Shown here in pieces: positions 1-64,000 of a DNA stretch of 64,000 nucleotides. The stretch is from NCBI GenBank assembly GCA_049322915.1, contig JBMOPW010000014.1:32001-96000 (forward strand). The letters run 5' to 3'. The stretch is from Candidatus Zhuqueibacterota bacterium (GTDB taxonomy: Bacteria > Zhuqueibacterota > Zhuqueibacteria > Thermofontimicrobiales > Thermofontimicrobiaceae). Every line of letters begins with the position of its first letter. Positions within the stretch are counted from its first letter, which is position 1. The notes beneath the pieces are model-generated. The model made no database searches, was not told the origin of the DNA, and saw only the letters and a program-made list of their open reading frames with translations. Position numbers and translations under genes: made by a program.

Positions 1-1
1 A

Positions 2-3000
2 ACAGGAACATCCAATGACTTTAACGTGAATGCGGCTGCTTTGAACCGCTTTGCGATTGAGACAATCACCACCCAGGCTGCCGGAGAGCCCTTCACCATC
101 AGGTTGACGGCTCAGGACGCATTCCTTAATACTACGACGCAGTTCTCCGGCAAGGTGAACATCTCGGATGGGACAGGCACAGTGAGCCCCACAGCGAGCG
201 GCAATTTCGAGGAAGGGCGCTGGAGCGGAAATGTCGTCGTCTCCCAGGCATTTGTGAATAATACGATTTCTGTTGTGAACCAGAGCGGAAGCCAGAACGG
301 AATATCCAATTATTTCGATGTGATTTCCAGTTCTGTGGATCGGTTTGTCTTTAACACAATCAGCCAGCAGGTCGCCGGGGCCTCCTTCATCGTTTCAATT
401 CAGGCATTGGATGCTGCCGGCAATGTTGTGACAAATTTCAACGGGACGGCGTCTCTATCCGATTTGACCGGGACAATCAGCCCAACGACGACGGCGAATT
501 TCTCTTCCGGCGTGTGGAGCGGCAGCGTGACTATCACAAAGAGCAGAACCGCAAATCAAATCACCGTGACAAGCAGTGGCAAAGCCGGAAATTCCAACAA
601 CTTTGATGTGATACCTGCGAGCCTTCATCATTTCACCATTGAAAACATACCCAGTCCGCAGGGGGCCGGAACGGCATTTCAGATCACCGTGTACGCGATG
701 GATAGTTACGAAAACAGGGTGACGTCATTCAATACAAACGCATCTCTTTCGGATGGAACCGGGACGATCAGCCCAACGGTGACAGGCAATTTCTCCAGCG
801 GTCGATGGATTGGAAACGTGACGATAACCAGGAGCCAGACCGATGTTACGATTACCGTCACGAGAGATACGAAAACCGGAGTGTCCAATATTTTTAACGT
901 GTCGCCCGGCGCGTTGTCGCTGTTTCAAATCAGCAACATCAGTACCCAGGCAGCCGGAGAGCCTTTCTATATTACTGTCACGGCGCTTGATGCGAATTCC
1001 AATGTGGCCACTCATTTTTCCGGGACAGTGAACATTTCTGACCTGACAGGAACAGTTGCGCCGACCGTGAGCAATAATTTCGATGAGGGAAAATGGTCAG
1101 GTAATGTCACCATCAGTCAGGTAAGGACTGGCAACAGAATAACCGTGGTTAATTCCGGCGGCTCCCAGAGTGGACAGTCCAACACCTTTGATGTCATTTC
1201 CAGCGATGTTGATCAATTTCTAATTTCGACAATTACGAGCCCAAAAACCGCCGGGGTGCCTTTCGAAATCACGATCACAGCAGTTGATGCAGATAATAAC
1301 GTGGTGACCAGTTTTACAGGGACGGCTTCCCTGGCTGATCAGTCCGGCACAATTTTTCCAACCACAACAACGAATTTCTCGCAAGGGAGATGGACAGGGA
1401 ACATCACCCTGACAAAGTATTGGAACAACAACAATATCACCGTCACCAGCAGCGGCAAGGCCGGCATTTCCAACAACTTCACGGTTTTATACAATGCGCT
1501 GGATCATTATGAATTCGACACGATCACAAGTCCCCAGACTGCCGGAACGCCGTTCACGATAAAAATTACCGCAAAAGATTTTTATAATAATATCGTTTAC
1601 AATCATTCCACGCCGGTCACGCTGTCCGATAATTCCAATACGATCACTCCGACAGTTTCCGGAAATTTCAGCTCCGGCTCATGGAGTGGCGCGGTGACAT
1701 TGACCAAGCGACAGAATGATGTTCAAATCACGGCGACTGGCAGCGGGAAGACGAATCAATCCAACAAGTTCAATGTCAATTCAGCCGTGCTTCATCATTT
1801 TGTGCTGGATACCGTGACGACCCAGGCCGCTGGAGAACCGTTCCAGTTGACAGTGACCGCGATGGATAGCTATGCCAACATCGTCTCTACATTTGCCGGC
1901 ACCGTGGATATCTCGGATTTGACCGGTACGATCTCGCCGCAGCGGAGCGGTAGTTTTCTTTCAGGCAAATGGACCGGGAATGTCACGATCACGCTTGTGA
2001 GAATCAGCGACCGGATCACGGTCGTGCGCACAGGCGGCGCCGAATCCGGCAATTCAACCTATTTCGACGTCGTTTCCAGTGACGTGAGCGAATTCACGTT
2101 TGATGCAATCACCAGCCCGAAGACCGCTGGCCAGCCATTCACCGTTAGAATCACTGCCCGGGACGATGATAACAACGTGGTGAATACGTTCAATGGCTTG
2201 CTGACGTTGAACGATTTAACCGGGACTATTACACCCAAAACGACCGGCGCCTTCACCAATGGTATATGGAGCGGAGACGTAAAAATTACAAAGTCCTACA
2301 CGAACGATAAAATTGTCGCCACCGGGCTTGGCAAGTCCGGCGAATCGAACCTGTTCACGATGAATCCCGGCAGCCTTGATCATTTCATTTTCCAGAACAT
2401 AACCAGTCCTCAGCGCGCCGGCCAGAGTTTCGAAATAACGGTTATTGCTAAAGATTCTATGGAAAACACGGTGACCAATTTCGCCTATACTGCGAATCTG
2501 AGCGATAATACCGGGACCATTTCTCCCACGACCACAACCAACTTCACCAATGGGGCCTGGTCCGATTTTGTGCGAATCACAAAAAAACAAAATGATGTGT
2601 TCATCACGGCATCCCGCCTGAATGAAACAGGGACTTCGAACCTGTTCAATGTGAACGCCGGCAACCTCGCCTCGTTGAAAGTGATGGATGCCGCCGGAGG
2701 CAAGGGACAGGAAATTGGGGATAAAACCATTACCCTCGATGATAAAATCAGCATGTACGCCGCCGGTTTTGATAGCTTTGGAAATTACAGCCGGGATGTC
2801 TTCGCAAACTGGACAGCCTCCGGAACGCTCGACGCGCCGACGCCTGCTCAGGGTACCCACACGGTATTTGATCCGGTAGCGCCAGGTACTGCCGGTAAAA
2901 TTCGTGCGGACAGCACCGGACTACTTGCCGATTCGACCGGCAATATCTCGGTTGGCAGCATTGCCTATGTGAAAATTCGGACAGCGCCCAATGGCGTTGG

Positions 3001-6000
3001 CATCGAATTGGGCAATACGACGATTACAGCGGACGAAAACCTTGCGCTGTACTGCGCCGGTTACGATGCCGGCAACAATTATGTCGGAGACATGAGCGTC
3101 CAATGGTCTTCCAAGGGAACGTTAGTCCCGGCAGTTTTCGATACCGGCTCTGTGATAAATTTCATGCCGTCGAAAGCGCCGGCATCCGGTAAAATATATG
3201 CAGTTCATCCCACGGCAGCCGATGATTCCACTGGCACTATAGTGGTCAACCCCGGCGTACCGGTGGGAATCATCGTATTGACGCCAACGCCGGCAGTCAT
3301 TCCAGCTACCGGTACCAGCAGTTCGGTTGTGGTCTCGGATATCATTCGGGACGCTGAATTGAATGTCATTGCAAAAAATACGCAGTTCACGGTGACAGCC
3401 ACCCTGGGAACCCTCACAACGACCGATGTAAATCCCTTGTTGCCCAATATTCAGATAGCGGCCAATGATTCGGGAAAAATTCAGTTCACCCTTCAATCCA
3501 CAACTGCCGGCGGGACTGCCTATATCAGCGTGAGCAGCGTGAATGGCAGCGCGACCGGGAATACCACGGTGATGCTGAGTAATTTGAACATTGTCTCTGT
3601 CACCAGCACGTCTTTTTCTGTCTCCCAGGGACAAACGAGTGTGCCCGTCGATTTGGTTGTCGAGAATCTGAGCGCCAGCACAATTTCCAATTTGGCGTCG
3701 GGGTTGGTGTTCACGGGACCAGCGCCGCTATTCGAGAATCGCAACGCCGATTTCCCCAGCGTGATTCGAACCGATGGCATTACGTCCATTCCAAGCGGAG
3801 GAATTCGGACGCTGAAATTTCTCGTCACTGTCAGCGCAAATGCACGAACAGACTCTGTCACCATCGATGGCTGGATTTCCGGATTGATCAACAGCGTGGC
3901 CGTCAACGATACATTTGCACTGGCTCCGTGGAAATGGGTAGTGCAAACGCCACCCATTTTGAAGATTACCAGAATTTCCTCTCTGCTGACGGAAGTGAGC
4001 CAGGGCCGGACAGGTGTGAATGTCTCGATGACGGTGCTGAATCAGGGACAGGCAACGGCCAATGTCACGCTGGATACGTTGAGTTTCTGGTCCGTGAATT
4101 TATCAAAAAGCGTCACCGGGGAGTATCAAATTATTCCATCCATGACCAATCCCCAGACGATTCCAGGGACGAATGGGCGGGCGAAATTTGATTTCACTGT
4201 GAATATTGGCTCGGCAGCGACGCTGGGACAGGTGATTGTCAATGGCGAAATTCGCGGGACAGATGCCAACAGCGGCGCGCTGAAGACAGACAATTCGGCG
4301 GATACCACCCACGCGTGGGTGGTTCAAAATGCGCCGATTGTGGGCATCACTGGTTTTTATCCATCTCAACTGCAGGTGACTAAATCGCAGACTGTGCCGT
4401 GGTCGCTGACGATGATCGTTGCCAATAACGGCGGCACCGCAGTGAGACTGGACAGCGCCCGAACGTCGTTTCTGTTGGGCGGGACAGATGTTTCCGCAGA
4501 GTATACCGTCAGCAATCCCATTCGATTCGTGAAATCCGGGACAAATCTACTCGCTGGCGGGACAGTCGATACCCTGAAATACATCGTCACAAAAACCGGC
4601 GCCAGCGTTGGTCAGTTGACAATTCGGGGGATGATGTACCTCAGAGACATGGGAACTGGCAATCCGATCTCCGATGAAACCTACAGCGGTGTTTTGGTGC
4701 AGGAGCCGGCGCAGTTGAGAATTGTCACTATTTTACCCTCACAAACCAGCGTCACGCGAAACCAGGGGCAGGACTGGTTTGTGCGAGTCGTGCTGAATAA
4801 CGAAGGCGGTTCGGAAATTAGCATCGATACAAATGTCGCCAATACTTTTATCAGATTTAGCACCGGCAATGACTTTGTGATCAGGCAGCCTGATTCGTTG
4901 AGCAATGGTGGACTGTCCCTCGAAGCCGGAACTGTGGATACGCTCGTATTTACAATCGACGGCGCCGGCACGACTCCGGGGAATTGCATCATCTCGTCCC
5001 AGGTATGGGGATGGCAAACGACCAGCGGCGATTCAACGATTGCGACATTCACTCGCACTGCACCAATTCTGGTTCAGGAGCCGGCAAAGCTGCGCATTCT
5101 ATCGGTCGTGAGCAAAGCCCCCAATTTTCCAAATGTGAACAAAGCCCAGGTTTTCCCGGTTCATGTCACGCTGGAAAATAACGGCGATGATGAAGTCGCC
5201 AACGCGTACGCAAAACTGACATCCAGCGGCAATTCGATCGGGGATTCACTATCGCTTCATTTCCAGAATATCCCCGGCAATGGCGGAAAGAAAGAGCAAA
5301 TCCTGAGTATCAAGGCAGATAGCCTGGCAACGCAGCCGGAACTATTCCAGGTGGCCATCTCCCGCGCCTTTGCCCAGAATACCAACGAGCCGGCCGGCAT
5401 CACGCGCGAGTTGGCAGTTGATTCGACGGAGACCGTGATCATTCAAAATCCGGCGAGATTTCAGATCACGAAAACAGTGATGCCTGATTCAATTCTGGCG
5501 TCCCAGGTTGCATCTTGGAAAATAAAGCTGGTGGTGGCAAATAGTGGACAGGCGGGGACAGTACTGGAGATGCCTGGCGCGGATGATATTACGATCAAAG
5601 TGAATGATGTAATTCAGAGGGATTATTTCATTGAGCCGCCGACAGCCCTTCAGGGCGGCGGTCTGGAGTTGGCTGGCGGCAGCACGGACACGTTGATTTA
5701 TACCGTCTCCATCACCGGCAAGGAAGCCGGAAGCGCTGCGATGGAGGCGATTGTTCAATCCAATGATAAAAATGACCAGCATGTGCTCATCGCTCCGGGG
5801 AGATACGATTTTACAATTCGATCCTCGGCTGCGGTGCAGCTTTTCAAGACCGAGGCGATTTGCTTCAACTATGACGGAGAAAAAGGGCTGGTGAACCGGG
5901 GACAGGTTTTTCCCATTCGCGTGTCTGTGCAGAATCTGGGACGAAAATCGGTCCGCGATGTGATTGTCCAATTGACGACCAGCGGTAATTCGCACCTTGC

Positions 6001-8845
6001 GTCGAATCAATTGACGATCGACTCGATCAACTATAATGAAATTAAATATGCAGATTTTCAGATTACAGCCGACTCGGCGGCGGTCAATCTGAATGAATTA
6101 TTCACATCAGAGGTGCTTTCGGCCATCGAATACGACACAGGATTCCCTGCTGTCATAGACAACAGCGGTGATAGCCGGGCGCGCATTGCGATACATGATT
6201 CTGCCAGGCTTCAGATGAGCGCCTGGACGGAGACAGGGGATTCGGTCTACACAATCAGCCAGCAATTCACAGTGAATGTACAGGTGGCCAATCTGGGTGA
6301 ATTGCCCGCAGGTGTCGATGAATCCGGGCTGATTGGACTGTTCGTTCCTGAGAGTTATCGGATCATTGTCGGAGAAGATACTCTTGAAAATAATCATGTC
6401 CTCTCGTTTTTGCCGGGCGAAATACAGCAGTTCTCAATCCTGACGCCGGAGGTGGCGTCCGGACCTGACTCGCTGTTTGTTTCCCTTTTAAATACTCCCC
6501 GTGATAAAAACATCAACCAGCGGGCGCAAGTGGCGCGCGGGCAGGATACCATCCTGGTTCGAACCGAAGCATCGAATATATTGTACTCCACCTCAGTCGT
6601 GGCGCCGGACGGTGCATTGGACAAAATCGTTTCCACGCATCAATTGTTCAGAATTCAATCATCCATTCGGTTCTCAGGCAACCTGACGAATGTGGAGGCG
6701 ATTCTGAAATTGCCGGATGATATTGGCCAGCCGCAATACAGTTTTCAATTTCACAGCGGGCTCAGGGATACTGTTAAAGACATCGCGTCCCACCAGCCGG
6801 TACTGTGGGACATTGTTGCGCCGGACGCGCGCGATGAGCAATTCCGAAATTTTGAAGTGACAATCAGCGCAACGGAGAAGGGCAATCCGGTTCGGTTGTT
6901 ATTTCGGGATTCGGTGAATGTGAAAGCGGTGAATCGGGCGCGACTCAATTTGAATGCTGAAATTACATCCCCGGAAGGCGCCCGCGAGGGACGCCTGACG
7001 GTGGGGCAGAATTTTGAAATTAAGGCTACGGTTAGCAACATGGGGGATGCGGCGACTTTCGGTCAGGGCTTCCTGAAAATGAATTTGGGCTCTGCCGGAT
7101 TTGACTTTGCCGACACTTCAGAAACACACGTGAAACCGTTTGCCATTGATACAGCCGTGGTCTGGAATTTGAAAGCGCCGGCCGAGGTGACATCGCTCTC
7201 GTACATCACGGTTGTTTATGAAGACAAGCCGAACGATGAAAATACTGGCATGGATGCATGGACCAATGAAAAAGATGCCGCTTCGATCAGCGTGGAAACC
7301 GTGGAAGCGGGCGATCTGAGTCTGGAGATTTTCATCCAGGGACCTGAGGGCGCAAAGGACAGCGTTCTCTCCAGCTATCAGGAATTTGTCATCGGCGCGA
7401 CCGTGACTTCCGATGGTGTGAAAGACATCAAAGCGAATATGCAATTGCCGAACACATTCCTGTTTGCAACGGATGTCAAGCCAACCCAATCTGTGGAACA
7501 GGGCGAAACAATTCAATGGCGCGTTATTGCAGCGCCCGATTCGATGTCCCATGCCACGCTCAAGGTCACCTGCTGGGGCGATGATGAAAATGATGCGACG
7601 ATCCGCGTGGACGCCGCGCCGGTACAGATTGCCTTCAAGGTGGTGCGCCGATTTGAAGCTGTCGTCGACGCCAGAATCATTTCTCCACCGGAGGCGACTG
7701 ATAATGCCGTATCAGTAAATCAGGAATTCTTCATTCAGGCAGCGCTGCAGAATATCGGACAGGCCCCGGCAGTCGGGACTTGCACCTTCGAATTGTCGCT
7801 GCCGGAAGGCTACGTCGCCCTGAATCCTTTGGCTCAAACAGTTCAACCCACTGAAAACGTATTGTGGAAAGTGAAAGCCCCGGCAACGGCGCTGCTTGCA
7901 AAATCCATCGAGGTGAGAGTGCCGCCAAACCAGGGACCGGAAGACAACAACGCCGGAAAAGAAATTCATTTCTGGCTTGAAAAACGCGGCGACAATATTT
8001 CGATTATCACCAATCAGAAGACCGTTGTCGTGTCCAAACTGCCGAACCGTACTCCGAACGCGATCGTCAAAGGACAGCGAAATGTATCCATGCTGGGCCT
8101 GAGGATATTCAATCGCAGGGAGGATGAATATTCCAATAAGATTGTGTTGACCGGTCTTGAAGTGCGTTTGAAAAATAGACTGGGACAACCGATTGATCAG
8201 CCAGGCCATGCTCTATCCAGAATCGCGGTGACCAGCTACAGTGATGCGGGCAAGGTGTATGGCAGCGTCACTGATTTCGCTGCCAGTAGCCTCATCCCAA
8301 TTTATCTGGCCCTGCCGGATACAATTTATCCGGATGAGGCGGATTCTATCGACCTGGTCATTGATATCGCCCAGTCGGCGAGCGCCACAGATATAATGCT
8401 CAGCCTGGAAGCAGATTCGTCCATTTTAATTCTTGAGGCCAACACCCTGAATCAGCCGCAACTGACGGATTTGAGCGGGCAGACCGGCGCTGCGCTGGAA
8501 TTGGAGTCGGATTTCGCCGTCGTGCTTGGAGATAATTTGAAACAAACCTTCATGAATTATCCGAATCCGTTCGGAAGCCCGGATAGAAAGACCACGACCA
8601 TCACGTATTATCTGAAGGAAGACACCGATGTCGATATCAAGATCTACACACTGATTGGGGAACTGGTGTGGTCGCGATCATACAGGGCCGGCGAGAGGCA
8701 GGCTCGACAGGGAATTCATGACGGCGATGTGATCTGGGACGGGACGAATGACAGAGGCTACAAAGTATTGAATGGCGTGTATGTTATCTATTTCAAATCA
8801 GCGAAGGGCGAAACAGCAATGACAAAGGCGGCTGTTATAAAATAG
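2..8845 (+). CDS. Giant secreted/surface Ig-like repeat protein (>2940 aa, 5'-truncated by the window edge) with C-terminal FlgD-Ig/T9SS-type sorting domain
   Basis: Frame is open from position 2 (TGTSNDFNVNAA...). Nine ~97-aa S/T-rich repeats (F..G.WSG.VTIT) are followed by CARDB/Ig-like modules. C-terminus NYPNPF...IKIYTLIGELV...WDGTNDRGYKVLNGVY. Confidence 0.85.
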   Translation, partial: TGTSNDFNVNAAALNRFAIETITTQAAGEPFTIRLTAQDAFLNTTTQFSGKVNISDGTGTVSPTASGNFEEGRWSGNVVVSQAFVNNTISVVNQSGSQNGISNYFDVISSSVDRFVFNTISQQVAGASFIVSIQALDAAGNVVTNFNGTASLSDLTGTISPTTTANFSSGVWSGSVTITKSRTANQITVTSSGKAGNSNNFDVIPASLHHFTIENIPSPQGAGTAFQITVYAMDSYENRVTSFNTNASLSDGTGTISPTVTGNFSSGRWIGNVTITRSQTDVTITVTRDTKTGVSNIFNVSPGALSLFQISNISTQAAGEPFYITVTALDANSNVATHFSGTVNISDLTGTVAPTVSNNFDEGKWSGNVTISQVRTGNRITVVNSGGSQSGQSNTFDVISSDVDQFLISTITSPKTAGVPFEITITAVDADNNVVTSFTGTASLADQSGTIFPTTTTNFSQGRWTGNITLTKYWNNNNITVTSSGKAGISNNFTVLYNALDHYEFDTITSPQTAGTPFTIKITAKDFYNNIVYNHSTPVTLSDNSNTITPTVSGNFSSGSWSGAVTLTKRQNDVQITATGSGKTNQSNKFNVNSAVLHHFVLDTVTTQAAGEPFQLTVTAMDSYANIVSTFAGTVDISDLTGTISPQRSGSFLSGKWTGNVTITLVRISDRITVVRTGGAESGNSTYFDVVSSDVSEFTFDAITSPKTAGQPFTVRITARDDDNNVVNTFNGLLTLNDLTGTITPKTTGAFTNGIWSGDVKITKSYTNDKIVATGLGKSGESNLFTMNPGSLDHFIFQNITSPQRAGQSFEITVIAKDSMENTVTNFAYTANLSDNTGTISPTTTTNFTNGAWSDFVRITKKQNDVFITASRLNETGTSNLFNVNAGNLASLKVMDAAGGKGQEIGDKTITLDDKISMYAAGFDSFGNYSRDVFANWTASGTLDAPTPAQGTHTVFDPVAPGTAGKIRADSTGLLADSTGNISVGSIAYVKIRTAPNGVGIELGNTTITADENLALYCAGYDAGNNYVGDMSVQWSSKGTLVPAVFDTGSVINFMPSKAPASGKIYAVHPTAADDSTGTIVVNPGVPVGIIVLTPTPAVIPATGTSSSVVVSDIIRDAELNVIAKNTQFTVTATLGTLTTTDVNPLLPNIQIAANDSGKIQFTLQSTTAGGTAYISVSSVNGSATGNTTVMLSNLNIVSVTSTSFSVSQGQTSVPVDLVVENLSASTISNLASGLVFTGPAPLFENRNADFPSVIRTDGITSIPSGGIRTLKFLVTVSANARTDSVTIDGWISGLINSVAVNDTFALAPWKWVVQTPPILKITRISSLLTEVSQGRTGVNVSMTVLNQGQATANVTLDTLSFWSVNLSKSVTGEYQIIPSMTNPQTIPGTNGRAKFDFTVNIGSAATLGQVIVNGEIRGTDANSGALKTDNSADTTHAWVVQNAPIVGITGFYPSQLQVTKSQTVPWSLTMIVANNGGTAVRLDSARTSFLLGGTDVSAEYTVSNPIRFVKSGTNLLAGGTVDTLKYIVTKTGASVGQLTIRGMMYLRDMGTGNPISDETYSGVLVQEPAQLRIVTILPSQTSVTRNQGQDWFVRVVLNNEGGSEISIDTNVANTFIRFSTGNDFVIRQPDSLSNGGLSLEAGTVDTLVFTIDGAGTTPGNCIISSQVWGWQTTSGDSTIATFTRTAPILVQEPAKLRILSVVSKAPNFPNVNKAQVFPVHVTLENNGDDEVANAYAKLTSSGNSIGDSLSLHFQNIPGNGGKKEQILSIKADSLATQPELFQVAISRAFAQNTNEPAGITRELAVDSTETVIIQNPARFQITKTVMPDSILASQVASWKIKLVVANSGQAGTVLEMPGADDITIKVNDVIQRDYFIEPPTALQGGGLELAGGSTDTLIYTVSITGKEAGSAAMEAIVQSNDKNDQHVLIAPGRYDFTIRSSAAVQLFKTEAICFNYDGEKGLVNRGQVFPIRVSVQNLGRKSVRDVIVQLTTSGNSHLASNQLTIDSINYNEIKYADFQITADSAAVNLNELFTSEVLSAIEYDTGFPAVIDNSGDSRARIAIHDSARLQMSAWTETGDSVYTISQQFTVNVQVANLGELPAGVDESGLIGLFVPESYRIIVGEDTLENNHVLSFLPGEIQQFSILTPEVASGPDSLFVSLLNTPRDKNINQRAQVARGQDTILVRTEASNILYSTSVVAPDGALDKIVSTHQLFRIQSSIRFSGNLTNVEAILKLPDDIGQPQYSFQFHSGLRDTVKDIASHQPVLWDIVAPDARDEQFRNFEVTISATEKGNPVRLLFRDSVNVKAVNRARLNLNAEITSPEGAREGRLTVGQNFEIKATVSNMGDAATFGQGFLKMNLGSAGFDFADTSETHVKPFAIDTAVVWNLKAPAEVTSLSYITVVYEDKPNDENTGMDAWTNEKDAASISVETVEAGDLSLEIFIQGPEGAKDSVLSSYQEFVIGATVTSDGVKDIKANMQLPNTFLFATDVKPTQSVEQGETIQWRVIAAPDSMSHATLKVTCWGDDENDATIRVDAAPVQIAFKVVRRFEAVVDARIISPPEATDNAVSVNQEFFIQAALQNIGQAPAVGTCTFELSLPEGYVALNPLAQTVQPTENVLWKVKAPATALLAKSIEVRVPPNQGPEDNNAGKEIHFWLEKRGDNISIITNQKTVVVSKLPNRTPNAIVKGQRNVSMLGLRIFNRREDEYSNKIVLTGLEVRLKNRLGQPIDQPGHALSRIAVTSYSDAGKVYGSVTDFAASSLIPIYLALPDTIYPDEADSIDLVIDIAQSASATDIMLSLEADSSILILEANTLNQPQLTDLSGQTGAALELESDFAVVLGDNLKQTFMNYPNPFGSPDRKTTTITYYLKEDTDVDIKIYTLIGELVWSRSYRAGERQARQGIHDGDVIWDGTNDRGYKVLNGVYVIYFKSAKGETAMTKAAVIK

Positions 8846-8966
8846 TCAGAAGCGACAATGCCGGTGATTTTCAGCGCATAAAGCGGGGCTTCACTTGTTG
8901 GAGCGATGGCCTGATAGAACCTGTCATTGTTATTTATGGACTGAAATAGGCTCTGCGCCGAATCAT

Positions 8967-9003
8967 GAAAAGACTCAACATAACAATGTTGGGTCTTTTC
9001 TCG
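8967..9003 (+). terminator. Intrinsic terminator hairpin after the giant protein gene
   Basis: GAAAAGACTCAACAT-aaca-ATGTTGGGTCTTTTC, a 15-bp stem with one G-U pair ending in a T-rich stretch. Confidence 0.7.
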
Positions 9004-9145
9004 TTAATCCCTCAATGGATGAGAAATGAAGTGGAATAAATTCTAATTTTCTGTGAAGAAAATAAAACATCTGAGTAAAAAGAAACTTACTGATTTTATT
9101 CAGGGTATAATATCAAAACAATAATTATCAATCTGACTGACTCTT

Positions 9146-11278
9146 ATGACTTTTCTCAATAGCGCCATTCTCTTCGGCCTGCTTGCTGGGGCAATTCCAA
9201 TCATCATTCACCTCATCACCCGACAGAAGGCGAAAAAGATACCGTTCAGCAGTTTGAAATTTCTGCTGGAACTCAAAAATCAGCAGATTAAAAAATTGAA
9301 GCTACGACAAATACTCCTGCTGATACTGCGGACGTTGATTGTGCTTTTACTGGTGCTTGCCTTTGCACGACCCACGGTGCAGGGAAATTTCTCGTTGTCC
9401 CGGCATGCATCCGCCAAAACTTCCTCCGTCATCATTCTGGATAATAGCCTCAGTATGGGAATTGAATCCAACGGTCAGTTGCTATTGGAACAGGCGAAAC
9501 AGCGAATATTGGAATTGCGCGATTCGTTCAGGAATGGCGATGAAATTTTCGGACTGCTTGCGGTGAACGGTGCGCCAGAAATTTTTGAAGGCCCCCGCTA
9601 TAATTTTGACATGGCAGCGCGGCTCATCAGCAAGGTCAGAGTGAGCTATAAAACGACGGACATTGTGAGCGCGATCGCCCGGGCGAAAGAGATTCTATCG
9701 ACAGTCAGGGATATTAATAAAGAAATTTACCTGGTGACGGATTTGCAGCGGGTTGGATTTGAATCGGGCAAGGAAATGGCTTCAGCGCTGTTCGAAGATA
9801 ACTCCATCAAACTTTTTATTATTCCCGTTCGCGGCGACAATGTCAATAATCTGGTCATTGAAGATGTGAAGCCGGAGGATCAGATTATCGAGAAGGGAAA
9901 TGTCTTCGAACTTGAAGCGCACATTCGGAACGCTGGCGAGAATGCCGAACGGAATCGGCTTGTTCAGATTTTCATTGCCGGAAAAAGATCGGGCCAGGCA
10001 ACGGTGACTGTTCAGCCCGGCGAGAGTCGCACGGTAAAATTCAGGGTGATTCCGCAACAAGTCGGACTCATCACCGGCTCGATATTGATTGAAGATGACG
10101 ATCTGTTACTGGACAATCGCCGCTTTTTCACGTTCTATGTTCCGGCGGAAAGCAATGTGCTGCTGGTGAGCCGGAATGAGCAGGATGCCTATTACCTGGG
10201 TCTGGCGCTGAATCCGGGCTCGCTCAATTCTTCGGTGATCCGAGTGGAAACGCTTCGGCCGGATCAGATTGAATTCGGTACGCTGAATAAATTCCAGGTA
10301 GTGGTTTTGGCAAACGTCCCCCGAATTGAGAATGCACTGCTTTCGTCTCTCAAAAATTACGTCGATAACGGCGGCGGTCTCATCCTTTTCCTGGGCGATG
10401 AAGTCGATTTGAAAAATTACAATGCAACCCTTCACGAGCAGCTATCGCTCCCTCTGTTTTCGGAGACCATCGGAGAACGGGGCAATACCCGCGACTATTT
10501 GACACTTGGAAAAATTGATTTCAGCCATCCCATTTTCGCCGGGGTTTTTGAAAATTCCCGTCATGAAATCGATTCGCCATCGTTTTATTTTCTGGCCAGG
10601 TCGAACACGCAATCGAATCACGACCGAATCATCGATTTTTCCAATGGCGAACCGCTCCTGGTTGAAACGCAATCCGGCGCAGGGCGCATTTTACTATTCA
10701 CAACGTCGGTCGACCCGGACTGGTCAGACCTCTATCTCAAAGGGATGTTTGTCCCAGTCTTGAATCGATGCGTGGCGTATTTGACCGGGCATGCGAGCAA
10801 GTCCCAGCAGAATTATTTGGTGGATGAAAAGGTGGCTCTGACGGTCGATGGTGTTGAGGATATTTCGCGGTTTCAGATAAAAAAACCGGATGCCTCGTTC
10901 ATCAAAGTGATGCCGCAAATCGGCGATGGAAATTATAGGATTGTATTTGAAGAAACCGATATTGCCGGGATTTACTCGCTGATTTCCGGAGAAGAAACCG
11001 TCACAGAATGGGCTGTCAATTCGAATGCGGCGGAATCAGATATCACTCCTGTGGAAACAGATGAGCTTCTCCGCATTGTCGGAGGTGCAAAGCCATTCAT
11101 GATCGAAAAGGATGCTTCATTGGCTGGAATCATTACTGCCTCGCGCTTCGGGAAGGAATTGTGGAAGTATCTCGTTGGATTGATTTTGATTCTGATGATC
11201 CTGGAAATGCTGATTGCGCGGGAGCGAGGCGTTACATCATCTGAAAGTAATGTGGAGCGATTTGAAAGAACAAGATAA
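9146..11278 (+). CDS. BatA (aerotolerance N-terminal)/vWA domain membrane protein with CARDB-like and GATase-like segments
   Basis: N-terminus MTFLN...PIIIHL...FSSLKFL...LLLILR...LAFARP; vWA motifs LDNSLSM and TD; C-terminal ELWKYL transmembrane helix. Confidence 0.85.
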   Translation: MTFLNSAILFGLLAGAIPIIIHLITRQKAKKIPFSSLKFLLELKNQQIKKLKLRQILLLILRTLIVLLLVLAFARPTVQGNFSLSRHASAKTSSVIILDNSLSMGIESNGQLLLEQAKQRILELRDSFRNGDEIFGLLAVNGAPEIFEGPRYNFDMAARLISKVRVSYKTTDIVSAIARAKEILSTVRDINKEIYLVTDLQRVGFESGKEMASALFEDNSIKLFIIPVRGDNVNNLVIEDVKPEDQIIEKGNVFELEAHIRNAGENAERNRLVQIFIAGKRSGQATVTVQPGESRTVKFRVIPQQVGLITGSILIEDDDLLLDNRRFFTFYVPAESNVLLVSRNEQDAYYLGLALNPGSLNSSVIRVETLRPDQIEFGTLNKFQVVVLANVPRIENALLSSLKNYVDNGGGLILFLGDEVDLKNYNATLHEQLSLPLFSETIGERGNTRDYLTLGKIDFSHPIFAGVFENSRHEIDSPSFYFLARSNTQSNHDRIIDFSNGEPLLVETQSGAGRILLFTTSVDPDWSDLYLKGMFVPVLNRCVAYLTGHASKSQQNYLVDEKVALTVDGVEDISRFQIKKPDASFIKVMPQIGDGNYRIVFEETDIAGIYSLISGEETVTEWAVNSNAAESDITPVETDELLRIVGGAKPFMIEKDASLAGIITASRFGKELWKYLVGLILILMILEMLIARERGVTSSESNVERFERTR

Positions 11279-12602
11279 AGAACGCGCCATTGTCGTTGGC
11301 ATGGTCCTGGGAAAACAGGACAGGGAACTGGTCGAAGAGTACCTGGATGAACTGGCGCTTCTGGCCGATACAGCAGGCGCGGAGGTAGTTGTCCGCGTGG
11401 TTCAGGAACGGAATGTCATCGATCCGGCGACATTTATCGGCAAGGGCAAGGCCGAGGAATTAGCGGCGCTGGTTTCGGACTATTCGTGCGATGTCATCAT
11501 TTTCGATGACGATCTATCGCCGGCTCAGATGAAGAACCTGGAGGCGATCTGCGACATAAAAGTACTGGATCGCAGCGGAATTATACTGGACATTTTTTCA
11601 CGGCGCGCGAAGACCCGGGAAGCAAAAACCCAGGTCGAACTGGCGCAATTGCAGTACCTTTTACCGCGGCTCACACGAAGATGGACGCATCTGTCCCGGC
11701 AAACAAGCGGCGCAGGCATTGGATTGCGCGGTCCCGGGGAAACCCAGCTTGAAGTGGACCGTCGGCTCATTAGAAAGCGGATTACCCACCTCTCCCGGGA
11801 TTTGGAGAAAATTGGCAAACAGCGATCCAACAGACGCCGAAGACGAAAAGACCTGTTCAATGTGGCATTGTTCGGCTACACCAATGTCGGCAAGTCCACG
11901 CTGATGAATGCCCTCACCACCGCTGATGTGTTTGTGGAAGATCGGCTGTTCGCAACCCTGGATCCCACGGTTCGCATTTTAAATCATGGTGGTACCCATA
12001 AAATCCTGCTGATTGATACGGTTGGTTTTGTGAGAAAATTACCTCATGATCTGGTGGCGTCATTTAAAAGTACACTGGAAGAGACAATTGACGCCGATCT
12101 GCTCGTCCACGTCATCGATGCCAGTCATAAACATTTTCGTGACCAGATGGAAGTGATCAACGGCGTCATCAGGGATTTGCACATCGAAGACCGGCCAATG
12201 ATACCTGTTTTCAATAAAATTGATCTGGTCGAAGATAAAAATCTGCTGGGCGAGTTGAAAGCTGAATTTGAAAAAGGCCATTTCGTGTCCGCCAGGCGCG
12301 GCATGTTCATTGAGGATTTGAAAAAAGAAATCATCCGTATCGCGCGCGAACAAAGCCTCACAGTCAAATTCCGGGTCGACCCATCGAAGCAGCATCAAAT
12401 CAGTTCGATTTATAGCTGGACAAAGGTATTGTCGTGGGAAATTAACGACGGTTTTATCGAAATTGAAATTCAATTCCCGGCGAACTTGAAAAATCGATAC
12501 GATCAGCTCATTGAGCATGGGATTATTGTTGAAATGAACGCAACCCCGGTCAACCAGCCCGAAACAACGGCCGGCGAACTTTCCGATGCTCTAAATTCAT
12601 AA
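11250..12602 (+). CDS. hflX: Ribosome-splitting GTPase HflX
   Basis: GPGETQLEVDRR, GYTNVGKST, LFATLD, DTVGF, NKID. ATG at 11250 preferred over the upstream TTG. Confidence 0.97.
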   Translation: MWSDLKEQDKERAIVVGMVLGKQDRELVEEYLDELALLADTAGAEVVVRVVQERNVIDPATFIGKGKAEELAALVSDYSCDVIIFDDDLSPAQMKNLEAICDIKVLDRSGIILDIFSRRAKTREAKTQVELAQLQYLLPRLTRRWTHLSRQTSGAGIGLRGPGETQLEVDRRLIRKRITHLSRDLEKIGKQRSNRRRRRKDLFNVALFGYTNVGKSTLMNALTTADVFVEDRLFATLDPTVRILNHGGTHKILLIDTVGFVRKLPHDLVASFKSTLEETIDADLLVHVIDASHKHFRDQMEVINGVIRDLHIEDRPMIPVFNKIDLVEDKNLLGELKAEFEKGHFVSARRGMFIEDLKKEIIRIAREQSLTVKFRVDPSKQHQISSIYSWTKVLSWEINDGFIEIEIQFPANLKNRYDQLIEHGIIVEMNATPVNQPETTAGELSDALNS

Positions 12603-12617
12603 GAAAATCAATTCTCT

Positions 12618-13982
12618 ATGGCTTTAAAAATTCTAATTATCGACGACGATTTTAATATCGGCCGGGCTCTGGCCGGTTTTCTGGAAGATTTCCAGCATCA
12701 TGTAAAAATGACGCATGATGGAATTTCCGGTCTTCAGACCGCTCTGGAAGAATATTTTGATTTGATTTTTCTGGATGTCAAAATGCCGGGGAAAGACGGC
12801 ATGCAGGTGCTGGAGAGCCTGAAAAAGTCAAAGCCGGATCAGACTGTCATTATGATCAGCGGCCAGGCCGACCTGGAAACCGCAGTGCGGGCGACGAAAT
12901 TGGGGGCATATAATTTTTTAGAGAAGCCATTGAATCCGGACAAGGTGGTGCTGGAAGTTAAAAATGTAGAGAAACACCAGCAAATGGCGCGGGAAGTGTC
13001 CAGCTTGAAAAAGATGGTGGACATGGAATATCAAATGGTGGGCAATTCCCCTGCCCTGGAGAAGCTGCGTCAGCAAATAGAACGGGCAGCGCCATCAGAC
13101 GGACGGATTCTCATCTTTGGAGAAAATGGCACCGGCAAGGAACTCGTTGCCCGCGAAATCCATGCGAAGAGCCGCCGCAGAACTGAGGCGTTCATCAAAG
13201 TGAATTGCGCGGCCATTCCGCGGGAACTCATCGAAAGCGAATTATTCGGCTATGAAAAAGGCGCGTTCACCGGCGCCGTGAAGCGAAAAAGCGGAATGTT
13301 TGAGGAAGCGAACAAGGGCACGCTGCTTCTGGATGAGGTAGGCGATTTGTCCCTGGAATCCCAGGCCAAACTACTGCGCGTGCTCCAGGAAAATGAATTT
13401 ATGCGCGTTGGTGGAACGACTCCCATAAAATTCGATATTCGAATTATCTCGGCTACGAACAAGGATTTGCGCCAGGAAATTGATCAGGGGCATTTTCGCG
13501 AAGATCTGTTCTTTCGGCTGAACGTGATTCCGATAATCGCGCCTGCGCTGCGCGAGCGGAAAAGCGACATCCCCATTTTAGCGCGCCACTTTTTATCCGC
13601 GTATTGTTTGAGGAATGGCAAAAAGCAAATAGAAATTTCTGAGCAGGTGCTGGAACCCATGCTAAACTACCACTGGCCTGGCAATATTCGCGAGTTGAGA
13701 AACTACATGGAGCGCCTGGTGATCATGGCGGAGAATGATCGAATTGATTATGCCGATGTTGTTGCGGTGTTTCCTGAGTCCGGGCTGAGAGAGACGCAGC
13801 CGGAACCGATGCCGGATGACCATAAAATTCCGCTGAGAGAGCGTCTGGAAAATTTTGAAAAGCAGCTTCTCACTCACGAATTCAGACTCGCCGGAGGAAA
13901 TGTGTCCCGTATGGCTGCAACCCTGCAAACCGACCGACCAAATCTTCATCGGAAATTGAAAAAGTATGGAATCAAGGCGTAG
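12618..13982 (+). CDS. Sigma-54-dependent response regulator (NtrC/NtrX family)
   Basis: Receiver domain (IIDDD, DVKMP), AAA+ domain (GENGTGKE, GAFTGA, LDEV, WPGNIREL) and a Fis-type HTH. Confidence 0.95.
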   Translation: MALKILIIDDDFNIGRALAGFLEDFQHHVKMTHDGISGLQTALEEYFDLIFLDVKMPGKDGMQVLESLKKSKPDQTVIMISGQADLETAVRATKLGAYNFLEKPLNPDKVVLEVKNVEKHQQMAREVSSLKKMVDMEYQMVGNSPALEKLRQQIERAAPSDGRILIFGENGTGKELVAREIHAKSRRRTEAFIKVNCAAIPRELIESELFGYEKGAFTGAVKRKSGMFEEANKGTLLLDEVGDLSLESQAKLLRVLQENEFMRVGGTTPIKFDIRIISATNKDLRQEIDQGHFREDLFFRLNVIPIIAPALRERKSDIPILARHFLSAYCLRNGKKQIEISEQVLEPMLNYHWPGNIRELRNYMERLVIMAENDRIDYADVVAVFPESGLRETQPEPMPDDHKIPLRERLENFEKQLLTHEFRLAGGNVSRMAATLQTDRPNLHRKLKKYGIKA

Positions 13983-14190
13983 TTCAGAAGCGCGACTCAG
14001 CCATGCTGTGGTTGATTTCAGGTGAGACAGCTTTGCTTTTTTGTCCATCGCGATCATTTCTGTTATAAAATGCAGTGAGCTTTTTTTGGAAAATATTGTA
14101 TCGAGCAGCGCGTCGTTATCCGTCGAATAAAGATGTCATCTCGGCTGAACGGATGGATTATCGCGGGAACAAGTCATTAAAAAAGAATGG

Positions 14191-15885
14191 ATGATCATGA
14201 AAAAGACGAATCAGGGCTGGCCTATTTTACTTGCTTTATTGCTGATACTGAGTACGCTTCCCGGCCAGGAGCCGGAAAAAGATGCTCGAATTACAGGCAC
14301 TAATATTCATTATGAACAAGGCGATTGGGTCAGCTATTCAATGACGCGGTTGGTGCGCTCGCTGGCAGTTGGGCGGGAATATGTCTATTTCGGTACGACA
14401 GGCGGAGTGACTCGTTATAACTATTTTTCCAATCGATGGGATGAACCCTGGACGGTGAGCAACGGTCTGGCAGATAATTTCATCATCACGGTAGCGTTTG
14501 ACATGAATACCGATTACTTTTGGTGCTCGACCCGGCAGGGCATAAGCCTCTACCGGTCGACGTTTCAGCGCTGGGAAAATATTTTCAAAGACGATCTTGG
14601 TCTGTCACCTGACGATGAGATCGCATCCATTGGATTCGATGCCTATCATGTGTGGTTGGAAACGATGAATGGGACAGTATTCAAAGGAGCGAATCAACAA
14701 ACTGCCTTTGAGCGAGTAGCCATTTCCGATGTGCCATTCAATACAATCGAGTGGTTTGGCCGCCGCGTCACTGATTTGAGTGATCTCCCGCTGCTGACCA
14801 TGAGCGGTGGTAACTTCTTTGATCAGGATGGATATGTCAGGGATTATCGGCTGAACAAATACGATGTCACTTGCTTTCATCGGGATCGATGGAATACGTA
14901 CTGGGTGGGTTCCTGGGGTGCCGGCGCCGGCAAAGCGGATGCCCGCATCGAATTGCTCGAGATGATGCCGTTCGGCTTGTTCTGCGAGAATGTCACCGCT
15001 GCAAAAATGGATGACGAGTACCAGATTTGGATGGGCGGGCATGGTTACCGGGAAGAGGAGAGCGGCATTACCAGGTGGGATAGTGAGAATAACGAGTGGG
15101 TTTATTTTCAATCGCGATTTATAGGTGACTTGAAAAGCGACCAGGTTTCTGCCATCGCTCTGGATAAGCCGTACGTTTGGTTTGCGACGGATTATGGCGT
15201 GGCTTATTTTAATTGTGATGAAAATGAGTGGCGGACATTTGATGTCGGGAATGGTCTCGCAGATAACATCGTCTACGATGTGGAGACAGATGGAGAAATC
15301 GTATGGATTGCCACGGCGAAAGGCGTCTCGCAGTTAATCAAAGCGAATATGGGTCAGAAGGAATTCCGAATTACCGATTTCGTCCCGCAGGATATTCGCC
15401 GGATGGCTGCCTACGATATCGCCCTCATGACGAATCTGCTATGGATCGGCACCGAGTTTGGATTGTACGTGTACGATTTACAGGCGAAGACCGGCGGTTT
15501 TGAAAACGAGTCGGATGGCCCGCAGAATAACGAAGTCACCGTGGTGGAATGTTTTCAGGATAAAGAGGTATGGGTTGGTTTCCGCGATGGAATTCAGGTC
15601 TTTGATGTTACTTCTCAACAATGGCTGGGATCGCCGGAAAGACAATTATTCGATAGCCGGGAGATCAATTTCATAAAAGCGGATGAATTTTCCGTCTGGG
15701 TGGCAACGAATTCCGGCGCGCTCCGCTATGATCGCGATAGGAAACGATGGATCGAATTTACAATCCTGGACGGGCTTATCAGCAATTGCGTCAACTGCAT
15801 CATGCTGGATGGCGATTACGTCTGGTTCGGCACGGATGCAGGGCTGACAAAATTCTACTGGAACGATCCCAATCGGATCGATTGA
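14191..15885 (+). CDS. Exported beta-propeller protein (two-component regulator propeller-like repeats)
   Basis: Signal peptide; repeated NGL.DN.V...W.AT..G motifs. Confidence 0.75.
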   Translation: MIMKKTNQGWPILLALLLILSTLPGQEPEKDARITGTNIHYEQGDWVSYSMTRLVRSLAVGREYVYFGTTGGVTRYNYFSNRWDEPWTVSNGLADNFIITVAFDMNTDYFWCSTRQGISLYRSTFQRWENIFKDDLGLSPDDEIASIGFDAYHVWLETMNGTVFKGANQQTAFERVAISDVPFNTIEWFGRRVTDLSDLPLLTMSGGNFFDQDGYVRDYRLNKYDVTCFHRDRWNTYWVGSWGAGAGKADARIELLEMMPFGLFCENVTAAKMDDEYQIWMGGHGYREEESGITRWDSENNEWVYFQSRFIGDLKSDQVSAIALDKPYVWFATDYGVAYFNCDENEWRTFDVGNGLADNIVYDVETDGEIVWIATAKGVSQLIKANMGQKEFRITDFVPQDIRRMAAYDIALMTNLLWIGTEFGLYVYDLQAKTGGFENESDGPQNNEVTVVECFQDKEVWVGFRDGIQVFDVTSQQWLGSPERQLFDSREINFIKADEFSVWVATNSGALRYDRDRKRWIEFTILDGLISNCVNCIMLDGDYVWFGTDAGLTKFYWNDPNRID

Positions 15886-15909
15886 TAATGGCGGGATTCC
15901 CGTCTGAAA

Positions 15910-16557
15910 TTACTGAGTTGTCTTCTTCCCCAGAGGTACCTTATTTTCTTTGCCTTGCAAAATTCTTTGTATGTTGCTGCGGTGAGTGAATACAATGAGC
16001 AATGCAATGAAGATAGCAAAATATAATAACTCCGATGACGTGGTATAGTTGAACCATTTCTGCATGATGAGCAGCACAAGAGGTAACGAAATCGCTGCGG
16101 ACATGGAGCTGACTGAGACCATTCGAACTGTGAATAATACAATTAAAAAGATGCCCAGGCAGATGAGTCCGGCGACAGGATAAAGTGCGAAGAGCATTCC
16201 TGCGGCAGTTCCAACTCCCTTCCCTCCTTTGAAACCGGCGAAGATCGTCCAGATGTGCCCGAAAATCGAGGCAACCCCCGCAATAATCTGGATGAGGTGA
16301 GGGCTCATTGCCACTTCATCTATTCGGATTTGAGAAATGAGCAGCGTCGCCAGGACGCCTTTACCAACGTCAACAATCATCACAATGGAACCCAATTTCC
16401 AACCCAGCACGCGAATTGCATTGGTCGCTCCGGCGTTTCTGCTGCCATGATCCCGAATATCGATGCCGCGAAATAGTTTGGAGACGATGATGCTCGTCGG
16501 AATGGAGCCTGCCAGATAGCTCAATATCAGGACAACGAAAATAGAAATCATGTTCAC
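15910..16557 (-). CDS. plsY: Acyl-phosphate:glycerol-3-phosphate acyltransferase
   Basis: YLAGSIP, GSRNAGATN, FKGGKGV, HRSNI motifs. Confidence 0.96.
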   Translation of the reverse strand: MNMISIFVVLILSYLAGSIPTSIIVSKLFRGIDIRDHGSRNAGATNAIRVLGWKLGSIVMIVDVGKGVLATLLISQIRIDEVAMSPHLIQIIAGVASIFGHIWTIFAGFKGGKGVGTAAGMLFALYPVAGLICLGIFLIVLFTVRMVSVSSMSAAISLPLVLLIMQKWFNYTTSSELLYFAIFIALLIVFTHRSNIQRILQGKENKVPLGKKTTQ

Positions 16558-16599
16558 TCCCTCAAATTTCGGTTCAAACCACAGCCTGCCGAATGCCGG

Positions 16600-18432
16600 T
16601 TAATCATTATAACCTACAAATGCGATACCTGCAGTCCCCGGTCCGGCATGCACACCTAACGCCGGCGCGGCTTCCACAATGGGAATCATTTCGGTCAGAT
16701 TGAATCGTTTGGTCAACTGCCTCGCGTACCATTCGGCTTTTTTCAATGCATTGGCATGGGCAATGATGAATTTCACGCGTTTGTATTTCCGGGCTTCAAT
16801 GGATATTTGATTCAGCGTCTTTTTCATGGCGTTTTTATGTCCAATGGCTTTGAACGCAAGAAAAACCCGGCCTTCCTGGTTCAGCGAGATAGTCGGTTTT
16901 AATCTTAGCAAGTTACCGATGAATCCCTTCTTTTTGCTGAGACGCCCGCCCTTGACGACGTACTTCAGCGAGGCGAGGGTGATGAGGATATGAAGATTCT
17001 CGACAGCCTTATTCACGCGTTCGACGACCTTGTCTAAGGCTAAATTTTCTTTGATTGCTTCGGCTGCTTCCATGACAACAAGGCCCAGTGCAGCGGAAAT
17101 ATTTTTTCCATCGATGCACACAATTTTTTTATGTTCAAATGACTTCGCCACCCGCTCGATAACCTGCAGGGTGCCACTGGACGCCCGAGGCAGATGAATG
17201 GAAATGAGAGATTTGTATTTCGTTAAAGCCGTTTGAAATACTCTCTGAACATCCGCTGTCGCAGGCTGAGACGTTGTTGGATGAAACTCGGAAGTGACAA
17301 GCTTGTCGTAAAATTCCATCGGGCTGATATCCACCTTATCGAGATAGGTCTTGGGCCCAAAGATAATCTTCAGTGGGATAATGTGGATATTATTTTCCTG
17401 GATGAACTGATAGGGAAGATCGCAGGAAGAATCAGTCACAATGCCGATTTCGCCAAGCTCTGTTTCTGCTAAGACATGCTGGTGCTGCTGAATCATGTCG
17501 TCGATTTTTTGGTGGGACAGGCTGCCGAAAGAGGATGCAATTTTGAAAACCGCCTCCGGTGAATTTGTATGCATATGAATTCTCACCCGCTCCGCCGATC
17601 CGGCCACAATGAGAGAATCTCCCAGGGGCAGAAGCTGTTCCCGAAGCGACGAATGACTGATCTCTTCGCCCTGAATCATGCATTCCGTGCAAAACCGGAA
17701 TGTGATGTCCATGTTCAGTGCAGCCCCGGCGTATCCTGTCGGACTGGCAGGCTCTATTTTTGACTGATGCAGGATTTGCTTGATTCGCCCTTTGTCAATA
17801 AAATTAACAATTCCCTCCAGCATATTGACAAATCCCTGGGCGCCGGCATCCACAACGCCGGCCTTGCGCAGCACCTCCAACTTCTTCGGTGTATCTGCCA
17901 GAGACTGTCTGGCGGTCTGCAGACCGTTCTTCAGAAGCTCGACAAAATCCTCGGTTCGTTTGGAGGCTTTTTCAATATAATTCGCCCAATCACTAATCAC
18001 TGTTAAAATCGTACCCTCCCGCGGTTCTGAAAGCGCATTATGGGCGCTCAACCGCGCATGCTTTACCGCTTCGGCGAAGGCCGCTGTGGACAGCCGCAAT
18101 TTGCCCTTGACGGCGGTGGAAAAACCATGAAAAAATTGAGCCAGAATGGCGCCCGAGTTTCCCTGCGCGCCCATGAGCGCGGATTCCGCCAGCACAGAAC
18201 TGATGTGGGAGACGGACTTGTCAGACACCTGTGACAGATTCGATGAAATATGGTCCATGGTGTGGGCCATGTTTGTCCCGGTATCACCATCCGGGACTGG
18301 AAAGACATTTATCTTGTTGAGATGATCTTTATTTCGGGATACGATTTTCGAGCTTGCGAGAATTGCATTTCTGAGTCGCTTGCCATCAAGGTATTTGATT
18401 TTTCTGAAGGACATGTTCTTCATTGTGCTCAT
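16600..18432 (-). CDS. DAK2 (FakA-like fatty-acid kinase) fused to a DegV (FakB-like) fatty-acid-binding domain
   Basis: INVFPVPDGDTGTNM, GNSGAIL, EGTILTV, VVDAGA, HMHTN, then DegV motifs VTDSSCDL, TTSQP, GGRL, HAGPG. Confidence 0.92.
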   Translation of the reverse strand: MSTMKNMSFRKIKYLDGKRLRNAILASSKIVSRNKDHLNKINVFPVPDGDTGTNMAHTMDHISSNLSQVSDKSVSHISSVLAESALMGAQGNSGAILAQFFHGFSTAVKGKLRLSTAAFAEAVKHARLSAHNALSEPREGTILTVISDWANYIEKASKRTEDFVELLKNGLQTARQSLADTPKKLEVLRKAGVVDAGAQGFVNMLEGIVNFIDKGRIKQILHQSKIEPASPTGYAGAALNMDITFRFCTECMIQGEEISHSSLREQLLPLGDSLIVAGSAERVRIHMHTNSPEAVFKIASSFGSLSHQKIDDMIQQHQHVLAETELGEIGIVTDSSCDLPYQFIQENNIHIIPLKIIFGPKTYLDKVDISPMEFYDKLVTSEFHPTTSQPATADVQRVFQTALTKYKSLISIHLPRASSGTLQVIERVAKSFEHKKIVCIDGKNISAALGLVVMEAAEAIKENLALDKVVERVNKAVENLHILITLASLKYVVKGGRLSKKKGFIGNLLRLKPTISLNQEGRVFLAFKAIGHKNAMKKTLNQISIEARKYKRVKFIIAHANALKKAEWYARQLTKRFNLTEMIPIVEAAPALGVHAGPGTAGIAFVGYND

Positions 18433-18454
18433 TCGAATTTTCCATAATAGTTGA

Positions 18455-19165
18455 TTAACGATGGGTGTCTATTAAATTCTGAATCTTGTTTTTGACAAAG
18501 TCGCGAAGCTCAGCCGGTGTTTTGTCTTTATAAAAAGCATACGGAATCACATCCCCGAAAACGAACTTCATTTGTCCCGGTTGAACGAGCCAGTGGGTGA
18601 CGCGCTTAATTTGAAAAGCGCCGACCATGGCCGTTGGGACGATGTCCGATTTGGCATTCAGCGAGAGGATAAATGGACCTTTCATGAACGGGAGGAGTTG
18701 GTCATTTTTTGTGCGATGCCCTTCGGGAAGAATGATGATTGACGTGCCACTACGAATGGCATTCTCAGCTAGACTCAGGCTTTTTATCGCGCTGCGCGTA
18801 TTCGTCTGGCTGATAGGAATGTTGCCAAACCGACGGATGACCGGACCCCAGACTGGCCACGCAAAGTGGGCGTCTAATTCGACGCCGCGGGCAAAATTTG
18901 GAATATAACCATAAAGCACAAACACGTCGAAAATGTTGACGTGATTGGCCATGAAGATATAGGTTTTTTCGCGATCAAGTTTTTCAGCGCCAAGGATCCT
19001 CACGTCAATGAAGAAAGATTTCAAAAAAAGGCGGCATGCAAGCTTTGCAAATCGGTCATACTGACGAGGCTTGAAAAGATAGGAACAGGTTATGACCGAA
19101 ACGCCCAGCAGCAGAAAACTGATCGATCCGATGATATACAGGAAAATCGAAATTATATATTTCAT
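18455..19165 (-). CDS. plsC: 1-acyl-sn-glycerol-3-phosphate acyltransferase
   Basis: NHVNIFD (HX4D) and LPEGHRT motifs. Confidence 0.88.
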   Translation of the reverse strand: MKYIISIFLYIIGSISFLLLGVSVITCSYLFKPRQYDRFAKLACRLFLKSFFIDVRILGAEKLDREKTYIFMANHVNIFDVFVLYGYIPNFARGVELDAHFAWPVWGPVIRRFGNIPISQTNTRSAIKSLSLAENAIRSGTSIIILPEGHRTKNDQLLPFMKGPFILSLNAKSDIVPTAMVGAFQIKRVTHWLVQPGQMKFVFGDVIPYAFYKDKTPAELRDFVKNKIQNLIDTHR

Positions 19166-19219
19166 ACCTGAATAGTAGGCATATCAATGACAAACACAGC
19201 GTTAGAAAAGCTGAAAGTC

Positions 19220-19248
19220 AATATATAGAAATATTGCAATAATGTCAA
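19220..19248 (-). promoter_or_regulatory. Sigma-70-type promoter of the plsC-fak-plsY operon
   Basis: Minus strand TTGACA-17 nt-TATATT, 55 nt upstream of the plsC ATG. Confidence 0.7.
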
Positions 19249-19327
19249 GAAAAAAAATGGCTGTAGGACAGTCGTGCGGTCTGGCTTGTAAAAAATGAAA
19301 TTGGCATAAGGAAATAGCTGGCCCACA

Positions 19328-21940
19328 TCACTGAAAGAAGATCGGTGCAAAGCCCGTGAAATTCCGGTCGAAAGAAGCTTTCGGGCGGGAGAGATTTTCA
19401 AAAAGCAACGACGCTGAATAGCTGTAGGAAATGAGATAGTCAGACATCAGAAAGGAAAGCGTCCGATAGTCTTCAGTCTGCGGCGCTGGCGGCTGAGCTA
19501 ACAATGTCTCAAAGGGAAGATAACCCAACAGGCCATCCGGGATAATAATGAGGCGATGGCCGTACAGGTATGATTTTACGGGCGAGATTAAACAACAATA
19601 AAGCGTATGAGCGGCTATGCTGTAATCAGTAAAACTTTGTTGCAGTAATCCACTTCGCATTCGGTCCATTGATGCGGTGAAGCTATCATCGATGGAAATT
19701 GACCGTATTTCGAATGTAGTTTTGGTGATTGTAAAAATGAACAGCGTGCTATCGCTGAGGTAATACTCGATGATTCCTGTGTCTGAATCCAGTATCTTGT
19801 CCTGAATTTGTTTTGCGGTGGCGTTGGCGGTTTGATATGTTAAATTGTAATAGGCAGGGTAGTTCAGTTCGAAGGTATTGACAAGGCTTTCATAGTTTCG
19901 TTTTAACTGAAATAGCCTGTTTTGCAGTGACCTCACTCTTTCGCTATCTGCATCGGTTCCCTTTTGTGTTTCATCAAACAGGAGCTTGTCCGTGAATGAA
20001 AGATCGATTTTCAACTGTCGTTCAGTGTCCAGAAGGCTATCCGGGATGCCGGCGAATTTCCTGGCGTTGGATTCGATGAGCGCCTGATGCAGCGCGCCGG
20101 ACTTACTTTTCTCGGCAAAGGAGAATGCAACTTCTTTCAAGTCGTGCGCATGGGTGATGGTGTACAGCTCAAACACACTGGTAATTGCCTGACCGTAGAT
20201 GGAATGCATTTTTTCGCCCAGGAATAATTTCAAATTCTCTGATTTATAGCCGGTTCGAATGTGTTCAATGAGATCGGAAATTAAGGTGTACGTTACAACG
20301 GATGCCTCCAGATTTTCGATATGACTTCTGTCGTCCAAATATAATTCATTGAACAGCTCCGCTTTTCGGGTCAGGATATCCAGCAGTCTGGTCTCCTCGT
20401 TGAGCTGTGTGAGAGGAGGATTGACATAAACATTGTCGGAATCGAACCCTGGAAAAAGCGCGTGCAAGGCGCGTTGCAAACAGGATAGCGCTTTCCTGAT
20501 CCGATGTTGTCGGTGATAGACTTCAGCGATTTGCTGATACGCTTCTGCAATGAGCGGATGATTGTTGCCCCAGATACGTTGACTCAGGCTCACGGACTTA
20601 TTGAGATAATGAAGCGCTATGTTAAAATCGCCCAGATCTGTATAGAGAATTCCCATATTGTTGTAAATAATTGCCATGAGTGAATGCTGCTGTGTTGAAA
20701 GCTGCCTGGCCATGGAGAGCGCCTGCCTGTAATACTCAATCGCCCGATTAAAATCCTTTTTCAGCGAATAAATATTTGCAATGTTGAGCTGGCAGCGGAC
20801 AATATCCGGGTGAACCCGTTGCTCCATGCGCAGTTGCACGTTAAGGGATTGCTGGTAGTAATGAAGCGCCTCATCGTACATCTCCTTGTTTTTAGAGATT
20901 ATTCCCAGGTTGTTGTACAACGATGCAATTATCGGATGGGTGTCGCTAATCGTCACCATCACCAGCGATAACGATTTCTGAAAGTAAGCCTGCGCGTCTT
21001 CGAGGTTGCCTTTTCGGAGCCAGATAGTACCCAGATTCAGGTAATTTCCAGCCAGCGATGGGTGATTGCTGCCAAGTCTGTTCTGCACAATGCGGATGGA
21101 TTTTTCATAGCACTCAATGGCGCGGTCATAATCCCCTTTGGTGAAATGAAGCACGCCTAGGTTGAGGTAGCTGTTGGATACGTCCGGGTGGTTCTCCCCG
21201 ACTGCCTCCAGCCGGATGGCAAGTCCCTTTTGATAATAGGCCATCGCATTCTCGAAATCCTCTCTGGCAAGTGCGAGAATACCTAAATTGACATAACTGT
21301 CAGCGACCAAAGGGTGCGTCTGTTCATAGACTTTTTTTCGGATGGCTAATGCATCTTCATAAAATTCAGCAGCCTTGTCATACTGACCATAAAAATAGTT
21401 GACAATGCCCAGTCCGTGATAGCTATTCGCCAATTCTTCATCGTGGGCAGAATCGGTTTTTTTCAGTAGGCAAATTGCCTCGTGAAAAGCGCTTTCAGCC
21501 GCGGCTAAATCACCGCGCTTCTGAAAAATTATGCCGCGGGCGTTGAGGATTTTTACAGCCGGAATTTCATTCGTCGAAGTGAAAAGGGCGAGAATATGGG
21601 ATGCGCTGTCCACCTGGCTTTTTGCATCTTCATAGCGGCCCGATTTCACGAAGTTTGTGCTCTTGCCGCAGAGGCAATCGATTGCTTTTTCCCATTGCTC
21701 CTCTCGGATAAGTTGGTATAAAGCCAGATCATAATAATAATTAGAACTGTCGTAGAAGGCGGCGGTATGCAGCTTAGCCGCTCGCTGTAAACATTCAACC
21801 GCGGTAATCACGTCAACCCGGGTCTGATGCGACTGAAGCATCGGTACGTTTCTTTGATTTTTTATAGAATAGACGAGTCCACTGGCAAGAATGACGGTGA
21901 GCAAAATAGCAGTATATTTCCTGTAGTGTGGCTTTTTCAT
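19328..21940 (-). CDS. Exported/membrane-anchored TPR protein ending in the N-terminal half of a CHAT domain
   Basis: N-terminal hydrophobic helix; ~9 kinesin-light-chain-type TPRs (HP..A.SY.NLG); EKSKS; IIEYY; LIIIPDGLLGYLPFETL; ends SYSYSASLL...FTGFAPIFFQ without the catalytic His/Cys. Confidence 0.9.
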   Translation of the reverse strand: MKKPHYRKYTAILLTVILASGLVYSIKNQRNVPMLQSHQTRVDVITAVECLQRAAKLHTAAFYDSSNYYYDLALYQLIREEQWEKAIDCLCGKSTNFVKSGRYEDAKSQVDSASHILALFTSTNEIPAVKILNARGIIFQKRGDLAAAESAFHEAICLLKKTDSAHDEELANSYHGLGIVNYFYGQYDKAAEFYEDALAIRKKVYEQTHPLVADSYVNLGILALAREDFENAMAYYQKGLAIRLEAVGENHPDVSNSYLNLGVLHFTKGDYDRAIECYEKSIRIVQNRLGSNHPSLAGNYLNLGTIWLRKGNLEDAQAYFQKSLSLVMVTISDTHPIIASLYNNLGIISKNKEMYDEALHYYQQSLNVQLRMEQRVHPDIVRCQLNIANIYSLKKDFNRAIEYYRQALSMARQLSTQQHSLMAIIYNNMGILYTDLGDFNIALHYLNKSVSLSQRIWGNNHPLIAEAYQQIAEVYHRQHRIRKALSCLQRALHALFPGFDSDNVYVNPPLTQLNEETRLLDILTRKAELFNELYLDDRSHIENLEASVVTYTLISDLIEHIRTGYKSENLKLFLGEKMHSIYGQAITSVFELYTITHAHDLKEVAFSFAEKSKSGALHQALIESNARKFAGIPDSLLDTERQLKIDLSFTDKLLFDETQKGTDADSERVRSLQNRLFQLKRNYESLVNTFELNYPAYYNLTYQTANATAKQIQDKILDSDTGIIEYYLSDSTLFIFTITKTTFEIRSISIDDSFTASMDRMRSGLLQQSFTDYSIAAHTLYCCLISPVKSYLYGHRLIIIPDGLLGYLPFETLLAQPPAPQTEDYRTLSFLMSDYLISYSYSASLLFENLSRPKASFDRNFTGFAPIFFQ

Positions 21941-21941
21941 A

Positions 21942-22751
21942 TCATTCCACTGTGTGCGTGCGAAATTTTTTGATCAGCAGGAAGGCTGAAATGATGATGA
22001 GGACAATGGCTGGAATAATCCATTGCCAGTGATGACGCGCTGTACTGAGTTCCAGGGGAGATGTATCGCCGGTCAGGACAAAGCCAGCCCAGTAGTAGGG
22101 CGCTGATTTGATCTCTCCGGCATGGCGAAGATAGTTCAGTTTTGCGGTGCGAAGAGCAGCATCTTTGCTGGAACCCCGAATGAGTTCGGCATAGAAATCG
22201 GCCATGATGTGAGAAGTTGATTTGTCATCGACCGGCCACAAGCTCATCGCGATGCTCGGGCACCCTGCGTACATGAAGCTTCGCGCCAGGCTCATGATGC
22301 CTTCTCCCTGGACAAGTTTGCCGCTGCCGGTGTTGCATGCGCTTAAAACAGCCAAATGCGCGTTGAGTTCCAGATTGTAAAGCTCATAAGCGAACAGCTT
22401 ACCGTCCTCGGATAATGTGTCTTTCGGCGAGAAGGCTAAATAGCTGTACATCGGTTGAAGTTCATTGATAATCGTATGCGTTGCGAGATGGAGGATGCGC
22501 GACTTCGGGGCGTATTTCTTAAAATTCGCTTCGGTGGCCTGACGGCGCAGGAATACGTCTCCGCGAAGCAGATTGTCGATATTGCTCACCTCTTGTTCTG
22601 TCCAGGTCAAATCGTGAAGAGTTGCCTGGAGAGGCTCGGACAAAGGTTGATGAAAGGAGAGTTGCTCCTGAGCGAATAGCGAGTAATTTCCGGCAAAGAT
22701 CATTGCCAGAGCCAGCGCGAGCAGGCGCGTGTTAATCATTGGCATTTGCAC
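21942..22751 (-). CDS. CHAT (caspase-like) protease catalytic C-terminal half with its own signal peptide and C-terminal TM anchor
   Basis: Signal-like LLALALAMIFAGNYSLFA; LHLATH (His), VLSACNTG (Cys), GEG, SLWPVDD, PYYWAGF; TM WIIPAIVLIIISAFLLIKK. Confidence 0.92.
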   Translation of the reverse strand: MQMPMINTRLLALALAMIFAGNYSLFAQEQLSFHQPLSEPLQATLHDLTWTEQEVSNIDNLLRGDVFLRRQATEANFKKYAPKSRILHLATHTIINELQPMYSYLAFSPKDTLSEDGKLFAYELYNLELNAHLAVLSACNTGSGKLVQGEGIMSLARSFMYAGCPSIAMSLWPVDDKSTSHIMADFYAELIRGSSKDAALRTAKLNYLRHAGEIKSAPYYWAGFVLTGDTSPLELSTARHHWQWIIPAIVLIIISAFLLIKKFRTHTVE

Positions 22752-22888
22752 ACGAAGTAATGAAAATTCATAAGTGGGTCATTTCAGAAAAATGCTCACC
22801 GCGAGTCGATCTTGCGGCATCTGGAAGGAAACTGAATGTTAAACGCCCTGAAAAATTGAATTGTTTCTCACCCGAATGATGGTCCCGG

Positions 22889-23662
22889 CTATCGCTTTGT
22901 AAGGAGGTTCAAAATTTGTTCGCTCTGCTTTCTGTATTTGCTTGCCGCAGATACTGATTGAAATACCGCCATTGCCTCTGGAATTCGTTCCAGCCTTACC
23001 AGCGCCAGCCCCTGGTACCATTGCGCAGGATCGCGGTAGGGAGAACTGTGGGTTTTCATAATAGCCTCGAAGTGAGGAAGCGCCAGTTGTGGTGTGTCGT
23101 TGATTAGCTGGCACATCCCGGCATAAAAATGGGCGCCGGCGTTTCCTGGCTCGTGCGCTAATAGCTGATCCAATAATTGCTGGCAGGCGGCAATCTGATC
23201 TTTTTCATAGTTCAACATCGCCTGCAAGAAGAGACCCTGACTGGACTCTCCCCTGACGATCGGCGTGATATTCGGGTAAGCCTCGAAAAACTGATTGAAA
23301 ATTCGTTGGTGTGTCTGGTTTGTTTTTAGCAGAAGAAAAGAAGTCGCCAGAGCAACGATAACAAGCGCTGCCATTCCGTACCGCAGCATTGGGTTGCGCC
23401 AGCCTGATTTGGTGCGGCTGAGCCGTTGAGAGACCGAAGTCTGGAGGGCAGCTATGGCAGTGCGGAACTGTAACTCCCCGGCGCTTTTCTGAAATCCCTC
23501 GATGGCATCAGCGCAAAATGGGCAGTGGCGGATATGCAAGTCAATTTTCTCTTTCTGCTCAGGCCGAATGTTGTGTCTTGAATATGAAATGAGTTCATTC
23601 AGCGACAGACAATCCCCAACCGTGGACGCTTTGTCCTCGCAAGTAACATTTTTTTCATTCAT
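22889..23662 (-). CDS. Zinc-binding anti-sigma factor with TM helix and extracytoplasmic TPR domain
   Basis: HIRHCPFC (HxxxCxxC ZAS motif), one TM helix, C-terminal TPR-like helices; overlaps the sigma gene. Confidence 0.85.
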   Translation of the reverse strand: MNEKNVTCEDKASTVGDCLSLNELISYSRHNIRPEQKEKIDLHIRHCPFCADAIEGFQKSAGELQFRTAIAALQTSVSQRLSRTKSGWRNPMLRYGMAALVIVALATSFLLLKTNQTHQRIFNQFFEAYPNITPIVRGESSQGLFLQAMLNYEKDQIAACQQLLDQLLAHEPGNAGAHFYAGMCQLINDTPQLALPHFEAIMKTHSSPYRDPAQWYQGLALVRLERIPEAMAVFQSVSAASKYRKQSEQILNLLTKR

Positions 23663-24254
23663 CTTTTCGGAATTCCCTATCTTGAAGTAAAATATTCTTT
23701 AGGTTCCGCCTTCCATTCTGGATATGACTCTTCACTTTCCCGACCTCAAATCCGGTCGTGTCAGCGATATCCCTGTATGATTTCTTTTCGAAATAAAAAA
23801 GCAAGAGGCATTGGCGCTGCGCTTCAGTCAGTTGATTTAATGCGGCATGTACTTTCGATTCGATATCGCTTTGACCACTATTAAGAGTATCAAAGTCTTC
23901 AAATTCCATAAAAATATTTTTAAATTTTTCAGTTTTTTTCTGCTGAATATTTTCCTTCGTTTTATTTTTTCGAAGGTTATAGAGGCAAAAATTTTTTGTA
24001 ATTGAATACAACCAGCTACTAAAATTGGTCACCGGTTGTATTTTCAGCTTGGTCATGACTTTTTCGAAGATTTCCAGAACCGCATCCTTGCTGTCTTCCT
24101 CATTCCCGAAATATTTCAGGCAGGCGCCATAAACAAGGTGACAATAGCGCTGAAACAGCTCTTCAAAAGCAGCAATATCGCCGTGATCCCTGAACATCTG
24201 AACCAGTTCACGATCAGTTTTTTTCGTCATGAAATTTTTAAAATAGAATCGCAC
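23655..24254 (-). CDS. ECF RNA polymerase sigma factor
   Basis: AFEELFQRY, DAVLEIF, FSSWLYSITKN, SYRDIA...VKSHIQNGRRNL. Confidence 0.93.
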   Translation of the reverse strand: MRFYFKNFMTKKTDRELVQMFRDHGDIAAFEELFQRYCHLVYGACLKYFGNEEDSKDAVLEIFEKVMTKLKIQPVTNFSSWLYSITKNFCLYNLRKNKTKENIQQKKTEKFKNIFMEFEDFDTLNSGQSDIESKVHAALNQLTEAQRQCLLLFYFEKKSYRDIADTTGFEVGKVKSHIQNGRRNLKNILLQDREFRKDE

Positions 24255-24287
24255 TGATTGTTCTCCGTTTTCGCTGGCGCATGAATT

Positions 24288-24361
24288 TAGTATAATAAAA
24301 AATTAGTCTCGATGCAAGATTTAAAAATAAATTTATGGAAAATCACTTTATCTTGCATCTA
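24288..24361. promoter_or_regulatory. Divergent promoter region with 10-bp inverted repeat GATGCAAGAT (24311-24320) / ATCTTGCATC (24350-24359)
   Basis: Minus strand TTGCAT-16-TATACT toward the sigma gene; plus strand GGAAAA...GCATCTA (ECF-like) toward the secreted-protein genes. Confidence 0.45.
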
Positions 24362-24447
24362 TATAATGCATCCTAATTTTTAGCGAACAACCGTCTATAA
24401 AATAAATAGTACGGTATCAGTTCGAAATAAACTGACGGAGGAGAACC

Positions 24448-27400
24448 ATGTCACAAAAATGCTTTCATTTTTTGCTGGCAGCCTGTCTGCTGTTCCCGAT
24501 AGATGGCTACGGATTTGATAAGCAGGCGAAAACAAAAGCATCATCCACGCTGATAAAGCGTGATTCAGCCGTGATTGACGCCAACCAAATTTCAATGGTG
24601 GTGATGAACAATGGTACATTTGGCCGCGATCCGATGTCAGGAAGCGGAGCATTTTTCTTTCCAAAAGGAACGGATAAAAAATTACTCTATACGGCAGGAA
24701 TAGAAATCGCCGGAAAAGTGAACGGAGACATTCGAACTGCCTGCGCAAATTATAATGTCGAATTTCAGCCAGGAAAAATTTTATCGACCGGAGTGGCAGA
24801 CGATCCTGATTTGGAGAAATATCGAATTTACAAAATCAAACCGGGCGATTCCGCAGATCCGGCAAGTCCGAATTATAACATCGATTATGCCGAGTGGCCT
24901 GTCGAGGATGGCGCGCCGGTGGACGCGTCGGGAAGTCCGCTTATCCTCGGCGACCAGACGATGTGGCTCGTCATGAATGATGCAAATGAAAGCCTTCACT
25001 CCGGCTGCTATAACACAGAGCCGTTCAACCTTGAATTGCAGTTGCTGGTCTGGGCGTTCGACGATGAATCGACTGCAATGGGTAAAACTGTTTTTATGCA
25101 ATACACGCTGATCAATAAAAGCCAGAATTCTATCGAAGATGCCTATGTCGGGATTTGGTCTGACGCAGATGTGGGCGACTCCTTTGATGACGCCCTTGCC
25201 TGCGATACCACGCTGGATTTGACCTATGCCTACAATGGAGATGATAGCGATATGATGTACGGGACTGATATCCCGGCTGTTGGGATATGTTTGCTGCAAG
25301 GCCCTGCTGTGCCTTCCATCGGCGAAACAGCATTTCAATTTTTGCATATTCCAGTTTTGAACGCGCGGAATTTAAACATGACCTCAACCAGCGTCTATTA
25401 CTGAGCGCACGAACGATTCAGGGATCCTGAATATACGAGTCGCGGTGCGATTCAATTGTATGGCAATTTTGAAGGATTGGATTTTTTAGGCGATCCAACA
25501 GTCGATTTGTCTACTGGAGAGAATTCTCCTTTTATGAACAGCGGGAATCCTGTTTTTAATACCGGCTGGCTGCAGGACCTCTATATGAAGCCGTGCGATT
25601 TATATTTCCTGCAGGGCAGCGGTCCATTCTCACTCGCGCCTTTGGATACGCAGCGCGTTGTTTACGCAATCATTGTTGGTCATGGAGAAACACGACTGGA
25701 GAGCGTACTGGAATTGAAGCGCAATACAAATTTTATCAGGGATGTCTTTCGCAATGAATTTCAGATGAAAGCCTGGACAGAAACCGAGGTGCGCGTACCC
25801 TCCCAATCCAGGATGGAAATGGCGATTCGGTCAAAGGTGGAAACTGAGGTTGGTACTCAGTCCATTCAGGCGGATTTGCTCACGTACAGCGATTCCCTCG
25901 TCCGAACCATTGATCTGTACGACGATGGGACCCATGGCGATGCTCTAGCCAGCGATTATATTTTTAGCCATGCGCTGACGCTTGATGCGTTGCACCAGGC
26001 GCTTTACATCAACCTTCGAATCAAAGCCGTAAGCGGGAAAGAATATTCTTTCTTGCACGCTGCTGAAGACATCGCTGCGATTTATCCCGATGTTTTTATC
26101 TCTGAAATTGATGTGGCTGCGGATCATTTGAACAATGATGGAAAAATCAACCCCGGCGAGAATGTCCGATTATGCTTCCAGATTAAAAATGAACTGCCTT
26201 TTCCCATCACGTCATTGAATGTGCTGGTGCTACTGGATACGGCTCTTGTACAGGGCAATCCGGAGCATTTCTTTTTTAAGAATGTCGGGATGAATGAATT
26301 TGCGGAGATGGACTATGATCCAAATGACGAGTCGAGCTTTTATGAATTGGATGTCTCTCCGAATTTCCTGGCAGAAAATCCGTCAAATGACAGGATTGAT
26401 TTGAATGTCAAGTTCTATGTCAATGAACATCATATCTGGGATCAGAAATTCACCGTCTCATTGTCGGTTCAACCGCTGGAGCATATTCCCAATCTGGTAA
26501 TCCCTGCCCATATTTCCGGCTATAGCAGCGCCACGTTTGAAATCAGCGTCATCGATCCTGATCAGCTTACCGGGCATACCTATGCAATTACTGTGAGTGA
26601 TTCCATCAATGAGAACGGCGATCCGGGCTTCAATCTCATCGATCAAACATTGGGAGATACTTTGCTCAAACGTCACGAATTGCCGGACACCTATGCCTAC
26701 AATATTCCTATCACAGATGGATTTAAAGTGACCAGAGCCGTTCTGCCCGAAGTAGAACTCAGCGGGCATTTCGAGTCTTATTCCGGAGATGATTTGCGGC
26801 CATTTTATGGGATTAGCTACGACGCCAGTCTGTCGCCATCGATGGTGACATTCGGCGACGCGATCCCTGAACATTATTGCCCGGTGGAAATCGAATTCAC
26901 CAATCGCGTTGATTCCAGCGGTGTGGTTGGCGCTCTGCTTGGCCAGAGTGGATTTCAGCACACGGTATCTCCGCTGCACGGCATAGTCGGATTTTTCCCC
27001 TGTGGAATCAATGTCTGGAAAATTGTCAATAATCAAAGAGCCGGACGGTTGAACATCATCTTCCAGGAAGAATCGCCGTCGCTGCCAGCCTACGATGAAA
27101 CCTGGACTCCCGGCGAATGGCTTTATATCATGGCCAGCAATTACGATGCAACCGGGCAATTGTATCTGGGATTGACGGAAATTCCAATGGGCAGTCTGCT
27201 TTATAAAATGAATCTTTCTTTGAGAAGAGCGGAAAGCGCCGCCGGCATCGGGGATAAATTATATTTTGAACGTTGCTTTCTACCCACAGTTGACGATATG
27301 TGGTTATTCTCTCCCACAAACATTCTGGATGATGGGAATCGGCTTCCGACGCGATTTGAGTTGTACCAGAATTACCCCAATCCATTCAATCCCACGACCA

Positions 27401-27627
27401 CAATTCGATTTTCGATTCCGAAGCAATCACAGGTCAGTTTGAGAGTTTACAACATCCTGGGACAGGAGGTCGCGGACCTGTTCAATCGTATTGCTGGGCC
27501 CGGCGACTATGCTGTGAACTGGAATGGAAAAGATCGGTTCGGGCGGTCAGTTGTTTCAGGTATTTATTTTGCCAGATTTGAGACAAGTGCCGGGACGAGG
27601 TTGATAAAAATGGCGTTGATTCGATAG
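24448..27627 (+). CDS. Secreted protein with C-terminal FlgD/T9SS-like sorting domain, interrupted by an in-frame TGA at 25402-25404 (candidate selenoprotein, or nonsense pseudogene)
   Basis: ORFs 24448..25404 and 25456..27627 are in the same frame, joined by TGA plus 17 sense codons (AHERFRDPEYTSRGAIQ). The joined 1059-aa product is colinear with the adjacent paralog across the junction. Confidence 0.85.
25405..25450 (+). promoter_or_regulatory. SECIS-like hairpin directly after the in-frame TGA
   Basis: Upper stem ATTCAGG (25416-22) / CCTGAAT (25426-32) with loop GAT starting 18 nt after TGA; lower stem CGCAC (25406-10) / GTGCG (25445-49). Confidence 0.5.
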
Positions 27628-27653
27628 TTATAAAAAATCAAGGGAGAGAAAAA

Positions 27654-30600
27654 GTGAAATACAAAATATTTCTTCTGATATTAGCCTTTCATTCATTTGT
27701 TTTCTCGGAAGAAAATAAAATCAATTCGCTGAAGAAACCTGCGGTCTACTCCTCCAAATATTTTGACGTCAACAGAATTGTCTGTTCGGTGCATAACGAC
27801 GGCATTATTGCCAGGCACCCCATCAGCGGGAACAGCGATTTTAAATTTGACGACGATTACCTGGTTTACACCTCCGGCCTGTGGCTGGCCGCCAAAGTGA
27901 ACGGCGCAGTCAGGGCTTCGGCGGCAGATTTCAACACGGACTGGATTGGCGGCGCCATCGATGAATTTGGGAATCCGTTCGGCAAGGAAGACTCCACGTT
28001 CCGCGTTTACAAAATTTCCCGCGGGGATAATGCGGCCACAAACCCGGATTACGCGCAGTGGCCGTCGCAGTTGGGAGCGCCAACCGATGCCCAGGGCAAT
28101 CCGCTGATCTTGGGCGATCAAACACTGTGGTGCAGTTTCACGGATGCGTTCGTCGATGAAAGGATTTGGTACAATATCTGTCCACCGTTAGGCGCAGAGG
28201 TTCATTTAATGGTTTGGGGCTGGAACGAAGTTGATAACGCAATTTTTGTTCGATATGAAATTATCAATAAAAGCGCTGCAATATGGGAAGATACATACTT
28301 TGGTATGTATTCGGATCCTGATGTGGGTGACGCCAACAACGATTTAACCGGGAGCGACAGCACGTTGAGCCTTGTTTACTGTTACGATAATGAAAAGACC
28401 AATTATTATAATAGTAATTATTCTGTGGGGTATGTTTTGTTGGAATCCCCACTAATTCCTTCGACGGGCGATACAGCATTCACCTGGTGGGGCAGAAGAT
28501 TTGATTTTCAAAATGCGCCAATTTACGCGCCGCGCATAGAAAAACACGATTCATATGGATGGGGAGAGGTTAGTTATACATCGAGTGAAACCGCTACCCA
28601 AATTTACAATCGGCTGCAATGTTTGAGTTACAAGGGAGAGCCTGCCATTAATCCAGTAACAAATCTACCGACAAAATGGACTTATTCGGGCGAACCTGTC
28701 ACAGAGACTGGCTGGATCGATAATATTTATCCTCCACGGGACAGGCGAATGATGCTGTCCACAGGGCCGGTCACACTGGCTCCGGGCGATACAGCCGCAA
28801 TCACACTGGCGATTATGGCGGTTCAGCGCAACAAAACAATGGATACGATCGTGGATGTGAAGAGCAATGCTGGGGCGGCGCTGGAGGCCTTTCAAAATGG
28901 CGCCGGCTTATATTCGGAAAAAAAATATGCACCGCCTGGTCAGCAGGGGCTGCTCGTACCAATTCGATTGCTGAATTTTCGGGAATTAGAGAAGCTGGAA
29001 TTTACAATTCGTTGGGAAAAGGAAAAACTGATTTTTCGTGACATCGAACCGGTCAATCGAGCGAAGAATTTTTCTGTGAACTCGGATCAGATCAACCCAG
29101 GAACGACGCGCGTTGAATTGGTGAATCCTGTCTCGGAAGCACTTTCTGTCGGAAATGGAGAGATATTTCAAATCGAATTTGATGTTGCCGTGAATGGGGA
29201 AAGCGAGTTGGTTGATTTTCGAATTAGCAACACGAGCGCAATGGACATCGATGGAAATTTACTAAATCTGAAATCAATCACTAACACAATCGAGATTGAG
29301 CAAATGCATCCGCCGCCGCGGTTGTACACGCCGCCCAATGGTCACTATCTGGATGGAATGAATGTTCAATTCTCCTGGTCGCGAGCCGGAAAAGATAGTG
29401 AAAACTTCACGTACCTGAAATTCGAAAATGATACATGGTCAAAAGTGACAGTTTTTGATACGACCCTGACCATGCCCATGAGGGAATTTGTTTTCAATTC
29501 GAACAGGCCGGATCCAATTGGCTGGTATGTGGCAGTGATGGACTATTCCGAGCCTCTGCTGTCTGTGGAAAAATATTATTTCAGCGTCCCTTCTGTTGAG
29601 GAGTTGAGTTTTGCGCGCCAAATAGTGGAATGCGATATTTCAGATACGACCATTGCCTGGCCGAGAGTGGAAAAATTAGCCATTCAGCTTCCCTACTTTT
29701 ATCTCATCAAGGCGATAGATTTAGGAACGGAGCGTTATGAGCTAACCGTACTTCGACTTTCTCAAAATAATTTCCAACTGGTGAATAAGCAGGATCTGTC
29801 TCCGTTTCTTTTTGATGGGCAATTGATCGTTTCGGGAGACAGGGCATTTTCGTATTATAACAGCCTCATTTACATGTATACCATCAACCAAAATCAGCAA
29901 TTCGTTTTTGATAAATATGCGACCGTGGATTCTCCCATCGGTGTTCTTTTGAAAAATGAAGAGTATTTTTACATTCTCTCGAAGGAAAATTCAGCGCCTA
30001 ACATATTAATCTATAAAGTGAATGAATGGGGAGACCTGGTAAAACTGAGTGAAATTTCCCTGGCTGGCTGGTCCGATGAAACAAGAGAGAGCTCGGGAGA
30101 AGCCATTCGCCTGAAAGACGGGCGGTTGTTTGTGGCCTACGGCGACTGGGGAATTTTCGATGTGTCCGATCCGGGTGCGCCACAGTTATTGGTGCGGTGC
30201 GATATTCCTGATGAGGCAGCGTCCATTGACTACGAAGATGGCAAGGTATATGTCGGTGGTGATAATTACTGGTTGGGTATTTATGACATAACTTCATCTG
30301 AAAATCCGCTGCTTGTTTATAGCGAAACGGTCGAGGATTCGTGGAATGATTGGGCCAAACATCTATCTGTTTATGAAGGAAAGGTATACCTGCATGACCG
30401 ATGGAGAATGCAGGTTTGCCATTATGAACCGGGCAGGGGATTCGTCATCGATGGAATTTTCAATCAGCGCGAATTAGTAAAAATGTTTCAGGATCGAATC
30501 TATGTTATCGACTGGCGATGGGATTGGCAAACGACAATCAGCATCTATGAAAACAGTTTTGTTTCTCGGTGTAATTCGAAGGAAAATGGGGATGCAGTGA

Positions 30601-30875
30601 AGTTCAATTTGGTACAAAACTACCCCAATCCATTCAACGACCGAACGCAAATACATTTTGATGTAGAGAGAACCGCCCAGGTCGCAGTGACGATTTACAA
30701 CATTCATGGCCAAAAAGTAAAAACGTTGCTTGCCGAAGTGAAAGCAGCCGGCAGCCATAGACTGGAATGGGATGGGAAAAATGATGCCGGGCGAACAGTC
30801 GCATCCGGGGTGTATCTGTGCGAGTTGCGCGCCAGTGATCGTTCCAGCATAAAAAAAATATTGCTTTTAAAATGA
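27654..30875 (+). CDS. Secreted paralog with cohesin-like and LVIVD-like segments and a C-terminal FlgD/T9SS-like domain
   Basis: Shares YKI..GD....PDYA.WP...GAP, PLILGDQT.W, INKS, SD.DVGD..DD with the upstream gene; C-terminus QNYPNPFN...WDGKND.G..V.SGVY. Confidence 0.85.
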   Translation: MKYKIFLLILAFHSFVFSEENKINSLKKPAVYSSKYFDVNRIVCSVHNDGIIARHPISGNSDFKFDDDYLVYTSGLWLAAKVNGAVRASAADFNTDWIGGAIDEFGNPFGKEDSTFRVYKISRGDNAATNPDYAQWPSQLGAPTDAQGNPLILGDQTLWCSFTDAFVDERIWYNICPPLGAEVHLMVWGWNEVDNAIFVRYEIINKSAAIWEDTYFGMYSDPDVGDANNDLTGSDSTLSLVYCYDNEKTNYYNSNYSVGYVLLESPLIPSTGDTAFTWWGRRFDFQNAPIYAPRIEKHDSYGWGEVSYTSSETATQIYNRLQCLSYKGEPAINPVTNLPTKWTYSGEPVTETGWIDNIYPPRDRRMMLSTGPVTLAPGDTAAITLAIMAVQRNKTMDTIVDVKSNAGAALEAFQNGAGLYSEKKYAPPGQQGLLVPIRLLNFRELEKLEFTIRWEKEKLIFRDIEPVNRAKNFSVNSDQINPGTTRVELVNPVSEALSVGNGEIFQIEFDVAVNGESELVDFRISNTSAMDIDGNLLNLKSITNTIEIEQMHPPPRLYTPPNGHYLDGMNVQFSWSRAGKDSENFTYLKFENDTWSKVTVFDTTLTMPMREFVFNSNRPDPIGWYVAVMDYSEPLLSVEKYYFSVPSVEELSFARQIVECDISDTTIAWPRVEKLAIQLPYFYLIKAIDLGTERYELTVLRLSQNNFQLVNKQDLSPFLFDGQLIVSGDRAFSYYNSLIYMYTINQNQQFVFDKYATVDSPIGVLLKNEEYFYILSKENSAPNILIYKVNEWGDLVKLSEISLAGWSDETRESSGEAIRLKDGRLFVAYGDWGIFDVSDPGAPQLLVRCDIPDEAASIDYEDGKVYVGGDNYWLGIYDITSSENPLLVYSETVEDSWNDWAKHLSVYEGKVYLHDRWRMQVCHYEPGRGFVIDGIFNQRELVKMFQDRIYVIDWRWDWQTTISIYENSFVSRCNSKENGDAVKFNLVQNYPNPFNDRTQIHFDVERTAQVAVTIYNIHGQKVKTLLAEVKAAGSHRLEWDGKNDAGRTVASGVYLCELRASDRSSIKKILLLK

Positions 30876-30918
30876 TTGTTTGTCATATTGCTGCCGGGAA
30901 CTGAATTTGAGGCGCGAT

Positions 30919-31944
30919 ATGATTCACATAGATGGTTCTTTTGGCGAGGGCGGCGGACAAATTTTACGGACATCGCTCAGTTTATCGCTATTGACTGGCA
31001 GATCATTCGAGATAAAAAATATTCGGGCGAATCGCAAACGGTCCGGACTGATGGCTCAACACCTGAGCAGCGTGGAAGCGGCGCGGTTGATAGGCAAAGG
31101 AACTGTGCGCGGCGCCAGTTTGAATTCGACGCATCTAGTTTTTGAGCCGGGGGCAGTGCAGCCAGGCAGCTATTCCATCGATATTCCCACGGCTGGTGCG
31201 ACAACTCTCGTTTTGCAAACGATCTATCTGCCGCTTGCGTATGGCCGATCAGAATCGCGCGTGACGATCGCGGGCGGCACACACGTTCCGTGGAGTCCGT
31301 GTTTTCATTATCTGAAATATCAATGGCTGCCTGCAATGGAGAAGATCGGTCTTAAAATGAACCTGGAAATGGATCGCGCCGGATTTTTTCCTGAAGGTCA
31401 GGGCGCAATTCGGGCATCCATATTTCCGGTGGACAAAATACGCGGACTGGAATTGACAGAGCGACGAGGGCCGGTGCGGGTTATCGGAATTTCTGCTGTG
31501 GCAAATCTGAATCGCAATGTGGCAGAGCGTCAAAAACAGCAGGCGCTGAAGAGGCTGAAATCCGCCGGATTCGATGCTGAAATCGAAATCGAGAGCATGC
31601 CATCGAAGTTCAAAAATACAATGTGTCTGATTCAGCCCAGGTTTGAACAGTGCAGCGGATGTTTTACAGCGCTTGGCGCCATCGGCAAACGGGCCGAGAA
31701 AGTGGCTGATGAGTCGGTGGCCGTGGCGTTGGAATATCTTCGCGGGAATGGTTGTGTGGATAAATACCTGGCCGATCAACTCATTCTGCCGTTATGTTTC
31801 GGCTCAGGAAAATCGACCTTCACGACGCCGCAGATCACGGAACATCTGCGGACGAATATCGCCATCATAAAGAAATTTCTTGAGATTGAAATTCGTCTCG
31901 AAAATGATGGCGACCAAAATACTCGCATTATTATCCAGAAATGA
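30919..31944 (+). CDS. rtcA: RNA 3'-terminal phosphate cyclase
   Basis: IDGSFGEGGGQILR, NIRANR, GGTHV, LADQL, HLRTN (catalytic His). Confidence 0.95.
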   Translation: MIHIDGSFGEGGGQILRTSLSLSLLTGRSFEIKNIRANRKRSGLMAQHLSSVEAARLIGKGTVRGASLNSTHLVFEPGAVQPGSYSIDIPTAGATTLVLQTIYLPLAYGRSESRVTIAGGTHVPWSPCFHYLKYQWLPAMEKIGLKMNLEMDRAGFFPEGQGAIRASIFPVDKIRGLELTERRGPVRVIGISAVANLNRNVAERQKQQALKRLKSAGFDAEIEIESMPSKFKNTMCLIQPRFEQCSGCFTALGAIGKRAEKVADESVAVALEYLRGNGCVDKYLADQLILPLCFGSGKSTFTTPQITEHLRTNIAIIKKFLEIEIRLENDGDQNTRIIIQK

Positions 31945-33285
31945 CTATGCCTTCAATACCAGGATCAGGCTATCGTTAGCGTCCAATTGTAACGTCTGTC
32001 CCTTCAGTTGAGGCGTAACCTCCCTGCGTTGGTTCACCTGAATGATGGTCTTCGCAGAAGCGATGTCGGTTTCAAGGGTAGTTGTGACTTTTCGAGTAGA
32101 AAAATTGATGGCAACAAGCACCTGCTGGTCCTGTTCATTTGACCGCAGAAAACTGACCACCGCACCTGGCTGGTCATTTTTTATTTTGGCGATATCCCCG
32201 TCGACGAGAACCGGGTGCTTCGCTCTCAATCCGATGAGAAATTTATAAAAATTAAAAACATCGTCTCCACCGGGCCGGTTCCAGTCTATCGGTTCTTTCT
32301 CAAACAAGCTCGAAAAATTTGGCTCTCCCACTTCTTGTCCGTTGTAGATGAGAGGAATTCCATCGATGGTGAAAATGAATGCAGCAAAGGGTTTGTAGCA
32401 CTCGGCTCCGAAAATGTGCATTGCACGTTTTTCATCGTGATTTTCGATGAAACGCAGACGGAGCGAATCCTTTGGAAATTCGGCTTTTCGTTGAAGCAGC
32501 AAATCGATGACATGCTCAGCCGGTGCGTTTGATTTGAACACATCGAGATAGGTGTAATATAAAATCCAGTCGTACGTGGAATCGAACGAAAAAACATGCA
32601 TCCGTGGGTCTTCCCATTCGGCTAACATGAGCAGGTCAGGATTCTGTTCGTTTAATGCCTTTCGCGCTTCCTGCCAAAAATTTTCCGGAACCATCCCGGC
32701 AACATCGCAGCGGTAACCGTCGATATGGAATTCCCTGACCCAATAGAGCAGCGCTTCTTTCATGTGCTTCCAAAGACCGGGATTCGAGTAGTTCAGGTCG
32801 GTTGCGTCGCTCCAGTCCCCGATCCTTCGGGTGAATTCTCCATTCTCGTCCTGAGAAAACCAGTCCGGATGGACACCCATGGCGACATGGTCATTTGCCG
32901 CGTGATTGGCGACCATGTCAATGATCACGCGCATGCCAGCTTCGTGAATTCCATCCACCACCCGTTTGAAATCTTCTTTTGTACCGTACTCAGGATTGGT
33001 TGAATAATAGTCACTGATGGAATAGGGGCATCCGAGAGTTCCCTTTCGTCCTTTCTTCCCGATGGGAAAAATGGGCATGAACCAGATAATTGTGACTCCC
33101 AATTCTTTCAATTCCGGCAGATGTTCAAGAAAGCCTGAAAAATTTCCCTGAGCACAGAAATCCCGAACGTAAACTTCGTAGATAATTCCGTGTCGTACCC
33201 AGGCGGGAGAGGGTCGGCTCGATAGATGTGATAATGGTTCGCGATAAACGACGCCATACTTTTCAAGTTTTGGAAAATTTTTCAT
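31945..33285 (-). CDS. Glycoside hydrolase family 13 (alpha-amylase family)
   Basis: DMVANH, DGYRCDVAG, LAEW, FIENHDE catalytic regions. Confidence 0.92.
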   Translation of the reverse strand: MKNFPKLEKYGVVYREPLSHLSSRPSPAWVRHGIIYEVYVRDFCAQGNFSGFLEHLPELKELGVTIIWFMPIFPIGKKGRKGTLGCPYSISDYYSTNPEYGTKEDFKRVVDGIHEAGMRVIIDMVANHAANDHVAMGVHPDWFSQDENGEFTRRIGDWSDATDLNYSNPGLWKHMKEALLYWVREFHIDGYRCDVAGMVPENFWQEARKALNEQNPDLLMLAEWEDPRMHVFSFDSTYDWILYYTYLDVFKSNAPAEHVIDLLLQRKAEFPKDSLRLRFIENHDEKRAMHIFGAECYKPFAAFIFTIDGIPLIYNGQEVGEPNFSSLFEKEPIDWNRPGGDDVFNFYKFLIGLRAKHPVLVDGDIAKIKNDQPGAVVSFLRSNEQDQQVLVAINFSTRKVTTTLETDIASAKTIIQVNQRREVTPQLKGQTLQLDANDSLILVLKA

Positions 33286-33306
33286 ACCTGATTCGTTCCT
33301 TTATTT

Positions 33307-33468
33307 GGCGGAAGTATTGCCATTTCTTTTTCCTTCGGAGAGCATCCGTCGGGCGCCAGTAACTGATAGAAGATTACAATCGCATCGAGGCCGGAGTGGC
33401 AGCCCGAAAGGCCATTATGGCCTGCCGATGCGGAAGGAGTGCGACAGCAGTTAGCCGGATGTCCCGCC
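33307..33468 (+). ncRNA. Candidate rod-shaped structured RNA (6S-like geometry)
   Basis: Nested helices GCATCCG/CGGATGT, TAACTG/CAGTTA, a 14x14-nt bubble, TCGCATCG/CGATGCGG, AGGCC/GGCCT, AGTGGC/GCCATT. G-U pairs favour the + strand. Confidence 0.35.
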
Positions 33469-33493
33469 ATATCTCGAATCAATGATCCTCACA

Positions 33494-36376
33494 TTATTTC
33501 ATTTTCTTTTTTGCTAGCACTAACGATTCCAGACGATCCTGGGCTTCTTTCAAATTTGGTTTCAGTGTAAGCGCCTGGCGATACATATTCTCAGCCTGAT
33601 CCAGGTTGCCCAGGATTTCAAAATTCAATCCAAGCCCGAAATACGCCGGCACATAATGATCATCGATTTCAAGGACTTTTTTGAAACAGGCGATACACTC
33701 TTCGTAGCTACCTTTTTGAAAGTATACCTTAGCGTTTTCAGCATATTCGGCTAATGTGCTCGGTGAGGTTATGAGCAGCGGATTGAAATGTTGATCCAAA
33801 AACCGAGCGGCGCTCTGATCGGATTTATTTTTTATATAAATAGACCGGTAAATTTGAAGCGCTATATCACGCTCGTTGAGAATTTCATAACTGATCGCCT
33901 CGAGAATGTCCCCTGCATTTCGATAATAACTGTCCAGAACAAATTTAATGGCCTGCCGCTGTTTGAAGGTGGAATCGATGTTTGTCAGAAATGGATACAC
34001 ATATTCCCGGTAACTTTTGAAAATCTGAATTTTCTGGTACCACGTCACCGGATCATCGATCGTCCGTGAGGTTGAAAACTCAAGCACTGGTCTGTTTTCT
34101 CGGTTGATGCGAACGCCGCTGGTGGCTTTTTGAAGCACCTCCGGGCCCATGACAAAACAGTCAAGAATTTCGAAAACATTATCCAGACGCGCCTGGCTCA
34201 GGCTGGTACTGATTTCATGTTGATTGATCCGTTGCTGCATCAGGCTGAAATCAATGAACTGGTCGGTCTTCATGAAGCCAATGAGCACAGCGATTTCACT
34301 TTTCCAATTGTTGTTATACCACAGGGACGTGGCAGGAAAAACAGATTGAAAAGTTCGAATTAAAATTTTAAAATCTTCGATTGAAATTGAATTCAGCGGA
34401 ATCACACTGGCAATGATACCATCCGGTTTCAGCCGGCGATGGCAGGCCTTGAAATAATCCTGTGTGAAAAAGTGAGCCATGCTGGAGTATTTTGGGTGAC
34501 GATAGTCATTGATGATGACTGCAAATCTGGTGTCAGTATGGGAAATAAAATTGTACGCTGGGCTGTGCTTTATAGCGAGTTTTTCGTTTGACCGTTCCCG
34601 ATAGTCAATGTCCTTGAACAGTGCCGCAGTTGCAATGACCTCAGAATGGGATTCCAGGCAATATGTTTTTTTAATGCCATATTGTTTCGATATCTTCGAA
34701 CATTTCCCTGTGCCCAGGCCAACAATAGCGATGGTATCGGGATTGGGGTGGAGCAGAATGGGAAGGTTAATTTGAATTGCATGGTTATTAAGAAATTCGG
34801 GAGAGGTTCCGTCAATATCCACGCCGTTGGTTGCAAGGGTTAAATAGTTAACAAGCGAATCCTGGTGAACAGTGACGGTTGTTGAAGGGCCTTCCATCGT
34901 ATAAACTATTTTGTCGTTCTTCCTGTCGAAGTGATAAAGTCGTAAAATCATGTTCGAAGGAATGAAAAAGGTGGACACGAATAGTACAACGACGAGGACG
35001 AACCAGGATATTGTCTTTGTCAGTTTACCATATTTGAGCGTTGAAAGAAAAAGAATTACCAGTCCGATGAGCGAATTGAAAAGTGCGTTGAAGAGGATGC
35101 TTTTTTGAATGCCCAGATTGGGGATAAAAACGAAAAGCACGAGCAGAATCCCGACGATAGCGCCCAATGAATTAATGGCAAAAATAATTCCGACTTTATA
35201 ACCGCGTCTTTCAAAGTTGGAAATGGATGTTTTTCCAACAATTGGGAAACTGGCGCCAATAAAAAAAGAAGACAGTCCGCATACCAGAACGACGTCGATG
35301 ATATAAATAAAAATGAGCCATGCCCAGGAGTTTGGCTTCTCCGCGAGTCCTGAAAGACTGGAATTCAGGTCTGGCAGTTTGGGCAGAATGAGCACAGATA
35401 ATACAGTGAAAGCACCAATAGCGATTTGAATGATTCCGAACACCGGGAACAGATTTGTCAATGTTCTGAAAATTCGGGGGAAAAGTATAGAGCCGATGGC
35501 CAGACCGATGAGAAAGACCGTGAGCACTATTGAAAAGCTATAGGAATTGCTACCGATGATGTAAACAAGACTTCGATTCCATAATACGAGATTGGCCAAA
35601 GCGATGAAACCGGAAATTCCAAAAGCCAGATTAATCACAAAACCCAATTTTATAGATTGGACTGTGTTAATCGGGTCCAAATGCTTCAATTTCTGATTGT
35701 AGAATTCAGCTTCTAATGACAGGGTCGAACCGAGTTTATTCAGCAATACTTTTACAATGAAGGCATTGAAGAAGAATAGAGTCGCTGCAAATATCAAGCT
35801 TTGCTTGACGCCGAGTATTTGCAGGAGGATAAATGTGGTCAACAGGTAGCCGAATGAAACACCGATTAAATTTAGTCCGAATAGGTTGCCCACAGCCTGA
35901 CCGACACTCATCGATGATCGAATGAAAAACCGACTGAGTATGGGAAATGTCCCACCGATAAAAATGGCAGGAATGACGGAGAAAATAAACACGAAGGTTG
36001 TCTTATAAAACGATAGAATAAATGATTGATCGCCAAAGTTCTGAAATACAGATTTATAGATGAGATTCGAAAGTGGATGAATGAAGAAGAAAAGAATGAT
36101 ATAAATTCCAATGCCTAATTGAAGATAAAGGAATGTCACGATTTCATTGTTCGATGTATCAATTTTCTTCCCGAAGAAATACGCGCCTGCAGCGATGCCA
36201 CAAAAAAACCCGGTCACGATGACAGCGCCGGTGAAGACTGAATCGTAGTATGATAGCGACAGCAACCGGTGAAGGACTAACATCAAAATGGCAGTTCCAA
36301 AGCCGGAAATCCAGTAAAGAATAAAGAGTGTTTGCTTTAAAATTGAGCGGCGAAAATAACCCGAATCCTTAATCAT
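33494..36376 (-). CDS. Fused multi-TM / spermidine-synthase-like (class I SAM-fold) protein with C-terminal TPR
   Basis: Two repeats of the SG...W.R.L...GS...F..VL membrane unit; EGPSTTVTV, VGLGTG, LKPDG; terminal TPRs. Confidence 0.85.
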   Translation of the reverse strand: MIKDSGYFRRSILKQTLFILYWISGFGTAILMLVLHRLLSLSYYDSVFTGAVIVTGFFCGIAAGAYFFGKKIDTSNNEIVTFLYLQLGIGIYIILFFFIHPLSNLIYKSVFQNFGDQSFILSFYKTTFVFIFSVIPAIFIGGTFPILSRFFIRSSMSVGQAVGNLFGLNLIGVSFGYLLTTFILLQILGVKQSLIFAATLFFFNAFIVKVLLNKLGSTLSLEAEFYNQKLKHLDPINTVQSIKLGFVINLAFGISGFIALANLVLWNRSLVYIIGSNSYSFSIVLTVFLIGLAIGSILFPRIFRTLTNLFPVFGIIQIAIGAFTVLSVLILPKLPDLNSSLSGLAEKPNSWAWLIFIYIIDVVLVCGLSSFFIGASFPIVGKTSISNFERRGYKVGIIFAINSLGAIVGILLVLFVFIPNLGIQKSILFNALFNSLIGLVILFLSTLKYGKLTKTISWFVLVVVLFVSTFFIPSNMILRLYHFDRKNDKIVYTMEGPSTTVTVHQDSLVNYLTLATNGVDIDGTSPEFLNNHAIQINLPILLHPNPDTIAIVGLGTGKCSKISKQYGIKKTYCLESHSEVIATAALFKDIDYRERSNEKLAIKHSPAYNFISHTDTRFAVIINDYRHPKYSSMAHFFTQDYFKACHRRLKPDGIIASVIPLNSISIEDFKILIRTFQSVFPATSLWYNNNWKSEIAVLIGFMKTDQFIDFSLMQQRINQHEISTSLSQARLDNVFEILDCFVMGPEVLQKATSGVRINRENRPVLEFSTSRTIDDPVTWYQKIQIFKSYREYVYPFLTNIDSTFKQRQAIKFVLDSYYRNAGDILEAISYEILNERDIALQIYRSIYIKNKSDQSAARFLDQHFNPLLITSPSTLAEYAENAKVYFQKGSYEECIACFKKVLEIDDHYVPAYFGLGLNFEILGNLDQAENMYRQALTLKPNLKEAQDRLESLVLAKKKMK

Positions 36377-36665
36377 AGAAATTTGTAGCCCGCTGAAATG
36401 TGAATAGGTTCTGCCTCTGACGCCTTCGCTTTTAAATCAGAAGGACCCCTCTGGATTTTACACATCCGACCTGAACATGTTTCTGTTTCATGGATGAACA
36501 GTTGAAAAAAAGAAAGTAGAATATACAAAACTTAATTAATAATGCAAATAGTATTTTGAGTGAATCAAATTAAAATCTCAAGTGAAAAAATGGAGAATGG
36601 GAAATGAGCGAGTGATTTTTATGTACGCAGAGAAAGCAGTCAAATCGGCGGAATAAAGCGGAGAA

Positions 36666-36719
36666 AATAAAAATAGCGATGTCTTCAAGTCAGGGCCAGC
36701 AGAGAAAACATCGCTATTT
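36666..36719 (-). terminator. Intrinsic terminator downstream of the 36743..37297 gene
   Basis: 12-bp inverted repeat AAATAGCGATGT (36671-82) / ACATCGCTATTT (36708-19) with a T-rich tail on the minus strand. Confidence 0.6.
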
Positions 36720-36742
36720 AACGGGTATATTTAAGAGTGGGA

Positions 36743-37297
36743 TTACTTTAGCAAGCACATCTTACGGAAATTTTTATAATTAATTTTAATCTCTTTTGAC
36801 ATATCGAACCAGCCTGGCAGCAGAATAATACCCTGATGCACTTGCGCTTCTGTTATCTGTCCTCCAAACGGAGTGGATTCATCCAGAGGAAACATATCGG
36901 TGCTTTCAGGATTGTTGCTGGGGGACCAGTGTTTTCCATCCTGTTCAAATACAAGCCATTCCGGGTGGAAATCAACTTCGACAAATGGCATAGTAGAAAC
37001 GGAAAAAACCAGCGGCGTCACCGGGTTGCTGATTATTTGATGTGCCGCATTCACAATTCGTATATCATAAGCGATGAGCATCGTCAAATCTAATTTGCCC
37101 TCAGCATTGGTGCGAATGAACAGAGGTGTTACCTGCGTGGTTCCGGGAATGGTTTTATAAATTTCGGAATTGGCGTTTACATTGAGTACGCGAAGAAAGC
37201 GCATGGTCAATTCATTCTTCGGAGCTGCGATTGCCGACGAGATAAGAACAAACGACAAACACGTCCACATCATCATCCCTTTAAAACTCGACTTCAT
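36743..37297 (-). CDS. Exported hypothetical protein
   Basis: Start MKSSFKG follows GAAAGGGAAAACT; signal peptide ending AIA-A. Confidence 0.7.
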   Translation of the reverse strand: MKSSFKGMMMWTCLSFVLISSAIAAPKNELTMRFLRVLNVNANSEIYKTIPGTTQVTPLFIRTNAEGKLDLTMLIAYDIRIVNAAHQIISNPVTPLVFSVSTMPFVEVDFHPEWLVFEQDGKHWSPSNNPESTDMFPLDESTPFGGQITEAQVHQGIILLPGWFDMSKEIKINYKNFRKMCLLK

Positions 37298-37363
37298 AGT
37301 TTTCCCTTTCAAAATAATCAATCCATTTTCTTGTCGTTCAGTTTTCATTTCGACTTACATTTA

Positions 37364-37379
37364 TGCAACTAATATGCCA
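37364..37379 (-). promoter_or_regulatory. Sigma-54 (-24/-12) promoter
   Basis: Minus strand TGGCAT-ATTAG-TTGCA matches TGGCAC-N5-TTGCW spacing; AT-rich region upstream. Confidence 0.7.
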
Positions 37380-37698
37380 TGATTCTGGCTGAGTTTTTAA
37401 TTGATGAAAAATAAAAGAGTTAATCAATTTCTAAGTTCCGATTGTTATCTAAAAAATTCACTAAAAATTAGCTTTGAAAGAGACACTGTATCAGTGATAA
37501 AACACATTGAATAATGAGATCGGAGATCCTGACTGAAATTTCTTCTCTCTAACACGATTTAATATAATGATGTTGAGGAAATTAAAAAGTGTTATGGCTC
37601 ACTTTTTCAGAATGTTATAAAAAGTTGATTATTCTATGTTACACGTGGTATGAATTTGGGACAAAAATGTAGGATGTAGAAAGTATGTTTCAATAAAG

Positions 37699-39012
37699 TT
37701 ATGAGGTTTTATTAAAAGAATGCGACTTTTTATCCGGTACTTTGTTCAGAATGAGAAGCCCTATCAGTATTAATAGACTGAGAGAAAAGATAGCCGCTTT
37801 GTATTTGAATACATCTCCATATTCGCTGAATAAACTCACGATGCCGGCCCAAACCAGAGGGCCGAATATGGCGGCCAATTTTCCTGACAAAGAGTACAGT
37901 CCAAAGAATTCGCCCAACATTTCTTTCGGCACAAGGGAAATAAGCAGCGGTCGCGCGGATGTCCAGGTTGAACCCATGAAAATACCGATTAATCCGCCGA
38001 GAACCCAGAATAGCCATGCTTTCATCGTCAGCACCAGCGCAGTCAGGCACACAATCCAACCGATGAGAACGATCATTAATGTCCGCTTTGGCCCAAAATG
38101 GTCGGTCATAATTCCGAAGAAAGCAGATCCAATGATGGCAGAAGGGATGAGAACTATAAAAAAATTAGTCGTACTGCTGGCTGAAAATCCCATGACTTTC
38201 TGAGTGTAAACGGCCATGAAAATAATGACCGTCTCGATGGCATCTTCATAGAAAAATTTGGCGACTAAAAAGCGGGCAACGCCTGGATATTTTTTAGTGT
38301 TGGAAATTCCATCCAGCACCTTTCTGAATGAATTTTTTATGCCCAACCGTTTGACACTGAGTTGTGATTTAGTTGGCTCATCTTTCACAAAAAAGAAAAT
38401 TGGCAAGGCAAAAATCAAGAACAGCAGGGCGGTTGGAATGAATGCTGCGACGCTTCCTCCCGAGTTGAGAAATGGGATGTTCAGTCCCGAGAAATGGCCA
38501 TTCACAAACGGCCGGACCAACAGCAGGCCGACGATTGAGCCGAGGTATCCCACGGCAACGCCATACCCTGAAACACGTCCAATGCTTTTTTCCGAACTGA
38601 CCTGAGGCAGAAGGGCATTATAAAATACCAGTCCTCCCTGGTACGAGTAATTCGCAATGACGAAGAATACAATGGCCCAGGCTACCATTGTCATTTTACC
38701 TGAGAAAGCATAGCCTGCAATGCCAATGCCGGCTGTGAACACGATACAAATCAGGGTATAGAGAAGCAGGAAGGGCATCTTTCGTCGATACCGATCCGAA
38801 ATCTCTCCCAGAATTGGTAAAGTGAGCGCGACCAGGATCATGGAAAACGAATTGGCGTAGCTGACATAATGATCGCCCAGCGCCAGTTCGACAACGATCC
38901 ATGTGGTAAAATACATGGAAACGACGTTCATGGAATAGATCGTATTGGCAAAGTCGTAAAGGATCCATGATAAAGTGGCGACGAGAGCGGGTTGTCTGTT
39001 TGATTCGTTCAT
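37699..39012 (-). CDS. MFS transporter (UMF1/Atg22-like)
   Basis: SWILYDFAN, FYNALLP, GRVSGYG, GEFFGLY; about 12 TM helices. Start moved to 39012 because the upstream start lies in a terminator. Confidence 0.9.
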   Translation of the reverse strand: MNESNRQPALVATLSWILYDFANTIYSMNVVSMYFTTWIVVELALGDHYVSYANSFSMILVALTLPILGEISDRYRRKMPFLLLYTLICIVFTAGIGIAGYAFSGKMTMVAWAIVFFVIANYSYQGGLVFYNALLPQVSSEKSIGRVSGYGVAVGYLGSIVGLLLVRPFVNGHFSGLNIPFLNSGGSVAAFIPTALLFLIFALPIFFFVKDEPTKSQLSVKRLGIKNSFRKVLDGISNTKKYPGVARFLVAKFFYEDAIETVIIFMAVYTQKVMGFSASSTTNFFIVLIPSAIIGSAFFGIMTDHFGPKRTLMIVLIGWIVCLTALVLTMKAWLFWVLGGLIGIFMGSTWTSARPLLISLVPKEMLGEFFGLYSLSGKLAAIFGPLVWAGIVSLFSEYGDVFKYKAAIFSLSLLILIGLLILNKVPDKKSHSFNKTS

Positions 39013-39044
39013 TCGAAATGAATTGAAATTAGCGATTCGTTCAA

Positions 39045-39088
39045 TAAAAAACCGCATCTCAAAAGCGAAGATTGGATGCGGTTTTTTA
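39045..39088 (-). terminator. Terminator of the mgl operon (symmetric A/T tails)
   Basis: TAAAAAACCGCATC ... GATGCGGTTTTTTA, a 14-bp inverted repeat. Confidence 0.75.
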
Positions 39089-39109
39089 AATTTTACATTG
39101 AGTTCATAG

Positions 39110-39481
39110 TTATTCCGATACTTCCTGAATCAATCGGACCAGTCGATTTGTCAATCCGCGATAGGTTTTCTGAGGCGGAATGATCAGAGCAAGGACAACA
39201 GACTGTTCGAACGCATGGAAAAAGCGGAAAATAATCTTTCGCTTATTAAGACCCTCAATCGTTAATTCATGAATTTCAGAGATGCCTCCCATCACGTCAG
39301 CCATCCTCTGGATTTCCTGAAATTGAATGGACAATTCAACAAGTCGATCTTCGGGAACGATTTCATTGCTTTTTGCCTGGGCTAAAGACAGCCCCTCCTG
39401 GGAAAGCAAAAAAGCCATTTCATAATTTCCTGATTTCATGACTTCGTTCATAAAATTTTCTATTTTTTCCTGAGGTCCCAT
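39110..39481 (-). CDS. Roadblock/LC7 domain protein
   Basis: 123 aa; AFLLSQEGLSLA strand-turn pattern; directly after mglA. Confidence 0.7.
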   Translation of the reverse strand: MGPQEKIENFMNEVMKSGNYEMAFLLSQEGLSLAQAKSNEIVPEDRLVELSIQFQEIQRMADVMGGISEIHELTIEGLNKRKIIFRFFHAFEQSVVLALIIPPQKTYRGLTNRLVRLIQEVSE

Positions 39482-39508
39482 GAATATCTCCGTTTTGGAA
39501 ATTTGAAT

Positions 39509-40093
39509 TTATACCTGTTGATGGATCCTGTTAACTACCTGGTTGATGATAGACTTGAGTGTTTCAAAAACACCAATTCCCTGAGTGGCTACGGTTTCAA
39601 AATAAGGTGCGTTGTGGAAATTTAAGCTTCTTTGAAGGGTTCTCAGGCTTTCACGGTTGGGCAAATCCTGCTTATTGAATTGAATCACACACGGAAAGCT
39701 TTGAATCGTCTGGCCCATGCTGATCAAATTTTGCTCCAAATCCAGCAGGGTATCCAGATTATCATCCATTCTTCCTTTTTGGGAATCAGCGACAAAAACG
39801 ATACCATCGACTCCTGCTAAAATCAGTTTTCTACTGTGTTTATAATACACTTGGCCCGGCACAGTGTACAAATTGAAAATTGGTTTCTTGCCCTGTATTT
39901 TACCCACTTCAATTTGAAGAAAATCAAAGAAAAGAGTACGGTCTTCCTTTGTATTTAAACTGATTAAATCTCCCCTCAGCGCTGGATCTAATTTATTGTG
40001 GATAAAGCGGAGGTTTGTGGTTTTGCCACTTAGTCCCGGTCCATAATAAACTATCTTAATTGTAATTTCTTTCCGAGCCCAATTTATGAACAT
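39509..40093 (-). CDS. mglA: MglA-family small Ras-like GTPase
   Basis: YYGPGLSGKTTNL, DRTLFFDF, TVPGQVYY, NKQDLP. Confidence 0.95.
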   Translation of the reverse strand: MFINWARKEITIKIVYYGPGLSGKTTNLRFIHNKLDPALRGDLISLNTKEDRTLFFDFLQIEVGKIQGKKPIFNLYTVPGQVYYKHSRKLILAGVDGIVFVADSQKGRMDDNLDTLLDLEQNLISMGQTIQSFPCVIQFNKQDLPNRESLRTLQRSLNFHNAPYFETVATQGIGVFETLKSIINQVVNRIHQQV

Positions 40094-40147
40094 AAGAACA
40101 ACAATGAATCGAGGTTGGGAGCATTTTATCTGGTGAACTGTTCACTA

Positions 40148-40657
40148 TTAAAACTTGAAGGCTTTATCTAATTCTTCATTGAGGTATTTATTAAAATCGA
40201 CGTCGACGAATTGAGTGCTTTTTTGTTCATCTGCCTTTACATTGTCCAGAAGCAGGTGGAGAGCGTCAATGGCGCGTTTTGTATAAATTCGGATCATCCC
40301 CAGCGCAGTCTGCGAATCGAAAATGAGAATCAGTAGAAAATTATCTCCGACGTTGGACAGGTAAACGTTATATTTTTCACCTTCGTGATAGATGAATTTG
40401 AACTGCTGCTTTTCACCAATGATTTTTGCAATTTCAGACGTGGCGGAAAAATCGCCGGCAGCCAGGGCTGCCATGTTTGAAATATTCAAATCGGCCGCGT
40501 TACCACGCTGCGTGATGGGATGGCCATTCATGTCAGCGAAAATAATTGTACGGGCTCGGGTTTTGGTTGCCAATTCAGATAAAATCTCTGAAATCGACTT
40601 GTACATTTCTCCCGAAAGTACAATGGACTGTCCATTTCCTCCATGTTCCCAATTCAT
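40148..40657 (-). CDS. mglB: MglB-family roadblock protein (GAP for MglA)
   Basis: ALAAGDFSATSEIAKIIGE..F, LGMIR; immediately upstream of mglA. Confidence 0.9.
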   Translation of the reverse strand: MNWEHGGNGQSIVLSGEMYKSISEILSELATKTRARTIIFADMNGHPITQRGNAADLNISNMAALAAGDFSATSEIAKIIGEKQQFKFIYHEGEKYNVYLSNVGDNFLLILIFDSQTALGMIRIYTKRAIDALHLLLDNVKADEQKSTQFVDVDFNKYLNEELDKAFKF

Positions 40658-40699
40658 AGTTGTTGTTCTCCATAGATTAAAGCGGTTTCCCCGGGAAGA

Positions 40700-41428
40700 T
40701 CACCTTCCCACGAATATTCTTTCTGCTAAAAATTCTGGCAAACCAAATGACCGCATCGCGTCATAGGTTTTATGTATGTCATAGCTGATTCGCTTGAGCT
40801 GATAACTTCGCGTTTGAGTATCGAATATCCCGAATGCGGATTTAGGATTATTGTCTCTCGGCTGTCCCACGCTCCCCACATTAATTATGTACCGATGACC
40901 CTCCTTGATCTCCAATTCTCTGTCAGTCGTGAAGGAATAGTTGGCGTCCCTGTTCTCGATATAAATAATTGGCTGATGAGAATGCCCAATGAAACATAGT
41001 TGCTCATTGAATTTAGAGAAATTGAAAATCGCATCGTCGATAGATAAAATGTAATCCCAGGAACTCGGTGCATACGGGTTCGAATGGACAAGACAGTAAT
41101 TATCTCCTTTGTGTTCCAGCGGGAGATTGGCAATTTCCCGCAACGTTTCGTCTGATAATTGGGTCACCGTCCATTCAATCGCTTCTTTGGCAAATTGATT
41201 AAAATATAAAAGTTCTGATTTTTCTATACAGGCAAAGTCGTGATTTCCCGTAAGAATGACTTCGCAATTTTGCTTTACGAGATTCAGACATTCATTGGGA
41301 AAAGGCCCATACCCCACAACGTCGCCAAGGCAAAATATTTTATCGATATGCTCTTTTTCGATCAGCTTTAAAACTGTCTCTAACGCTTCGAGATTACTGT
41401 GGATATCAGAAATAATGGCATATCGCAA
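40700..41428 (-). CDS. Calcineurin-like metallophosphoesterase
   Basis: SDIHSN, GDVVGYG, GNHD, GHSH, NVGSVGQPRD. Confidence 0.92.
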   Translation of the reverse strand: MRYAIISDIHSNLEALETVLKLIEKEHIDKIFCLGDVVGYGPFPNECLNLVKQNCEVILTGNHDFACIEKSELLYFNQFAKEAIEWTVTQLSDETLREIANLPLEHKGDNYCLVHSNPYAPSSWDYILSIDDAIFNFSKFNEQLCFIGHSHQPIIYIENRDANYSFTTDRELEIKEGHRYIINVGSVGQPRDNNPKSAFGIFDTQTRSYQLKRISYDIHKTYDAMRSFGLPEFLAERIFVGR

Positions 41429-41527
41429 TTAGCAACTCCTTATTTACTGGTTCAAAATTTCAATTAAATATAATTGTTAATTTACATTTATGCAAGAATA
41501 ATTTTACATTTTTCAAGAAAGTAACTT

Positions 41528-44008
41528 TCATAAAAGAGAGACCGGATCGATGTCGATTTGTATCTTGATGGTGCGAAACCGGTGTTGGGCTTTGAAACGA
41601 ATGAGGGCGTCATGGAGTTGTTGCCGGAGAAATTTGCCGGAAGCATCTTCGTGTTTGCTGTTTTTGATAATAATCTGCCAACGAAATAGTTTTTGAATTT
41701 TGGAAATGGGTGCAGGAATGGGTCCCATCACCTGACCGATATGCTCGGGAATGTTGATCGATTCTCTAAATTTTTCAGCCGCGGCGATGACCTTTGGTTC
41801 GTCCTCGCCTTTGATGAGAATATAAACCAATCTGCCGAATGGCGGATAGTTCAACTCTCGCCGGCCCGGAAGTTCATCATTGAAAAAGCCTTTAAAATTG
41901 TGGTGCCGGGCGAATTGCAGGCTTTTACTGTCCGGGGAATAGGTTTGAATGAAAACCTGACCGCTCAGTTTTTTTCGGCCAGCACGACCGGCGACCTGGG
42001 TGATCAATTGAAAAGTTCGCTCCGAAGCCCGGAAATCCGGTAAGAGCAGGCTGGTATCGGCTGAAATGACTCCGACGAGCGTTACATTTTCAAAGTCCAA
42101 ACCTTTGGCGACCATCTGTGTCCCCAACAGGATATTGTATTTGCCGCTGCCAAAGTCCTTCAAAATTTTGTTGTGCGCCCATTTCTGGCTGGTCGTATCG
42201 AGATCCATTCGGATGCAGCGGGCGGTTGGAAAAAGTCGGGTAATCTCTTTATCGACTTTCTGCGTGCCAATTCCCTGATATTGGATATTCGAACTGCCAC
42301 ATTGCCGGCATGATTCCGGCGCTTGTTTTGTAAAATTGCAGTAATGGCAGCGAAGCGTTTTATTGGTCAAATGATAGGTCAAGGTGATATTGCAATTTTC
42401 GCACATTTCAATGAAGCCGCAGTCTTTGCACTGGATGAACGTCGAATAGCCGCGTCGATTTTGCAGCAGGATCATTTGCTGCCCCAACTCCAGTCGTTGC
42501 TGAATGGCGATTTGCAATTCTTTGGAGAAAATGGAGACGTCCTGTTTGGGGTAACGGCGCTTTTGGACTTTCATGTCGATCAGTTCCACGGTGGGCATGG
42601 AGATATTCTCGATGCGGCGCGGCAATTCGATCAATTGATATTTCTTCGTTTTGGCGTTGTAATAGGACTCCAACGAAGGAGTGGCCGAGCCGAGAATGAC
42701 GACTGCCTCGTTCCGCATCCCGCGATACACCGCGACGTCTCTGGCATGATACAGGGGCTGGGAGTCATACTGTTTGTACGAGGACTCGTGCTCTTCATCC
42801 ACAACGATTAGGCCGAGATTTTGCAGCGGCGCAAAGATGGCTGAGCGCGGCCCCACCGCAATTTTGAATTCATGGTTGCGGAGCTTCCGCCAGGAGTCGA
42901 AGCGCTCACCCGGGGACATTCGGCTGTGAAGCACGGCAACCAGATTGGGAAAATTTTGTGTGAATCGCGCCACGGTCTGGGGCGTGAGCGAAATTTCCGG
43001 AACCAGCACGATAGCGGTTTTACCCTTCTCCAGCACATGGCGGATGGACTCGATGTACACCTGGGTCTTCCCGCTCCCGGTCACTCCGAAAACAAGAAAG
43101 GTCGAGAATTTGCCTGTGTCGATTTGTTTTTCGATCTGCTGAACCGCCGCCGCCTGATCGCTGTTGAGTTCAAACTTTTCCCCCGGCTGCATCGGCTGGG
43201 AGGGAAAGTAGGAACGGAAGACTTCTTTCTGATATTTAACAAGGTAGCCCTTATCCGCCAGCGTCTTGAGAATGCTGCTGCCGAAGCCGCCGCTTCGCAG
43301 CATTGCAGTCTGGGAAATTTCTTTCTGCCCGAACAGGATTTTTAAACAGGTGATTTGCGACGTCGCCGATTTTGGCAACTGCTCAAGGGCGCGATTGAAA
43401 TCAGTCGGATCGATCAAGCGCTCGGAGAGCCTGAGCCATGTTTCGTACTTAATATTCGCAGTCGCGCGGGTCAGCGAAGTGTCCTGGACAATTAATCCTG
43501 CCTGGACCAGTTTCTGGATGGTTAGCGACAGCGACGGGAATTTGAATTTCTTTCGGATTTGTTGAACCGATATCTGCCGATTCTCCAGCAGCAGACGGAG
43601 TAATTTTTCCTGTCCGGGCGCCCTGTTCGCCTGAAGATAGTCATTCACTTCGTCCTCGGTTTTAATGAGTTTGAGAAGTCGCTGCGATTCCAAATTAATA
43701 CCGCCAGGCAACATGGCTTTTATCACTTCTCCCAGCGGAGCGATGTAATATTCCGAAATCCAGAGGGCGAGCTGGAGCAGTTCCGGCAGCAGTGCGGGCT
43801 GTTCGTCAAGGAGATCGTAAATTGGTTTCAAATCCTCCCGCTCACAATGCTGATTCACGGATACCACATAACCGGTAATCCTCTTTCGCTTTCCCAACGG
43901 AATGAGCACACGCGCTCCGGGAAGAACCAAGTCCTCCAGGGCGGCTGGAATTTCGTAGGTGTAAGTTTGAAAAATGGGCAATGGAATGGCGACGTCAGCG
44001 TATTTCAT
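41528..44008 (-). CDS. priA: Primosomal protein N'
   Basis: GVTGSGKT, PEISLT, DEEH, four CxxC pairs, KGLDF, QVAGRAGR. Confidence 0.97.
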   Translation of the reverse strand: MKYADVAIPLPIFQTYTYEIPAALEDLVLPGARVLIPLGKRKRITGYVVSVNQHCEREDLKPIYDLLDEQPALLPELLQLALWISEYYIAPLGEVIKAMLPGGINLESQRLLKLIKTEDEVNDYLQANRAPGQEKLLRLLLENRQISVQQIRKKFKFPSLSLTIQKLVQAGLIVQDTSLTRATANIKYETWLRLSERLIDPTDFNRALEQLPKSATSQITCLKILFGQKEISQTAMLRSGGFGSSILKTLADKGYLVKYQKEVFRSYFPSQPMQPGEKFELNSDQAAAVQQIEKQIDTGKFSTFLVFGVTGSGKTQVYIESIRHVLEKGKTAIVLVPEISLTPQTVARFTQNFPNLVAVLHSRMSPGERFDSWRKLRNHEFKIAVGPRSAIFAPLQNLGLIVVDEEHESSYKQYDSQPLYHARDVAVYRGMRNEAVVILGSATPSLESYYNAKTKKYQLIELPRRIENISMPTVELIDMKVQKRRYPKQDVSIFSKELQIAIQQRLELGQQMILLQNRRGYSTFIQCKDCGFIEMCENCNITLTYHLTNKTLRCHYCNFTKQAPESCRQCGSSNIQYQGIGTQKVDKEITRLFPTARCIRMDLDTTSQKWAHNKILKDFGSGKYNILLGTQMVAKGLDFENVTLVGVISADTSLLLPDFRASERTFQLITQVAGRAGRKKLSGQVFIQTYSPDSKSLQFARHHNFKGFFNDELPGRRELNYPPFGRLVYILIKGEDEPKVIAAAEKFRESINIPEHIGQVMGPIPAPISKIQKLFRWQIIIKNSKHEDASGKFLRQQLHDALIRFKAQHRFRTIKIQIDIDPVSLL

Positions 44009-44152
44009 GTTTGGATTTTCTCATATTAAAACAGCGACCTTCGGGCGATGAACCTTTCAACTCGTGGGTAAGTTAAAAAAAACAAAACTAATTTGCAATT
44101 GAAAATTATCAAGACAAGAATCATTACTCGATCACTTTTTGGGGTTGCAGAA

Positions 44153-46147
44153 ATGGTGATAAAACGAATCGTAATCATCGCGCTGCTCCTGACAGCATCG
44201 CAGAGTTTGCCGGGACAGGAGAAATATTGGATTTATTTCACGGACAGAGGCGCTGGTAAGTCCCGGTCAGCGCTGTTAAAATCGAATGAGGACAGCCAAT
44301 TGTCCGAACGCGCGCGTCACAGAAGGGCCAGGATGATGCCCGAACACCAAATCATCGAGGAAAACGATCTGCCTCTTCATGCAGCGTACGTCGAACAGAT
44401 AGAGTCAATGGGAGTGAAATCCATAGTGCAGTCGCGCTGGCTCAATGCGATGAGCGCATGGCTGACGGAGTCCCAGCGGACGGAAATTTCCAATCAACAT
44501 TTTGTGAAAAAAGTCACTCCCGTGCTTCGCTTCACCAGAAAGTTGCCGGCGGCGAAGAAACAGGAAACGCTCGAAAAGTCCCGGAGTTACCAACTCGACT
44601 ATGGTGCTTCGCTGGATCAGAATGAACTGATGCGCGTGCCGGAAGTCCATGATTTAGGTCTGGATGGTAGTGACGTGATCGTTGGTATGCTGGATACCGG
44701 ATTTGATTACAAGGATCACGAGGCGTTTGCGCATTTGCAGGTTGCGGCTGAATATGATTTCATCAACAACGACAGCACGACGCAGAATGAAGAGCAGAAT
44801 AATGATTGGTCGAGCCAGATTAACCACGGCACATTGACGCTTTCAGCCATCGGTGGATTCAAATCCGGTGAACTGATTGGCCCGGCGTTCGGCGCGACAT
44901 ATTTTTTAGCCAAGACAGAAGATGTGCGCAGCGAGACTGAAGTCGAAGAGGATTTCTGGGTCGCCGGCATCGAATGGCTGGAGCGGCAGGGCGTCGACGT
45001 GGTGAATAGTTCGCTGGGATACAATAATTGGTATTCCTACCCGGACATGGACGGTACGACGGCAACGACGACCATTGCCGCCGGGATTGCCGTGAGCAAG
45101 GGAGTCGTCGTCGTCAATAGCGCCGGCAACGAGGGCAACGATAGTTGGCGATATGTGATCGCCCCGGCCGATGGCTTCAACGTGATTGCCGTGGGCGCTG
45201 TTTTCAGCACCGGCGACCTGGTGGAATTTAGCTCCCGCGGTCCAACCTATGACGGACGAATCAAACCAGACGTGATGGCGCAGGGCTGGAGCGTGCATTC
45301 CGTGCAGCCCGGCACGCTGGCGGATTACGGCGGGGCAAGCGGCACATCGTTGGCCAGTCCGCTGGTGGCCGGTGTCGCCGCTCTGGTGCTGCAGGCGCAT
45401 CCATATTTAACGCCGAGCCAGGTCCGCGACGCGTTGAGGAACACGGCCAGTCTCGCCAATTCACCGAACAATGATTTCGGCTGGGGAATTGTCGACGCGT
45501 ACGAAGCTATTTTCTACCACGGTTTATTTTTCAGCCGTATGCCGGAGATTTCAACTCAGGAGACTATTGGTCATCCGGTGATCATTCAGGTATTTTCAAA
45601 ACAGGAAATTGACGGAGATTCTGTCGCTTTATTTTATTCCGCAGAAGGAGGCGCATTTCAGAAATTGAAGATGCAGGCTTCAGGTCAACCCCACGAGTTT
45701 GAAGCGGTTATTCCGCTTCAGCCGCGTGGCGCGAAAATCGATTTTTATTTTTATGCCAATGACAGCGAAACTGCAAAATTCAACCCATTCAAAGCGCCGG
45801 ATGCCTTTTTCACATACATCGCTTATGACACCACGGTGATACCGCCATCAGAGCCATTGCCGGAAGCGTTTCAGCTTTATCAGAATTATCCCAATCCATT
45901 TCAGACAATCACGACCATTTCCTATGACATTCTGGAACCGGGAAATGCGTCGTTGACGATTTTTAATATCCTGGGACAGCGGGTTCGAGCCTTCAATGCC
46001 GGATATCATGAGCGAAATAATTATAAAGTGATCTGGGATGGCCTCGATGAACAGGGACGTCGGATTGCTGCCGGAATTTATTTCGTTCAATTGAAAACCG
46101 ATCATTATTCAACTGCGAAGCGAGTGATCTTTCTGGGTTCGAAATGA
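44153..46147 (+). CDS. Secreted subtilisin-family (S8) peptidase with C-terminal FlgD/T9SS-like domain
   Basis: Catalytic triad LDTG, HGT, GTSLASP; SAGNEG; QNYPNPF...WDG. Confidence 0.93.
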   Translation: MVIKRIVIIALLLTASQSLPGQEKYWIYFTDRGAGKSRSALLKSNEDSQLSERARHRRARMMPEHQIIEENDLPLHAAYVEQIESMGVKSIVQSRWLNAMSAWLTESQRTEISNQHFVKKVTPVLRFTRKLPAAKKQETLEKSRSYQLDYGASLDQNELMRVPEVHDLGLDGSDVIVGMLDTGFDYKDHEAFAHLQVAAEYDFINNDSTTQNEEQNNDWSSQINHGTLTLSAIGGFKSGELIGPAFGATYFLAKTEDVRSETEVEEDFWVAGIEWLERQGVDVVNSSLGYNNWYSYPDMDGTTATTTIAAGIAVSKGVVVVNSAGNEGNDSWRYVIAPADGFNVIAVGAVFSTGDLVEFSSRGPTYDGRIKPDVMAQGWSVHSVQPGTLADYGGASGTSLASPLVAGVAALVLQAHPYLTPSQVRDALRNTASLANSPNNDFGWGIVDAYEAIFYHGLFFSRMPEISTQETIGHPVIIQVFSKQEIDGDSVALFYSAEGGAFQKLKMQASGQPHEFEAVIPLQPRGAKIDFYFYANDSETAKFNPFKAPDAFFTYIAYDTTVIPPSEPLPEAFQLYQNYPNPFQTITTISYDILEPGNASLTIFNILGQRVRAFNAGYHERNNYKVIWDGLDEQGRRIAAGIYFVQLKTDHYSTAKRVIFLGSK

Positions 46148-46317
46148 TTGCCTCAGAATTTCAGGGATTGGCTGTTACGATGGGCTCCGCGCCGGGCCTG
46201 TCTCGCCAGGATATTCGATGTCCTCAATAAATTGACCTGAATACAATTGCATTCAAACGAAAAAAGGAATAACACCTTCATGTTATTCCTTTTTCAATTT
46301 CCGAAAGACGCTTCAGA

Positions 46318-47598
46318 TTATTTATACCTGATCCAGGTGAGCACTTCGGGCAATGTCGGCCGCTTGCCGTACATTAAAATGCCGACTCGGAATATTTTAC
46401 CCGCCAGCCAGATGAGAAATAGGATGGTCAGCACCAGGATGATGATTGAAATTAGAATCTCGATAAATGGCGGAGTCAGGACTGAAATTCGTGTGAACAT
46501 CGTTATCGGCGAAAAGAATGGAATGTAGGACAGGATAACGCTCAGATTGGCCGAGGGATTTTTGATGATGTAGAAGGCCGAGAAAAATGCCAACATGATG
46601 ATCATAATGACTGGAAACTGCAGTTGCTGGGCGTCCTGATCCGAGTCAACCATGGCGCCCAATGCGGCGTAGAGCGTCGCAAATAGCAGGTAGCCGAGAA
46701 TGAAATAAATGACAAAATAGACCAGCACGGAAATCGGGATGGTCGGCATCGGTACTTCGGAAGCTGACGGAACCAGCGCCTTGATAATACTGCCGCTGTA
46801 GAAAGTGAGCAGTCCGGCAAAGGCGGCCCAAATCAGATATTGCGTCAGCCCCACCGCGCCAATTCCCATCACTTTTCCTGCCATGAGTTGAAACGGCTTG
46901 CACGAGGAAATAATGACCTCTACCACGCGGGAAAGCTTTTCCTCGTAGACGCTCCGCATCACAAACGCGCCATACATAATCAGCGCCATATACAGAAACA
47001 TCACCATGATGAAGGTGACCGCAAAGGAGAGCCCCACGTCCTCCTTCTCCTCGCCTCCCTTGGCGACTTTGAAGGTTTTCAGATTCACGCGCTTGGTGAG
47101 GTCGTGAATTATTTTCGGATCCAGATTGCTCTGCTTGAGGCGATACTCAGTGATAATTCCGGTAATGGCATTTTGGAACGTCCGGTTTTCATCAAAATTA
47201 CTCACGCTCTTCGCGTAGAATTCGCTGATGTTGTTCTCGATAATGTCCGCCGGGATGATGAAATAACCATCAATTTGATTCAAATCAACAGACTGGCTGA
47301 GTTCGCTTTTAACTGCGGGCAAATTTTCTTCCGACGCCTGAACCTGTGTGAACTCATACAATCGCCGGCCATCCCCGGTTGTGTCACTCAGGGAAGCGAC
47401 CAGTTTCTCGTAAACCAGGCCGCTGAGATCGACCACGGAGACATGTTTTACTTTTTCTGATTTTAAATTCATCAAAAGCCCGGGCCCGATGGAAATGAGA
47501 ATGATGAACAACGGCGTCAATGCGGTTCCGATGATAAAACCTTTCGTCTTCACCCGGGTGAGATATTCGCGTTTGAATATAGTCCAGAATTTATTCAC
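46318..47598 (-). CDS. ABC-2 type permease (NatB/YhaP-like)
   Basis: KREY...K.KGF, EEK.SRVVE, GKVMG, PFFSP; GTG start overlaps the ATPase stop. Confidence 0.9.
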   Translation of the reverse strand: MNKFWTIFKREYLTRVKTKGFIIGTALTPLFIILISIGPGLLMNLKSEKVKHVSVVDLSGLVYEKLVASLSDTTGDGRRLYEFTQVQASEENLPAVKSELSQSVDLNQIDGYFIIPADIIENNISEFYAKSVSNFDENRTFQNAITGIITEYRLKQSNLDPKIIHDLTKRVNLKTFKVAKGGEEKEDVGLSFAVTFIMVMFLYMALIMYGAFVMRSVYEEKLSRVVEVIISSCKPFQLMAGKVMGIGAVGLTQYLIWAAFAGLLTFYSGSIIKALVPSASEVPMPTIPISVLVYFVIYFILGYLLFATLYAALGAMVDSDQDAQQLQFPVIMIIMLAFFSAFYIIKNPSANLSVILSYIPFFSPITMFTRISVLTPPFIEILISIIILVLTILFLIWLAGKIFRVGILMYGKRPTLPEVLTWIRYK

Positions 47599-48508
47599 GG
47601 GTTGCCTCCCCTTGTTTCTTGGTGACGGTTTCGATAAATATTTCGTGAAGCGACAATTCCATGATTTCAAACCGGTTGATCGTCACTTCCTGAATAGCGG
47701 CCTTGAGCACCTGCTGAATGGTTGCGGAGTCGGACGGATGAATAACCGTAAATTTTTCATTCTCCTCGAACGCGCTGACAAGTTTCTTGTCGTTCAAAAA
47801 TTTCGCCGATCCCTCAAATTCCATTCGGATGCTGTTTTTCCTGTATCTCTTTTTGATCTCGGACAAGTTCCCGCTCAGCACGACTCGGCCATGATTGATC
47901 AGGCAGATGGAATCGCACAGCTTTTCAACCTGCTCCATGAGATGCGTGGAAAAGATGATGGTGGAACCGCTGTTTTTCTGTTCCAGCATGACGTCTTTGA
48001 TGAGCTCGCTATTCACAGGGTCCAGGCCGGTGAACGGTTCGTCCAGAATTATCAGCCTGGGATTGTGGATGACAGTGGAAATGAACTGGATTTTTTGCTG
48101 CATGCCACGCGACAAAGCTTCCAACTTTTTATCGATCCATTCAGACATCTCAAAACGTTCCAGCCATAATTTAATGCGGGCTTTGGCATCGGATGGTTTT
48201 ACGCCTTTCATCTCGGCTAAAAAAACAATGAGCTCTCCCACTTTCATTTTTTTGTAAAGACCGCGCTCCTCCGGCAGATACCCAACATTGTTCCGTAGTT
48301 CCTGTGAGTTTGGCTTCCCAAATAAGCTGATTTTACCCTTGTCCGGAATAATGATGTCCATAATCATGCGGATGGTCGTGGTTTTCCCTGCGCCGTTGGG
48401 ACCTAACAGGCCGAAGATAACGCCGGGGGGAAGCTCCAGATTGAGATCCTGTACCGCATTGACATCTTTAAAGGATTTGTAGACATGTTCAATACTTAGA
48501 ATAGACAC
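47591..48508 (-). CDS. ABC transporter ATP-binding protein (YhaQ-like)
   Basis: GPNGAGKTT, LSRGMQQ, LDEPF, STH. Confidence 0.95.
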   Translation of the reverse strand: MSILSIEHVYKSFKDVNAVQDLNLELPPGVIFGLLGPNGAGKTTTIRMIMDIIIPDKGKISLFGKPNSQELRNNVGYLPEERGLYKKMKVGELIVFLAEMKGVKPSDAKARIKLWLERFEMSEWIDKKLEALSRGMQQKIQFISTVIHNPRLIILDEPFTGLDPVNSELIKDVMLEQKNSGSTIIFSTHLMEQVEKLCDSICLINHGRVVLSGNLSEIKKRYRKNSIRMEFEGSAKFLNDKKLVSAFEENEKFTVIHPSDSATIQQVLKAAIQEVTINRFEIMELSLHEIFIETVTKKQGEATRE

Positions 48509-48811
48509 ATTTCCCTCCTGTTTGTAGTTTTGATTTTGATCGTTCGAGCCAGGTTTATGCAGGTAATATTATACTGAAATTATAAAAAAAGTTACACGAT
48601 TCATTGCCGTCGGGTTCACCAAAGAGTATGCAACCGGCGTGCAATCCCGCCCATAGTCAGGCAACGCCGCCCCGCCGTAGAATTGCCGTGCAATGATGTT
48701 CGGGCCTTTTTGATGGAAGCTCACAATTTCGTTTCTGGAAAAGGGCATCCCTTACTCTCTAATACAAAGGGACAAGCGAACCATTTGTCCTGCTGCCCGC
48801 CGGTGATTTAT

Positions 48812-48874
48812 TCCATTTTTATCATTCAGCAATTTCAAGAATTCTTTGAAGTCTGGAGGTAGCACCATGGCCAT
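48812..48874 (-). pseudogene. Truncated N-terminus of a nucleotidyltransferase-like gene
   Basis: MAMVLPPDFKEFLKLLNDKNG resembles the start of small nucleotidyltransferase-like proteins (recalled, not searched); similarity is lost after ~21 codons. Confidence 0.5.
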
Positions 48875-49023
48875 AATTAATCCTTACTTAAAAATTCTAT
48901 ATGTTGCATTCGTTCAATGGGTGTTCGGGAAAGCCAATAATCTTTATCATTGGATTGATCTGATAACGAGACAACTGAAAAGAAGCGCTTGTCCAATTTT
49001 AAATCATTCAAATTTTTATCCAT
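48822..49023 (-). pseudogene. Frameshifted small hypothetical gene (partner of the nucleotidyltransferase-like gene)
   Basis: MDKNL...DYWLSRTPIERMQHIEFL, then a shifted frame continues RINYGHGATSRLQRILEIAE*. Confidence 0.55.
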
Positions 49024-49073
49024 ACAATTAACTCACGATCTTTTTTTGTTGATGATACATTCAGATTCCAAAT

Positions 49074-49140
49074 TGCGAACGTAACGAATCACTGGCTTTC
49101 AAGATGCGCAGCGAATTGAAAATCCAGTGCATTCGATTGT
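49074..49140 (-). mobile_element. Integron attC site (its R'' box is split; the remainder lies at 49856-49860 beyond the intron)
   Basis: With the intron removed, the minus strand reads CTCTAAC-AAT-CGAAT(G)CACTGG-...-CCAGTGATTCG-TTAC-GTTCGCA: R'', L'' with extrahelical G, L', R'. Confidence 0.8.
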
Positions 49141-49855
49141 GTGTGCCTGGCATGGCGCGTGTATGTTTAATCTAATTGAATATACACAAATTATCCAGAG
49201 GGTGCAAGTCTCTTATGAGCGAGTTGGTGAAGCCCATTAGTAAGCCGCAAGGGCGTTCCGGGTGACCGGAAATCTGAAAGCCGAAGGTGCGACTTGGCGT
49301 GAAGCGGGACTGCAAGAATCTGTCCGGACGAATCCGCCTTAGGCGGATAGATGCAGCCGACATAGACTCAACGGATAAGCGTCTTACTCAGGGATATCTA
49401 CTCAATTCAGCCAAGGCGGACTGGACTTAACATACATAGTTCCGGATGGGGCTCAACCGAATACCATGCCCTGGCCTGATCGGTGGCTATTGCCAATCAG
49501 GAGCCTTCGGGATACCACGAACCACAATAGCAATGCATGTTGAGTTTCATAGTCCGTCAGTTGGTGAATGATTGAGTAGAAGTCAGCCGAAGCCATAGTA
49601 GCCAAACGCCAGTGGTAATGCGCTGGACATAGCGAAGCCTAGTCCTGAGCTTGGCGAAGGAGGCTGAACATTAACCCGTTCTGGATTGATTTGGGATGAA
49701 CATGGACGAATGGTAGTTTCCAAGTCCTGTTCAAGCCCAGTTTAAGAAAGAACACAGTCAATACACACTTGACTCATGGTTAATGAACCGTCCCGAAGCG
49801 TCGGGATGGTGCGAGATGCGCACTCCGGTCTATTGGCCGGAGCCTCCTAGTCGAT
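49141..49855 (+). mobile_element. ORF-less group IIC(-attC) intron
   Basis: 5' GTGTGCCTGGCATGGCG; AGAAGTCAGCCGAAGCCATAGTAG; short D4 bounded by ATTAACC/GGTTAAT; D5 GAACCG...; 3' end CCTCCTAGTCGAT; inserted at TTGT|TAG of the attC bottom strand. Confidence 0.85.
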
Positions 49856-49862
49856 TAGAGTG

Positions 49863-51014
49863 CTATAAGAACTTGTATCTATAAACTTTTACGCGATTTA
49901 CTCCGAACTCATCAATATGCAAGGCGTATACTTTATTTCTCCTGATATAATATGGCATCACTTTGCTACCATTCCATTTAAAAAAAACCTTTTTGATATA
50001 TATTCCATCACTGTTGAAAATATCATATGTGTATCCCTCTCCCTCATCTTCAAAGGTGAGTACCCAAAAATTGTTCTTATCGTCTGTGAGAAAACGGAAA
50101 TAGGATATTCGAAATGCTGGCTTTTTATCCGGAATTAACTTTTGATCGAAAGGATTGACCGATAATTTCATTTTTTCAGATTCAGTCACCTCTACAGGCC
50201 TCCATTTACGACCGAACAGTAATTTCAAATTCCCATTTTTATCAAAGACTGAAAACTTATACATATCAGATTTGCCAATGATAAGCTCCCCGTTTTGCCT
50301 CAACGCATAATTAACCGATCCGCTTTCGTATCCCGTTCTCCACAGTCCGCCACGTGTCATAGGAGTACCATTCTGTCCTTTTAATTGAGTGATTTGATTT
50401 ATCTTCGAATTGTCCGCATTATATCTTGAGAAAGATATCGTTTCCTCCCCTGTAGAATAATTCCAATTCTCTCTTACCGAATAAAAGTAGACATCGTTCT
50501 CATCAATCCCTATTAATTCGCGACTAAAGCCAATTTGAAAGGAATTAATGAAATCATTGTTGTTTGAAAAGCGACTGATTCTTGATCCATTTCCATATTC
50601 ATGCACTACTATCCTGTTTTGACTTTCGAAGAACACCCTTGCCGGCTCAATGAACTCTCCCGGACCTTGACCTTTCCGGCCAATTATAGAAACAAAAACT
50701 CCTGAACTATCATATATTTTTACCACATTATCTGAATAATCAACTACATAGATATTGCCTGATGGATCAATATTGATATCTTTGATAGTATTAAAGGTAC
50801 TTTCAATTGTTCCATCCTTTTCCCCGATAGAAAGTAATTCTATTAATTCAATTGAACTGGATCTATTTTTAGGATAACTGGGATTAAAAACAGTTTGAAT
50901 ATTCTCCCGTTTTCCAATTTTTACTGGATACTCACTTCTGCCACAATTGAATGCTTGGAAAATAACAATAAAATATAGACCGAGAAAAATCGGTTTATTC
51001 ATCATTATCACCAT
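49863..51014 (-). CDS. 6-bladed beta-propeller (NHL-like) lipoprotein; integron gene cassette
   Basis: Lipobox-like QAFN-C; IGRKGQGPGEF; visibly AT-rich; the stop codon is 2 nt from the attC R'' box. Confidence 0.85.
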   Translation of the reverse strand: MVIMMNKPIFLGLYFIVIFQAFNCGRSEYPVKIGKRENIQTVFNPSYPKNRSSSIELIELLSIGEKDGTIESTFNTIKDINIDPSGNIYVVDYSDNVVKIYDSSGVFVSIIGRKGQGPGEFIEPARVFFESQNRIVVHEYGNGSRISRFSNNNDFINSFQIGFSRELIGIDENDVYFYSVRENWNYSTGEETISFSRYNADNSKINQITQLKGQNGTPMTRGGLWRTGYESGSVNYALRQNGELIIGKSDMYKFSVFDKNGNLKLLFGRKWRPVEVTESEKMKLSVNPFDQKLIPDKKPAFRISYFRFLTDDKNNFWVLTFEDEGEGYTYDIFNSDGIYIKKVFFKWNGSKVMPYYIRRNKVYALHIDEFGVNRVKVYRYKFL

Positions 51015-51022
51015 TTTTCACC

Positions 51023-51054
51023 TCATAACAACTAATTCTACAAACCTGTATAAC
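51023..51054 (-). other. Possible cassette 5' recombination core (attI-like or secondary site)
   Basis: Minus strand GTTATACAGGTTTGTAGAATTAGTT-GTTATGA; the GTT core is immediately followed by the RBS and ATG of the cassette gene. Confidence 0.4.
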
Positions 51055-51159
51055 CTCACCATACAATTTAAAATTTCTATTCGAAAAATCAATAAAAATA
51101 TTTGCTTCAGTTGAGCACGGGTAATGGATCAAAATATTTTGGCAGAGCGGAATAATATG

Positions 51160-51191
51160 AAAAACGGGATGTTGTCAGGAAACATCCGGTT
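51160..51191 (-). terminator. Probable terminator after the patatin gene
   Basis: Minus strand AACCGGATGTT-tcctgac-AACATCCCGTTTTT. Confidence 0.5.
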
Positions 51192-51237
51192 CCTATCTAA
51201 AATTGATGAAATGGAAAAAGTTAAATCGATTTAAAAC

Positions 51238-52026
51238 CTATTGTTTTTCAACTCCCCAAACGGCGGTCTCTATTTTTGTCATCGACTTCCGCGCGGCGTC
51301 ATAACCGCGCTGGAACAGGGCGTCGGCCTGACGAAAATCATGGGGATTGAGCCCCTGCAAATCCGGAATAATCGTCACATCGCCGTTTGGCGCATGGAGC
51401 GCAATCTGGTTCAATGCCAGTTGGGACGAAGTGATCAAAACCTGAATGATGCTATCCGGCGCTTTTTTCGTCGAAACAGGCGGAAGCAATTTCACGGCAA
51501 TGACGCACTGAGCGCCCATTTCCCGAACCACGTTCGTCGGGATAAAGTTGAGCACGCCGCCATCGACGAAAATTTTTTTATCGATCACCATCGGGGTGAA
51601 CACGCCGGGAATCGCGCAACTGGCGCGAACCGCCTGGGAGACCGGCCCATACTTGAAAATTTTCTCTGTGCCCGAGGTTAGTTCCACGGCAATGGCTGCA
51701 AATTTTTTGGGAAGCATCGGGATGTCAATCGGTCCCAGTTCTGATTCGATGAATCGCTCCAGCAGGGAACTGTCCAGCAGGCCCAGTTTGGGCAGGGTGA
51801 GTTTGCTGATTTTGGTCCACGAAAGCTGTTTCACAATTTCGAACATGCGCTCGCTGGTGTAGCCGGCGGCTAAAAAGGCGCCGACAGCCGAGCCGGCGCT
51901 GGTTCCGGCAACGATGTCGATGGGGATATTGTTTTCTTCCAGCGCTTTGATCACACCGATGTGGGCGATTCCCAAAACAGCGCCGCCGCTGAGCGCCAAT
52001 CCAATTTTTTTATTCTGTTTTTCCAT
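51238..52026 (-). CDS. Patatin-like phospholipase (RssA/NTE family)
   Basis: LSGGAVLG, GTSAG, DGG. Confidence 0.93.
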   Translation of the reverse strand: MEKQNKKIGLALSGGAVLGIAHIGVIKALEENNIPIDIVAGTSAGSAVGAFLAAGYTSERMFEIVKQLSWTKISKLTLPKLGLLDSSLLERFIESELGPIDIPMLPKKFAAIAVELTSGTEKIFKYGPVSQAVRASCAIPGVFTPMVIDKKIFVDGGVLNFIPTNVVREMGAQCVIAVKLLPPVSTKKAPDSIIQVLITSSQLALNQIALHAPNGDVTIIPDLQGLNPHDFRQADALFQRGYDAARKSMTKIETAVWGVEKQ

Positions 52027-52198
52027 AGATATTTTTTTTTATTGATTCATTATGCCTTGAAGGATCGAAGACTCTTAGAAAAAAAATGAAAATAGGAGAT
52101 GGGAAGTCATTCCAATTTTTGTATTTGCTTCCAAAGATTTTCTGTTACTGAAAATTTCCGAGACTTTGAGACGTCGCGGCAAGGCAGATTTAAAAATG

Positions 52199-53479
52199 TC
52201 ACCTTGCCAGATAACCGAATTTATTTCGGAACGCTTCCGGTGTCATTTTGGCGACCTTTGCCAGTTTGGAAAGGTCGTCCGGCTCATCGAAATTTGCTTT
52301 CTTCAATTTGATCATGTATTCCTGGGCCACGGCGTAGGAGTCGGTCGTCGTGTCCACGTAGCGCAGTCTCGTCTTCCCTGTCTTCGGGTCGATGAGGGAG
52401 TCGATCGGGATCGGCGCCAGTTTCCCGGCGTCAACGCAGATCAGCGCAGCATTCAGATTGTCGTACTTCTCGTTCAATAAAAACTGCATGGCCGAATAAC
52501 CCAGGTCGCGGACATATTCGCAATCGAAGGGAATGGGTGGCGCGCAGCGCAATTCATAGCCAATATTGATCTCGACGAGGTGAATTTTTTCGTCGCGCCG
52601 GGCGAACCGGCGCTCTAATTCCAGCTTGATGATTTTGCCCAATTCAATTTCAGACATGCGAATGTTGCCATAATCATCATGTTTGATGATCACGCCGGGA
52701 ATGCGGCGCAATTCCTCTTCGGAAAATTTCGTGGCGATTCCCTCTGCGATCAACGCCACACCATCGTTGCGCCCCATGGTCTTTCGCTTCATCATGGCGC
52801 CTTCGATGACATCGCACACGTGCCCGAGGGTGACATGCGGTTCGGGAAACTCCTCTCTGATAATGGCAAGTGTGGCCCCGGCCGCTTTGCAGATTCCTAG
52901 GGTGAGATGTCCGGCCTTCAGACCCATGGTGACGATGATGTACCAGCGGTTGCTGGTGCGGGAATCCTCCATGATATTTTGAACAAGCGTCACCCCGACA
53001 TGCCTGGCTGTCTCGTAGCCAAATGTCGGAATTTTGTTCGGCAAGGGCAGATCATTGTCGATCGTTTTGGGGACATGGGCAATTTTTAATTCATGGCCAA
53101 TTATTTTATTCAATTGATGCACAGCGAAAATCGTGTCATCCCCGCCGATAGTGATGAGATAGTTCAATCCCAACTGCTGAATTGCTTTCACGGTATTCTC
53201 CAGCAAAAGGGAACTCGTGGTTGGATTGGCGCGGGAGGTGCGTAAAATCGAGCCGCCGGTGAAATGAATTCTGGAAACATTGGAGATTTCCAGTTCTGTG
53301 ATGTGCTCGGTATTCCCCTGTTGCAGCCACTCAAAACCGTCCATGATACCGACGACACGTAGCCCGGCATTTTCGGCCTCGATGGTCGCCGCTGCGATGA
53401 CGCCATTGATCCCCGGAGCCGGGCCGCCTCCCACCAGAATTCCCAGTGTGCCTCGAGAGCCCATCGTCGTACTATTCAT
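52199..53479 (-). CDS. pfp: Pyrophosphate-dependent phosphofructokinase
   Basis: GGGPAPGIN, GGDD (PPi-type Asp), PKTIDND, GYELRC. Confidence 0.9.
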   Translation of the reverse strand: MNSTTMGSRGTLGILVGGGPAPGINGVIAAATIEAENAGLRVVGIMDGFEWLQQGNTEHITELEISNVSRIHFTGGSILRTSRANPTTSSLLLENTVKAIQQLGLNYLITIGGDDTIFAVHQLNKIIGHELKIAHVPKTIDNDLPLPNKIPTFGYETARHVGVTLVQNIMEDSRTSNRWYIIVTMGLKAGHLTLGICKAAGATLAIIREEFPEPHVTLGHVCDVIEGAMMKRKTMGRNDGVALIAEGIATKFSEEELRRIPGVIIKHDDYGNIRMSEIELGKIIKLELERRFARRDEKIHLVEINIGYELRCAPPIPFDCEYVRDLGYSAMQFLLNEKYDNLNAALICVDAGKLAPIPIDSLIDPKTGKTRLRYVDTTTDSYAVAQEYMIKLKKANFDEPDDLSKLAKVAKMTPEAFRNKFGYLAR

Positions 53480-53626
53480 GTGGATCGCTCCTTGAAATCA
53501 TAGTGATTGTTCGTTTCGGGTAATGTAATGATAAAGAAATTTTTTTGCAAGTAATATTTAAGTAAAATTCATAAAAATTCTTGACTTTGGTAGTATTTTA
53601 TTGTAATTTAAAACCGCTTAAAAACC

Positions 53627-54190
53627 GTGGTGAGCGACCTAATTCATAGCAATCAGCCAAAGAAAAATTTCAGGAATATGGACAAAACGTATCGTGAATC
53701 ACGCTTGACAATTCTTGGATTGTTATTTTCTCTCTTCGTATTGTTTCTCTTCAGTAAAATTTTTATCGCCTCCATCGAATCGGAGAACGGTCTGTTCATC
53801 CTTTTGATGGCGGTGGTGTGTCTGTTATGGTTGAAGGTCATTTATAACAGCATTCATAATATTTTCAAAAAAATAGTGGTTCGGCCCCAGGGTCTTTTCA
53901 TCTATAACTCCTGGAAATCACACGACATTCGATGGGAACAAATGAGAGAGTTTGGCCGAATTGAAAAGAAGAAATTTTTCAGATCGGTCGAGGATTCCTG
54001 GGAATACTACCTGATAAAAGGGGACGATAAGAAACGACCGATAAAATTGGGCGATTCAGGTTTTAAGGGCATGGATGAAATCGTTGCCGTGATTCTGAAG
54101 AAGGCGAAACATGCGACGTGCGTGACAAAGAAGAATGTCGCTCCAATCCCGTGGATGAAGAAATTCGAGACGATCTCCTGGGAGCAGTAG
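53627..54190 (+). CDS. Membrane protein with PH-like soluble domain (true start may be ATG 53678)
   Basis: Two TM helices followed by GLFIYNSWKSHDIRWEQM. Confidence 0.65.
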   Translation: MVSDLIHSNQPKKNFRNMDKTYRESRLTILGLLFSLFVLFLFSKIFIASIESENGLFILLMAVVCLLWLKVIYNSIHNIFKKIVVRPQGLFIYNSWKSHDIRWEQMREFGRIEKKKFFRSVEDSWEYYLIKGDDKKRPIKLGDSGFKGMDEIVAVILKKAKHATCVTKKNVAPIPWMKKFETISWEQ

Positions 54191-54403
54191 TCGACCGCAT
54201 TTTACGTGACGGCAAGTTCATTCGATGCGCGAACTGCAGCGGTTGAGTTGAATGACTTTTTGAATTCTGATGCCTGTCCGTTGTTGGCGCTGAATCAGGC
54301 AATTTTTCAGGAACAATTTTTCCATCAGGGAATTTACTCATTTGAATAATGCAGGTGAAAGAAAACCATTTATAAAAATCATCAAAATGCAAAGGAAAAA
54401 ACT

Positions 54404-54886
54404 ATGAACAACGAAGAAAAAACAGGGACCCGGAAAGCTTTTTTGACAGGCTTAATCGTGGGTGGATTGGTTGGCGCCGGGATAGCGCTGTTAACTGCGC
54501 CCAAGAGCGGCAAAGAAATGCGGAAAGATATTAAAAAGGCATCATCGGATCTGAAGCACGATGCGGGAGTTCTTTATGCAGAAACCAAAGAGCGCGCAGC
54601 AGACATTCTGGAAGAGGGTCTGAAGCGAGCTGAAAAATTAAAAAAAGAAGCTGAGGAAAGGCTGGCTGAAGCGAAGCACAAAGCCGCCGAGATTATCGAA
54701 GAGAGCAAACGGCTGGCTGAGGAAGTAAAGCATCGAGCGGAACGCGCCTATGCCGAAACCAAAGAAGCAGTCGAAGAGGGCAAACATTCTGTTCAAAAAG
54801 GGACGAGCAAAATAAAGCAGGTCATTGAGTCCACCAAACAGGCTTTTCATGACGAGTCGGGCAGCGAAAAGACGAAAAAAGCCTAA
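54404..54886 (+). CDS. YtxH domain protein
   Basis: FLTGLIVGGLVGAGIALLTAPKSGKEMR followed by a coiled coil. Confidence 0.92.
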   Translation: MNNEEKTGTRKAFLTGLIVGGLVGAGIALLTAPKSGKEMRKDIKKASSDLKHDAGVLYAETKERAADILEEGLKRAEKLKKEAEERLAEAKHKAAEIIEESKRLAEEVKHRAERAYAETKEAVEEGKHSVQKGTSKIKQVIESTKQAFHDESGSEKTKKA

Positions 54887-54901
54887 GGCGCGGAGGCTAA
54901 A

Positions 54902-55282
54902 ATGATCCTTGAAATTAGTGTCGCCATCATTGCTTTTTTTGTGGTTGTCTTTGTCATCGGATTGCTGATCGTTTTGTTCCAAATACGACGCACTGCCATC
55001 GAAGCGGAGAAACTGCTGGATACAACCCGCCAGCACATTGCGCCGCTGTCCCACGATCTGGCGATTATTTTCAATGACGTGAAAAAGATCGTCGAATCCA
55101 TTAAGGGGCAGGTCGAGAAGGTGGACGAAGGCGTCTCTGATTTGAGAGAGGCGGCGAGACGCATCAGCGAATTCGAAAAAATGCTGCAAGAGAAGCTGGA
55201 GAAGCCGATCGTTGAGTTTTCCGCGTTATTCACTGCCATTGCCAAATTGCTTCGGTCGCTCGTTGATTTCTGGAAACGGTGA
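54902..55282 (+). CDS. DUF948/YtxG-like membrane coiled-coil protein
   Basis: N-terminal TM helix plus coiled coil; adjacent to YtxH. Confidence 0.75.
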   Translation: MILEISVAIIAFFVVVFVIGLLIVLFQIRRTAIEAEKLLDTTRQHIAPLSHDLAIIFNDVKKIVESIKGQVEKVDEGVSDLREAARRISEFEKMLQEKLEKPIVEFSALFTAIAKLLRSLVDFWKR

Positions 55283-55428
55283 CAGATGGCAATTTTCAGA
55301 ATCGATACTGCCGCGATTCCGATCAGCGGTTTGGTAATGAGGAGACTTTGACCCGGGGCGCAGCATCTTACCGTGGCGGAAGTATATTGGAGTACACGAG
55401 GAAAATCACCAATTGGAGGTTAAAATTC

Positions 55429-56019
55429 ATGATGAAAAACCGAATAATAAAAAGTGCTGAATTGGCTGCAACGATAATCGCCGGTGTCCTGCTGGGATTT
55501 TCATGCAGCGTCAAAGCGCCCGAAGTCAATATTACCGGCGAAAAGACAGCGCTGGAAAACCAGGTCATCGGCACCTACCAGGAAATCGAGGAGGAAGCCT
55601 GGACGTTAACATCGGTGAGGTCGACAAACCCGGGGCAGCAGGCGCCGGTCATGTCGCAGGAGAAGAAGCGCGTTTTCGAGGCGGTGCAGGGCCGGAAGTT
55701 CAACAAAGATGATATCGATGAATTCAAAAAGTCAGAAATTGTAGGTGAAGGCAATGATGGCATGCTGGTCATTCGAAATGAAGAAAAACTGAATGCCGAC
55801 TCCGAGTTGAAAAACCGGGTGACGACCATCGTCGAAAATGAGAATGGTTATCGGAAGATTATTATGGAACGAATTGTCATTTTGAATGAACAGGCCTCGG
55901 AAGCCGGCACGACCAGTGTCGGGAAAATTTTCGCCAGGATGAACCAGGACAATTCCGCAGAGGGAACCTGGGTTCAATTGGACGATGGAAACTGGGTTAA
56001 AAAGGGATCCCAAAAATAG
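55429..56019 (+). CDS. YdbL/DUF1318-like lipoprotein
   Basis: Lipobox GFS-C; GEKTALENQVIG, VGEGNDG, EN..R, GTWVQ..DG.W..K; GGAGG RBS before ATG 55429. Confidence 0.75.
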   Translation: MMKNRIIKSAELAATIIAGVLLGFSCSVKAPEVNITGEKTALENQVIGTYQEIEEEAWTLTSVRSTNPGQQAPVMSQEKKRVFEAVQGRKFNKDDIDEFKKSEIVGEGNDGMLVIRNEEKLNADSELKNRVTTIVENENGYRKIIMERIVILNEQASEAGTTSVGKIFARMNQDNSAEGTWVQLDDGNWVKKGSQK

Positions 56020-56204
56020 AGCGCTCAGATTCGGACCGAAGCGCCGCACTCATGTGAGCTTTCACTGCGCGGTGCAGGAAAATATTTATCCCAACGATTG
56101 TATCCCCGATAAAAGATCATGCCTGGATTTCATGCATGATCTTTATTTTTTCTACTCAAAATTTTTTGTTCTTCAGGCATTCATTTTAAAACGGGCAGGA
56201 TGGC

Positions 56205-59200
56205 ATGTGGGTCAGGAGAATTGTTCTTAGTCTTGTGTTCATAGTGTCCGCTTGTTCCATCAAGGCGGAGTTGAAGCAACCCATTTCCACGGACGAAAAA
56301 ACGACGGCTGCGCCAAGTCAGTTTTTCGATCTTTCCCAGGTGTATCAACAGGTGACCACGCACCCGGAAATGGACGTATTCCCGGCGATCTCGCCAAACG
56401 GCCAGTGGCTGGCGTTCGCTTCGAGACGAAGCGGCAATATGGACATCTGGGTGAAATCAACCACCGGCGGACCGGCTTTTCAAATCAGCACGCATCGTTC
56501 GGATGACGTCATGCCGACCTGGTCGTCCGATGGAAAGAAGCTCGTGTTCGTTTCATTCCGGGAAGATGCGGCCGGCGATTTATGGAGCGTTTCTCTTCGT
56601 GAAAAATACCGCGAATTGGTGGCGAAAGGCTCCCCGAAAAAACTGACTACCTACCTGGGTACGGATGTCTCCCCTAATTTCTCGCCCAATGGAAAATATA
56701 TCGCATTCACCTCCGATCGGGGAGGAGCGAACAATATTCATGTGCTGCACCTGAAACGGAAGAAAATTTTTCAGATTACCCGGAATGGCGCCATTCATCC
56801 CAACTGGTCGCCGGACGGAAAGCGAATTGTGTACGTCTCCTTCTCAGAGAACCCGGAGCGCAATGGTCAGGTCTTTTTCTCCGAATTGAATTTCAAGTCT
56901 GATGAGCCAGTCGTTGTCCGCGAAGTTGCGGTCACGACCGGCGCCTCGAACGACGCTTTTCCCGCATGGAGCTCTGACGGGAAGAGTGTTCTTGTCACGC
57001 GCTATGATCGCGATACCAATCATGACGGCGCTATAAATCCGGATGACCTGCCGAACCTGTGGAAAATAATTGTTGACCAATCCGATGGATCACAAGCCAG
57101 CCTGCTAAATCCAGCCGAAATTGACACCGCCTCGCTTCCGCTTCACGATGCTCGGGTATTTCGGGAGATGCAGTTGCTGCCGTCGCTGCATTATGACTAT
57201 CAACCTGTGTGCAGCCACGATGGAAAAGTGTATTACATTTCCCAGCGCAGCGGCAATGAGGATATCTGGGCTGTGCCGGAAGACGGCCCAATTCCCCGTC
57301 AGAAAGAGGGTTTTTTACAATATCAATTTGCATCGAGCTATTTTCCGCTTCCAGAGACTGATTTGATTTTCGTGAAAAATCATGCGACAGAGACCCGGGA
57401 GCAATTGGAAACCCGATTGATTGCTTTTCAACGGCTGAACGATTTTTTCCCGGAAGAAGATATCTGGGTCGGCTGGTCGCTCTACGAAATAGCGCGGACA
57501 TACGCTGCGCTGGAAATGACGACCATTGCCGGAACGTATCTTGAAGAGATCATCCGGCAGCATCAGGATAATCAGGAACTCGTTGGCCATGCAGAGCTGA
57601 AATTGTACGAGTTGAAGTACAAAGCCGGAAGCGGTCACCTGGAACCGCAGGTACAGGCGCTCGATGGCATCGCTGCGAAATATCACAACGCGCCGGCCAT
57701 CGCCGCGAAGGCGGAATTTTTCAAAGGGGAGACCTATTTTTTGGCCGGCCGGGAGTCGGCTGCTTTACAGGCGTTTAAAAGCCTGGTTGAGAAGTATTCG
57801 GATCAGACTCATTTCTGCGCCCAGGCGCAAATTCTGATTGGGGACATCTATGCCGGTTTCGGCGAACGGGAAGAAGTGGCGAGCGCCTATTTGCACGTCG
57901 TTCAGAATTATCCCCGGGAAGCCCACTGGATCGATGTGGCGCTGGATAAAGTGTTGGCCTTGCAGCGCGTCGAAGATTCATTTTCGAAAATTACCGGCTA
58001 CCGCGCCATTTTAACCCAATACAAACCGTACGACCGGTTGTTAGCGCGGACGCAATTGAAGATAGGCGAGGAGTTTTTTCATCAGCAGCAATTTGATGCA
58101 GCGATTCAGGAATTGACACTGGTGGAAGCGCAGTATCCGCAGCAGCGGGAAGAAATCGCCCGGGCCTCGCTCATCATCGCCCGGGTCTACCGCCGGATGA
58201 GCGAAGAATTAATGGCCATTTCGACCTATAAAAAAGTCATCCAGGATTTTGGCGATGTGCAAAGCGGCCTGTACGTGGTTCAGGCCAAAGAAGAACTGCT
58301 TGAGTTATACCTCCAGAGCGGCGACCGTTATCGCATGGCCGGCGATATGCAGGCTGCAAATTCCCGGTATCGCGGCGCCATTCAAATCATGCCTGGATCT
58401 CTGGATGCCCATCGGGGGCTGGTTGCCACCATGTACAGCCTCGGTGATATTGATGAGGCGGTGAAAAATTATGAAAAAGTCTGCCTGAAAAATCCTGACG
58501 ATGAGACCATGCGGTACATCCTGGGGCTGTGCTATTCCTATCAGGCGACTGAGGCAAGCGACCGAAGCGGCAGTCTCGATGATTTCAAGATCGGGCTGAT
58601 GAAAAAATCGAATGAGGCCATCGAAGATGCGTTGTCTAAAAATTATCGGCTCATTCCGGCCTATTTGACGCTGAGCTTCAATTATGAGGCGATTGAAAAG
58701 TATGAGCGGTATCAGCGGATGAAGCCATCGGGATTTTTCAAATCAATGGCAACGACAACGATTGCCCCGATACAATCGATTTATCGCATGCTGACATTTC
58801 AAAAAGAAAAAACGCCGCAGCGCTGGTTTGAAGAGGCCATTGACGTGCTCATCACAGCGATTTCCCTCAATGATGAAACAGTGCATCCGAATCTTGAGAG
58901 TGAGCTGGCCCTGAACCTGGCTTCCAATTATTACAATTTGCAGGAGTTTGGGTTTGAGCGGGCCTATTATTACTATCACGTGAAAATGCAATACGACGCC
59001 TCGTTTGCGAATCAACGGACCGAGGCGGAGATCTATAAACGTATGGGCCATTGCGCGCTGGTCGTTGAGGATTTTCAAAAAGGGCCGGTCTATCTGAAAA
59101 AGGCCATTGATTTGTACTCCGCGCTGGGGGACGAACAGAATAAGCTGCTCAATATCAAACGATTGGCGCTCCTCTATCAGCTTGCCGGTGAAAACAAAGA

Positions 59201-62200
59201 CAGTGATGACATCGCTGAATCGGTTGAATACGAGAAATCAGTGGACTATTTCAAAATGGCGGCGGCTCTGGATGAAAAAGCCCGGCGGTATAATATGCTC
59301 GAAGTGGGGTATCGGAGCATTGCCTATAATTATCAGGTTTTAAACGACGAGGATGAATCGGTTCGCTATGCAGAAAAAGCGCTGGATCTGATTCGGCAGG
59401 GAAAAGTCACAGAGGTCAAAGCAAAGCCAAACTGGATAAAGATCGGGATTCTGGGCGTCGAATTTCCAGTCTGGAATCTCGGCCAGATTGGAACAGGCGC
59501 GTCCACCGCCGCTGAAGGCTTCACCACGGATGAAGAAGTGGCGCTACTGTACTCAATCATTGGAAACGCCCATTTGACAAAGCGATCCATCGATGGGGCG
59601 CTTCTGTACATGGAAAAGAAGCTGCACATCTACCGGGAGCGGGAGGACAGACTTGCCGAAGCGATCATTTTGAACAACATGGGCTATCTGAACTACATCG
59701 ATTTCAGATATGATTTAGCCTGGCAACATTTTAAAAAATCGCTTCTCCTTTGCAATGAAGAAAAAAATGTTCCCGGCGCCCTGGCCAATATCTACAATCT
59801 GGGTCGGTTGGGCGTATTCATTTCGAATTTCAATGCCCTGCCGACGCAATGGAGGCAGGATACGCTGCAGCAGGACATTGTGCTGAGGACCTCAGAATAT
59901 CAATCGGCAAGCCTCGATTACCTCAGGCAGGGACTTGAACTCATTGAAAAAGAGCAGCTCGGCTACACTCAGGAGAAGATGCAGATTTACAATATCCTTG
60001 GGACTATTCATTTCATTAATAATTCAACCGCGGCAAATGGGTTCGCTGATGATGAATACGAGCGGATCCAGCGTCAGCTCGAACAACTGGATGGCTACTC
60101 TGTAGCCGATAGTTGTTACCGAATCGCGCTGGATCTGGCGCTACAGGAGAATTCCGAGCGGTTCCAGATCACGGTTCGGAATAACCTCGGAAACCTGGCC
60201 TTCGCTGTTGGCGATATAGATGATAGCATCGGGCAATTTACAGTGGCCAGGGAACTGGCCATCAAACAAAATTGGCACTCGCAGCTTTGGAAGATCGATT
60301 TTATTCTGGGACGAATATTCTCGGTTCATGGGGACGCCTCCCCTGTTTCAACGCAACATCATGACGCTTCGTTTTATTTCAATGAAGCGATCGTTTCGCT
60401 TGAACGGGATACCTATCAGTTTCGGGCAGCTAATCTCTCGCCGTTTTATCTGGCCCAGGTGCGGCAGCTTTACGAAGAGGTGGTTGATTTTGAAATTGCC
60501 AATGGGAATTTCATCAGCGGCCTGAGACTGACCGAGCAGTTCCACGGCAAGCAATTTCTCGACGTCGTGAGCGGCCATAAATTACAATTGAAAAAAGAGC
60601 GCCATAAAATATTTTTGGGCAATGCCAAATTCCTCGTTGAAGAGCTGGCATCGCTGGATCAGCGGATAAAAAACGCGGCAAAGAGAGAAGAGCCGAGTCG
60701 GCAGAAATTAGCCCAGTGGATTGACACGAAGAGAAGATATGAACAGGAATATCAGGAACTCCTGAAGGATTTAAAAGAAGAGGATCCGGAATTGGAGGCG
60801 TTCATCCATGTCGAACCGGTCACGTTCAGGCAGGTGCAGGAATGTCTCGGCCCGAAATCGCTCATCGTGGACTATTTCATGACCGACTCCGGCGTTCATA
60901 TCTGGCTCGTCAGCGCCGACTCGGTGAACCATGTTCGCGTGGAAATCTCCCGGGAGAGGCTGGAGCAATCGATCTCGGCTTTTTGCGCTTCACTGGAATC
61001 CTCGGTCGCAGACACAGTGGCCGCCTCCGAGATGTCCCGGGTTTTCATCGACCCGGTGAAACAGCGTTTAGCTCCGTACACGAATATCATCGTCGTGACT
61101 GATGGGCTCATTCGCATGATCCCCTTTTCCTATTTGATCAATTTTACCGGCGATGAAGCATCGCGCCTGAAGACTGTGTCAACCGCGCCGTCGCTGGCGA
61201 ATTATTATTTCGGTTACGGGAAGAGAAAAATCCGGGGATCAAATCTGCTGCTGGTCACAGATCAGCCCAAAGCCGGGCAAGACTTCATCGGCTTTAACGC
61301 CGTCAGGCTGGACGCTTCCACTCCCGCAGACGACAGGAAAGGCCGATTCGTCGAAGCGCTCCAGCAATCGGATATCATCTTTTTCGATGCGGAGCTGGAC
61401 GGGCGAATCGTGGATCCGCTGATGGCGCAGATAGCGCCCCGCTTGCCGGGCAAGCCATTCAGTTTCACGCTGAAAGATTTTTACTCAATGGATCTGGCGG
61501 CGTCCGTCGTCGCCATCAACGGCCATCAGGAATCCGGACAAGTCTCTTCGCTGATTCTTGAGAGGGCATTGATGTATGCCGGAGCGCCCAGTATTGTCCA
61601 ATCGTTGTGGCCCGGCAGTGATGCACGATTCTGGAACCACTTCTTTGAAGCGCTCCAGGATTATCCTCCGGCAAAAGCCCTTGTAAAAGCTCAGGAAACG
61701 CTGAAGAATGAAGGCGCGCCGACCGAAGTCTGGGCCGGCTATCAGGTGGTTGGTTTTGAGGGCATGACCGATGATCAGGAGCAGCAGTTCGCCAGGGACA
61801 GTTTTCAATTGACAGTGAACGATGCATCGGACGATTTTCAAAAGGAAAAATGGGGCGATGCGGTTAAGAAATTTGAACAGGCGCTGATAATGGCCAAAAA
61901 GGAGGGGAATCCCGAGGCGATTGCCGACCTGCAAACCATCATCATTCAAAGCGCGGCGCGGGCGGGAAACTATGACAAAGCCATTCAGTTCCAGCTTGAC
62001 CTGATCGGGAAAGCAGAGAATGAAGGGGCCGTTCAGCAACTCATTGAAGGCTATAACAATTTATTCGTCTTTTACACCAACAGCGGGAACTACGAGCGGG
62101 CGATATTTTTCCAGAATAAATTTTTGGAGTTAGCCAAGGCATACAATCAGCCGACGGAAATCGCCGGGTCCTATTACAAATTGGGACTGGTCCATGAGCG

Positions 62201-64000
62201 GAGCGGCGATTTTGAAAAAGCGCTGGAATATTTCACCAATGCGCTGACGCTGTATCATCAATTGGACGACAGCCTGAACACTGCCCAATGCCACAAAGAC
62301 CTGGGGCGAATTTATCTGCTCAAGCTGGATAATTATTCGAAAGCCATCGAGCACCAGGAATCCGCGCTGAAAATTCTGCAGCAGATGCATCAGACCGAAG
62401 CGATGATTGAGATTTTACAAAACCTGGGCTTCAGCAACGAGCGTCTGGCAAATTACAAAACCTCGCTCAAATACCAGCAGGACGCATTTGAAATAGCCCG
62501 GCAATTTGGAAATAAAAAATGGATAGCGCTGTCCCAACACTATCTGTCCAATCTCAACTGGAAGATGGGAAATTACCAGCAGGCTATCAACTTCCAGCAG
62601 CAGGCGAATGCTATCTTTCAGGAGTTGAATGACGTCAAACTGCAGGTGGCGAGCCTGTCCACGCAAGGGCTGATTTTGATGAGCCTGGCGCAACTGGATG
62701 AAGCGACCGCGGCTGAACATCAGGCGCTGGAATTGGCCAAGTCCATCAACGACGAGCATGACATTGCCACCATTCATAAGAATCTGGGATTGATTTACCG
62801 CGCCAGGGAGAAGTGGGATCTGGCGCTGCAGGAATTCGAGCGGGCGACACAAATTGATGAAGCTATAAATTTCAAGCGGGGCATGAGCTATGATTACCGC
62901 GATCTGGGGAGCATCTACGCTCAGCAGGGTCGGTTTGATCTGGCTCAGGCCTACTTCAGAAAAGGTCTGGTGTTGAGCAAAGAGATTCTGGATGCCCAAA
63001 ATCAGGTTCAATGTTATTATGAAATTGCGCGAACGCACATGCTCACCGGCCGAATGGAAGCCGCGCTGGATACGCTGAGATTGGCCTCGACACTGGCGGA
63101 ACAATTATTCATTCCGGATGTGCAGTGGCGCGCGCAGCGGCTGCTGGGGCAAATCTACGACAGGCAATCCAATCTGCAGGAGAGCATTTCGGCCTATACA
63201 CGCGCGCTGGAAATTATCGAGGTGATGCGTTCACAAATCAAGGTGGAAGATTTTAAATCAGGATTCATCGATGATAAATTGGTTGTGTATCATGAGTTGA
63301 TCACGCTTTATTTGAAAATTGACCAGCCTGAAAAAGCGCTGGAGATTGTCGAGCGAGCCAAGTCCCGCAATTTTATTGATATGCTGGCCAACAAGGACAT
63401 TCATTTCAGCGGAGCGTTCAATGAGCAGCAATTCGCGCAAGGCAAGGGGCTTGAAGATGAACTGCGACGCGTTCAAAACGAGATTGCCGGGTTGCTGATG
63501 AAGGGCGCGACTGTTACAGACCCGGAAAAGGCGAAATTATCCGACCTGGATCAGCAACAAAATGAACTGAAAAGACAATACGAGGCGTTCATCAGTCAGT
63601 TGAAAACTATAAACCCGGAACTGGCCGGCATGGTGCAGGTGGAGCCGCTCCGTGCCGATTCATTGAAGGCGGCATTGCCGGACAGCGCCATGGTGATCGA
63701 ATATTTTTATACAGAGGACCAGCTCTTCATTTTTGGAATGACGCAACGCCGCGTGGTTGCCCACAGCCGTCCGATTGCGGATAAACAGATCATGGCCATG
63801 GTGAGCGAATTTCGGGACGCCATCAGCAGCCAGCGTTCGGTGAATGCCATTGCCGGCGGATTGTACGACTGGCTCATCCTTCCGTTGGAAGGCGAGCTGA
63901 CGAATATCAATCATATTGTGATTGTTCCTCACGGCGTCCTTCACTATCTCCCCTTCGCGGCGTTGATGGATAAAAACCAGGGCTATTTGATTCACAACTA
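56205..64000 (+). CDS. Giant lipoprotein: PD40/TolB propeller, TPRs, degenerate CHAT, TPRs, second CHAT (3'-truncated by the window end)
   Basis: MWVRRIVLSLVFIVSA-C; P..SP.G..LAF.S.R.G repeats; many TPRs; the same frame gives WAGYQVVG at 61731 and VPHGVLHYLPFAAL near 63924. The ORF track lists no closed ORF in this frame, consistent with it running off the end. Confidence 0.88.
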   Translation, partial: MWVRRIVLSLVFIVSACSIKAELKQPISTDEKTTAAPSQFFDLSQVYQQVTTHPEMDVFPAISPNGQWLAFASRRSGNMDIWVKSTTGGPAFQISTHRSDDVMPTWSSDGKKLVFVSFREDAAGDLWSVSLREKYRELVAKGSPKKLTTYLGTDVSPNFSPNGKYIAFTSDRGGANNIHVLHLKRKKIFQITRNGAIHPNWSPDGKRIVYVSFSENPERNGQVFFSELNFKSDEPVVVREVAVTTGASNDAFPAWSSDGKSVLVTRYDRDTNHDGAINPDDLPNLWKIIVDQSDGSQASLLNPAEIDTASLPLHDARVFREMQLLPSLHYDYQPVCSHDGKVYYISQRSGNEDIWAVPEDGPIPRQKEGFLQYQFASSYFPLPETDLIFVKNHATETREQLETRLIAFQRLNDFFPEEDIWVGWSLYEIARTYAALEMTTIAGTYLEEIIRQHQDNQELVGHAELKLYELKYKAGSGHLEPQVQALDGIAAKYHNAPAIAAKAEFFKGETYFLAGRESAALQAFKSLVEKYSDQTHFCAQAQILIGDIYAGFGEREEVASAYLHVVQNYPREAHWIDVALDKVLALQRVEDSFSKITGYRAILTQYKPYDRLLARTQLKIGEEFFHQQQFDAAIQELTLVEAQYPQQREEIARASLIIARVYRRMSEELMAISTYKKVIQDFGDVQSGLYVVQAKEELLELYLQSGDRYRMAGDMQAANSRYRGAIQIMPGSLDAHRGLVATMYSLGDIDEAVKNYEKVCLKNPDDETMRYILGLCYSYQATEASDRSGSLDDFKIGLMKKSNEAIEDALSKNYRLIPAYLTLSFNYEAIEKYERYQRMKPSGFFKSMATTTIAPIQSIYRMLTFQKEKTPQRWFEEAIDVLITAISLNDETVHPNLESELALNLASNYYNLQEFGFERAYYYYHVKMQYDASFANQRTEAEIYKRMGHCALVVEDFQKGPVYLKKAIDLYSALGDEQNKLLNIKRLALLYQLAGENKDSDDIAESVEYEKSVDYFKMAAALDEKARRYNMLEVGYRSIAYNYQVLNDEDESVRYAEKALDLIRQGKVTEVKAKPNWIKIGILGVEFPVWNLGQIGTGASTAAEGFTTDEEVALLYSIIGNAHLTKRSIDGALLYMEKKLHIYREREDRLAEAIILNNMGYLNYIDFRYDLAWQHFKKSLLLCNEEKNVPGALANIYNLGRLGVFISNFNALPTQWRQDTLQQDIVLRTSEYQSASLDYLRQGLELIEKEQLGYTQEKMQIYNILGTIHFINNSTAANGFADDEYERIQRQLEQLDGYSVADSCYRIALDLALQENSERFQITVRNNLGNLAFAVGDIDDSIGQFTVARELAIKQNWHSQLWKIDFILGRIFSVHGDASPVSTQHHDASFYFNEAIVSLERDTYQFRAANLSPFYLAQVRQLYEEVVDFEIANGNFISGLRLTEQFHGKQFLDVVSGHKLQLKKERHKIFLGNAKFLVEELASLDQRIKNAAKREEPSRQKLAQWIDTKRRYEQEYQELLKDLKEEDPELEAFIHVEPVTFRQVQECLGPKSLIVDYFMTDSGVHIWLVSADSVNHVRVEISRERLEQSISAFCASLESSVADTVAASEMSRVFIDPVKQRLAPYTNIIVVTDGLIRMIPFSYLINFTGDEASRLKTVSTAPSLANYYFGYGKRKIRGSNLLLVTDQPKAGQDFIGFNAVRLDASTPADDRKGRFVEALQQSDIIFFDAELDGRIVDPLMAQIAPRLPGKPFSFTLKDFYSMDLAASVVAINGHQESGQVSSLILERALMYAGAPSIVQSLWPGSDARFWNHFFEALQDYPPAKALVKAQETLKNEGAPTEVWAGYQVVGFEGMTDDQEQQFARDSFQLTVNDASDDFQKEKWGDAVKKFEQALIMAKKEGNPEAIADLQTIIIQSAARAGNYDKAIQFQLDLIGKAENEGAVQQLIEGYNNLFVFYTNSGNYERAIFFQNKFLELAKAYNQPTEIAGSYYKLGLVHERSGDFEKALEYFTNALTLYHQLDDSLNTAQCHKDLGRIYLLKLDNYSKAIEHQESALKILQQMHQTEAMIEILQNLGFSNERLANYKTSLKYQQDAFEIARQFGNKKWIALSQHYLSNLNWKMGNYQQAINFQQQANAIFQELNDVKLQVASLSTQGLILMSLAQLDEATAAEHQALELAKSINDEHDIATIHKNLGLIYRAREKWDLALQEFERATQIDEAINFKRGMSYDYRDLGSIYAQQGRFDLAQAYFRKGLVLSKEILDAQNQVQCYYEIARTHMLTGRMEAALDTLRLASTLAEQLFIPDVQWRAQRLLGQIYDRQSNLQESISAYTRALEIIEVMRSQIKVEDFKSGFIDDKLVVYHELITLYLKIDQPEKALEIVERAKSRNFIDMLANKDIHFSGAFNEQQFAQGKGLEDELRRVQNEIAGLLMKGATVTDPEKAKLSDLDQQQNELKRQYEAFISQLKTINPELAGMVQVEPLRADSLKAALPDSAMVIEYFYTEDQLFIFGMTQRRVVAHSRPIADKQIMAMVSEFRDAISSQRSVNAIAGGLYDWLILPLEGELTNINHIVIVPHGVLHYLPFAALMDKNQGYLIHN

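Follow-up and report, generated by a model that had tools for sequence, protein, structure and literature searches.

According to our analysis, two adjoining genes in the window (the whole stretch of 64,000 nucleotides under study) are very probably the two-gene form of a circularly permuted, inner-membrane-anchored and periplasm-facing TPR-CHAT protease. Their products, a catalytic subunit of 269 residues and a sensor/scaffold subunit of 870 residues, most likely form one two-subunit enzyme, judging from the conservation of the split, from conserved motif residues in both halves and from a model of the complex. Sequence comparison indicates that the reversed order of the CHAT parts is a trait of the family, common to sister genera, and not peculiar to this locus. 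Its probable place of action is the cell envelope, next to a sigma/anti-sigma switch.

One CHAT domain in two adjoining genes

The pair and its parts are placed as follows.

22671..22751, minus strand: catalytic-subunit N-terminus resembling a signal peptide, residues 1-27 (...NYSLFA), from sequence and hydropathy
21942..22751, minus strand: catalytic-subunit ORF, 269 aa, GTG start; contains LHDLTWTEQEV, LHLATH and VLSACNTG
22476..22478, minus strand: codon of His92, putative catalytic histidine in the LATH motif, invariant in alignment A1
22335..22337, minus strand: codon of Cys139, putative catalytic cysteine in the LSACNTG motif, invariant in alignment A1
21972..22028, minus strand: TM helix 1 of the catalytic subunit, residues 242-260, followed by a KKFR tail, from sequence
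21941..21944, minus strand: gene junction, with TGA at 21944-21942, a single spacer T at 21941 and ATG from 21940
19328..21940, minus strand: sensor/scaffold-subunit ORF, 870 aa, C-terminal end ...FTGFAPIFFQ; N-terminal TM (residues 9-26), TPR array, middle region, C-terminal CHAT N-part
19331..19615, minus strand: CHAT N-part, residues 776-870, strands LIIIPDG (797-803), ISYSYS (837-842) and FTGFAP (861-866)

Both ORFs, their coordinates and the TGA-T-ATG junction, as reported in the first-pass annotation, were borne out on the minus strand. The junction reads GTG GAA TGA T ATG AAA, and owing to its one spacer base the 870-aa gene lies in a different frame from the 269-aa gene; the almost abutting stop and start suggest translational coupling of both genes. 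The public gene call takes an ATG at residue 5 (22739) as the start of the catalytic subunit, which gives 265 aa. The assembly across the junction was also checked: in a second assembly, made from run X1, positions 19200-24300 fall within one contig of 14,159 bases at word depth 84 with zero differences, X1 being probably the source sample, so that this assembly is no independent data. A second genome of the genus has the same split, which does give independent support.

The claim that the two proteins hold consecutive parts of one CHAT domain agrees with their coverage of the Pfam CHAT model PF12770 (289 positions, cut-off 24 bits), which is complementary and without overlap. Residues 42-229 of the 269-aa protein correspond to positions 97-289 (E 4.3e-50, 171.2 bits), and residues 776-849 of the 870-aa protein to positions 3-69 (E 1e-5, 25.6 bits, barely over the cut-off); the weak match is backed by the same region matching whole-CHAT relatives strongly. 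Such complementarity is far beyond chance. An N-part followed by a C-part in one chain does not occur here, the C-part being encoded by the upstream gene and the N-part ending the downstream one. Besides CHAT 3-69, Pfam recognises TPR_12 in seven stretches of the 870-aa protein, which aligns almost end to end with the region behind the TM hairpin of single-chain homologues.

H88, H92 and C139 are invariant in alignment A1 of the catalytic part (26 rows). His92 aligns with the histidine of LATHG in DdvA of Myxococcus xanthus, which is the catalytic H862 according to the DdvA paper (PMC11506125), and Cys139 aligns with the cysteine of AACEGG, in our own reading the C907 of that paper. On the other side of the cut, P801 and P866 of the CHAT N-part are invariant, and D802, P809, F810, E811, Y839 and A865 nearly so, in split, permuted and ordinary relatives alike.

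Export helices were judged from sequence, hydropathy windows and homologue layout. By these the 870-aa protein has a TM segment at residues 9-26; the single-chain permuted homologues begin with the same kind of signal-peptide-like N-terminus as the catalytic subunit, whose TM helix 1 equals the first helix of their TM hairpin. The predicted helices and the homologue layout support the extracytoplasmic location proposed earlier for both proteins, with type-I anchoring predicted for the catalytic product (269 aa) and type-II anchoring for the sensor product (870 aa).

A permuted family and its two-gene members

Single chains with the parts in the same permuted order are found in sister genera of the family, in genomes G010 (1125 aa) and G005 (1141 aa), and G011 has a permuted orthologue too, truncated at a contig end. 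Segments were mapped by phmmer with both window proteins against 150 representatives and 101 further loci, and some members had the homologous segments in the order A-B, others in the order B-A. A permuted chain consists of a signal peptide, the CHAT C-part with His/Cys, TM1, a short basic cytoplasmic loop, TM2, the TPR array and the CHAT N-part; ordinary relatives have an export signal, the TPR array, a complete CHAT domain and a C-terminal TM. Pfam sees CHAT in two stretches on the permuted single chains, with profile positions 93-289 at the N-terminus, and on the ordinary P0053 and P0019 in one C-terminal stretch (positions 3/4-289). Permuted chains end directly after the conserved GFAP, whereas ordinary relatives continue with a variable linker of 10-25 residues.

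The split site, both in this genome and in the congeneric G001, is at the position of the basic cytoplasmic loop between TM1 and TM2 of the single-chain forms. From the permuted single chains of sister genera and from the cut in this loop it follows that the pair is best read as the two-gene form of the permuted family. It had been argued that reversed order together with an extra signal peptide excludes a simple event; this argument is not supported, since both are already present in the single-chain orthologues of about 1125-1141 aa, and, with such a single-chain ancestor, the split needs merely a stop and a start in the TM1-TM2 loop.

Within the same bacterial group, ordinary TPR-CHAT proteins with a membrane anchor (about 950-1150 aa) are homologous in every segment, with 40-55% identity in the CHAT C-part; they share the GFAP and LxxLxWxxxE motifs and the C-terminal TM, and often have an ECF sigma or anti-sigma gene nearby. 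Unlike them, the family described here has CHAT cut after GFAP, the C-part moved forward behind a new signal peptide, and the old C-terminus joined to the old N-terminus by a TM hairpin, and in this genus the chain is cut further into two genes.

When related genomes were searched for the same split, it was found in G001 (262 aa + 850 aa; identity 61% and 51%; a gap of 38 nt versus 1 nt here) and in further loci, both genes being adjacent and intact in G001, L048-L050, L061, G162, G068, G070 and G071. Among 103,575 cluster representatives, the best 150 comprise 12 permuted single chains (one of them a fragment classed by eye), 5 complete split-type and 127 ordinary-order proteins, 3 with at least two CHAT C-part matches and 3 without an assigned class. 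Among 130 classified short homologues, the window's own protein counted, 26 are of complete split type, several of them on contigs of 65-367 kb. A close match was present in 41 of the 167 genomes of a phylum sample, and the 30 loci read there divide into 6 split, 5 permuted single-chain and 19 ordinary ones, so that the permuted/split family occurs in 11 of 167 genomes. The split genomes (G000, G001, G162, G068, G070, G071) belong to three families, one of the three split lineages depending on the unpublished genome G162.

For the direction of evolution the trees give at best moderate support (SH-aLRT 82-91). A branch with SH-aLRT 91 parts the permuted and split rows from 11 ordinary rows in the tree built on full-length sequences (27 rows x 1127 columns); the G000 and G001 pair groups with the single-chain P0003 (SH-aLRT 82), and the split clade L048-L050 stands apart. 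The concatenated CHAT tree gives 97 to a group of 10 permuted rows plus this pair; in it the permuted members fall into two groups on a weak backbone and the pair's clade is a polytomy. In the tree of the CHAT C-part, split-type P0083 and P0114 are placed among ordinary proteins.

This rearranged-domain family does not seem to have been described, as no account of a CHAT permutation or of its two-gene form was found in the full-text literature, most subscription journals being outside the coverage. With it the CHAT/caspase-like proteases gain a naturally occurring circular permutation as well as a naturally occurring two-gene form, the cut lying elsewhere than in the known p10/p20 swap. It also marks the loop after the GFAP strand as tolerant of a chain break and the membrane hairpin as a route for bringing two halves together, both of which may be of use in studies of CHAT activation and in split-protease engineering. 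In databases the CHAT C-part pieces bear the name 'CHAT domain-containing protein', and for annotation both pieces are better read as subunits of one enzyme.

Proposed assembly of the halves

Modelled on its own by AlphaFold2, the 269-aa protein has a mean pLDDT of 86, and the best PDB matches of this model by Foldseek are DdvA, Csx29, SAVED-CHAT and separase (E 8.7e-8 to 1e-3; 110-204 alignment columns, TM 0.33-0.47 on query length, covering the C-part only). DdvA is the closest solved structure (E 8.7e-8), and its residues 836-977 are also the sole PDB sequence match of the catalytic half in a profile search.

A complex of residues 690-870 of the 870-aa protein with residues 31-240 of the 269-aa protein was modelled with an ipSAE of 0.84 in each of three runs, against 0.00 for the best of three controls. 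Among solved complexes 116 of 157 reach this ipSAE mark, as do 2 of 215 mismatched pairs, a calibration that holds roughly at best for this model, built on our own alignments. At least 92% of the contacts agree between runs, and the partner pLDDT, at least 76, dropped to 51 once the other chain was swapped for an unrelated protein. Strands of both halves are interleaved in the model, with an interface of about 200 contacts, and the closest contacts are strand-to-strand (sensor 836-839 with catalytic 225-228, and sensor 861-864 with catalytic 86-89). The pass may reflect memory of, or likeness to, solved single-chain CHAT folds, and, since the catalytic half alone also folds confidently, modelling cannot prove a need for the partner.

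We propose that, after separate export, the last approximately 100 residues of the sensor subunit would complete the caspase-like sheet with the N-terminal strands that the catalytic subunit lacks, one of them lying beside the His-bearing strand and another beside the last strand; with such strand donation the active domain would be a constitutive heterodimer. The two-subunit protease envisaged in the first-pass annotation agrees with the conserved split, the conserved motifs and the complex model, but its activation through regulated assembly found no support. A switch of this kind, where the subunits stay apart in the membrane and the fold is completed only on sensing a signal, would be feasible with two chains that are exported and anchored separately, and the complex model lets the halves fit together. 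We consider it very unlikely nonetheless, as the halves are permanently joined in single-chain relatives, which makes constitutive assembly the more likely of the two, and as both forms exist within one family of genomes, so that the covalent link seems functionally neutral; the interleaved interface is typical of co-folding and not of reversible docking, and the TGA-T-ATG junction suggests coupled synthesis. Somewhat less improbable, though still doubtful, is a broader suggestion, namely that a natural 'split protease' has arisen here from a caspase-like enzyme, and that the CHAT fold bears a break ahead of its His-bearing strand well enough for lineages to have moved repeatedly between a permuted single chain and two exported, membrane-tethered genes, with the free ends at the break, or a catalytic subunit supplied separately, being part of how an envelope sensor is switched on; for instance, the C-terminal strands of the sensor might dock into the catalytic half, or withdraw from it, on a signal and in this way control the ECF sigma factor.

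Could the two proteins be independent, the shorter a self-sufficient minimal CHAT protease and the longer a separate TPR protein with a vestigial CHAT-like tail? The confident model of the 269-aa protein alone would fit this, as would about 10 related proteins of 231-241 aa that consist of a signal peptide and a CHAT C-part without TM anchor. However, the 269-aa protein lacks roughly the first third of the CHAT profile, the tail of its neighbour retains motif residues common to complete CHAT domains and always ends 3-6 residues past GFAP (bar one longer-tailed representative), and the genes adjoin in every split locus read, which together leave independence extremely unlikely. Hardly credible at all is a broken, non-functional TPR-CHAT remnant or a misassembly. 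Frameshifted ordinary CHAT genes are indeed known in relatives (two adjacent frames in L021, L032 and L040), but here both frames are intact in a second species at 51-61% protein identity and with a different spacer, the residues of the catalytic site and of the N-part show little or no variation, 26 complete split-type clusters exist, some on contigs of more than 100 kb, and the second assembly of the probable source run is identical base for base at depth 84.

The sigma/anti-sigma neighbourhood and related proteases

Upstream of the pair the following features are found.

22889..23662, minus strand: membrane anti-sigma factor, 257 aa, with H-x3-C-x2-C at residue 43, a TM near residue 98 and a periplasmic TPR part
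23655..24254, minus strand: ECF-type sigma-70 factor, 199 aa as listed (Pfam Sigma70_r2, Sigma70_r4_2); an ATG further downstream may be the actual start
24324..24361, minus strand: central part of a block that precedes the sigma gene and is conserved in a three-genus DNA alignment; candidate regulatory site

The sigma factor scores 89 bits against NCBIfam sigma70-ECF (cut-off 42.9), and its gene overlaps that of the anti-sigma factor by 8 nt; the latter protein has weak TPR matches in Pfam and a weak NCBIfam anti-sigma match under the cut-off (E 3.5e-4). In 11 of the 12 permuted or split loci examined, sigma and anti-sigma genes immediately precede the protease on the same strand, and such a pair is directly upstream in 10 of the 11 phylum-sample genomes carrying the family; within 3.7 kb upstream of the permuted gene of G011 both are absent.

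By analogy with DdvA, the enzyme could plausibly work with this ECF sigma/anti-sigma pair as a site-1-type protease which, once activated by a signal, would cleave the anti-sigma factor in its periplasmic part, a reading we put forward tentatively. In the DdvA/DdvS system of M. xanthus (PDB 8ROT; PMC11506125) there are likewise a periplasmic TPR-CHAT with a His/Cys dyad, an ECF sigma factor and a zinc-motif transmembrane anti-sigma factor; the difference is that DdvA has the anti-sigma and a normal-order TPR-CHAT in one chain, whereas here the anti-sigma is separate and CHAT is permuted and split. On the DdvA-like model such CHAT-dependent cleavage of the anti-sigma factor would set the sigma factor free. 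In that paper CHAT cleavage within the fused DdvA is itself a proposal, the dyad mutants behaved as wild type, the signal for DdvA is given as not known, and DdvA is said by its authors to lack a three-helix motif and to form a dimer (PMC11506125).

The same enzyme may have another job, acting on other envelope or secreted substrates, such as neighbouring T9SS cargo, or serving as a sigma-controlled suicide or defence effector. We regard this as rather unlikely, although one permuted gene has no sigma pair, T9SS-sorted proteins beside the sigma gene are conserved in three genomes, and CHAT proteases of defence systems (Craspase) reportedly cut other targets. Against it, the sigma, anti-sigma and CHAT genes retain their order and strand in 11 of 12 loci, some of which belong to distant families of the phylum, and the nearest solved structure is an anti-sigma factor with the same domain.

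Craspase TPR-CHAT (Csx29), SAVED-CHAT and separase resemble the enzyme in having a caspase-like CHAT fold behind a TPR/helical sensor (Foldseek E 1e-6 to 1e-3), but they are cytoplasmic single chains of normal order, with neither membrane anchor nor permutation, and are activated by RNA-bound Cas7-11, by cyclic nucleotides and by securin removal, respectively. Mature caspases are p20/p10 two-chain enzymes, in which one caspase-like sheet is made of two polypeptides; their chains arise by proteolysis of one normal-order precursor, whereas here there are two genes, separate export and a cut elsewhere in the fold. Caspase-fold parts in swapped order reportedly have a further precedent in engineered 'reverse' caspases-3 and -6. 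In type III metacaspases a p10-like part precedes p20, and circular permutation is discussed as the mechanism (PMC3734836); those parts change places at the p20/p10 boundary, behind the catalytic Cys, in one soluble chain. Here, in contrast, the cut precedes the strand that bears the His, a stretch of about 800 residues made up of TM hairpin and TPR separates the two parts, and these may be encoded by separate genes.

Having the sensor, the catalytic part and the anti-sigma factor on three chains offers a way to ask whether periplasmic CHAT proteases trigger ECF sigma factors. The conserved block at 24324..24361 holds in this genome an inverted repeat, GATGCAAGA ... TCTTGCATC, and its pattern has a single occurrence in the 6.25-Mb genome. 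T9SS-sorted proteins adjoin the sigma gene, an arrangement conserved in three genomes.

A CHAT domain encoded by two genes in swapped order

According to our reading, four minus-strand genes stand in a row and encode a sigma factor, an anti-sigma-like membrane protein and the two ORFs that share the CHAT domain.

The four genes, in order of transcription
23655-24254, minus strand: ECF-type sigma factor (gene reading of the window)
22889-23662, minus strand: 257-aa membrane protein with an H-x3-C-x2-C motif, a TM helix and a TPR tail, overlapping the sigma gene by 8 nt
21942-22751, minus strand: 269-aa ORF, the small subunit, with the CHAT C-part (Pfam)
19328-21940, minus strand: 870-aa ORF, the large subunit, with TPR and the CHAT N-part (Pfam)

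The first-pass annotation had described the last two ORFs as consecutive parts of one domain, the later part being encoded first, and this observation is exact. Residues 42-229 of the 269-aa protein correspond to CHAT profile positions 97-289 (Pfam, E 4.3e-50), and residues 776-849 of the 870-aa protein, preceded by seven TPR_12 stretches (Pfam), to positions 3-69 (Pfam, E 1e-5; 25.6 bits, where the cut-off is 24); the expected complementary coverage, free of overlap, is thus found, and the junction of the two ORFs is TGA-T-ATG. A terminator-like minus-strand site was not found between the four genes, an uninformative result, as overall counts of such sites were about those of shuffled sequence. 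The small protein has hydrophobic segments at residues 1-27 and 242-260, compatible with a cleaved signal peptide and a C-terminal anchor, respectively, and the large one has a segment at 9-26 that fits an N-terminal signal anchor. Judging from the sequence and its homologues, both CHAT pieces would be located in the periplasm, because the basic residues KKFR and KKPHYRK would lie on the cytoplasmic side.

H88, H92 and C139 do not vary across an alignment of 26 CHAT C-parts (A1). P801 and P866 of the large subunit are invariant and D802, P809, F810, E811, Y839 and A865 nearly so among split, permuted (C-part first, in one chain) and ordinary (TPR, then whole CHAT and a C-terminal TM) relatives, and since these motif residues are kept across all three, the tail of the large subunit is under the same constraint as complete CHAT domains. 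The best PDB match of the modelled small subunit is the Myxococcus xanthus anti-sigma factor DdvA (8rot_A, E 8.7e-8), followed by Csx29, SAVED-CHAT and separase, and a profile built from A1 matches only DdvA among PDB sequences, at residues 836-977 of 991. The CHAT domain of DdvA is 702-991 according to its paper, with H862 and C907 (PMC11506125), from which the small subunit would make up roughly the last 60% of the domain.

For the prediction of a complex, the large subunit was cut to residues 690-870 and the small one to 31-240, and A1 and an alignment covering the CHAT N-part (A2) served as input. The proposal that the two proteins rebuild one caspase fold finds partial support here: the strands interleave in the model, with an ipSAE of 0.84 in three of three runs against 0.00 in the best of three controls, and the mark applied was attained by 116 of 157 solved complexes, against 2 of 215 pairs that were mismatched, a calibration which is only rough with custom alignments. 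Between runs, contacts agree to at least 92%. Partner pLDDT is no lower than 76, and goes down to 51 once the other chain is swapped for an unrelated protein. The large subunit is predicted to add strands on both edges of the small subunit's sheet, because the tightest modelled contacts join 836-839 (ISYSY) to 225-228, the last strand of the small subunit, and 861-864 (FTGF) to 86-89, the strand leading to His92. On the other hand, where relatives of a fold have been solved, its halves can pass such a prediction from the memory of the model, and the small subunit alone is also modelled confidently (AlphaFold2 mean pLDDT 86).

Permuted single chains and the origin of the split

When the 269-aa protein was searched against 41 related genomes, a genome of the same genus, G001, was found to encode the pair as well, as proteins of 262 aa (61% identity) and 850 aa (51% identity) from genes separated by 38 nt and preceded by the same sigma and anti-sigma genes. 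Next best are single frames from three further genera within the taxonomic family, of 1125 aa in G010, 1141 aa in G005 and at least 809 aa in G011, where a contig end interrupts the gene. These single chains start with a signal peptide and the CHAT C-part, which contains LATH and LSACNTG; two TM helices with a basic loop of roughly 10-15 residues between them follow, then the TPR array and finally the CHAT N-part, and the chains end in ...GFAPVNF. Pfam places two CHAT stretches in them, with profile 93-289 at the N-terminus, and a single C-terminal stretch (3/4-289) in the ordinary proteins P0053 and P0019. In ordinary proteins GFAP is followed by a variable linker of 10-25 residues and then by LxxLxWxxxE (26 C-parts aligned). 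Because the permuted proteins stop just past GFAP, and their mature N-terminus begins within the position of this linker, the family is, as far as sequences tell, a circular permutation of CHAT. The arrangement is real and conserved, and adds a new structural variant to a protease family already known.

The TM hairpin would represent the former C-terminal TM joined to the former N-terminal export helix, and in the present genus the chain would have been cut within the cytoplasmic loop of this hairpin. From a permuted ancestor, the split would need only a stop and a start in the short loop. It had been argued that no simple frameshift could produce such an arrangement; as the single-chain relatives are already permuted, the argument does not hold for the split itself.

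A second assembly, of sequencing run X1, gave one contig of 14,159 bases with a word depth of 84, identical across 19200-24300, and the junction is to this extent confirmed, but X1 is probably the source sample, and its agreement is therefore not an independent support. Run X2 (a cave metagenome, share 0.14) gave short contigs only, from a related strain, and none of them spans the junction. Independent support comes from G001 and the other split lineages, where the two-gene form that the first-pass annotation advised to look for is indeed present. Read-through or a frameshift was considered and rejected: the downstream gene is offset by +1 and 1 nt away here, yet it stands in another frame 38 nt off in G001 and 4 nt off, after TAA, in locus L061, and in other frames in L048-50. 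That all split junctions differ argues against a conserved frameshift or read-through, and a conserved recoding signal at the junction does not seem plausible from these sequences.

In a C-part tree (198 rows, FastTree), 17 of 17 permuted and 9 of 11 split rows are in one poorly resolved region, and the split-type P0083 and P0114 are placed among ordinary proteins. A quick search with concatenated N- and C-parts (58 rows by 588 columns) groups ten permuted rows with the pair of the source genome (G000) and G001 (SH-aLRT 97, with a polytomy inside the group) and, with a weak backbone, leaves L037 and the split clade L048-50 outside this group. The full-length tree (27 rows by 1127 columns, quick PMSF, ordinary rows rearranged to permuted order for alignment) has one branch (SH-aLRT 91) with all permuted and split rows on one side; here G000/G001 go with P0003, a single chain (82), and the split L048-50 are in a clade of their own. 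These trees give moderate support to a single origin of the permutation; our reading is that at least two independent fissions followed, probably three or more; alternatively, single chains may have arisen from a two-gene form by fusion.

P0006 and P0001 (2061 aa) are tandem fusions of two TPR-CHAT units. The former (1163 aa) runs from the end of a CHAT N-part through a C-part, a pair of TM helices and a TPR array to a complete CHAT and a C-terminal TM, and would resemble a duplication-fusion intermediate of the classical route to circular permutation, which, for a single record without genomic context, we take as a lead only.

Distribution of the permuted and split forms

A search of 1.84 billion cluster representatives returned 103,575 matches, the best 150 of which were classed by mapping both window proteins onto them. 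The ordinary order, mostly with a C-terminal TM, accounts for 127 of these; 12 are permuted single chains (one of them a fragment classed by eye), five are of complete split type (signal peptide, C-part, TM and stop in 264-304 aa), three (P0001, P0006 and P0014) have two or more C-part matches, and three are undecided. A length-restricted search gave 426 short homologues at E <= 1e-30. The best 120 were classed together with 10 short proteins from the representative search (130 in total), by criteria that are crude, into 26 of complete split type, including the protein of this window, 39 fragments of ordinary proteins, 25 N-truncated and 30 other. Several split-type proteins sit on contigs of 65-367 kb. 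About ten of the "other" class (P0160, P0161, P0163-P0166, P0170, P0174, P0177 and P0178) are composed of a signal peptide and a CHAT C-part in 231-241 aa without a C-terminal TM, and may represent the catalytic subunit in soluble form; one of these sits on a 69.8-kb contig.

Among species genomes the search returned 79 loci, with five split (G001 among them) and two permuted single chains. The phylum sample comprised 167 genomes, of which 41 had a match at E <= 1e-45; 30 loci were read, and 21 weaker matches were left out. The split occurs in six of the 30 (G000 and G001 in family f1, G162 in f10, and G068, G070 and G071 in f22), the permuted single chain in five (G010, G005 and G011 in f1, G060 in f21, G077 in f24) and the ordinary form in 19. 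As G162 is unpublished, the f10 case rests on one genome.

In a record titled Candidatus Polarisedimenticolaceae (Acidobacteriota), L094, a 201-aa CHAT C-part frame directly precedes a TPR-containing frame (5992-7435), a possible case of a split or permuted form that arose independently in another phylum. P0004 (451 aa, on a 1.5-kb contig) has a C-part very close to that of the permuted P0003 behind an unrelated N-terminal domain (PF08885, precomputed annotation), and the record itself may be chimeric or a fragment. The phylum of this genome has only 167 species genomes in the sampled collection, yet close relatives are titled "Cytophagia", "bacterium" or "Calditrichota" at NCBI, so the names under which these assembled genomes are public do not seem reliable.

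Link to sigma factors and genomic surroundings

Of the 12 permuted or split loci that were examined, 11 have sigma and anti-sigma homologues immediately upstream on the strand of the CHAT genes, all but G011. A sigma or anti-sigma homologue can also be found within 6 kb of some ordinary TPR-CHAT genes. In the G011 locus (L027, 2429-6162), the permuted single-chain gene of that genus without these upstream genes, the neighbours are ORFs of 207, 348 and 400 aa, by eye kinase-, membrane transporter- and aminotransferase-like.

In full-text literature searches a permuted or split CHAT domain was not described, and a periplasmic TPR-CHAT combined with sigma factors was found only in the DdvA paper (PMC11506125); DdvA is the only studied relative. 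It is an anti-sigma factor that itself carries the TPR-CHAT, whereas here the anti-sigma is a separate protein. Its authors propose signal-induced self-cleavage as a site-1 step ahead of RseP; they also report that dyad mutants behaved like wild type, and that the signal is not known (PMC11506125). A precedent for swapped parts in a caspase fold is given by type III metacaspases, in which p10 comes before p20; a paper on them considers that circular permutation may account for this order, and also cites reverse caspases made by engineering (PMC3734836). Unlike the CHAT split described here, the metacaspases are cut elsewhere in the fold, within one soluble chain.

By analogy with DdvA, we tentatively propose, giving it slightly less than an even chance, that the CHAT complex cuts the separate anti-sigma upon a signal and so releases the sigma factor. 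The TPR subunit would sense an envelope signal, the dyad of the small subunit would be moved into register, the periplasmic part of the anti-sigma would be cleaved, and the sigma factor would be freed. Such a biochemical role would be plausible. It had been suggested that the protease is active only when its subunits assemble; since single-chain and two-gene forms alternate among close relatives, we regard the complex as constitutive and not assembled on demand.

Three genera share a conserved block of some 60 bp ahead of the sigma gene (24255-24447 in the window, core 24324-24361), with a 9-bp inverted repeat in this genome, GATGCAAGA / TCTTGCATC. It may be a shared promoter or operator of the sigma operon and the divergent genes; in the sequence of this genome the block matched solely its own site, and the search gave no regulon.

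Plus-strand features
24448-25404, plus strand: 318-aa protein without a family match, divergent from the sigma gene
25456-27627, plus strand: 723-aa protein with a T9SS sorting tail, divergent from the sigma gene
56205-63998, plus strand, continuing past the window end: giant ORF with two CHAT matches, 2598 aa in the window and a 2829-aa open frame in the genome

The 318-aa and 723-aa genes are conserved beside the sigma gene in G000, G001 and G010, and may be members of its regulon or merely syntenic. The giant ORF has one partial CHAT match (profile 176-288) and one complete (4-289), and frames of about 2750-2880 aa with these matches recur in many related genomes.

Follow-up and report, generated by a model that had tools for sequence, protein, structure and literature searches.

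A probable selenocysteine codon in a large beta-supersandwich protein with a type IX sorting domain from Candidatus Zhuqueibacterota

Results

The window, that is, the whole stretch of 64,000 nucleotides that was analysed, carries on its forward strand a reading frame of 1059 codons that is interrupted by one TGA. As stated in the initial annotation, this TGA is the sole internal stop of 24448-27627 (context ...SVYY*AHERFRDPEY...), and it separates an upstream ORF of 318 amino acids with an ATG start (24448-25404) from a downstream ORF (25456-27627) that does begin with TTG. In sequence collections the TGA-split genes appear as the 697-amino-acid downstream ORF P0018, as downstream pieces of 697-723 amino acids and as one upstream piece of 321 amino acids. 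The features of the locus are the following.

24448..27627, + strand: whole candidate selenoprotein gene, 1059 codons plus terminal stop, one internal TGA
24448..24513, + strand: N-terminal signal-like peptide, about residues 1-22 (MSQKCFHFLLAACLLFPIDGYG), from hydrophobicity read by eye
24556..25761, + strand: predicted beta-supersandwich (galactose-mutarotase-like) domain, residues 37-438, from an AlphaFold2 model
25402..25404, + strand: candidate selenocysteine (Sec) codon UGA, residue 319, motif YY-U-A-H-E-R-F, from the sequence and the homologue column
25416..25432, + strand: candidate bacterial SECIS hairpin AUUCAGG / GAU / CCUGAAU, from folding and homologue comparison
25437..25453, + strand: second hairpin GAGUCGC / GGU / GCGAUUC, from folding in genomes G000 and G124
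25594..25596, + strand: Cys383 (TGC), putative partner of Sec319, from the sequence and its co-occurrence with U/C at 319
27373..27624, + strand: type IX secretion C-terminal sorting domain, residues 976-1059, from TIGR04183
27654..30875, + strand: tandem paralogue of 1073 amino acids with the same architecture and no Sec/Cys at the site, from sequence comparison

In the probable source run (word depth 83.7) positions 25402-25404 show no alternative letter and no difference from the window, and a contig from a second study, which spans 25202-25442, retains the TGA while differing at four other nearby positions; TGA rather than a sense codon is thus found in the source run and in an independent assembly. 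TGA is an ordinary stop in 10 of the 26 long ORFs of the window, so the genetic code is not reassigned. As had been noted from the sequence, there is no CxxU motif near the TGA, and UxxC is absent too; the adjacent paralogue (27654-30875) likewise has no Cys at the TGA site, and in the ESM Atlas it matches 'hypothetical protein' clusters only, with scores <0.9. Another frame of the window that is joined across a TGA (40151-41428, minus strand) proved to be two ordinary same-frame genes, and the TGA noted in a PorU-like gene of contig C44 is not part of ORF 2745-5549 of locus L155.

The complete machinery for selenocysteine, whose presence the initial annotation had left to be checked, was found in the genome above curated cut-offs: tRNA-Sec (63 bits, anticodon tca), selA (561.6 bits), selB (364.6 bits) and two copies of selD, one of which has an in-frame TGA. 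selA is present in each of the 15 genomes that bear a TGA copy, the background frequency being 130/167. Genomes with a Cys form likewise carry selA, and the presence of the machinery therefore does not separate the Sec forms from the Cys forms.

Among the 150 matches listed from 167 genomes of the phylum, stops occur within the homologue frame in 17 and are always one TGA, never TAA or TAG; full-length matches with exactly one TGA are present in other genomes. In the orthologue clade the column is occupied by TGA in eight genomes, including that of the window, and by Cys in five, and not by Trp or random residues. The eight TGA orthologues share 44-73% protein identity over about 1000 residues and the motif YY-U-(A/G)-(H/N/Y)-x-R-(F/Y), and in each of them about 740 codons downstream of the TGA are open and conserved. 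A further seven genomes have TGA in the same column in distant paralogues, and metagenome contigs have TGA in 10/16 cases and Cys in 3/16. Cys homologues of the YY-C-x-H type were found in five genomes, three contigs and eight database proteins. On the tree the TGA state falls into several separate clades, which needs at least eight changes. With the query used, TGA forms were found in none of the 27 matches from five genomes of other phyla, and in none of the 50 matches listed (E <= 1e-45) from 86 genomes of the phylum of genome G169. A scan of genome contigs with the full-length alignment gave 76 loci, which were left out of the counts; these are mostly unrelated cargo, because the secretion-tail motif served as the search pattern.

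The first hairpin begins 12 nt downstream of the TGA, and its arms, ATTCAGG (25416-25422) and CCTGAAT (25426-25432), form 7 perfect base pairs around the loop GAT (25423-25425), so that the apical loop starts with G 18 nt after the TGA, just as the initial annotation described. The 'two-tier' form ascribed to it holds in part: a lower stem that includes the UGA is present in the 65-nt fold, but the fold of +1..+50 gives two tandem hairpins instead, the second of them at 25437-25453. The minimum-energy fold of the 65 nt has -17.5 kcal/mol (z = -1.45, with 18 of 200 shuffles folding as well), and that of +1..+50 has -15.8 kcal/mol (z = -2.2). Judged on folding energy alone the candidate SECIS hairpin is not beyond chance, and its significance comes from the homologue comparison. 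A scan of 25350-25550 against Rfam at E <= 10 gave no match, as expected, since to our knowledge Rfam holds no general bacterial SECIS model.

Hairpins occur in three registers among the homologues, and therefore the presence of a stem was compared instead of covariation within a fixed structure. A perfect stem of at least 6 bp, whose loop has 3-14 nt and begins at +13..+30, is found downstream of the site in 16 of 23 distinct TGA copies and in 0 of 27 non-TGA copies, these being related and hence non-independent sequences, and the TGA copies use three different stem designs at nearly one offset. In G124 and in locus L139 the first stem is identical with a varying loop (GAU, GAC, GAA), and locus L141 has a compensated version of this stem, GUAUUCUG/CAGAAUAC. 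The second hairpin is conserved in the closest relatives only; in L139 its pairing, as read by eye, is kept via one-sided changes. The residues R-F-x-(Q/E)-P are encoded by the pairing codons CGG TTC ... (C/G)AA CCG in Sec forms and by CGT TT(C/T) ... CAG CCG in Cys forms.

PMC13188914 gives the following constraints for a bSECIS element: an apical loop of 3-9 nt, an upper stem of 4-16 bp, a G in the first two loop positions and a distance of 16-37 nt from the UGA. The hairpin of the window, with its 7-bp stem, GAU loop and 18 nt from UGA to loop, fits these shape constraints. In the type-B stems of relatives the loop lies 14-15 nt after the TGA, or 17-18 nt counted from the U, and it falls inside the 16-37 nt range only when counted from the U. 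The bare hairpin (-6.0 kcal/mol) is weaker than the published limit of -7.5 kcal/mol and the +1..+50 fold has -15.8 kcal/mol, so that agreement with this limit depends on the span that is scored.

The TGA lies within a single compact domain of the AlphaFold2 model (pLDDT 92.3, pTM 0.87), where Sec319 would occupy a loop immediately after strand 313-318. As the TGA falls inside this confidently modelled domain, production of two separate proteins would break the fold. VIA-align superposes the domain on the N-terminal domains of 9ju0, 1ulv and 1lf6 with Z 19.1-18.2 (best superposition Z 19.1 over 251 residues at 3.1 Å) and on epimerases with a Z of about 12, and Foldseek finds the same families. 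The N-terminal domain is thus predicted from the model to have a galactose-mutarotase-like beta-supersandwich fold, which does not imply an enzyme family. A profile search of solved-structure sequences matched the C-terminal domain only. The domain family is very large, with 5936 representative clusters at E <= 0.001. In 255 rows of this wider family the TGA column holds N in 68, C in 25, G in 21, S in 16 and a gap in 74; given this variability, the residue is not a universally required catalytic centre.

At the N-terminus, residues 3-14 are modelled as a helix, and a linker of low confidence comes after it at 19-32. The C-terminal domain matches TIGR04183 at residues 976-1054 with 35.5 bits (cut-off 23), and PF18962 with 24.2 bits, which is under the cut-off of 27. 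The genome encodes type IX machinery, with PorU found twice (868.7 and 818.5 bits) and SprA once (712.8 bits), and dozens of other proteins with a type IX C-terminal domain. Such a sorting domain implies release or attachment to the cell surface.

A partner cysteine is present in 25 of the 30 copies with U or C at column 319 and in one of the 20 other copies, again among related and non-independent sequences. It is located either at residue 383 or 5-7 residues downstream of the Sec/Cys site; two Sec copies without Cys383 have a Cys at U+6 or U+7 instead.

Discussion

Taken together, it is very probable that the TGA at 25402-25404 encodes selenocysteine. Insertion of Sec into a secreted sorting-domain protein, as proposed in the initial annotation, is supported by the machinery in the genome, the conserved TGA, the Cys homologues, the hairpins and the C-terminal domain. 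Following the established bacterial pathway, SelB carrying Sec-tRNA(Sec) would bind the hairpin 25416-25432 during translation and deliver Sec to the UGA, so that the ribosome would make one protein of 1059 residues with Sec at position 319. Judging by its sequence features, the signal-like peptide would then take the protein across the inner membrane, and the C-terminal sorting domain would take it across the outer membrane via the type IX secretion system.

The initial annotation regarded a mutation or a sequencing error as equally possible, which is refuted by the conserved TGA column and by the second-study contig with TGA. If a nonsense mutation (TGG or TGC to TGA) had inactivated the gene, one would see a single in-frame stop and a gene split by the gene caller, as is the case here, and the tandem paralogue could cover the function. 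Nevertheless, a dead gene hardly accounts for a TGA column kept down to 44% identity with the downstream codons open and conserved, for the lack of TAA and TAG among the homologue matches listed, or for TGA in several separate clades of the tree, and we consider the pseudogene reading very improbable and effectively refuted. An error of sequencing or assembly gains some plausibility from the metagenomic origin of the genome, as contigs drop rare variants, but the deep source run shows no alternative letter, the second study keeps the TGA and independent assemblies of related species share the codon, which leaves this explanation with next to no probability.

As for decoding of the UGA without Sec, UGA is the leakiest bacterial stop and hairpins can promote read-through. 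The UGA could be read by a near-cognate tRNA (Trp, Cys, Arg) stimulated by the hairpin, or it could mostly terminate translation, with a main product of 318 residues and the full-length protein as a regulated minor form; Sec insertion is usually inefficient, and some termination product is to be expected anyway. On the other hand, the alternative residue in the orthologue clade is Cys, the chemical analogue of Sec, every one of the TGA-bearing genomes has selA, and a fragment of 318 residues would lack the secretion domain and hold only part of the supersandwich. The hairpin also agrees in loop, stem, G and spacing with the constraints of the published bSECIS model. We therefore think decoding without Sec improbable and retain selenocysteine as the preferred reading of the codon.

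The presence of a partner cysteine in most copies where column 319 holds Sec or Cys suggests a selenylsulfide redox pair. Sec319 may cooperate with this cysteine, Cys383 in the gene of the window, and from their co-occurrence the two could form a selenylsulfide/selenol-thiol redox centre. It is also conceivable, if rather doubtful, that Sec319 is real but acts outside any Sec-Cys pair, either by binding a metal or as a lone nucleophile, while Cys383 has a purely structural role. Other conserved Cys residues (C99, C252, C281) are present, and the many invariant Asp/Glu residues (E196, D248, D268 and others) could build a metal or sugar site; against this, the partner Cys goes together with U/C in column 319 and moves to U+5..+7 where residue 383 is not Cys. 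Relocation of this kind is typical of a resolving cysteine. A Sec-Cys pair of this type would make the moving partner Cys a natural experiment on Sec-Cys redox pairs.

What, then, would such a protein add to the known selenoproteins? The initial annotation knew of no selenoprotein class of this kind. In agreement with this, the family is absent from all 119 selenoprotein families and subfamilies of Table 1 of PMC13188914 (a 2026 review), no NCBIfam selenoprotein model matches, and scans of NCBIfam release 20.0 and Pfam matched the C-terminal tail only. The TGA gene would define a selenoprotein family that is missing from current catalogues and is exported by the type IX secretion system. A more far-reaching proposal, which we advance only tentatively, is that this is the first selenoprotein family among type IX cargo: an enzyme, released or kept at the cell surface, whose extracellular redox centre would be built from Sec and a mobile resolving Cys upon a supersandwich scaffold that handles carbohydrates, with Sec gained or lost at least five times at one loop within the phylum. 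The literature searched for selenoproteins together with type IX secretion contained no paper linking them and no report of selenocysteine in type IX cargo.

If this proposal is true, these sediment and biofilm bacteria would use selenium for redox reactions with substrates outside the cell, which may be glycans, and if the Sec reading is true, type IX cargo can carry Sec. Gene callers split the TGA genes, and thus the family is mis-annotated wherever it bears Sec; its recognition would enlarge the bacterial selenoproteome by a secreted family that is large and not thioredoxin-like. It also points to the functional importance of one loop in a very large, uncharacterised domain family and offers a starting point for the study of the domain's function.

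Comparison with known systems

The closest structural relatives are the N-terminal supersandwich domains of GH15 glucoamylase and glucodextranase (1lf6, 1ulv) and of dextran dextrinase (9ju0), together with GH94/GH65/GH116 enzymes and stand-alone supersandwich proteins (aldose 1-epimerases, GH174 fucanase); in each case the likeness is one of fold. The beta-supersandwich fold usually handles carbohydrates, and we know of no selenoprotein among these proteins. The superpositions (Z 19.1 to 14, 230-260 residues aligned, 3.0-3.7 Å) are accompanied by a sequence identity of just 6-11%, and the match list of the window protein lacks an (alpha/alpha)6 catalytic domain. A fold shared with carbohydrate enzymes does not show a shared function. 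The likeness to type IX type A cargo (TIGR04183 / PF18962) lies in the C-terminal domain, above the TIGR04183 cut-off, and in a host that has PorU and SprA.

Bacterial selenoprotein families defined computationally rest, according to PMC12013277, on an in-frame UGA, TGA homologues in other Sec-using bacteria, Cys homologues and a bSECIS-like hairpin immediately after the UGA; the gene of the window shares with them this type of evidence and the Sec-decoding machinery. Table 1 of PMC13188914 includes such entries as the deep-Sep TonB-dependent receptor of the FCYXU type and the hypothetical proteins DG, DW and DF. None of the 119 catalogued families has the domain or the type IX tail of the window protein, which also differs from them in a fold that is not thioredoxin-like and in its very large size (1059 residues).

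The export of a selenoprotein is not in itself a novelty. PMC13188914 lists exported or envelope selenoproteins in the form of DsbA- and DsbG-like proteins, a thiol:disulfide interchange protein, a TonB-dependent receptor, an MtrB/PioB-like outer-membrane barrel and a UshA-like protein. Periplasmic FdnG and [NiFeSe] hydrogenase are exported selenoproteins as well. In all these, as would be the case for the window protein, Sec enters the chain in the cytoplasm, whereas the finished protein acts outside it. These exported selenoproteins leave by the Sec or Tat route and remain in the periplasm or the outer membrane, whereas the window protein has a type IX sorting domain.

The reading frame and its internal TGA

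The following features, in window coordinates, define the candidate gene and its immediate surroundings.

24448-27627, +, selenoprotein candidate frame, from ATG at 24448 to the stop at 27625-27627, 1059 residues on read-through
25402-25404, +, TGA, the sole internal stop, between TSTSVYY and AHERFRDPEY
24448-25404, +, upstream piece in the ORF table, 318 aa
25456-27627, +, downstream piece in the ORF table, TTG start
25416-25432, +, first hairpin, perfect 7 bp: ATTCAGG (25416-25422), loop GAT (25423-25425), CCTGAAT (25426-25432)
25437-25453, +, second hairpin, 7 bp, GAGUCGC/GGU/GCGAUUC
27654-30875, +, tandem paralogue, 1073 aa, with supersandwich and secretion tail, neither Sec nor Cys at the site

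The initial annotation had described a single TGA in an otherwise open 1059-codon frame, a hairpin shortly 3' of it, a downstream ORF with a TTG start and an adjacent paralogue lacking Cys at the site, and all of this holds. TGA also serves as an ordinary terminator, ending 10 of the 26 long ORFs within the window. A second TGA-joined stretch (40151-41428, -, 426 codons) was rejected as a Sec candidate: it comprises two ordinary same-frame genes, one for a metallophosphoesterase-like protein and another starting at Met after the stop.

The residue at the TGA column in homologues

Residues 150-520, used as the query in a word-indexed protein search, matched 78 proteins. In an alignment of 30 sequences, eight full-length proteins have Cys at the TGA column, residue 319 (YY-C-x-H), 12 rows have R, S, P, G, N, W or a gap, and nine proteins of 651-723 aa have no residue there, their ORFs beginning just 3' of the column, as would be expected of a gene caller at a TGA. 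In a wider alignment of 255 domains this column varies (N 68, C 25, G 21, S 16, gap 74).

When 167 genomes of the window's phylum were searched in six frames with stops read through, 124 gave matches at E <= 1e-30, a tally that includes two unpublished genomes on which no result rests. A stop is present in 17 of the 150 matches listed (92 further matches exist), each time as one single TGA; neither TAA nor TAG occurs among those 150. Mapping by tblastn places TGA at the window's column in orthologues from seven genomes (G124, G131, G132, G123, G127, G074 and G122; 44-73% identity across about 1000 residues), within the motif YY-U-(A/G)-(H/N/Y)-x-R-(F/Y), U being TGA-encoded Sec, and Cys in orthologues from five (G070, G071, G043, G044 and G045), so that both residues sought in the homologue comparison were found. 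Distant paralogues carry a single TGA in the same loop (G106, G098, G159, G047, G076, and two paralogues each in G039 and G094). Some homologues are labelled KSB1 or Calditrichaeota by their sources. With this query, neither five genomes from other phyla nor 86 from the phylum of G169, a genome outside the window's phylum, yielded a Sec form.

The initial annotation had regarded a mutation or sequencing error as equally possible, which is not borne out. A metagenome scan with the N-terminal alignment yielded 16 loci, some of them near-duplicates, with TGA at the column in 10, Cys in three and another residue in three. Moreover, a contig spanning 25202-25442, which comes from a study distinct from the probable source, keeps the TGA while differing at four positions. 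Taken together, the TGA-column homologues, the metagenome loci and this independent contig exclude both a sequencing error and a pseudogene.

The hairpin and the Sec machinery

The first hairpin starts 12 nt 3' of the TGA. The 65-nt fold has -17.5 kcal/mol (z = -1.45) and the +1 to +50 fold -15.8 kcal/mol (z = -2.2), and by folding energy alone the window hairpin is unremarkable. The bSECIS model in the available text of PMC13188914 gives a loop of 3-9 nt, a stem of 4-16 bp, G in the first two loop positions, 16-37 nt from UGA to loop and MFE <= -7.5 kcal/mol; the window hairpin agrees with the loop, stem, G and spacing values, and the outcome for energy varies with the span scored. Rfam gave no match at the hairpin region.

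The comparison among homologues that the initial annotation had called for proved informative.

Table. Hairpin features in pooled distinct sequences (23 TGA; non-TGA, 7 Cys and 20 other residue). Stems are perfect Watson-Crick, loop 3-14 nt, loop start at +13 to +30.
Feature; TGA copies; non-TGA copies
Stem of at least 6 bp; 16/23; 0/27
Stem of at least 5 bp; 18/23; 3/27
G in first two loop positions (our count); 21/23; 11/27

The Fisher test for the 6-bp measure (5e-8) exaggerates the contrast, since these are related and not independent sequences; when folding energies are compared instead, the means at equal G+C are -9.1 (TGA) versus -6.4 kcal/mol (one-sided p = 0.012). There are at least three stem designs, offset by one codon: ATTCAGG/CCTGAAT in the window, G124 and contig L139, compensated as GTATTCTG/CAGAATAC in contig L141; (G)CGGTTC/GAACCG(C) in G123, G127, G122, G074 and several contigs; and GCGGTAT...ATAACCGC in G131 and G132. 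The residues R-F-x-(Q/E)-P are encoded in Sec forms by pairing codons, CGG TTC nnn (C/G)AA CCG, and in Cys forms by non-pairing ones, CGT TT(C/T) nnn CAG CCG. The second hairpin, 33 nt past the TGA, is retained in G124 and L139 through one-sided changes (G-U to G-C, U-A to U-G) and is not evident among more distant orthologues.

The window corresponds to G000:C14:32001-96000, and its genome, G000, contains the Sec machinery for which a check had been proposed: tRNA-Sec (63 bits, cut-off 47; anticodon tca by ARAGORN), selA (561.6 bits), the adjoining selB (364.6 bits) and two selD genes (408 and 374 bits; G000:C14:562220-563146 and G000:C2:57472-58398). The open frame around one selD runs to 736 aa, where SelD usually has about half that length, suggesting a fusion; an in-frame TGA interrupts the second, pointing to SelD itself as a selenoprotein. 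selA occurs in 130 of the 167 genomes of the phylum, in 15/15 of those with TGA copies, and also in the Cys-form genomes.

Export, fold and a partner cysteine

Pfam and NCBIfam matches are confined to the C-terminal type IX secretion sorting domain (TIGR04183, 35.5 bits versus a cut-off of 23), in agreement with the earlier reading of a secreted sorting-domain protein, and the N-terminus looks signal-peptide-like by eye. G000 encodes two PorU proteins and SprA, all above cut-offs, and dozens of further proteins with this sorting domain. In addition, a PorU-like, C25-peptidase-like match at locus L155 (G000:C44:174000-182500) was initially flagged with one TGA and then rejected, its 934-aa ORF (2745-5549) having no internal TGA. 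A signal peptide is missing from this ORF but present in a 235-aa ORF upstream of it, and another secretion-tail gene lies between the two; the gene may be disrupted or rearranged.

A search of 1.84 billion proteins with the N-terminal 480 residues hits 5936 representative clusters (E <= 0.001), making this a very large domain family that has no name. The AlphaFold2 model (80 sequences; pLDDT 92.3, pTM 0.87) forms one compact beta domain, residues 37-438, whose predicted fold is a galactose-mutarotase-like supersandwich. VIA-align ranks 9ju0 (Z 19.1, 251 residues, 3.1 Å), 1ulv (Z 18.4) and 1lf6 (Z 18.2) highest, with GH94, GH65, GH116 and GH174 enzymes and aldose epimerases next; the Foldseek hits (TM 0.33-0.37) fall in these families too. 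Residue 319 directly follows strand 313-318 in the model; as the TGA lies inside a single domain, termination at that point would yield a truncated fold lacking the secretion signal.

Copies with U or C at the Sec column nearly always have a second Cys. It lies at or beside residue 383 in 9/9 rows of the nine-sequence orthologue alignment, and in the pooled set at about 383 or up to 8 residues downstream in 25/30 U/C copies versus 1/20 others, several of the five exceptions being alignment shifts. Sec orthologues without Cys383 have YY-U-GGTVF-C (L141) and YY-U-GGASRF-C (contig L147), and distant Sec paralogues U-GGAF-C, U-GAQA-C, U-GAPPG-C, U-GRFPQ-C and U-GGFFL-C. The partner, shifting in position and yet nearly always present, behaves in these alignments like a resolving cysteine, and for this reason it is proposed that Sec319 and the partner Cys form a putative selenylsulfide redox pair.

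Evolution and neighbouring genes

A quick, unrooted IQ-TREE tree built from 56 N-domain rows places 16 U, 7 C and 2-3 other rows in the orthologue clade. Explaining the U state takes at least eight changes, at least five being forced by the starred branches; the distant U rows are uncertain in placement because of long branches. Family f8 has U in G074 and C in G070 and G071. Repeated exchange between Sec and Cys or another residue has therefore taken place at this one site.

The tandem pair of candidate gene and paralogue also occurs in G124, and in G122, G123, G131 and G132 arrays of 2-4 copies lie on a single contig. G169, the genome of locus L104, has 15 N-terminal-domain matches (E <= 1e-20), several clustered on contigs C24, C7 and C41. 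Some lineages show a strong expansion of the domain family.

A cluster at 19328-24254 (-) is divergent from the selenoprotein gene, and a further gene lies beyond it.

23655-24254, -, ECF-type sigma-70 factor
22889-23662, -, TPR protein
21942-22751, -, CHAT-domain protein
19328-21940, -, 870-aa TPR protein with a weak C-terminal CHAT match
16600-18432, -, single 610-aa ORF with Dak2, FakA-like middle and DegV domains, which looks like a fusion of the two fatty-acid kinase subunits

Comparison with known selenoproteins

The TGA homologues, the Cys homologues, the bSECIS-like hairpin and the Sec machinery together support the selenocysteine reading of the TGA; judged by the field's own criteria, this sequence evidence points to a genuine selenoprotein gene. 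A full-text literature search found no relevant paper joining selenoproteins and type IX secretion, and the available text of a 2026 review (PMC13188914) and of the BSepDB and deep-Sep papers makes no relevant mention of type IX secretion, of secretion in general or of sorting. The family may still be listed in the BSepDB or deep-Sep supplementary tables. In its available text, a paper on candidate phylum KSB1, which may or may not be the window's phylum, notes selA, selB and selD and names no selenoproteins.

The 2026 review counts 119 prokaryotic selenoprotein families and subfamilies (PMC13188914), and neither this domain nor the type IX secretion tail is in its table; against those 119 families, the suggestion of a selenoprotein class not previously known is upheld. 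The candidate would use the established mechanism of Sec insertion. It differs from the tabulated families in having its own domain and a type IX tail, and the family, the predicted export route and the modelled fold would be new for a selenoprotein.
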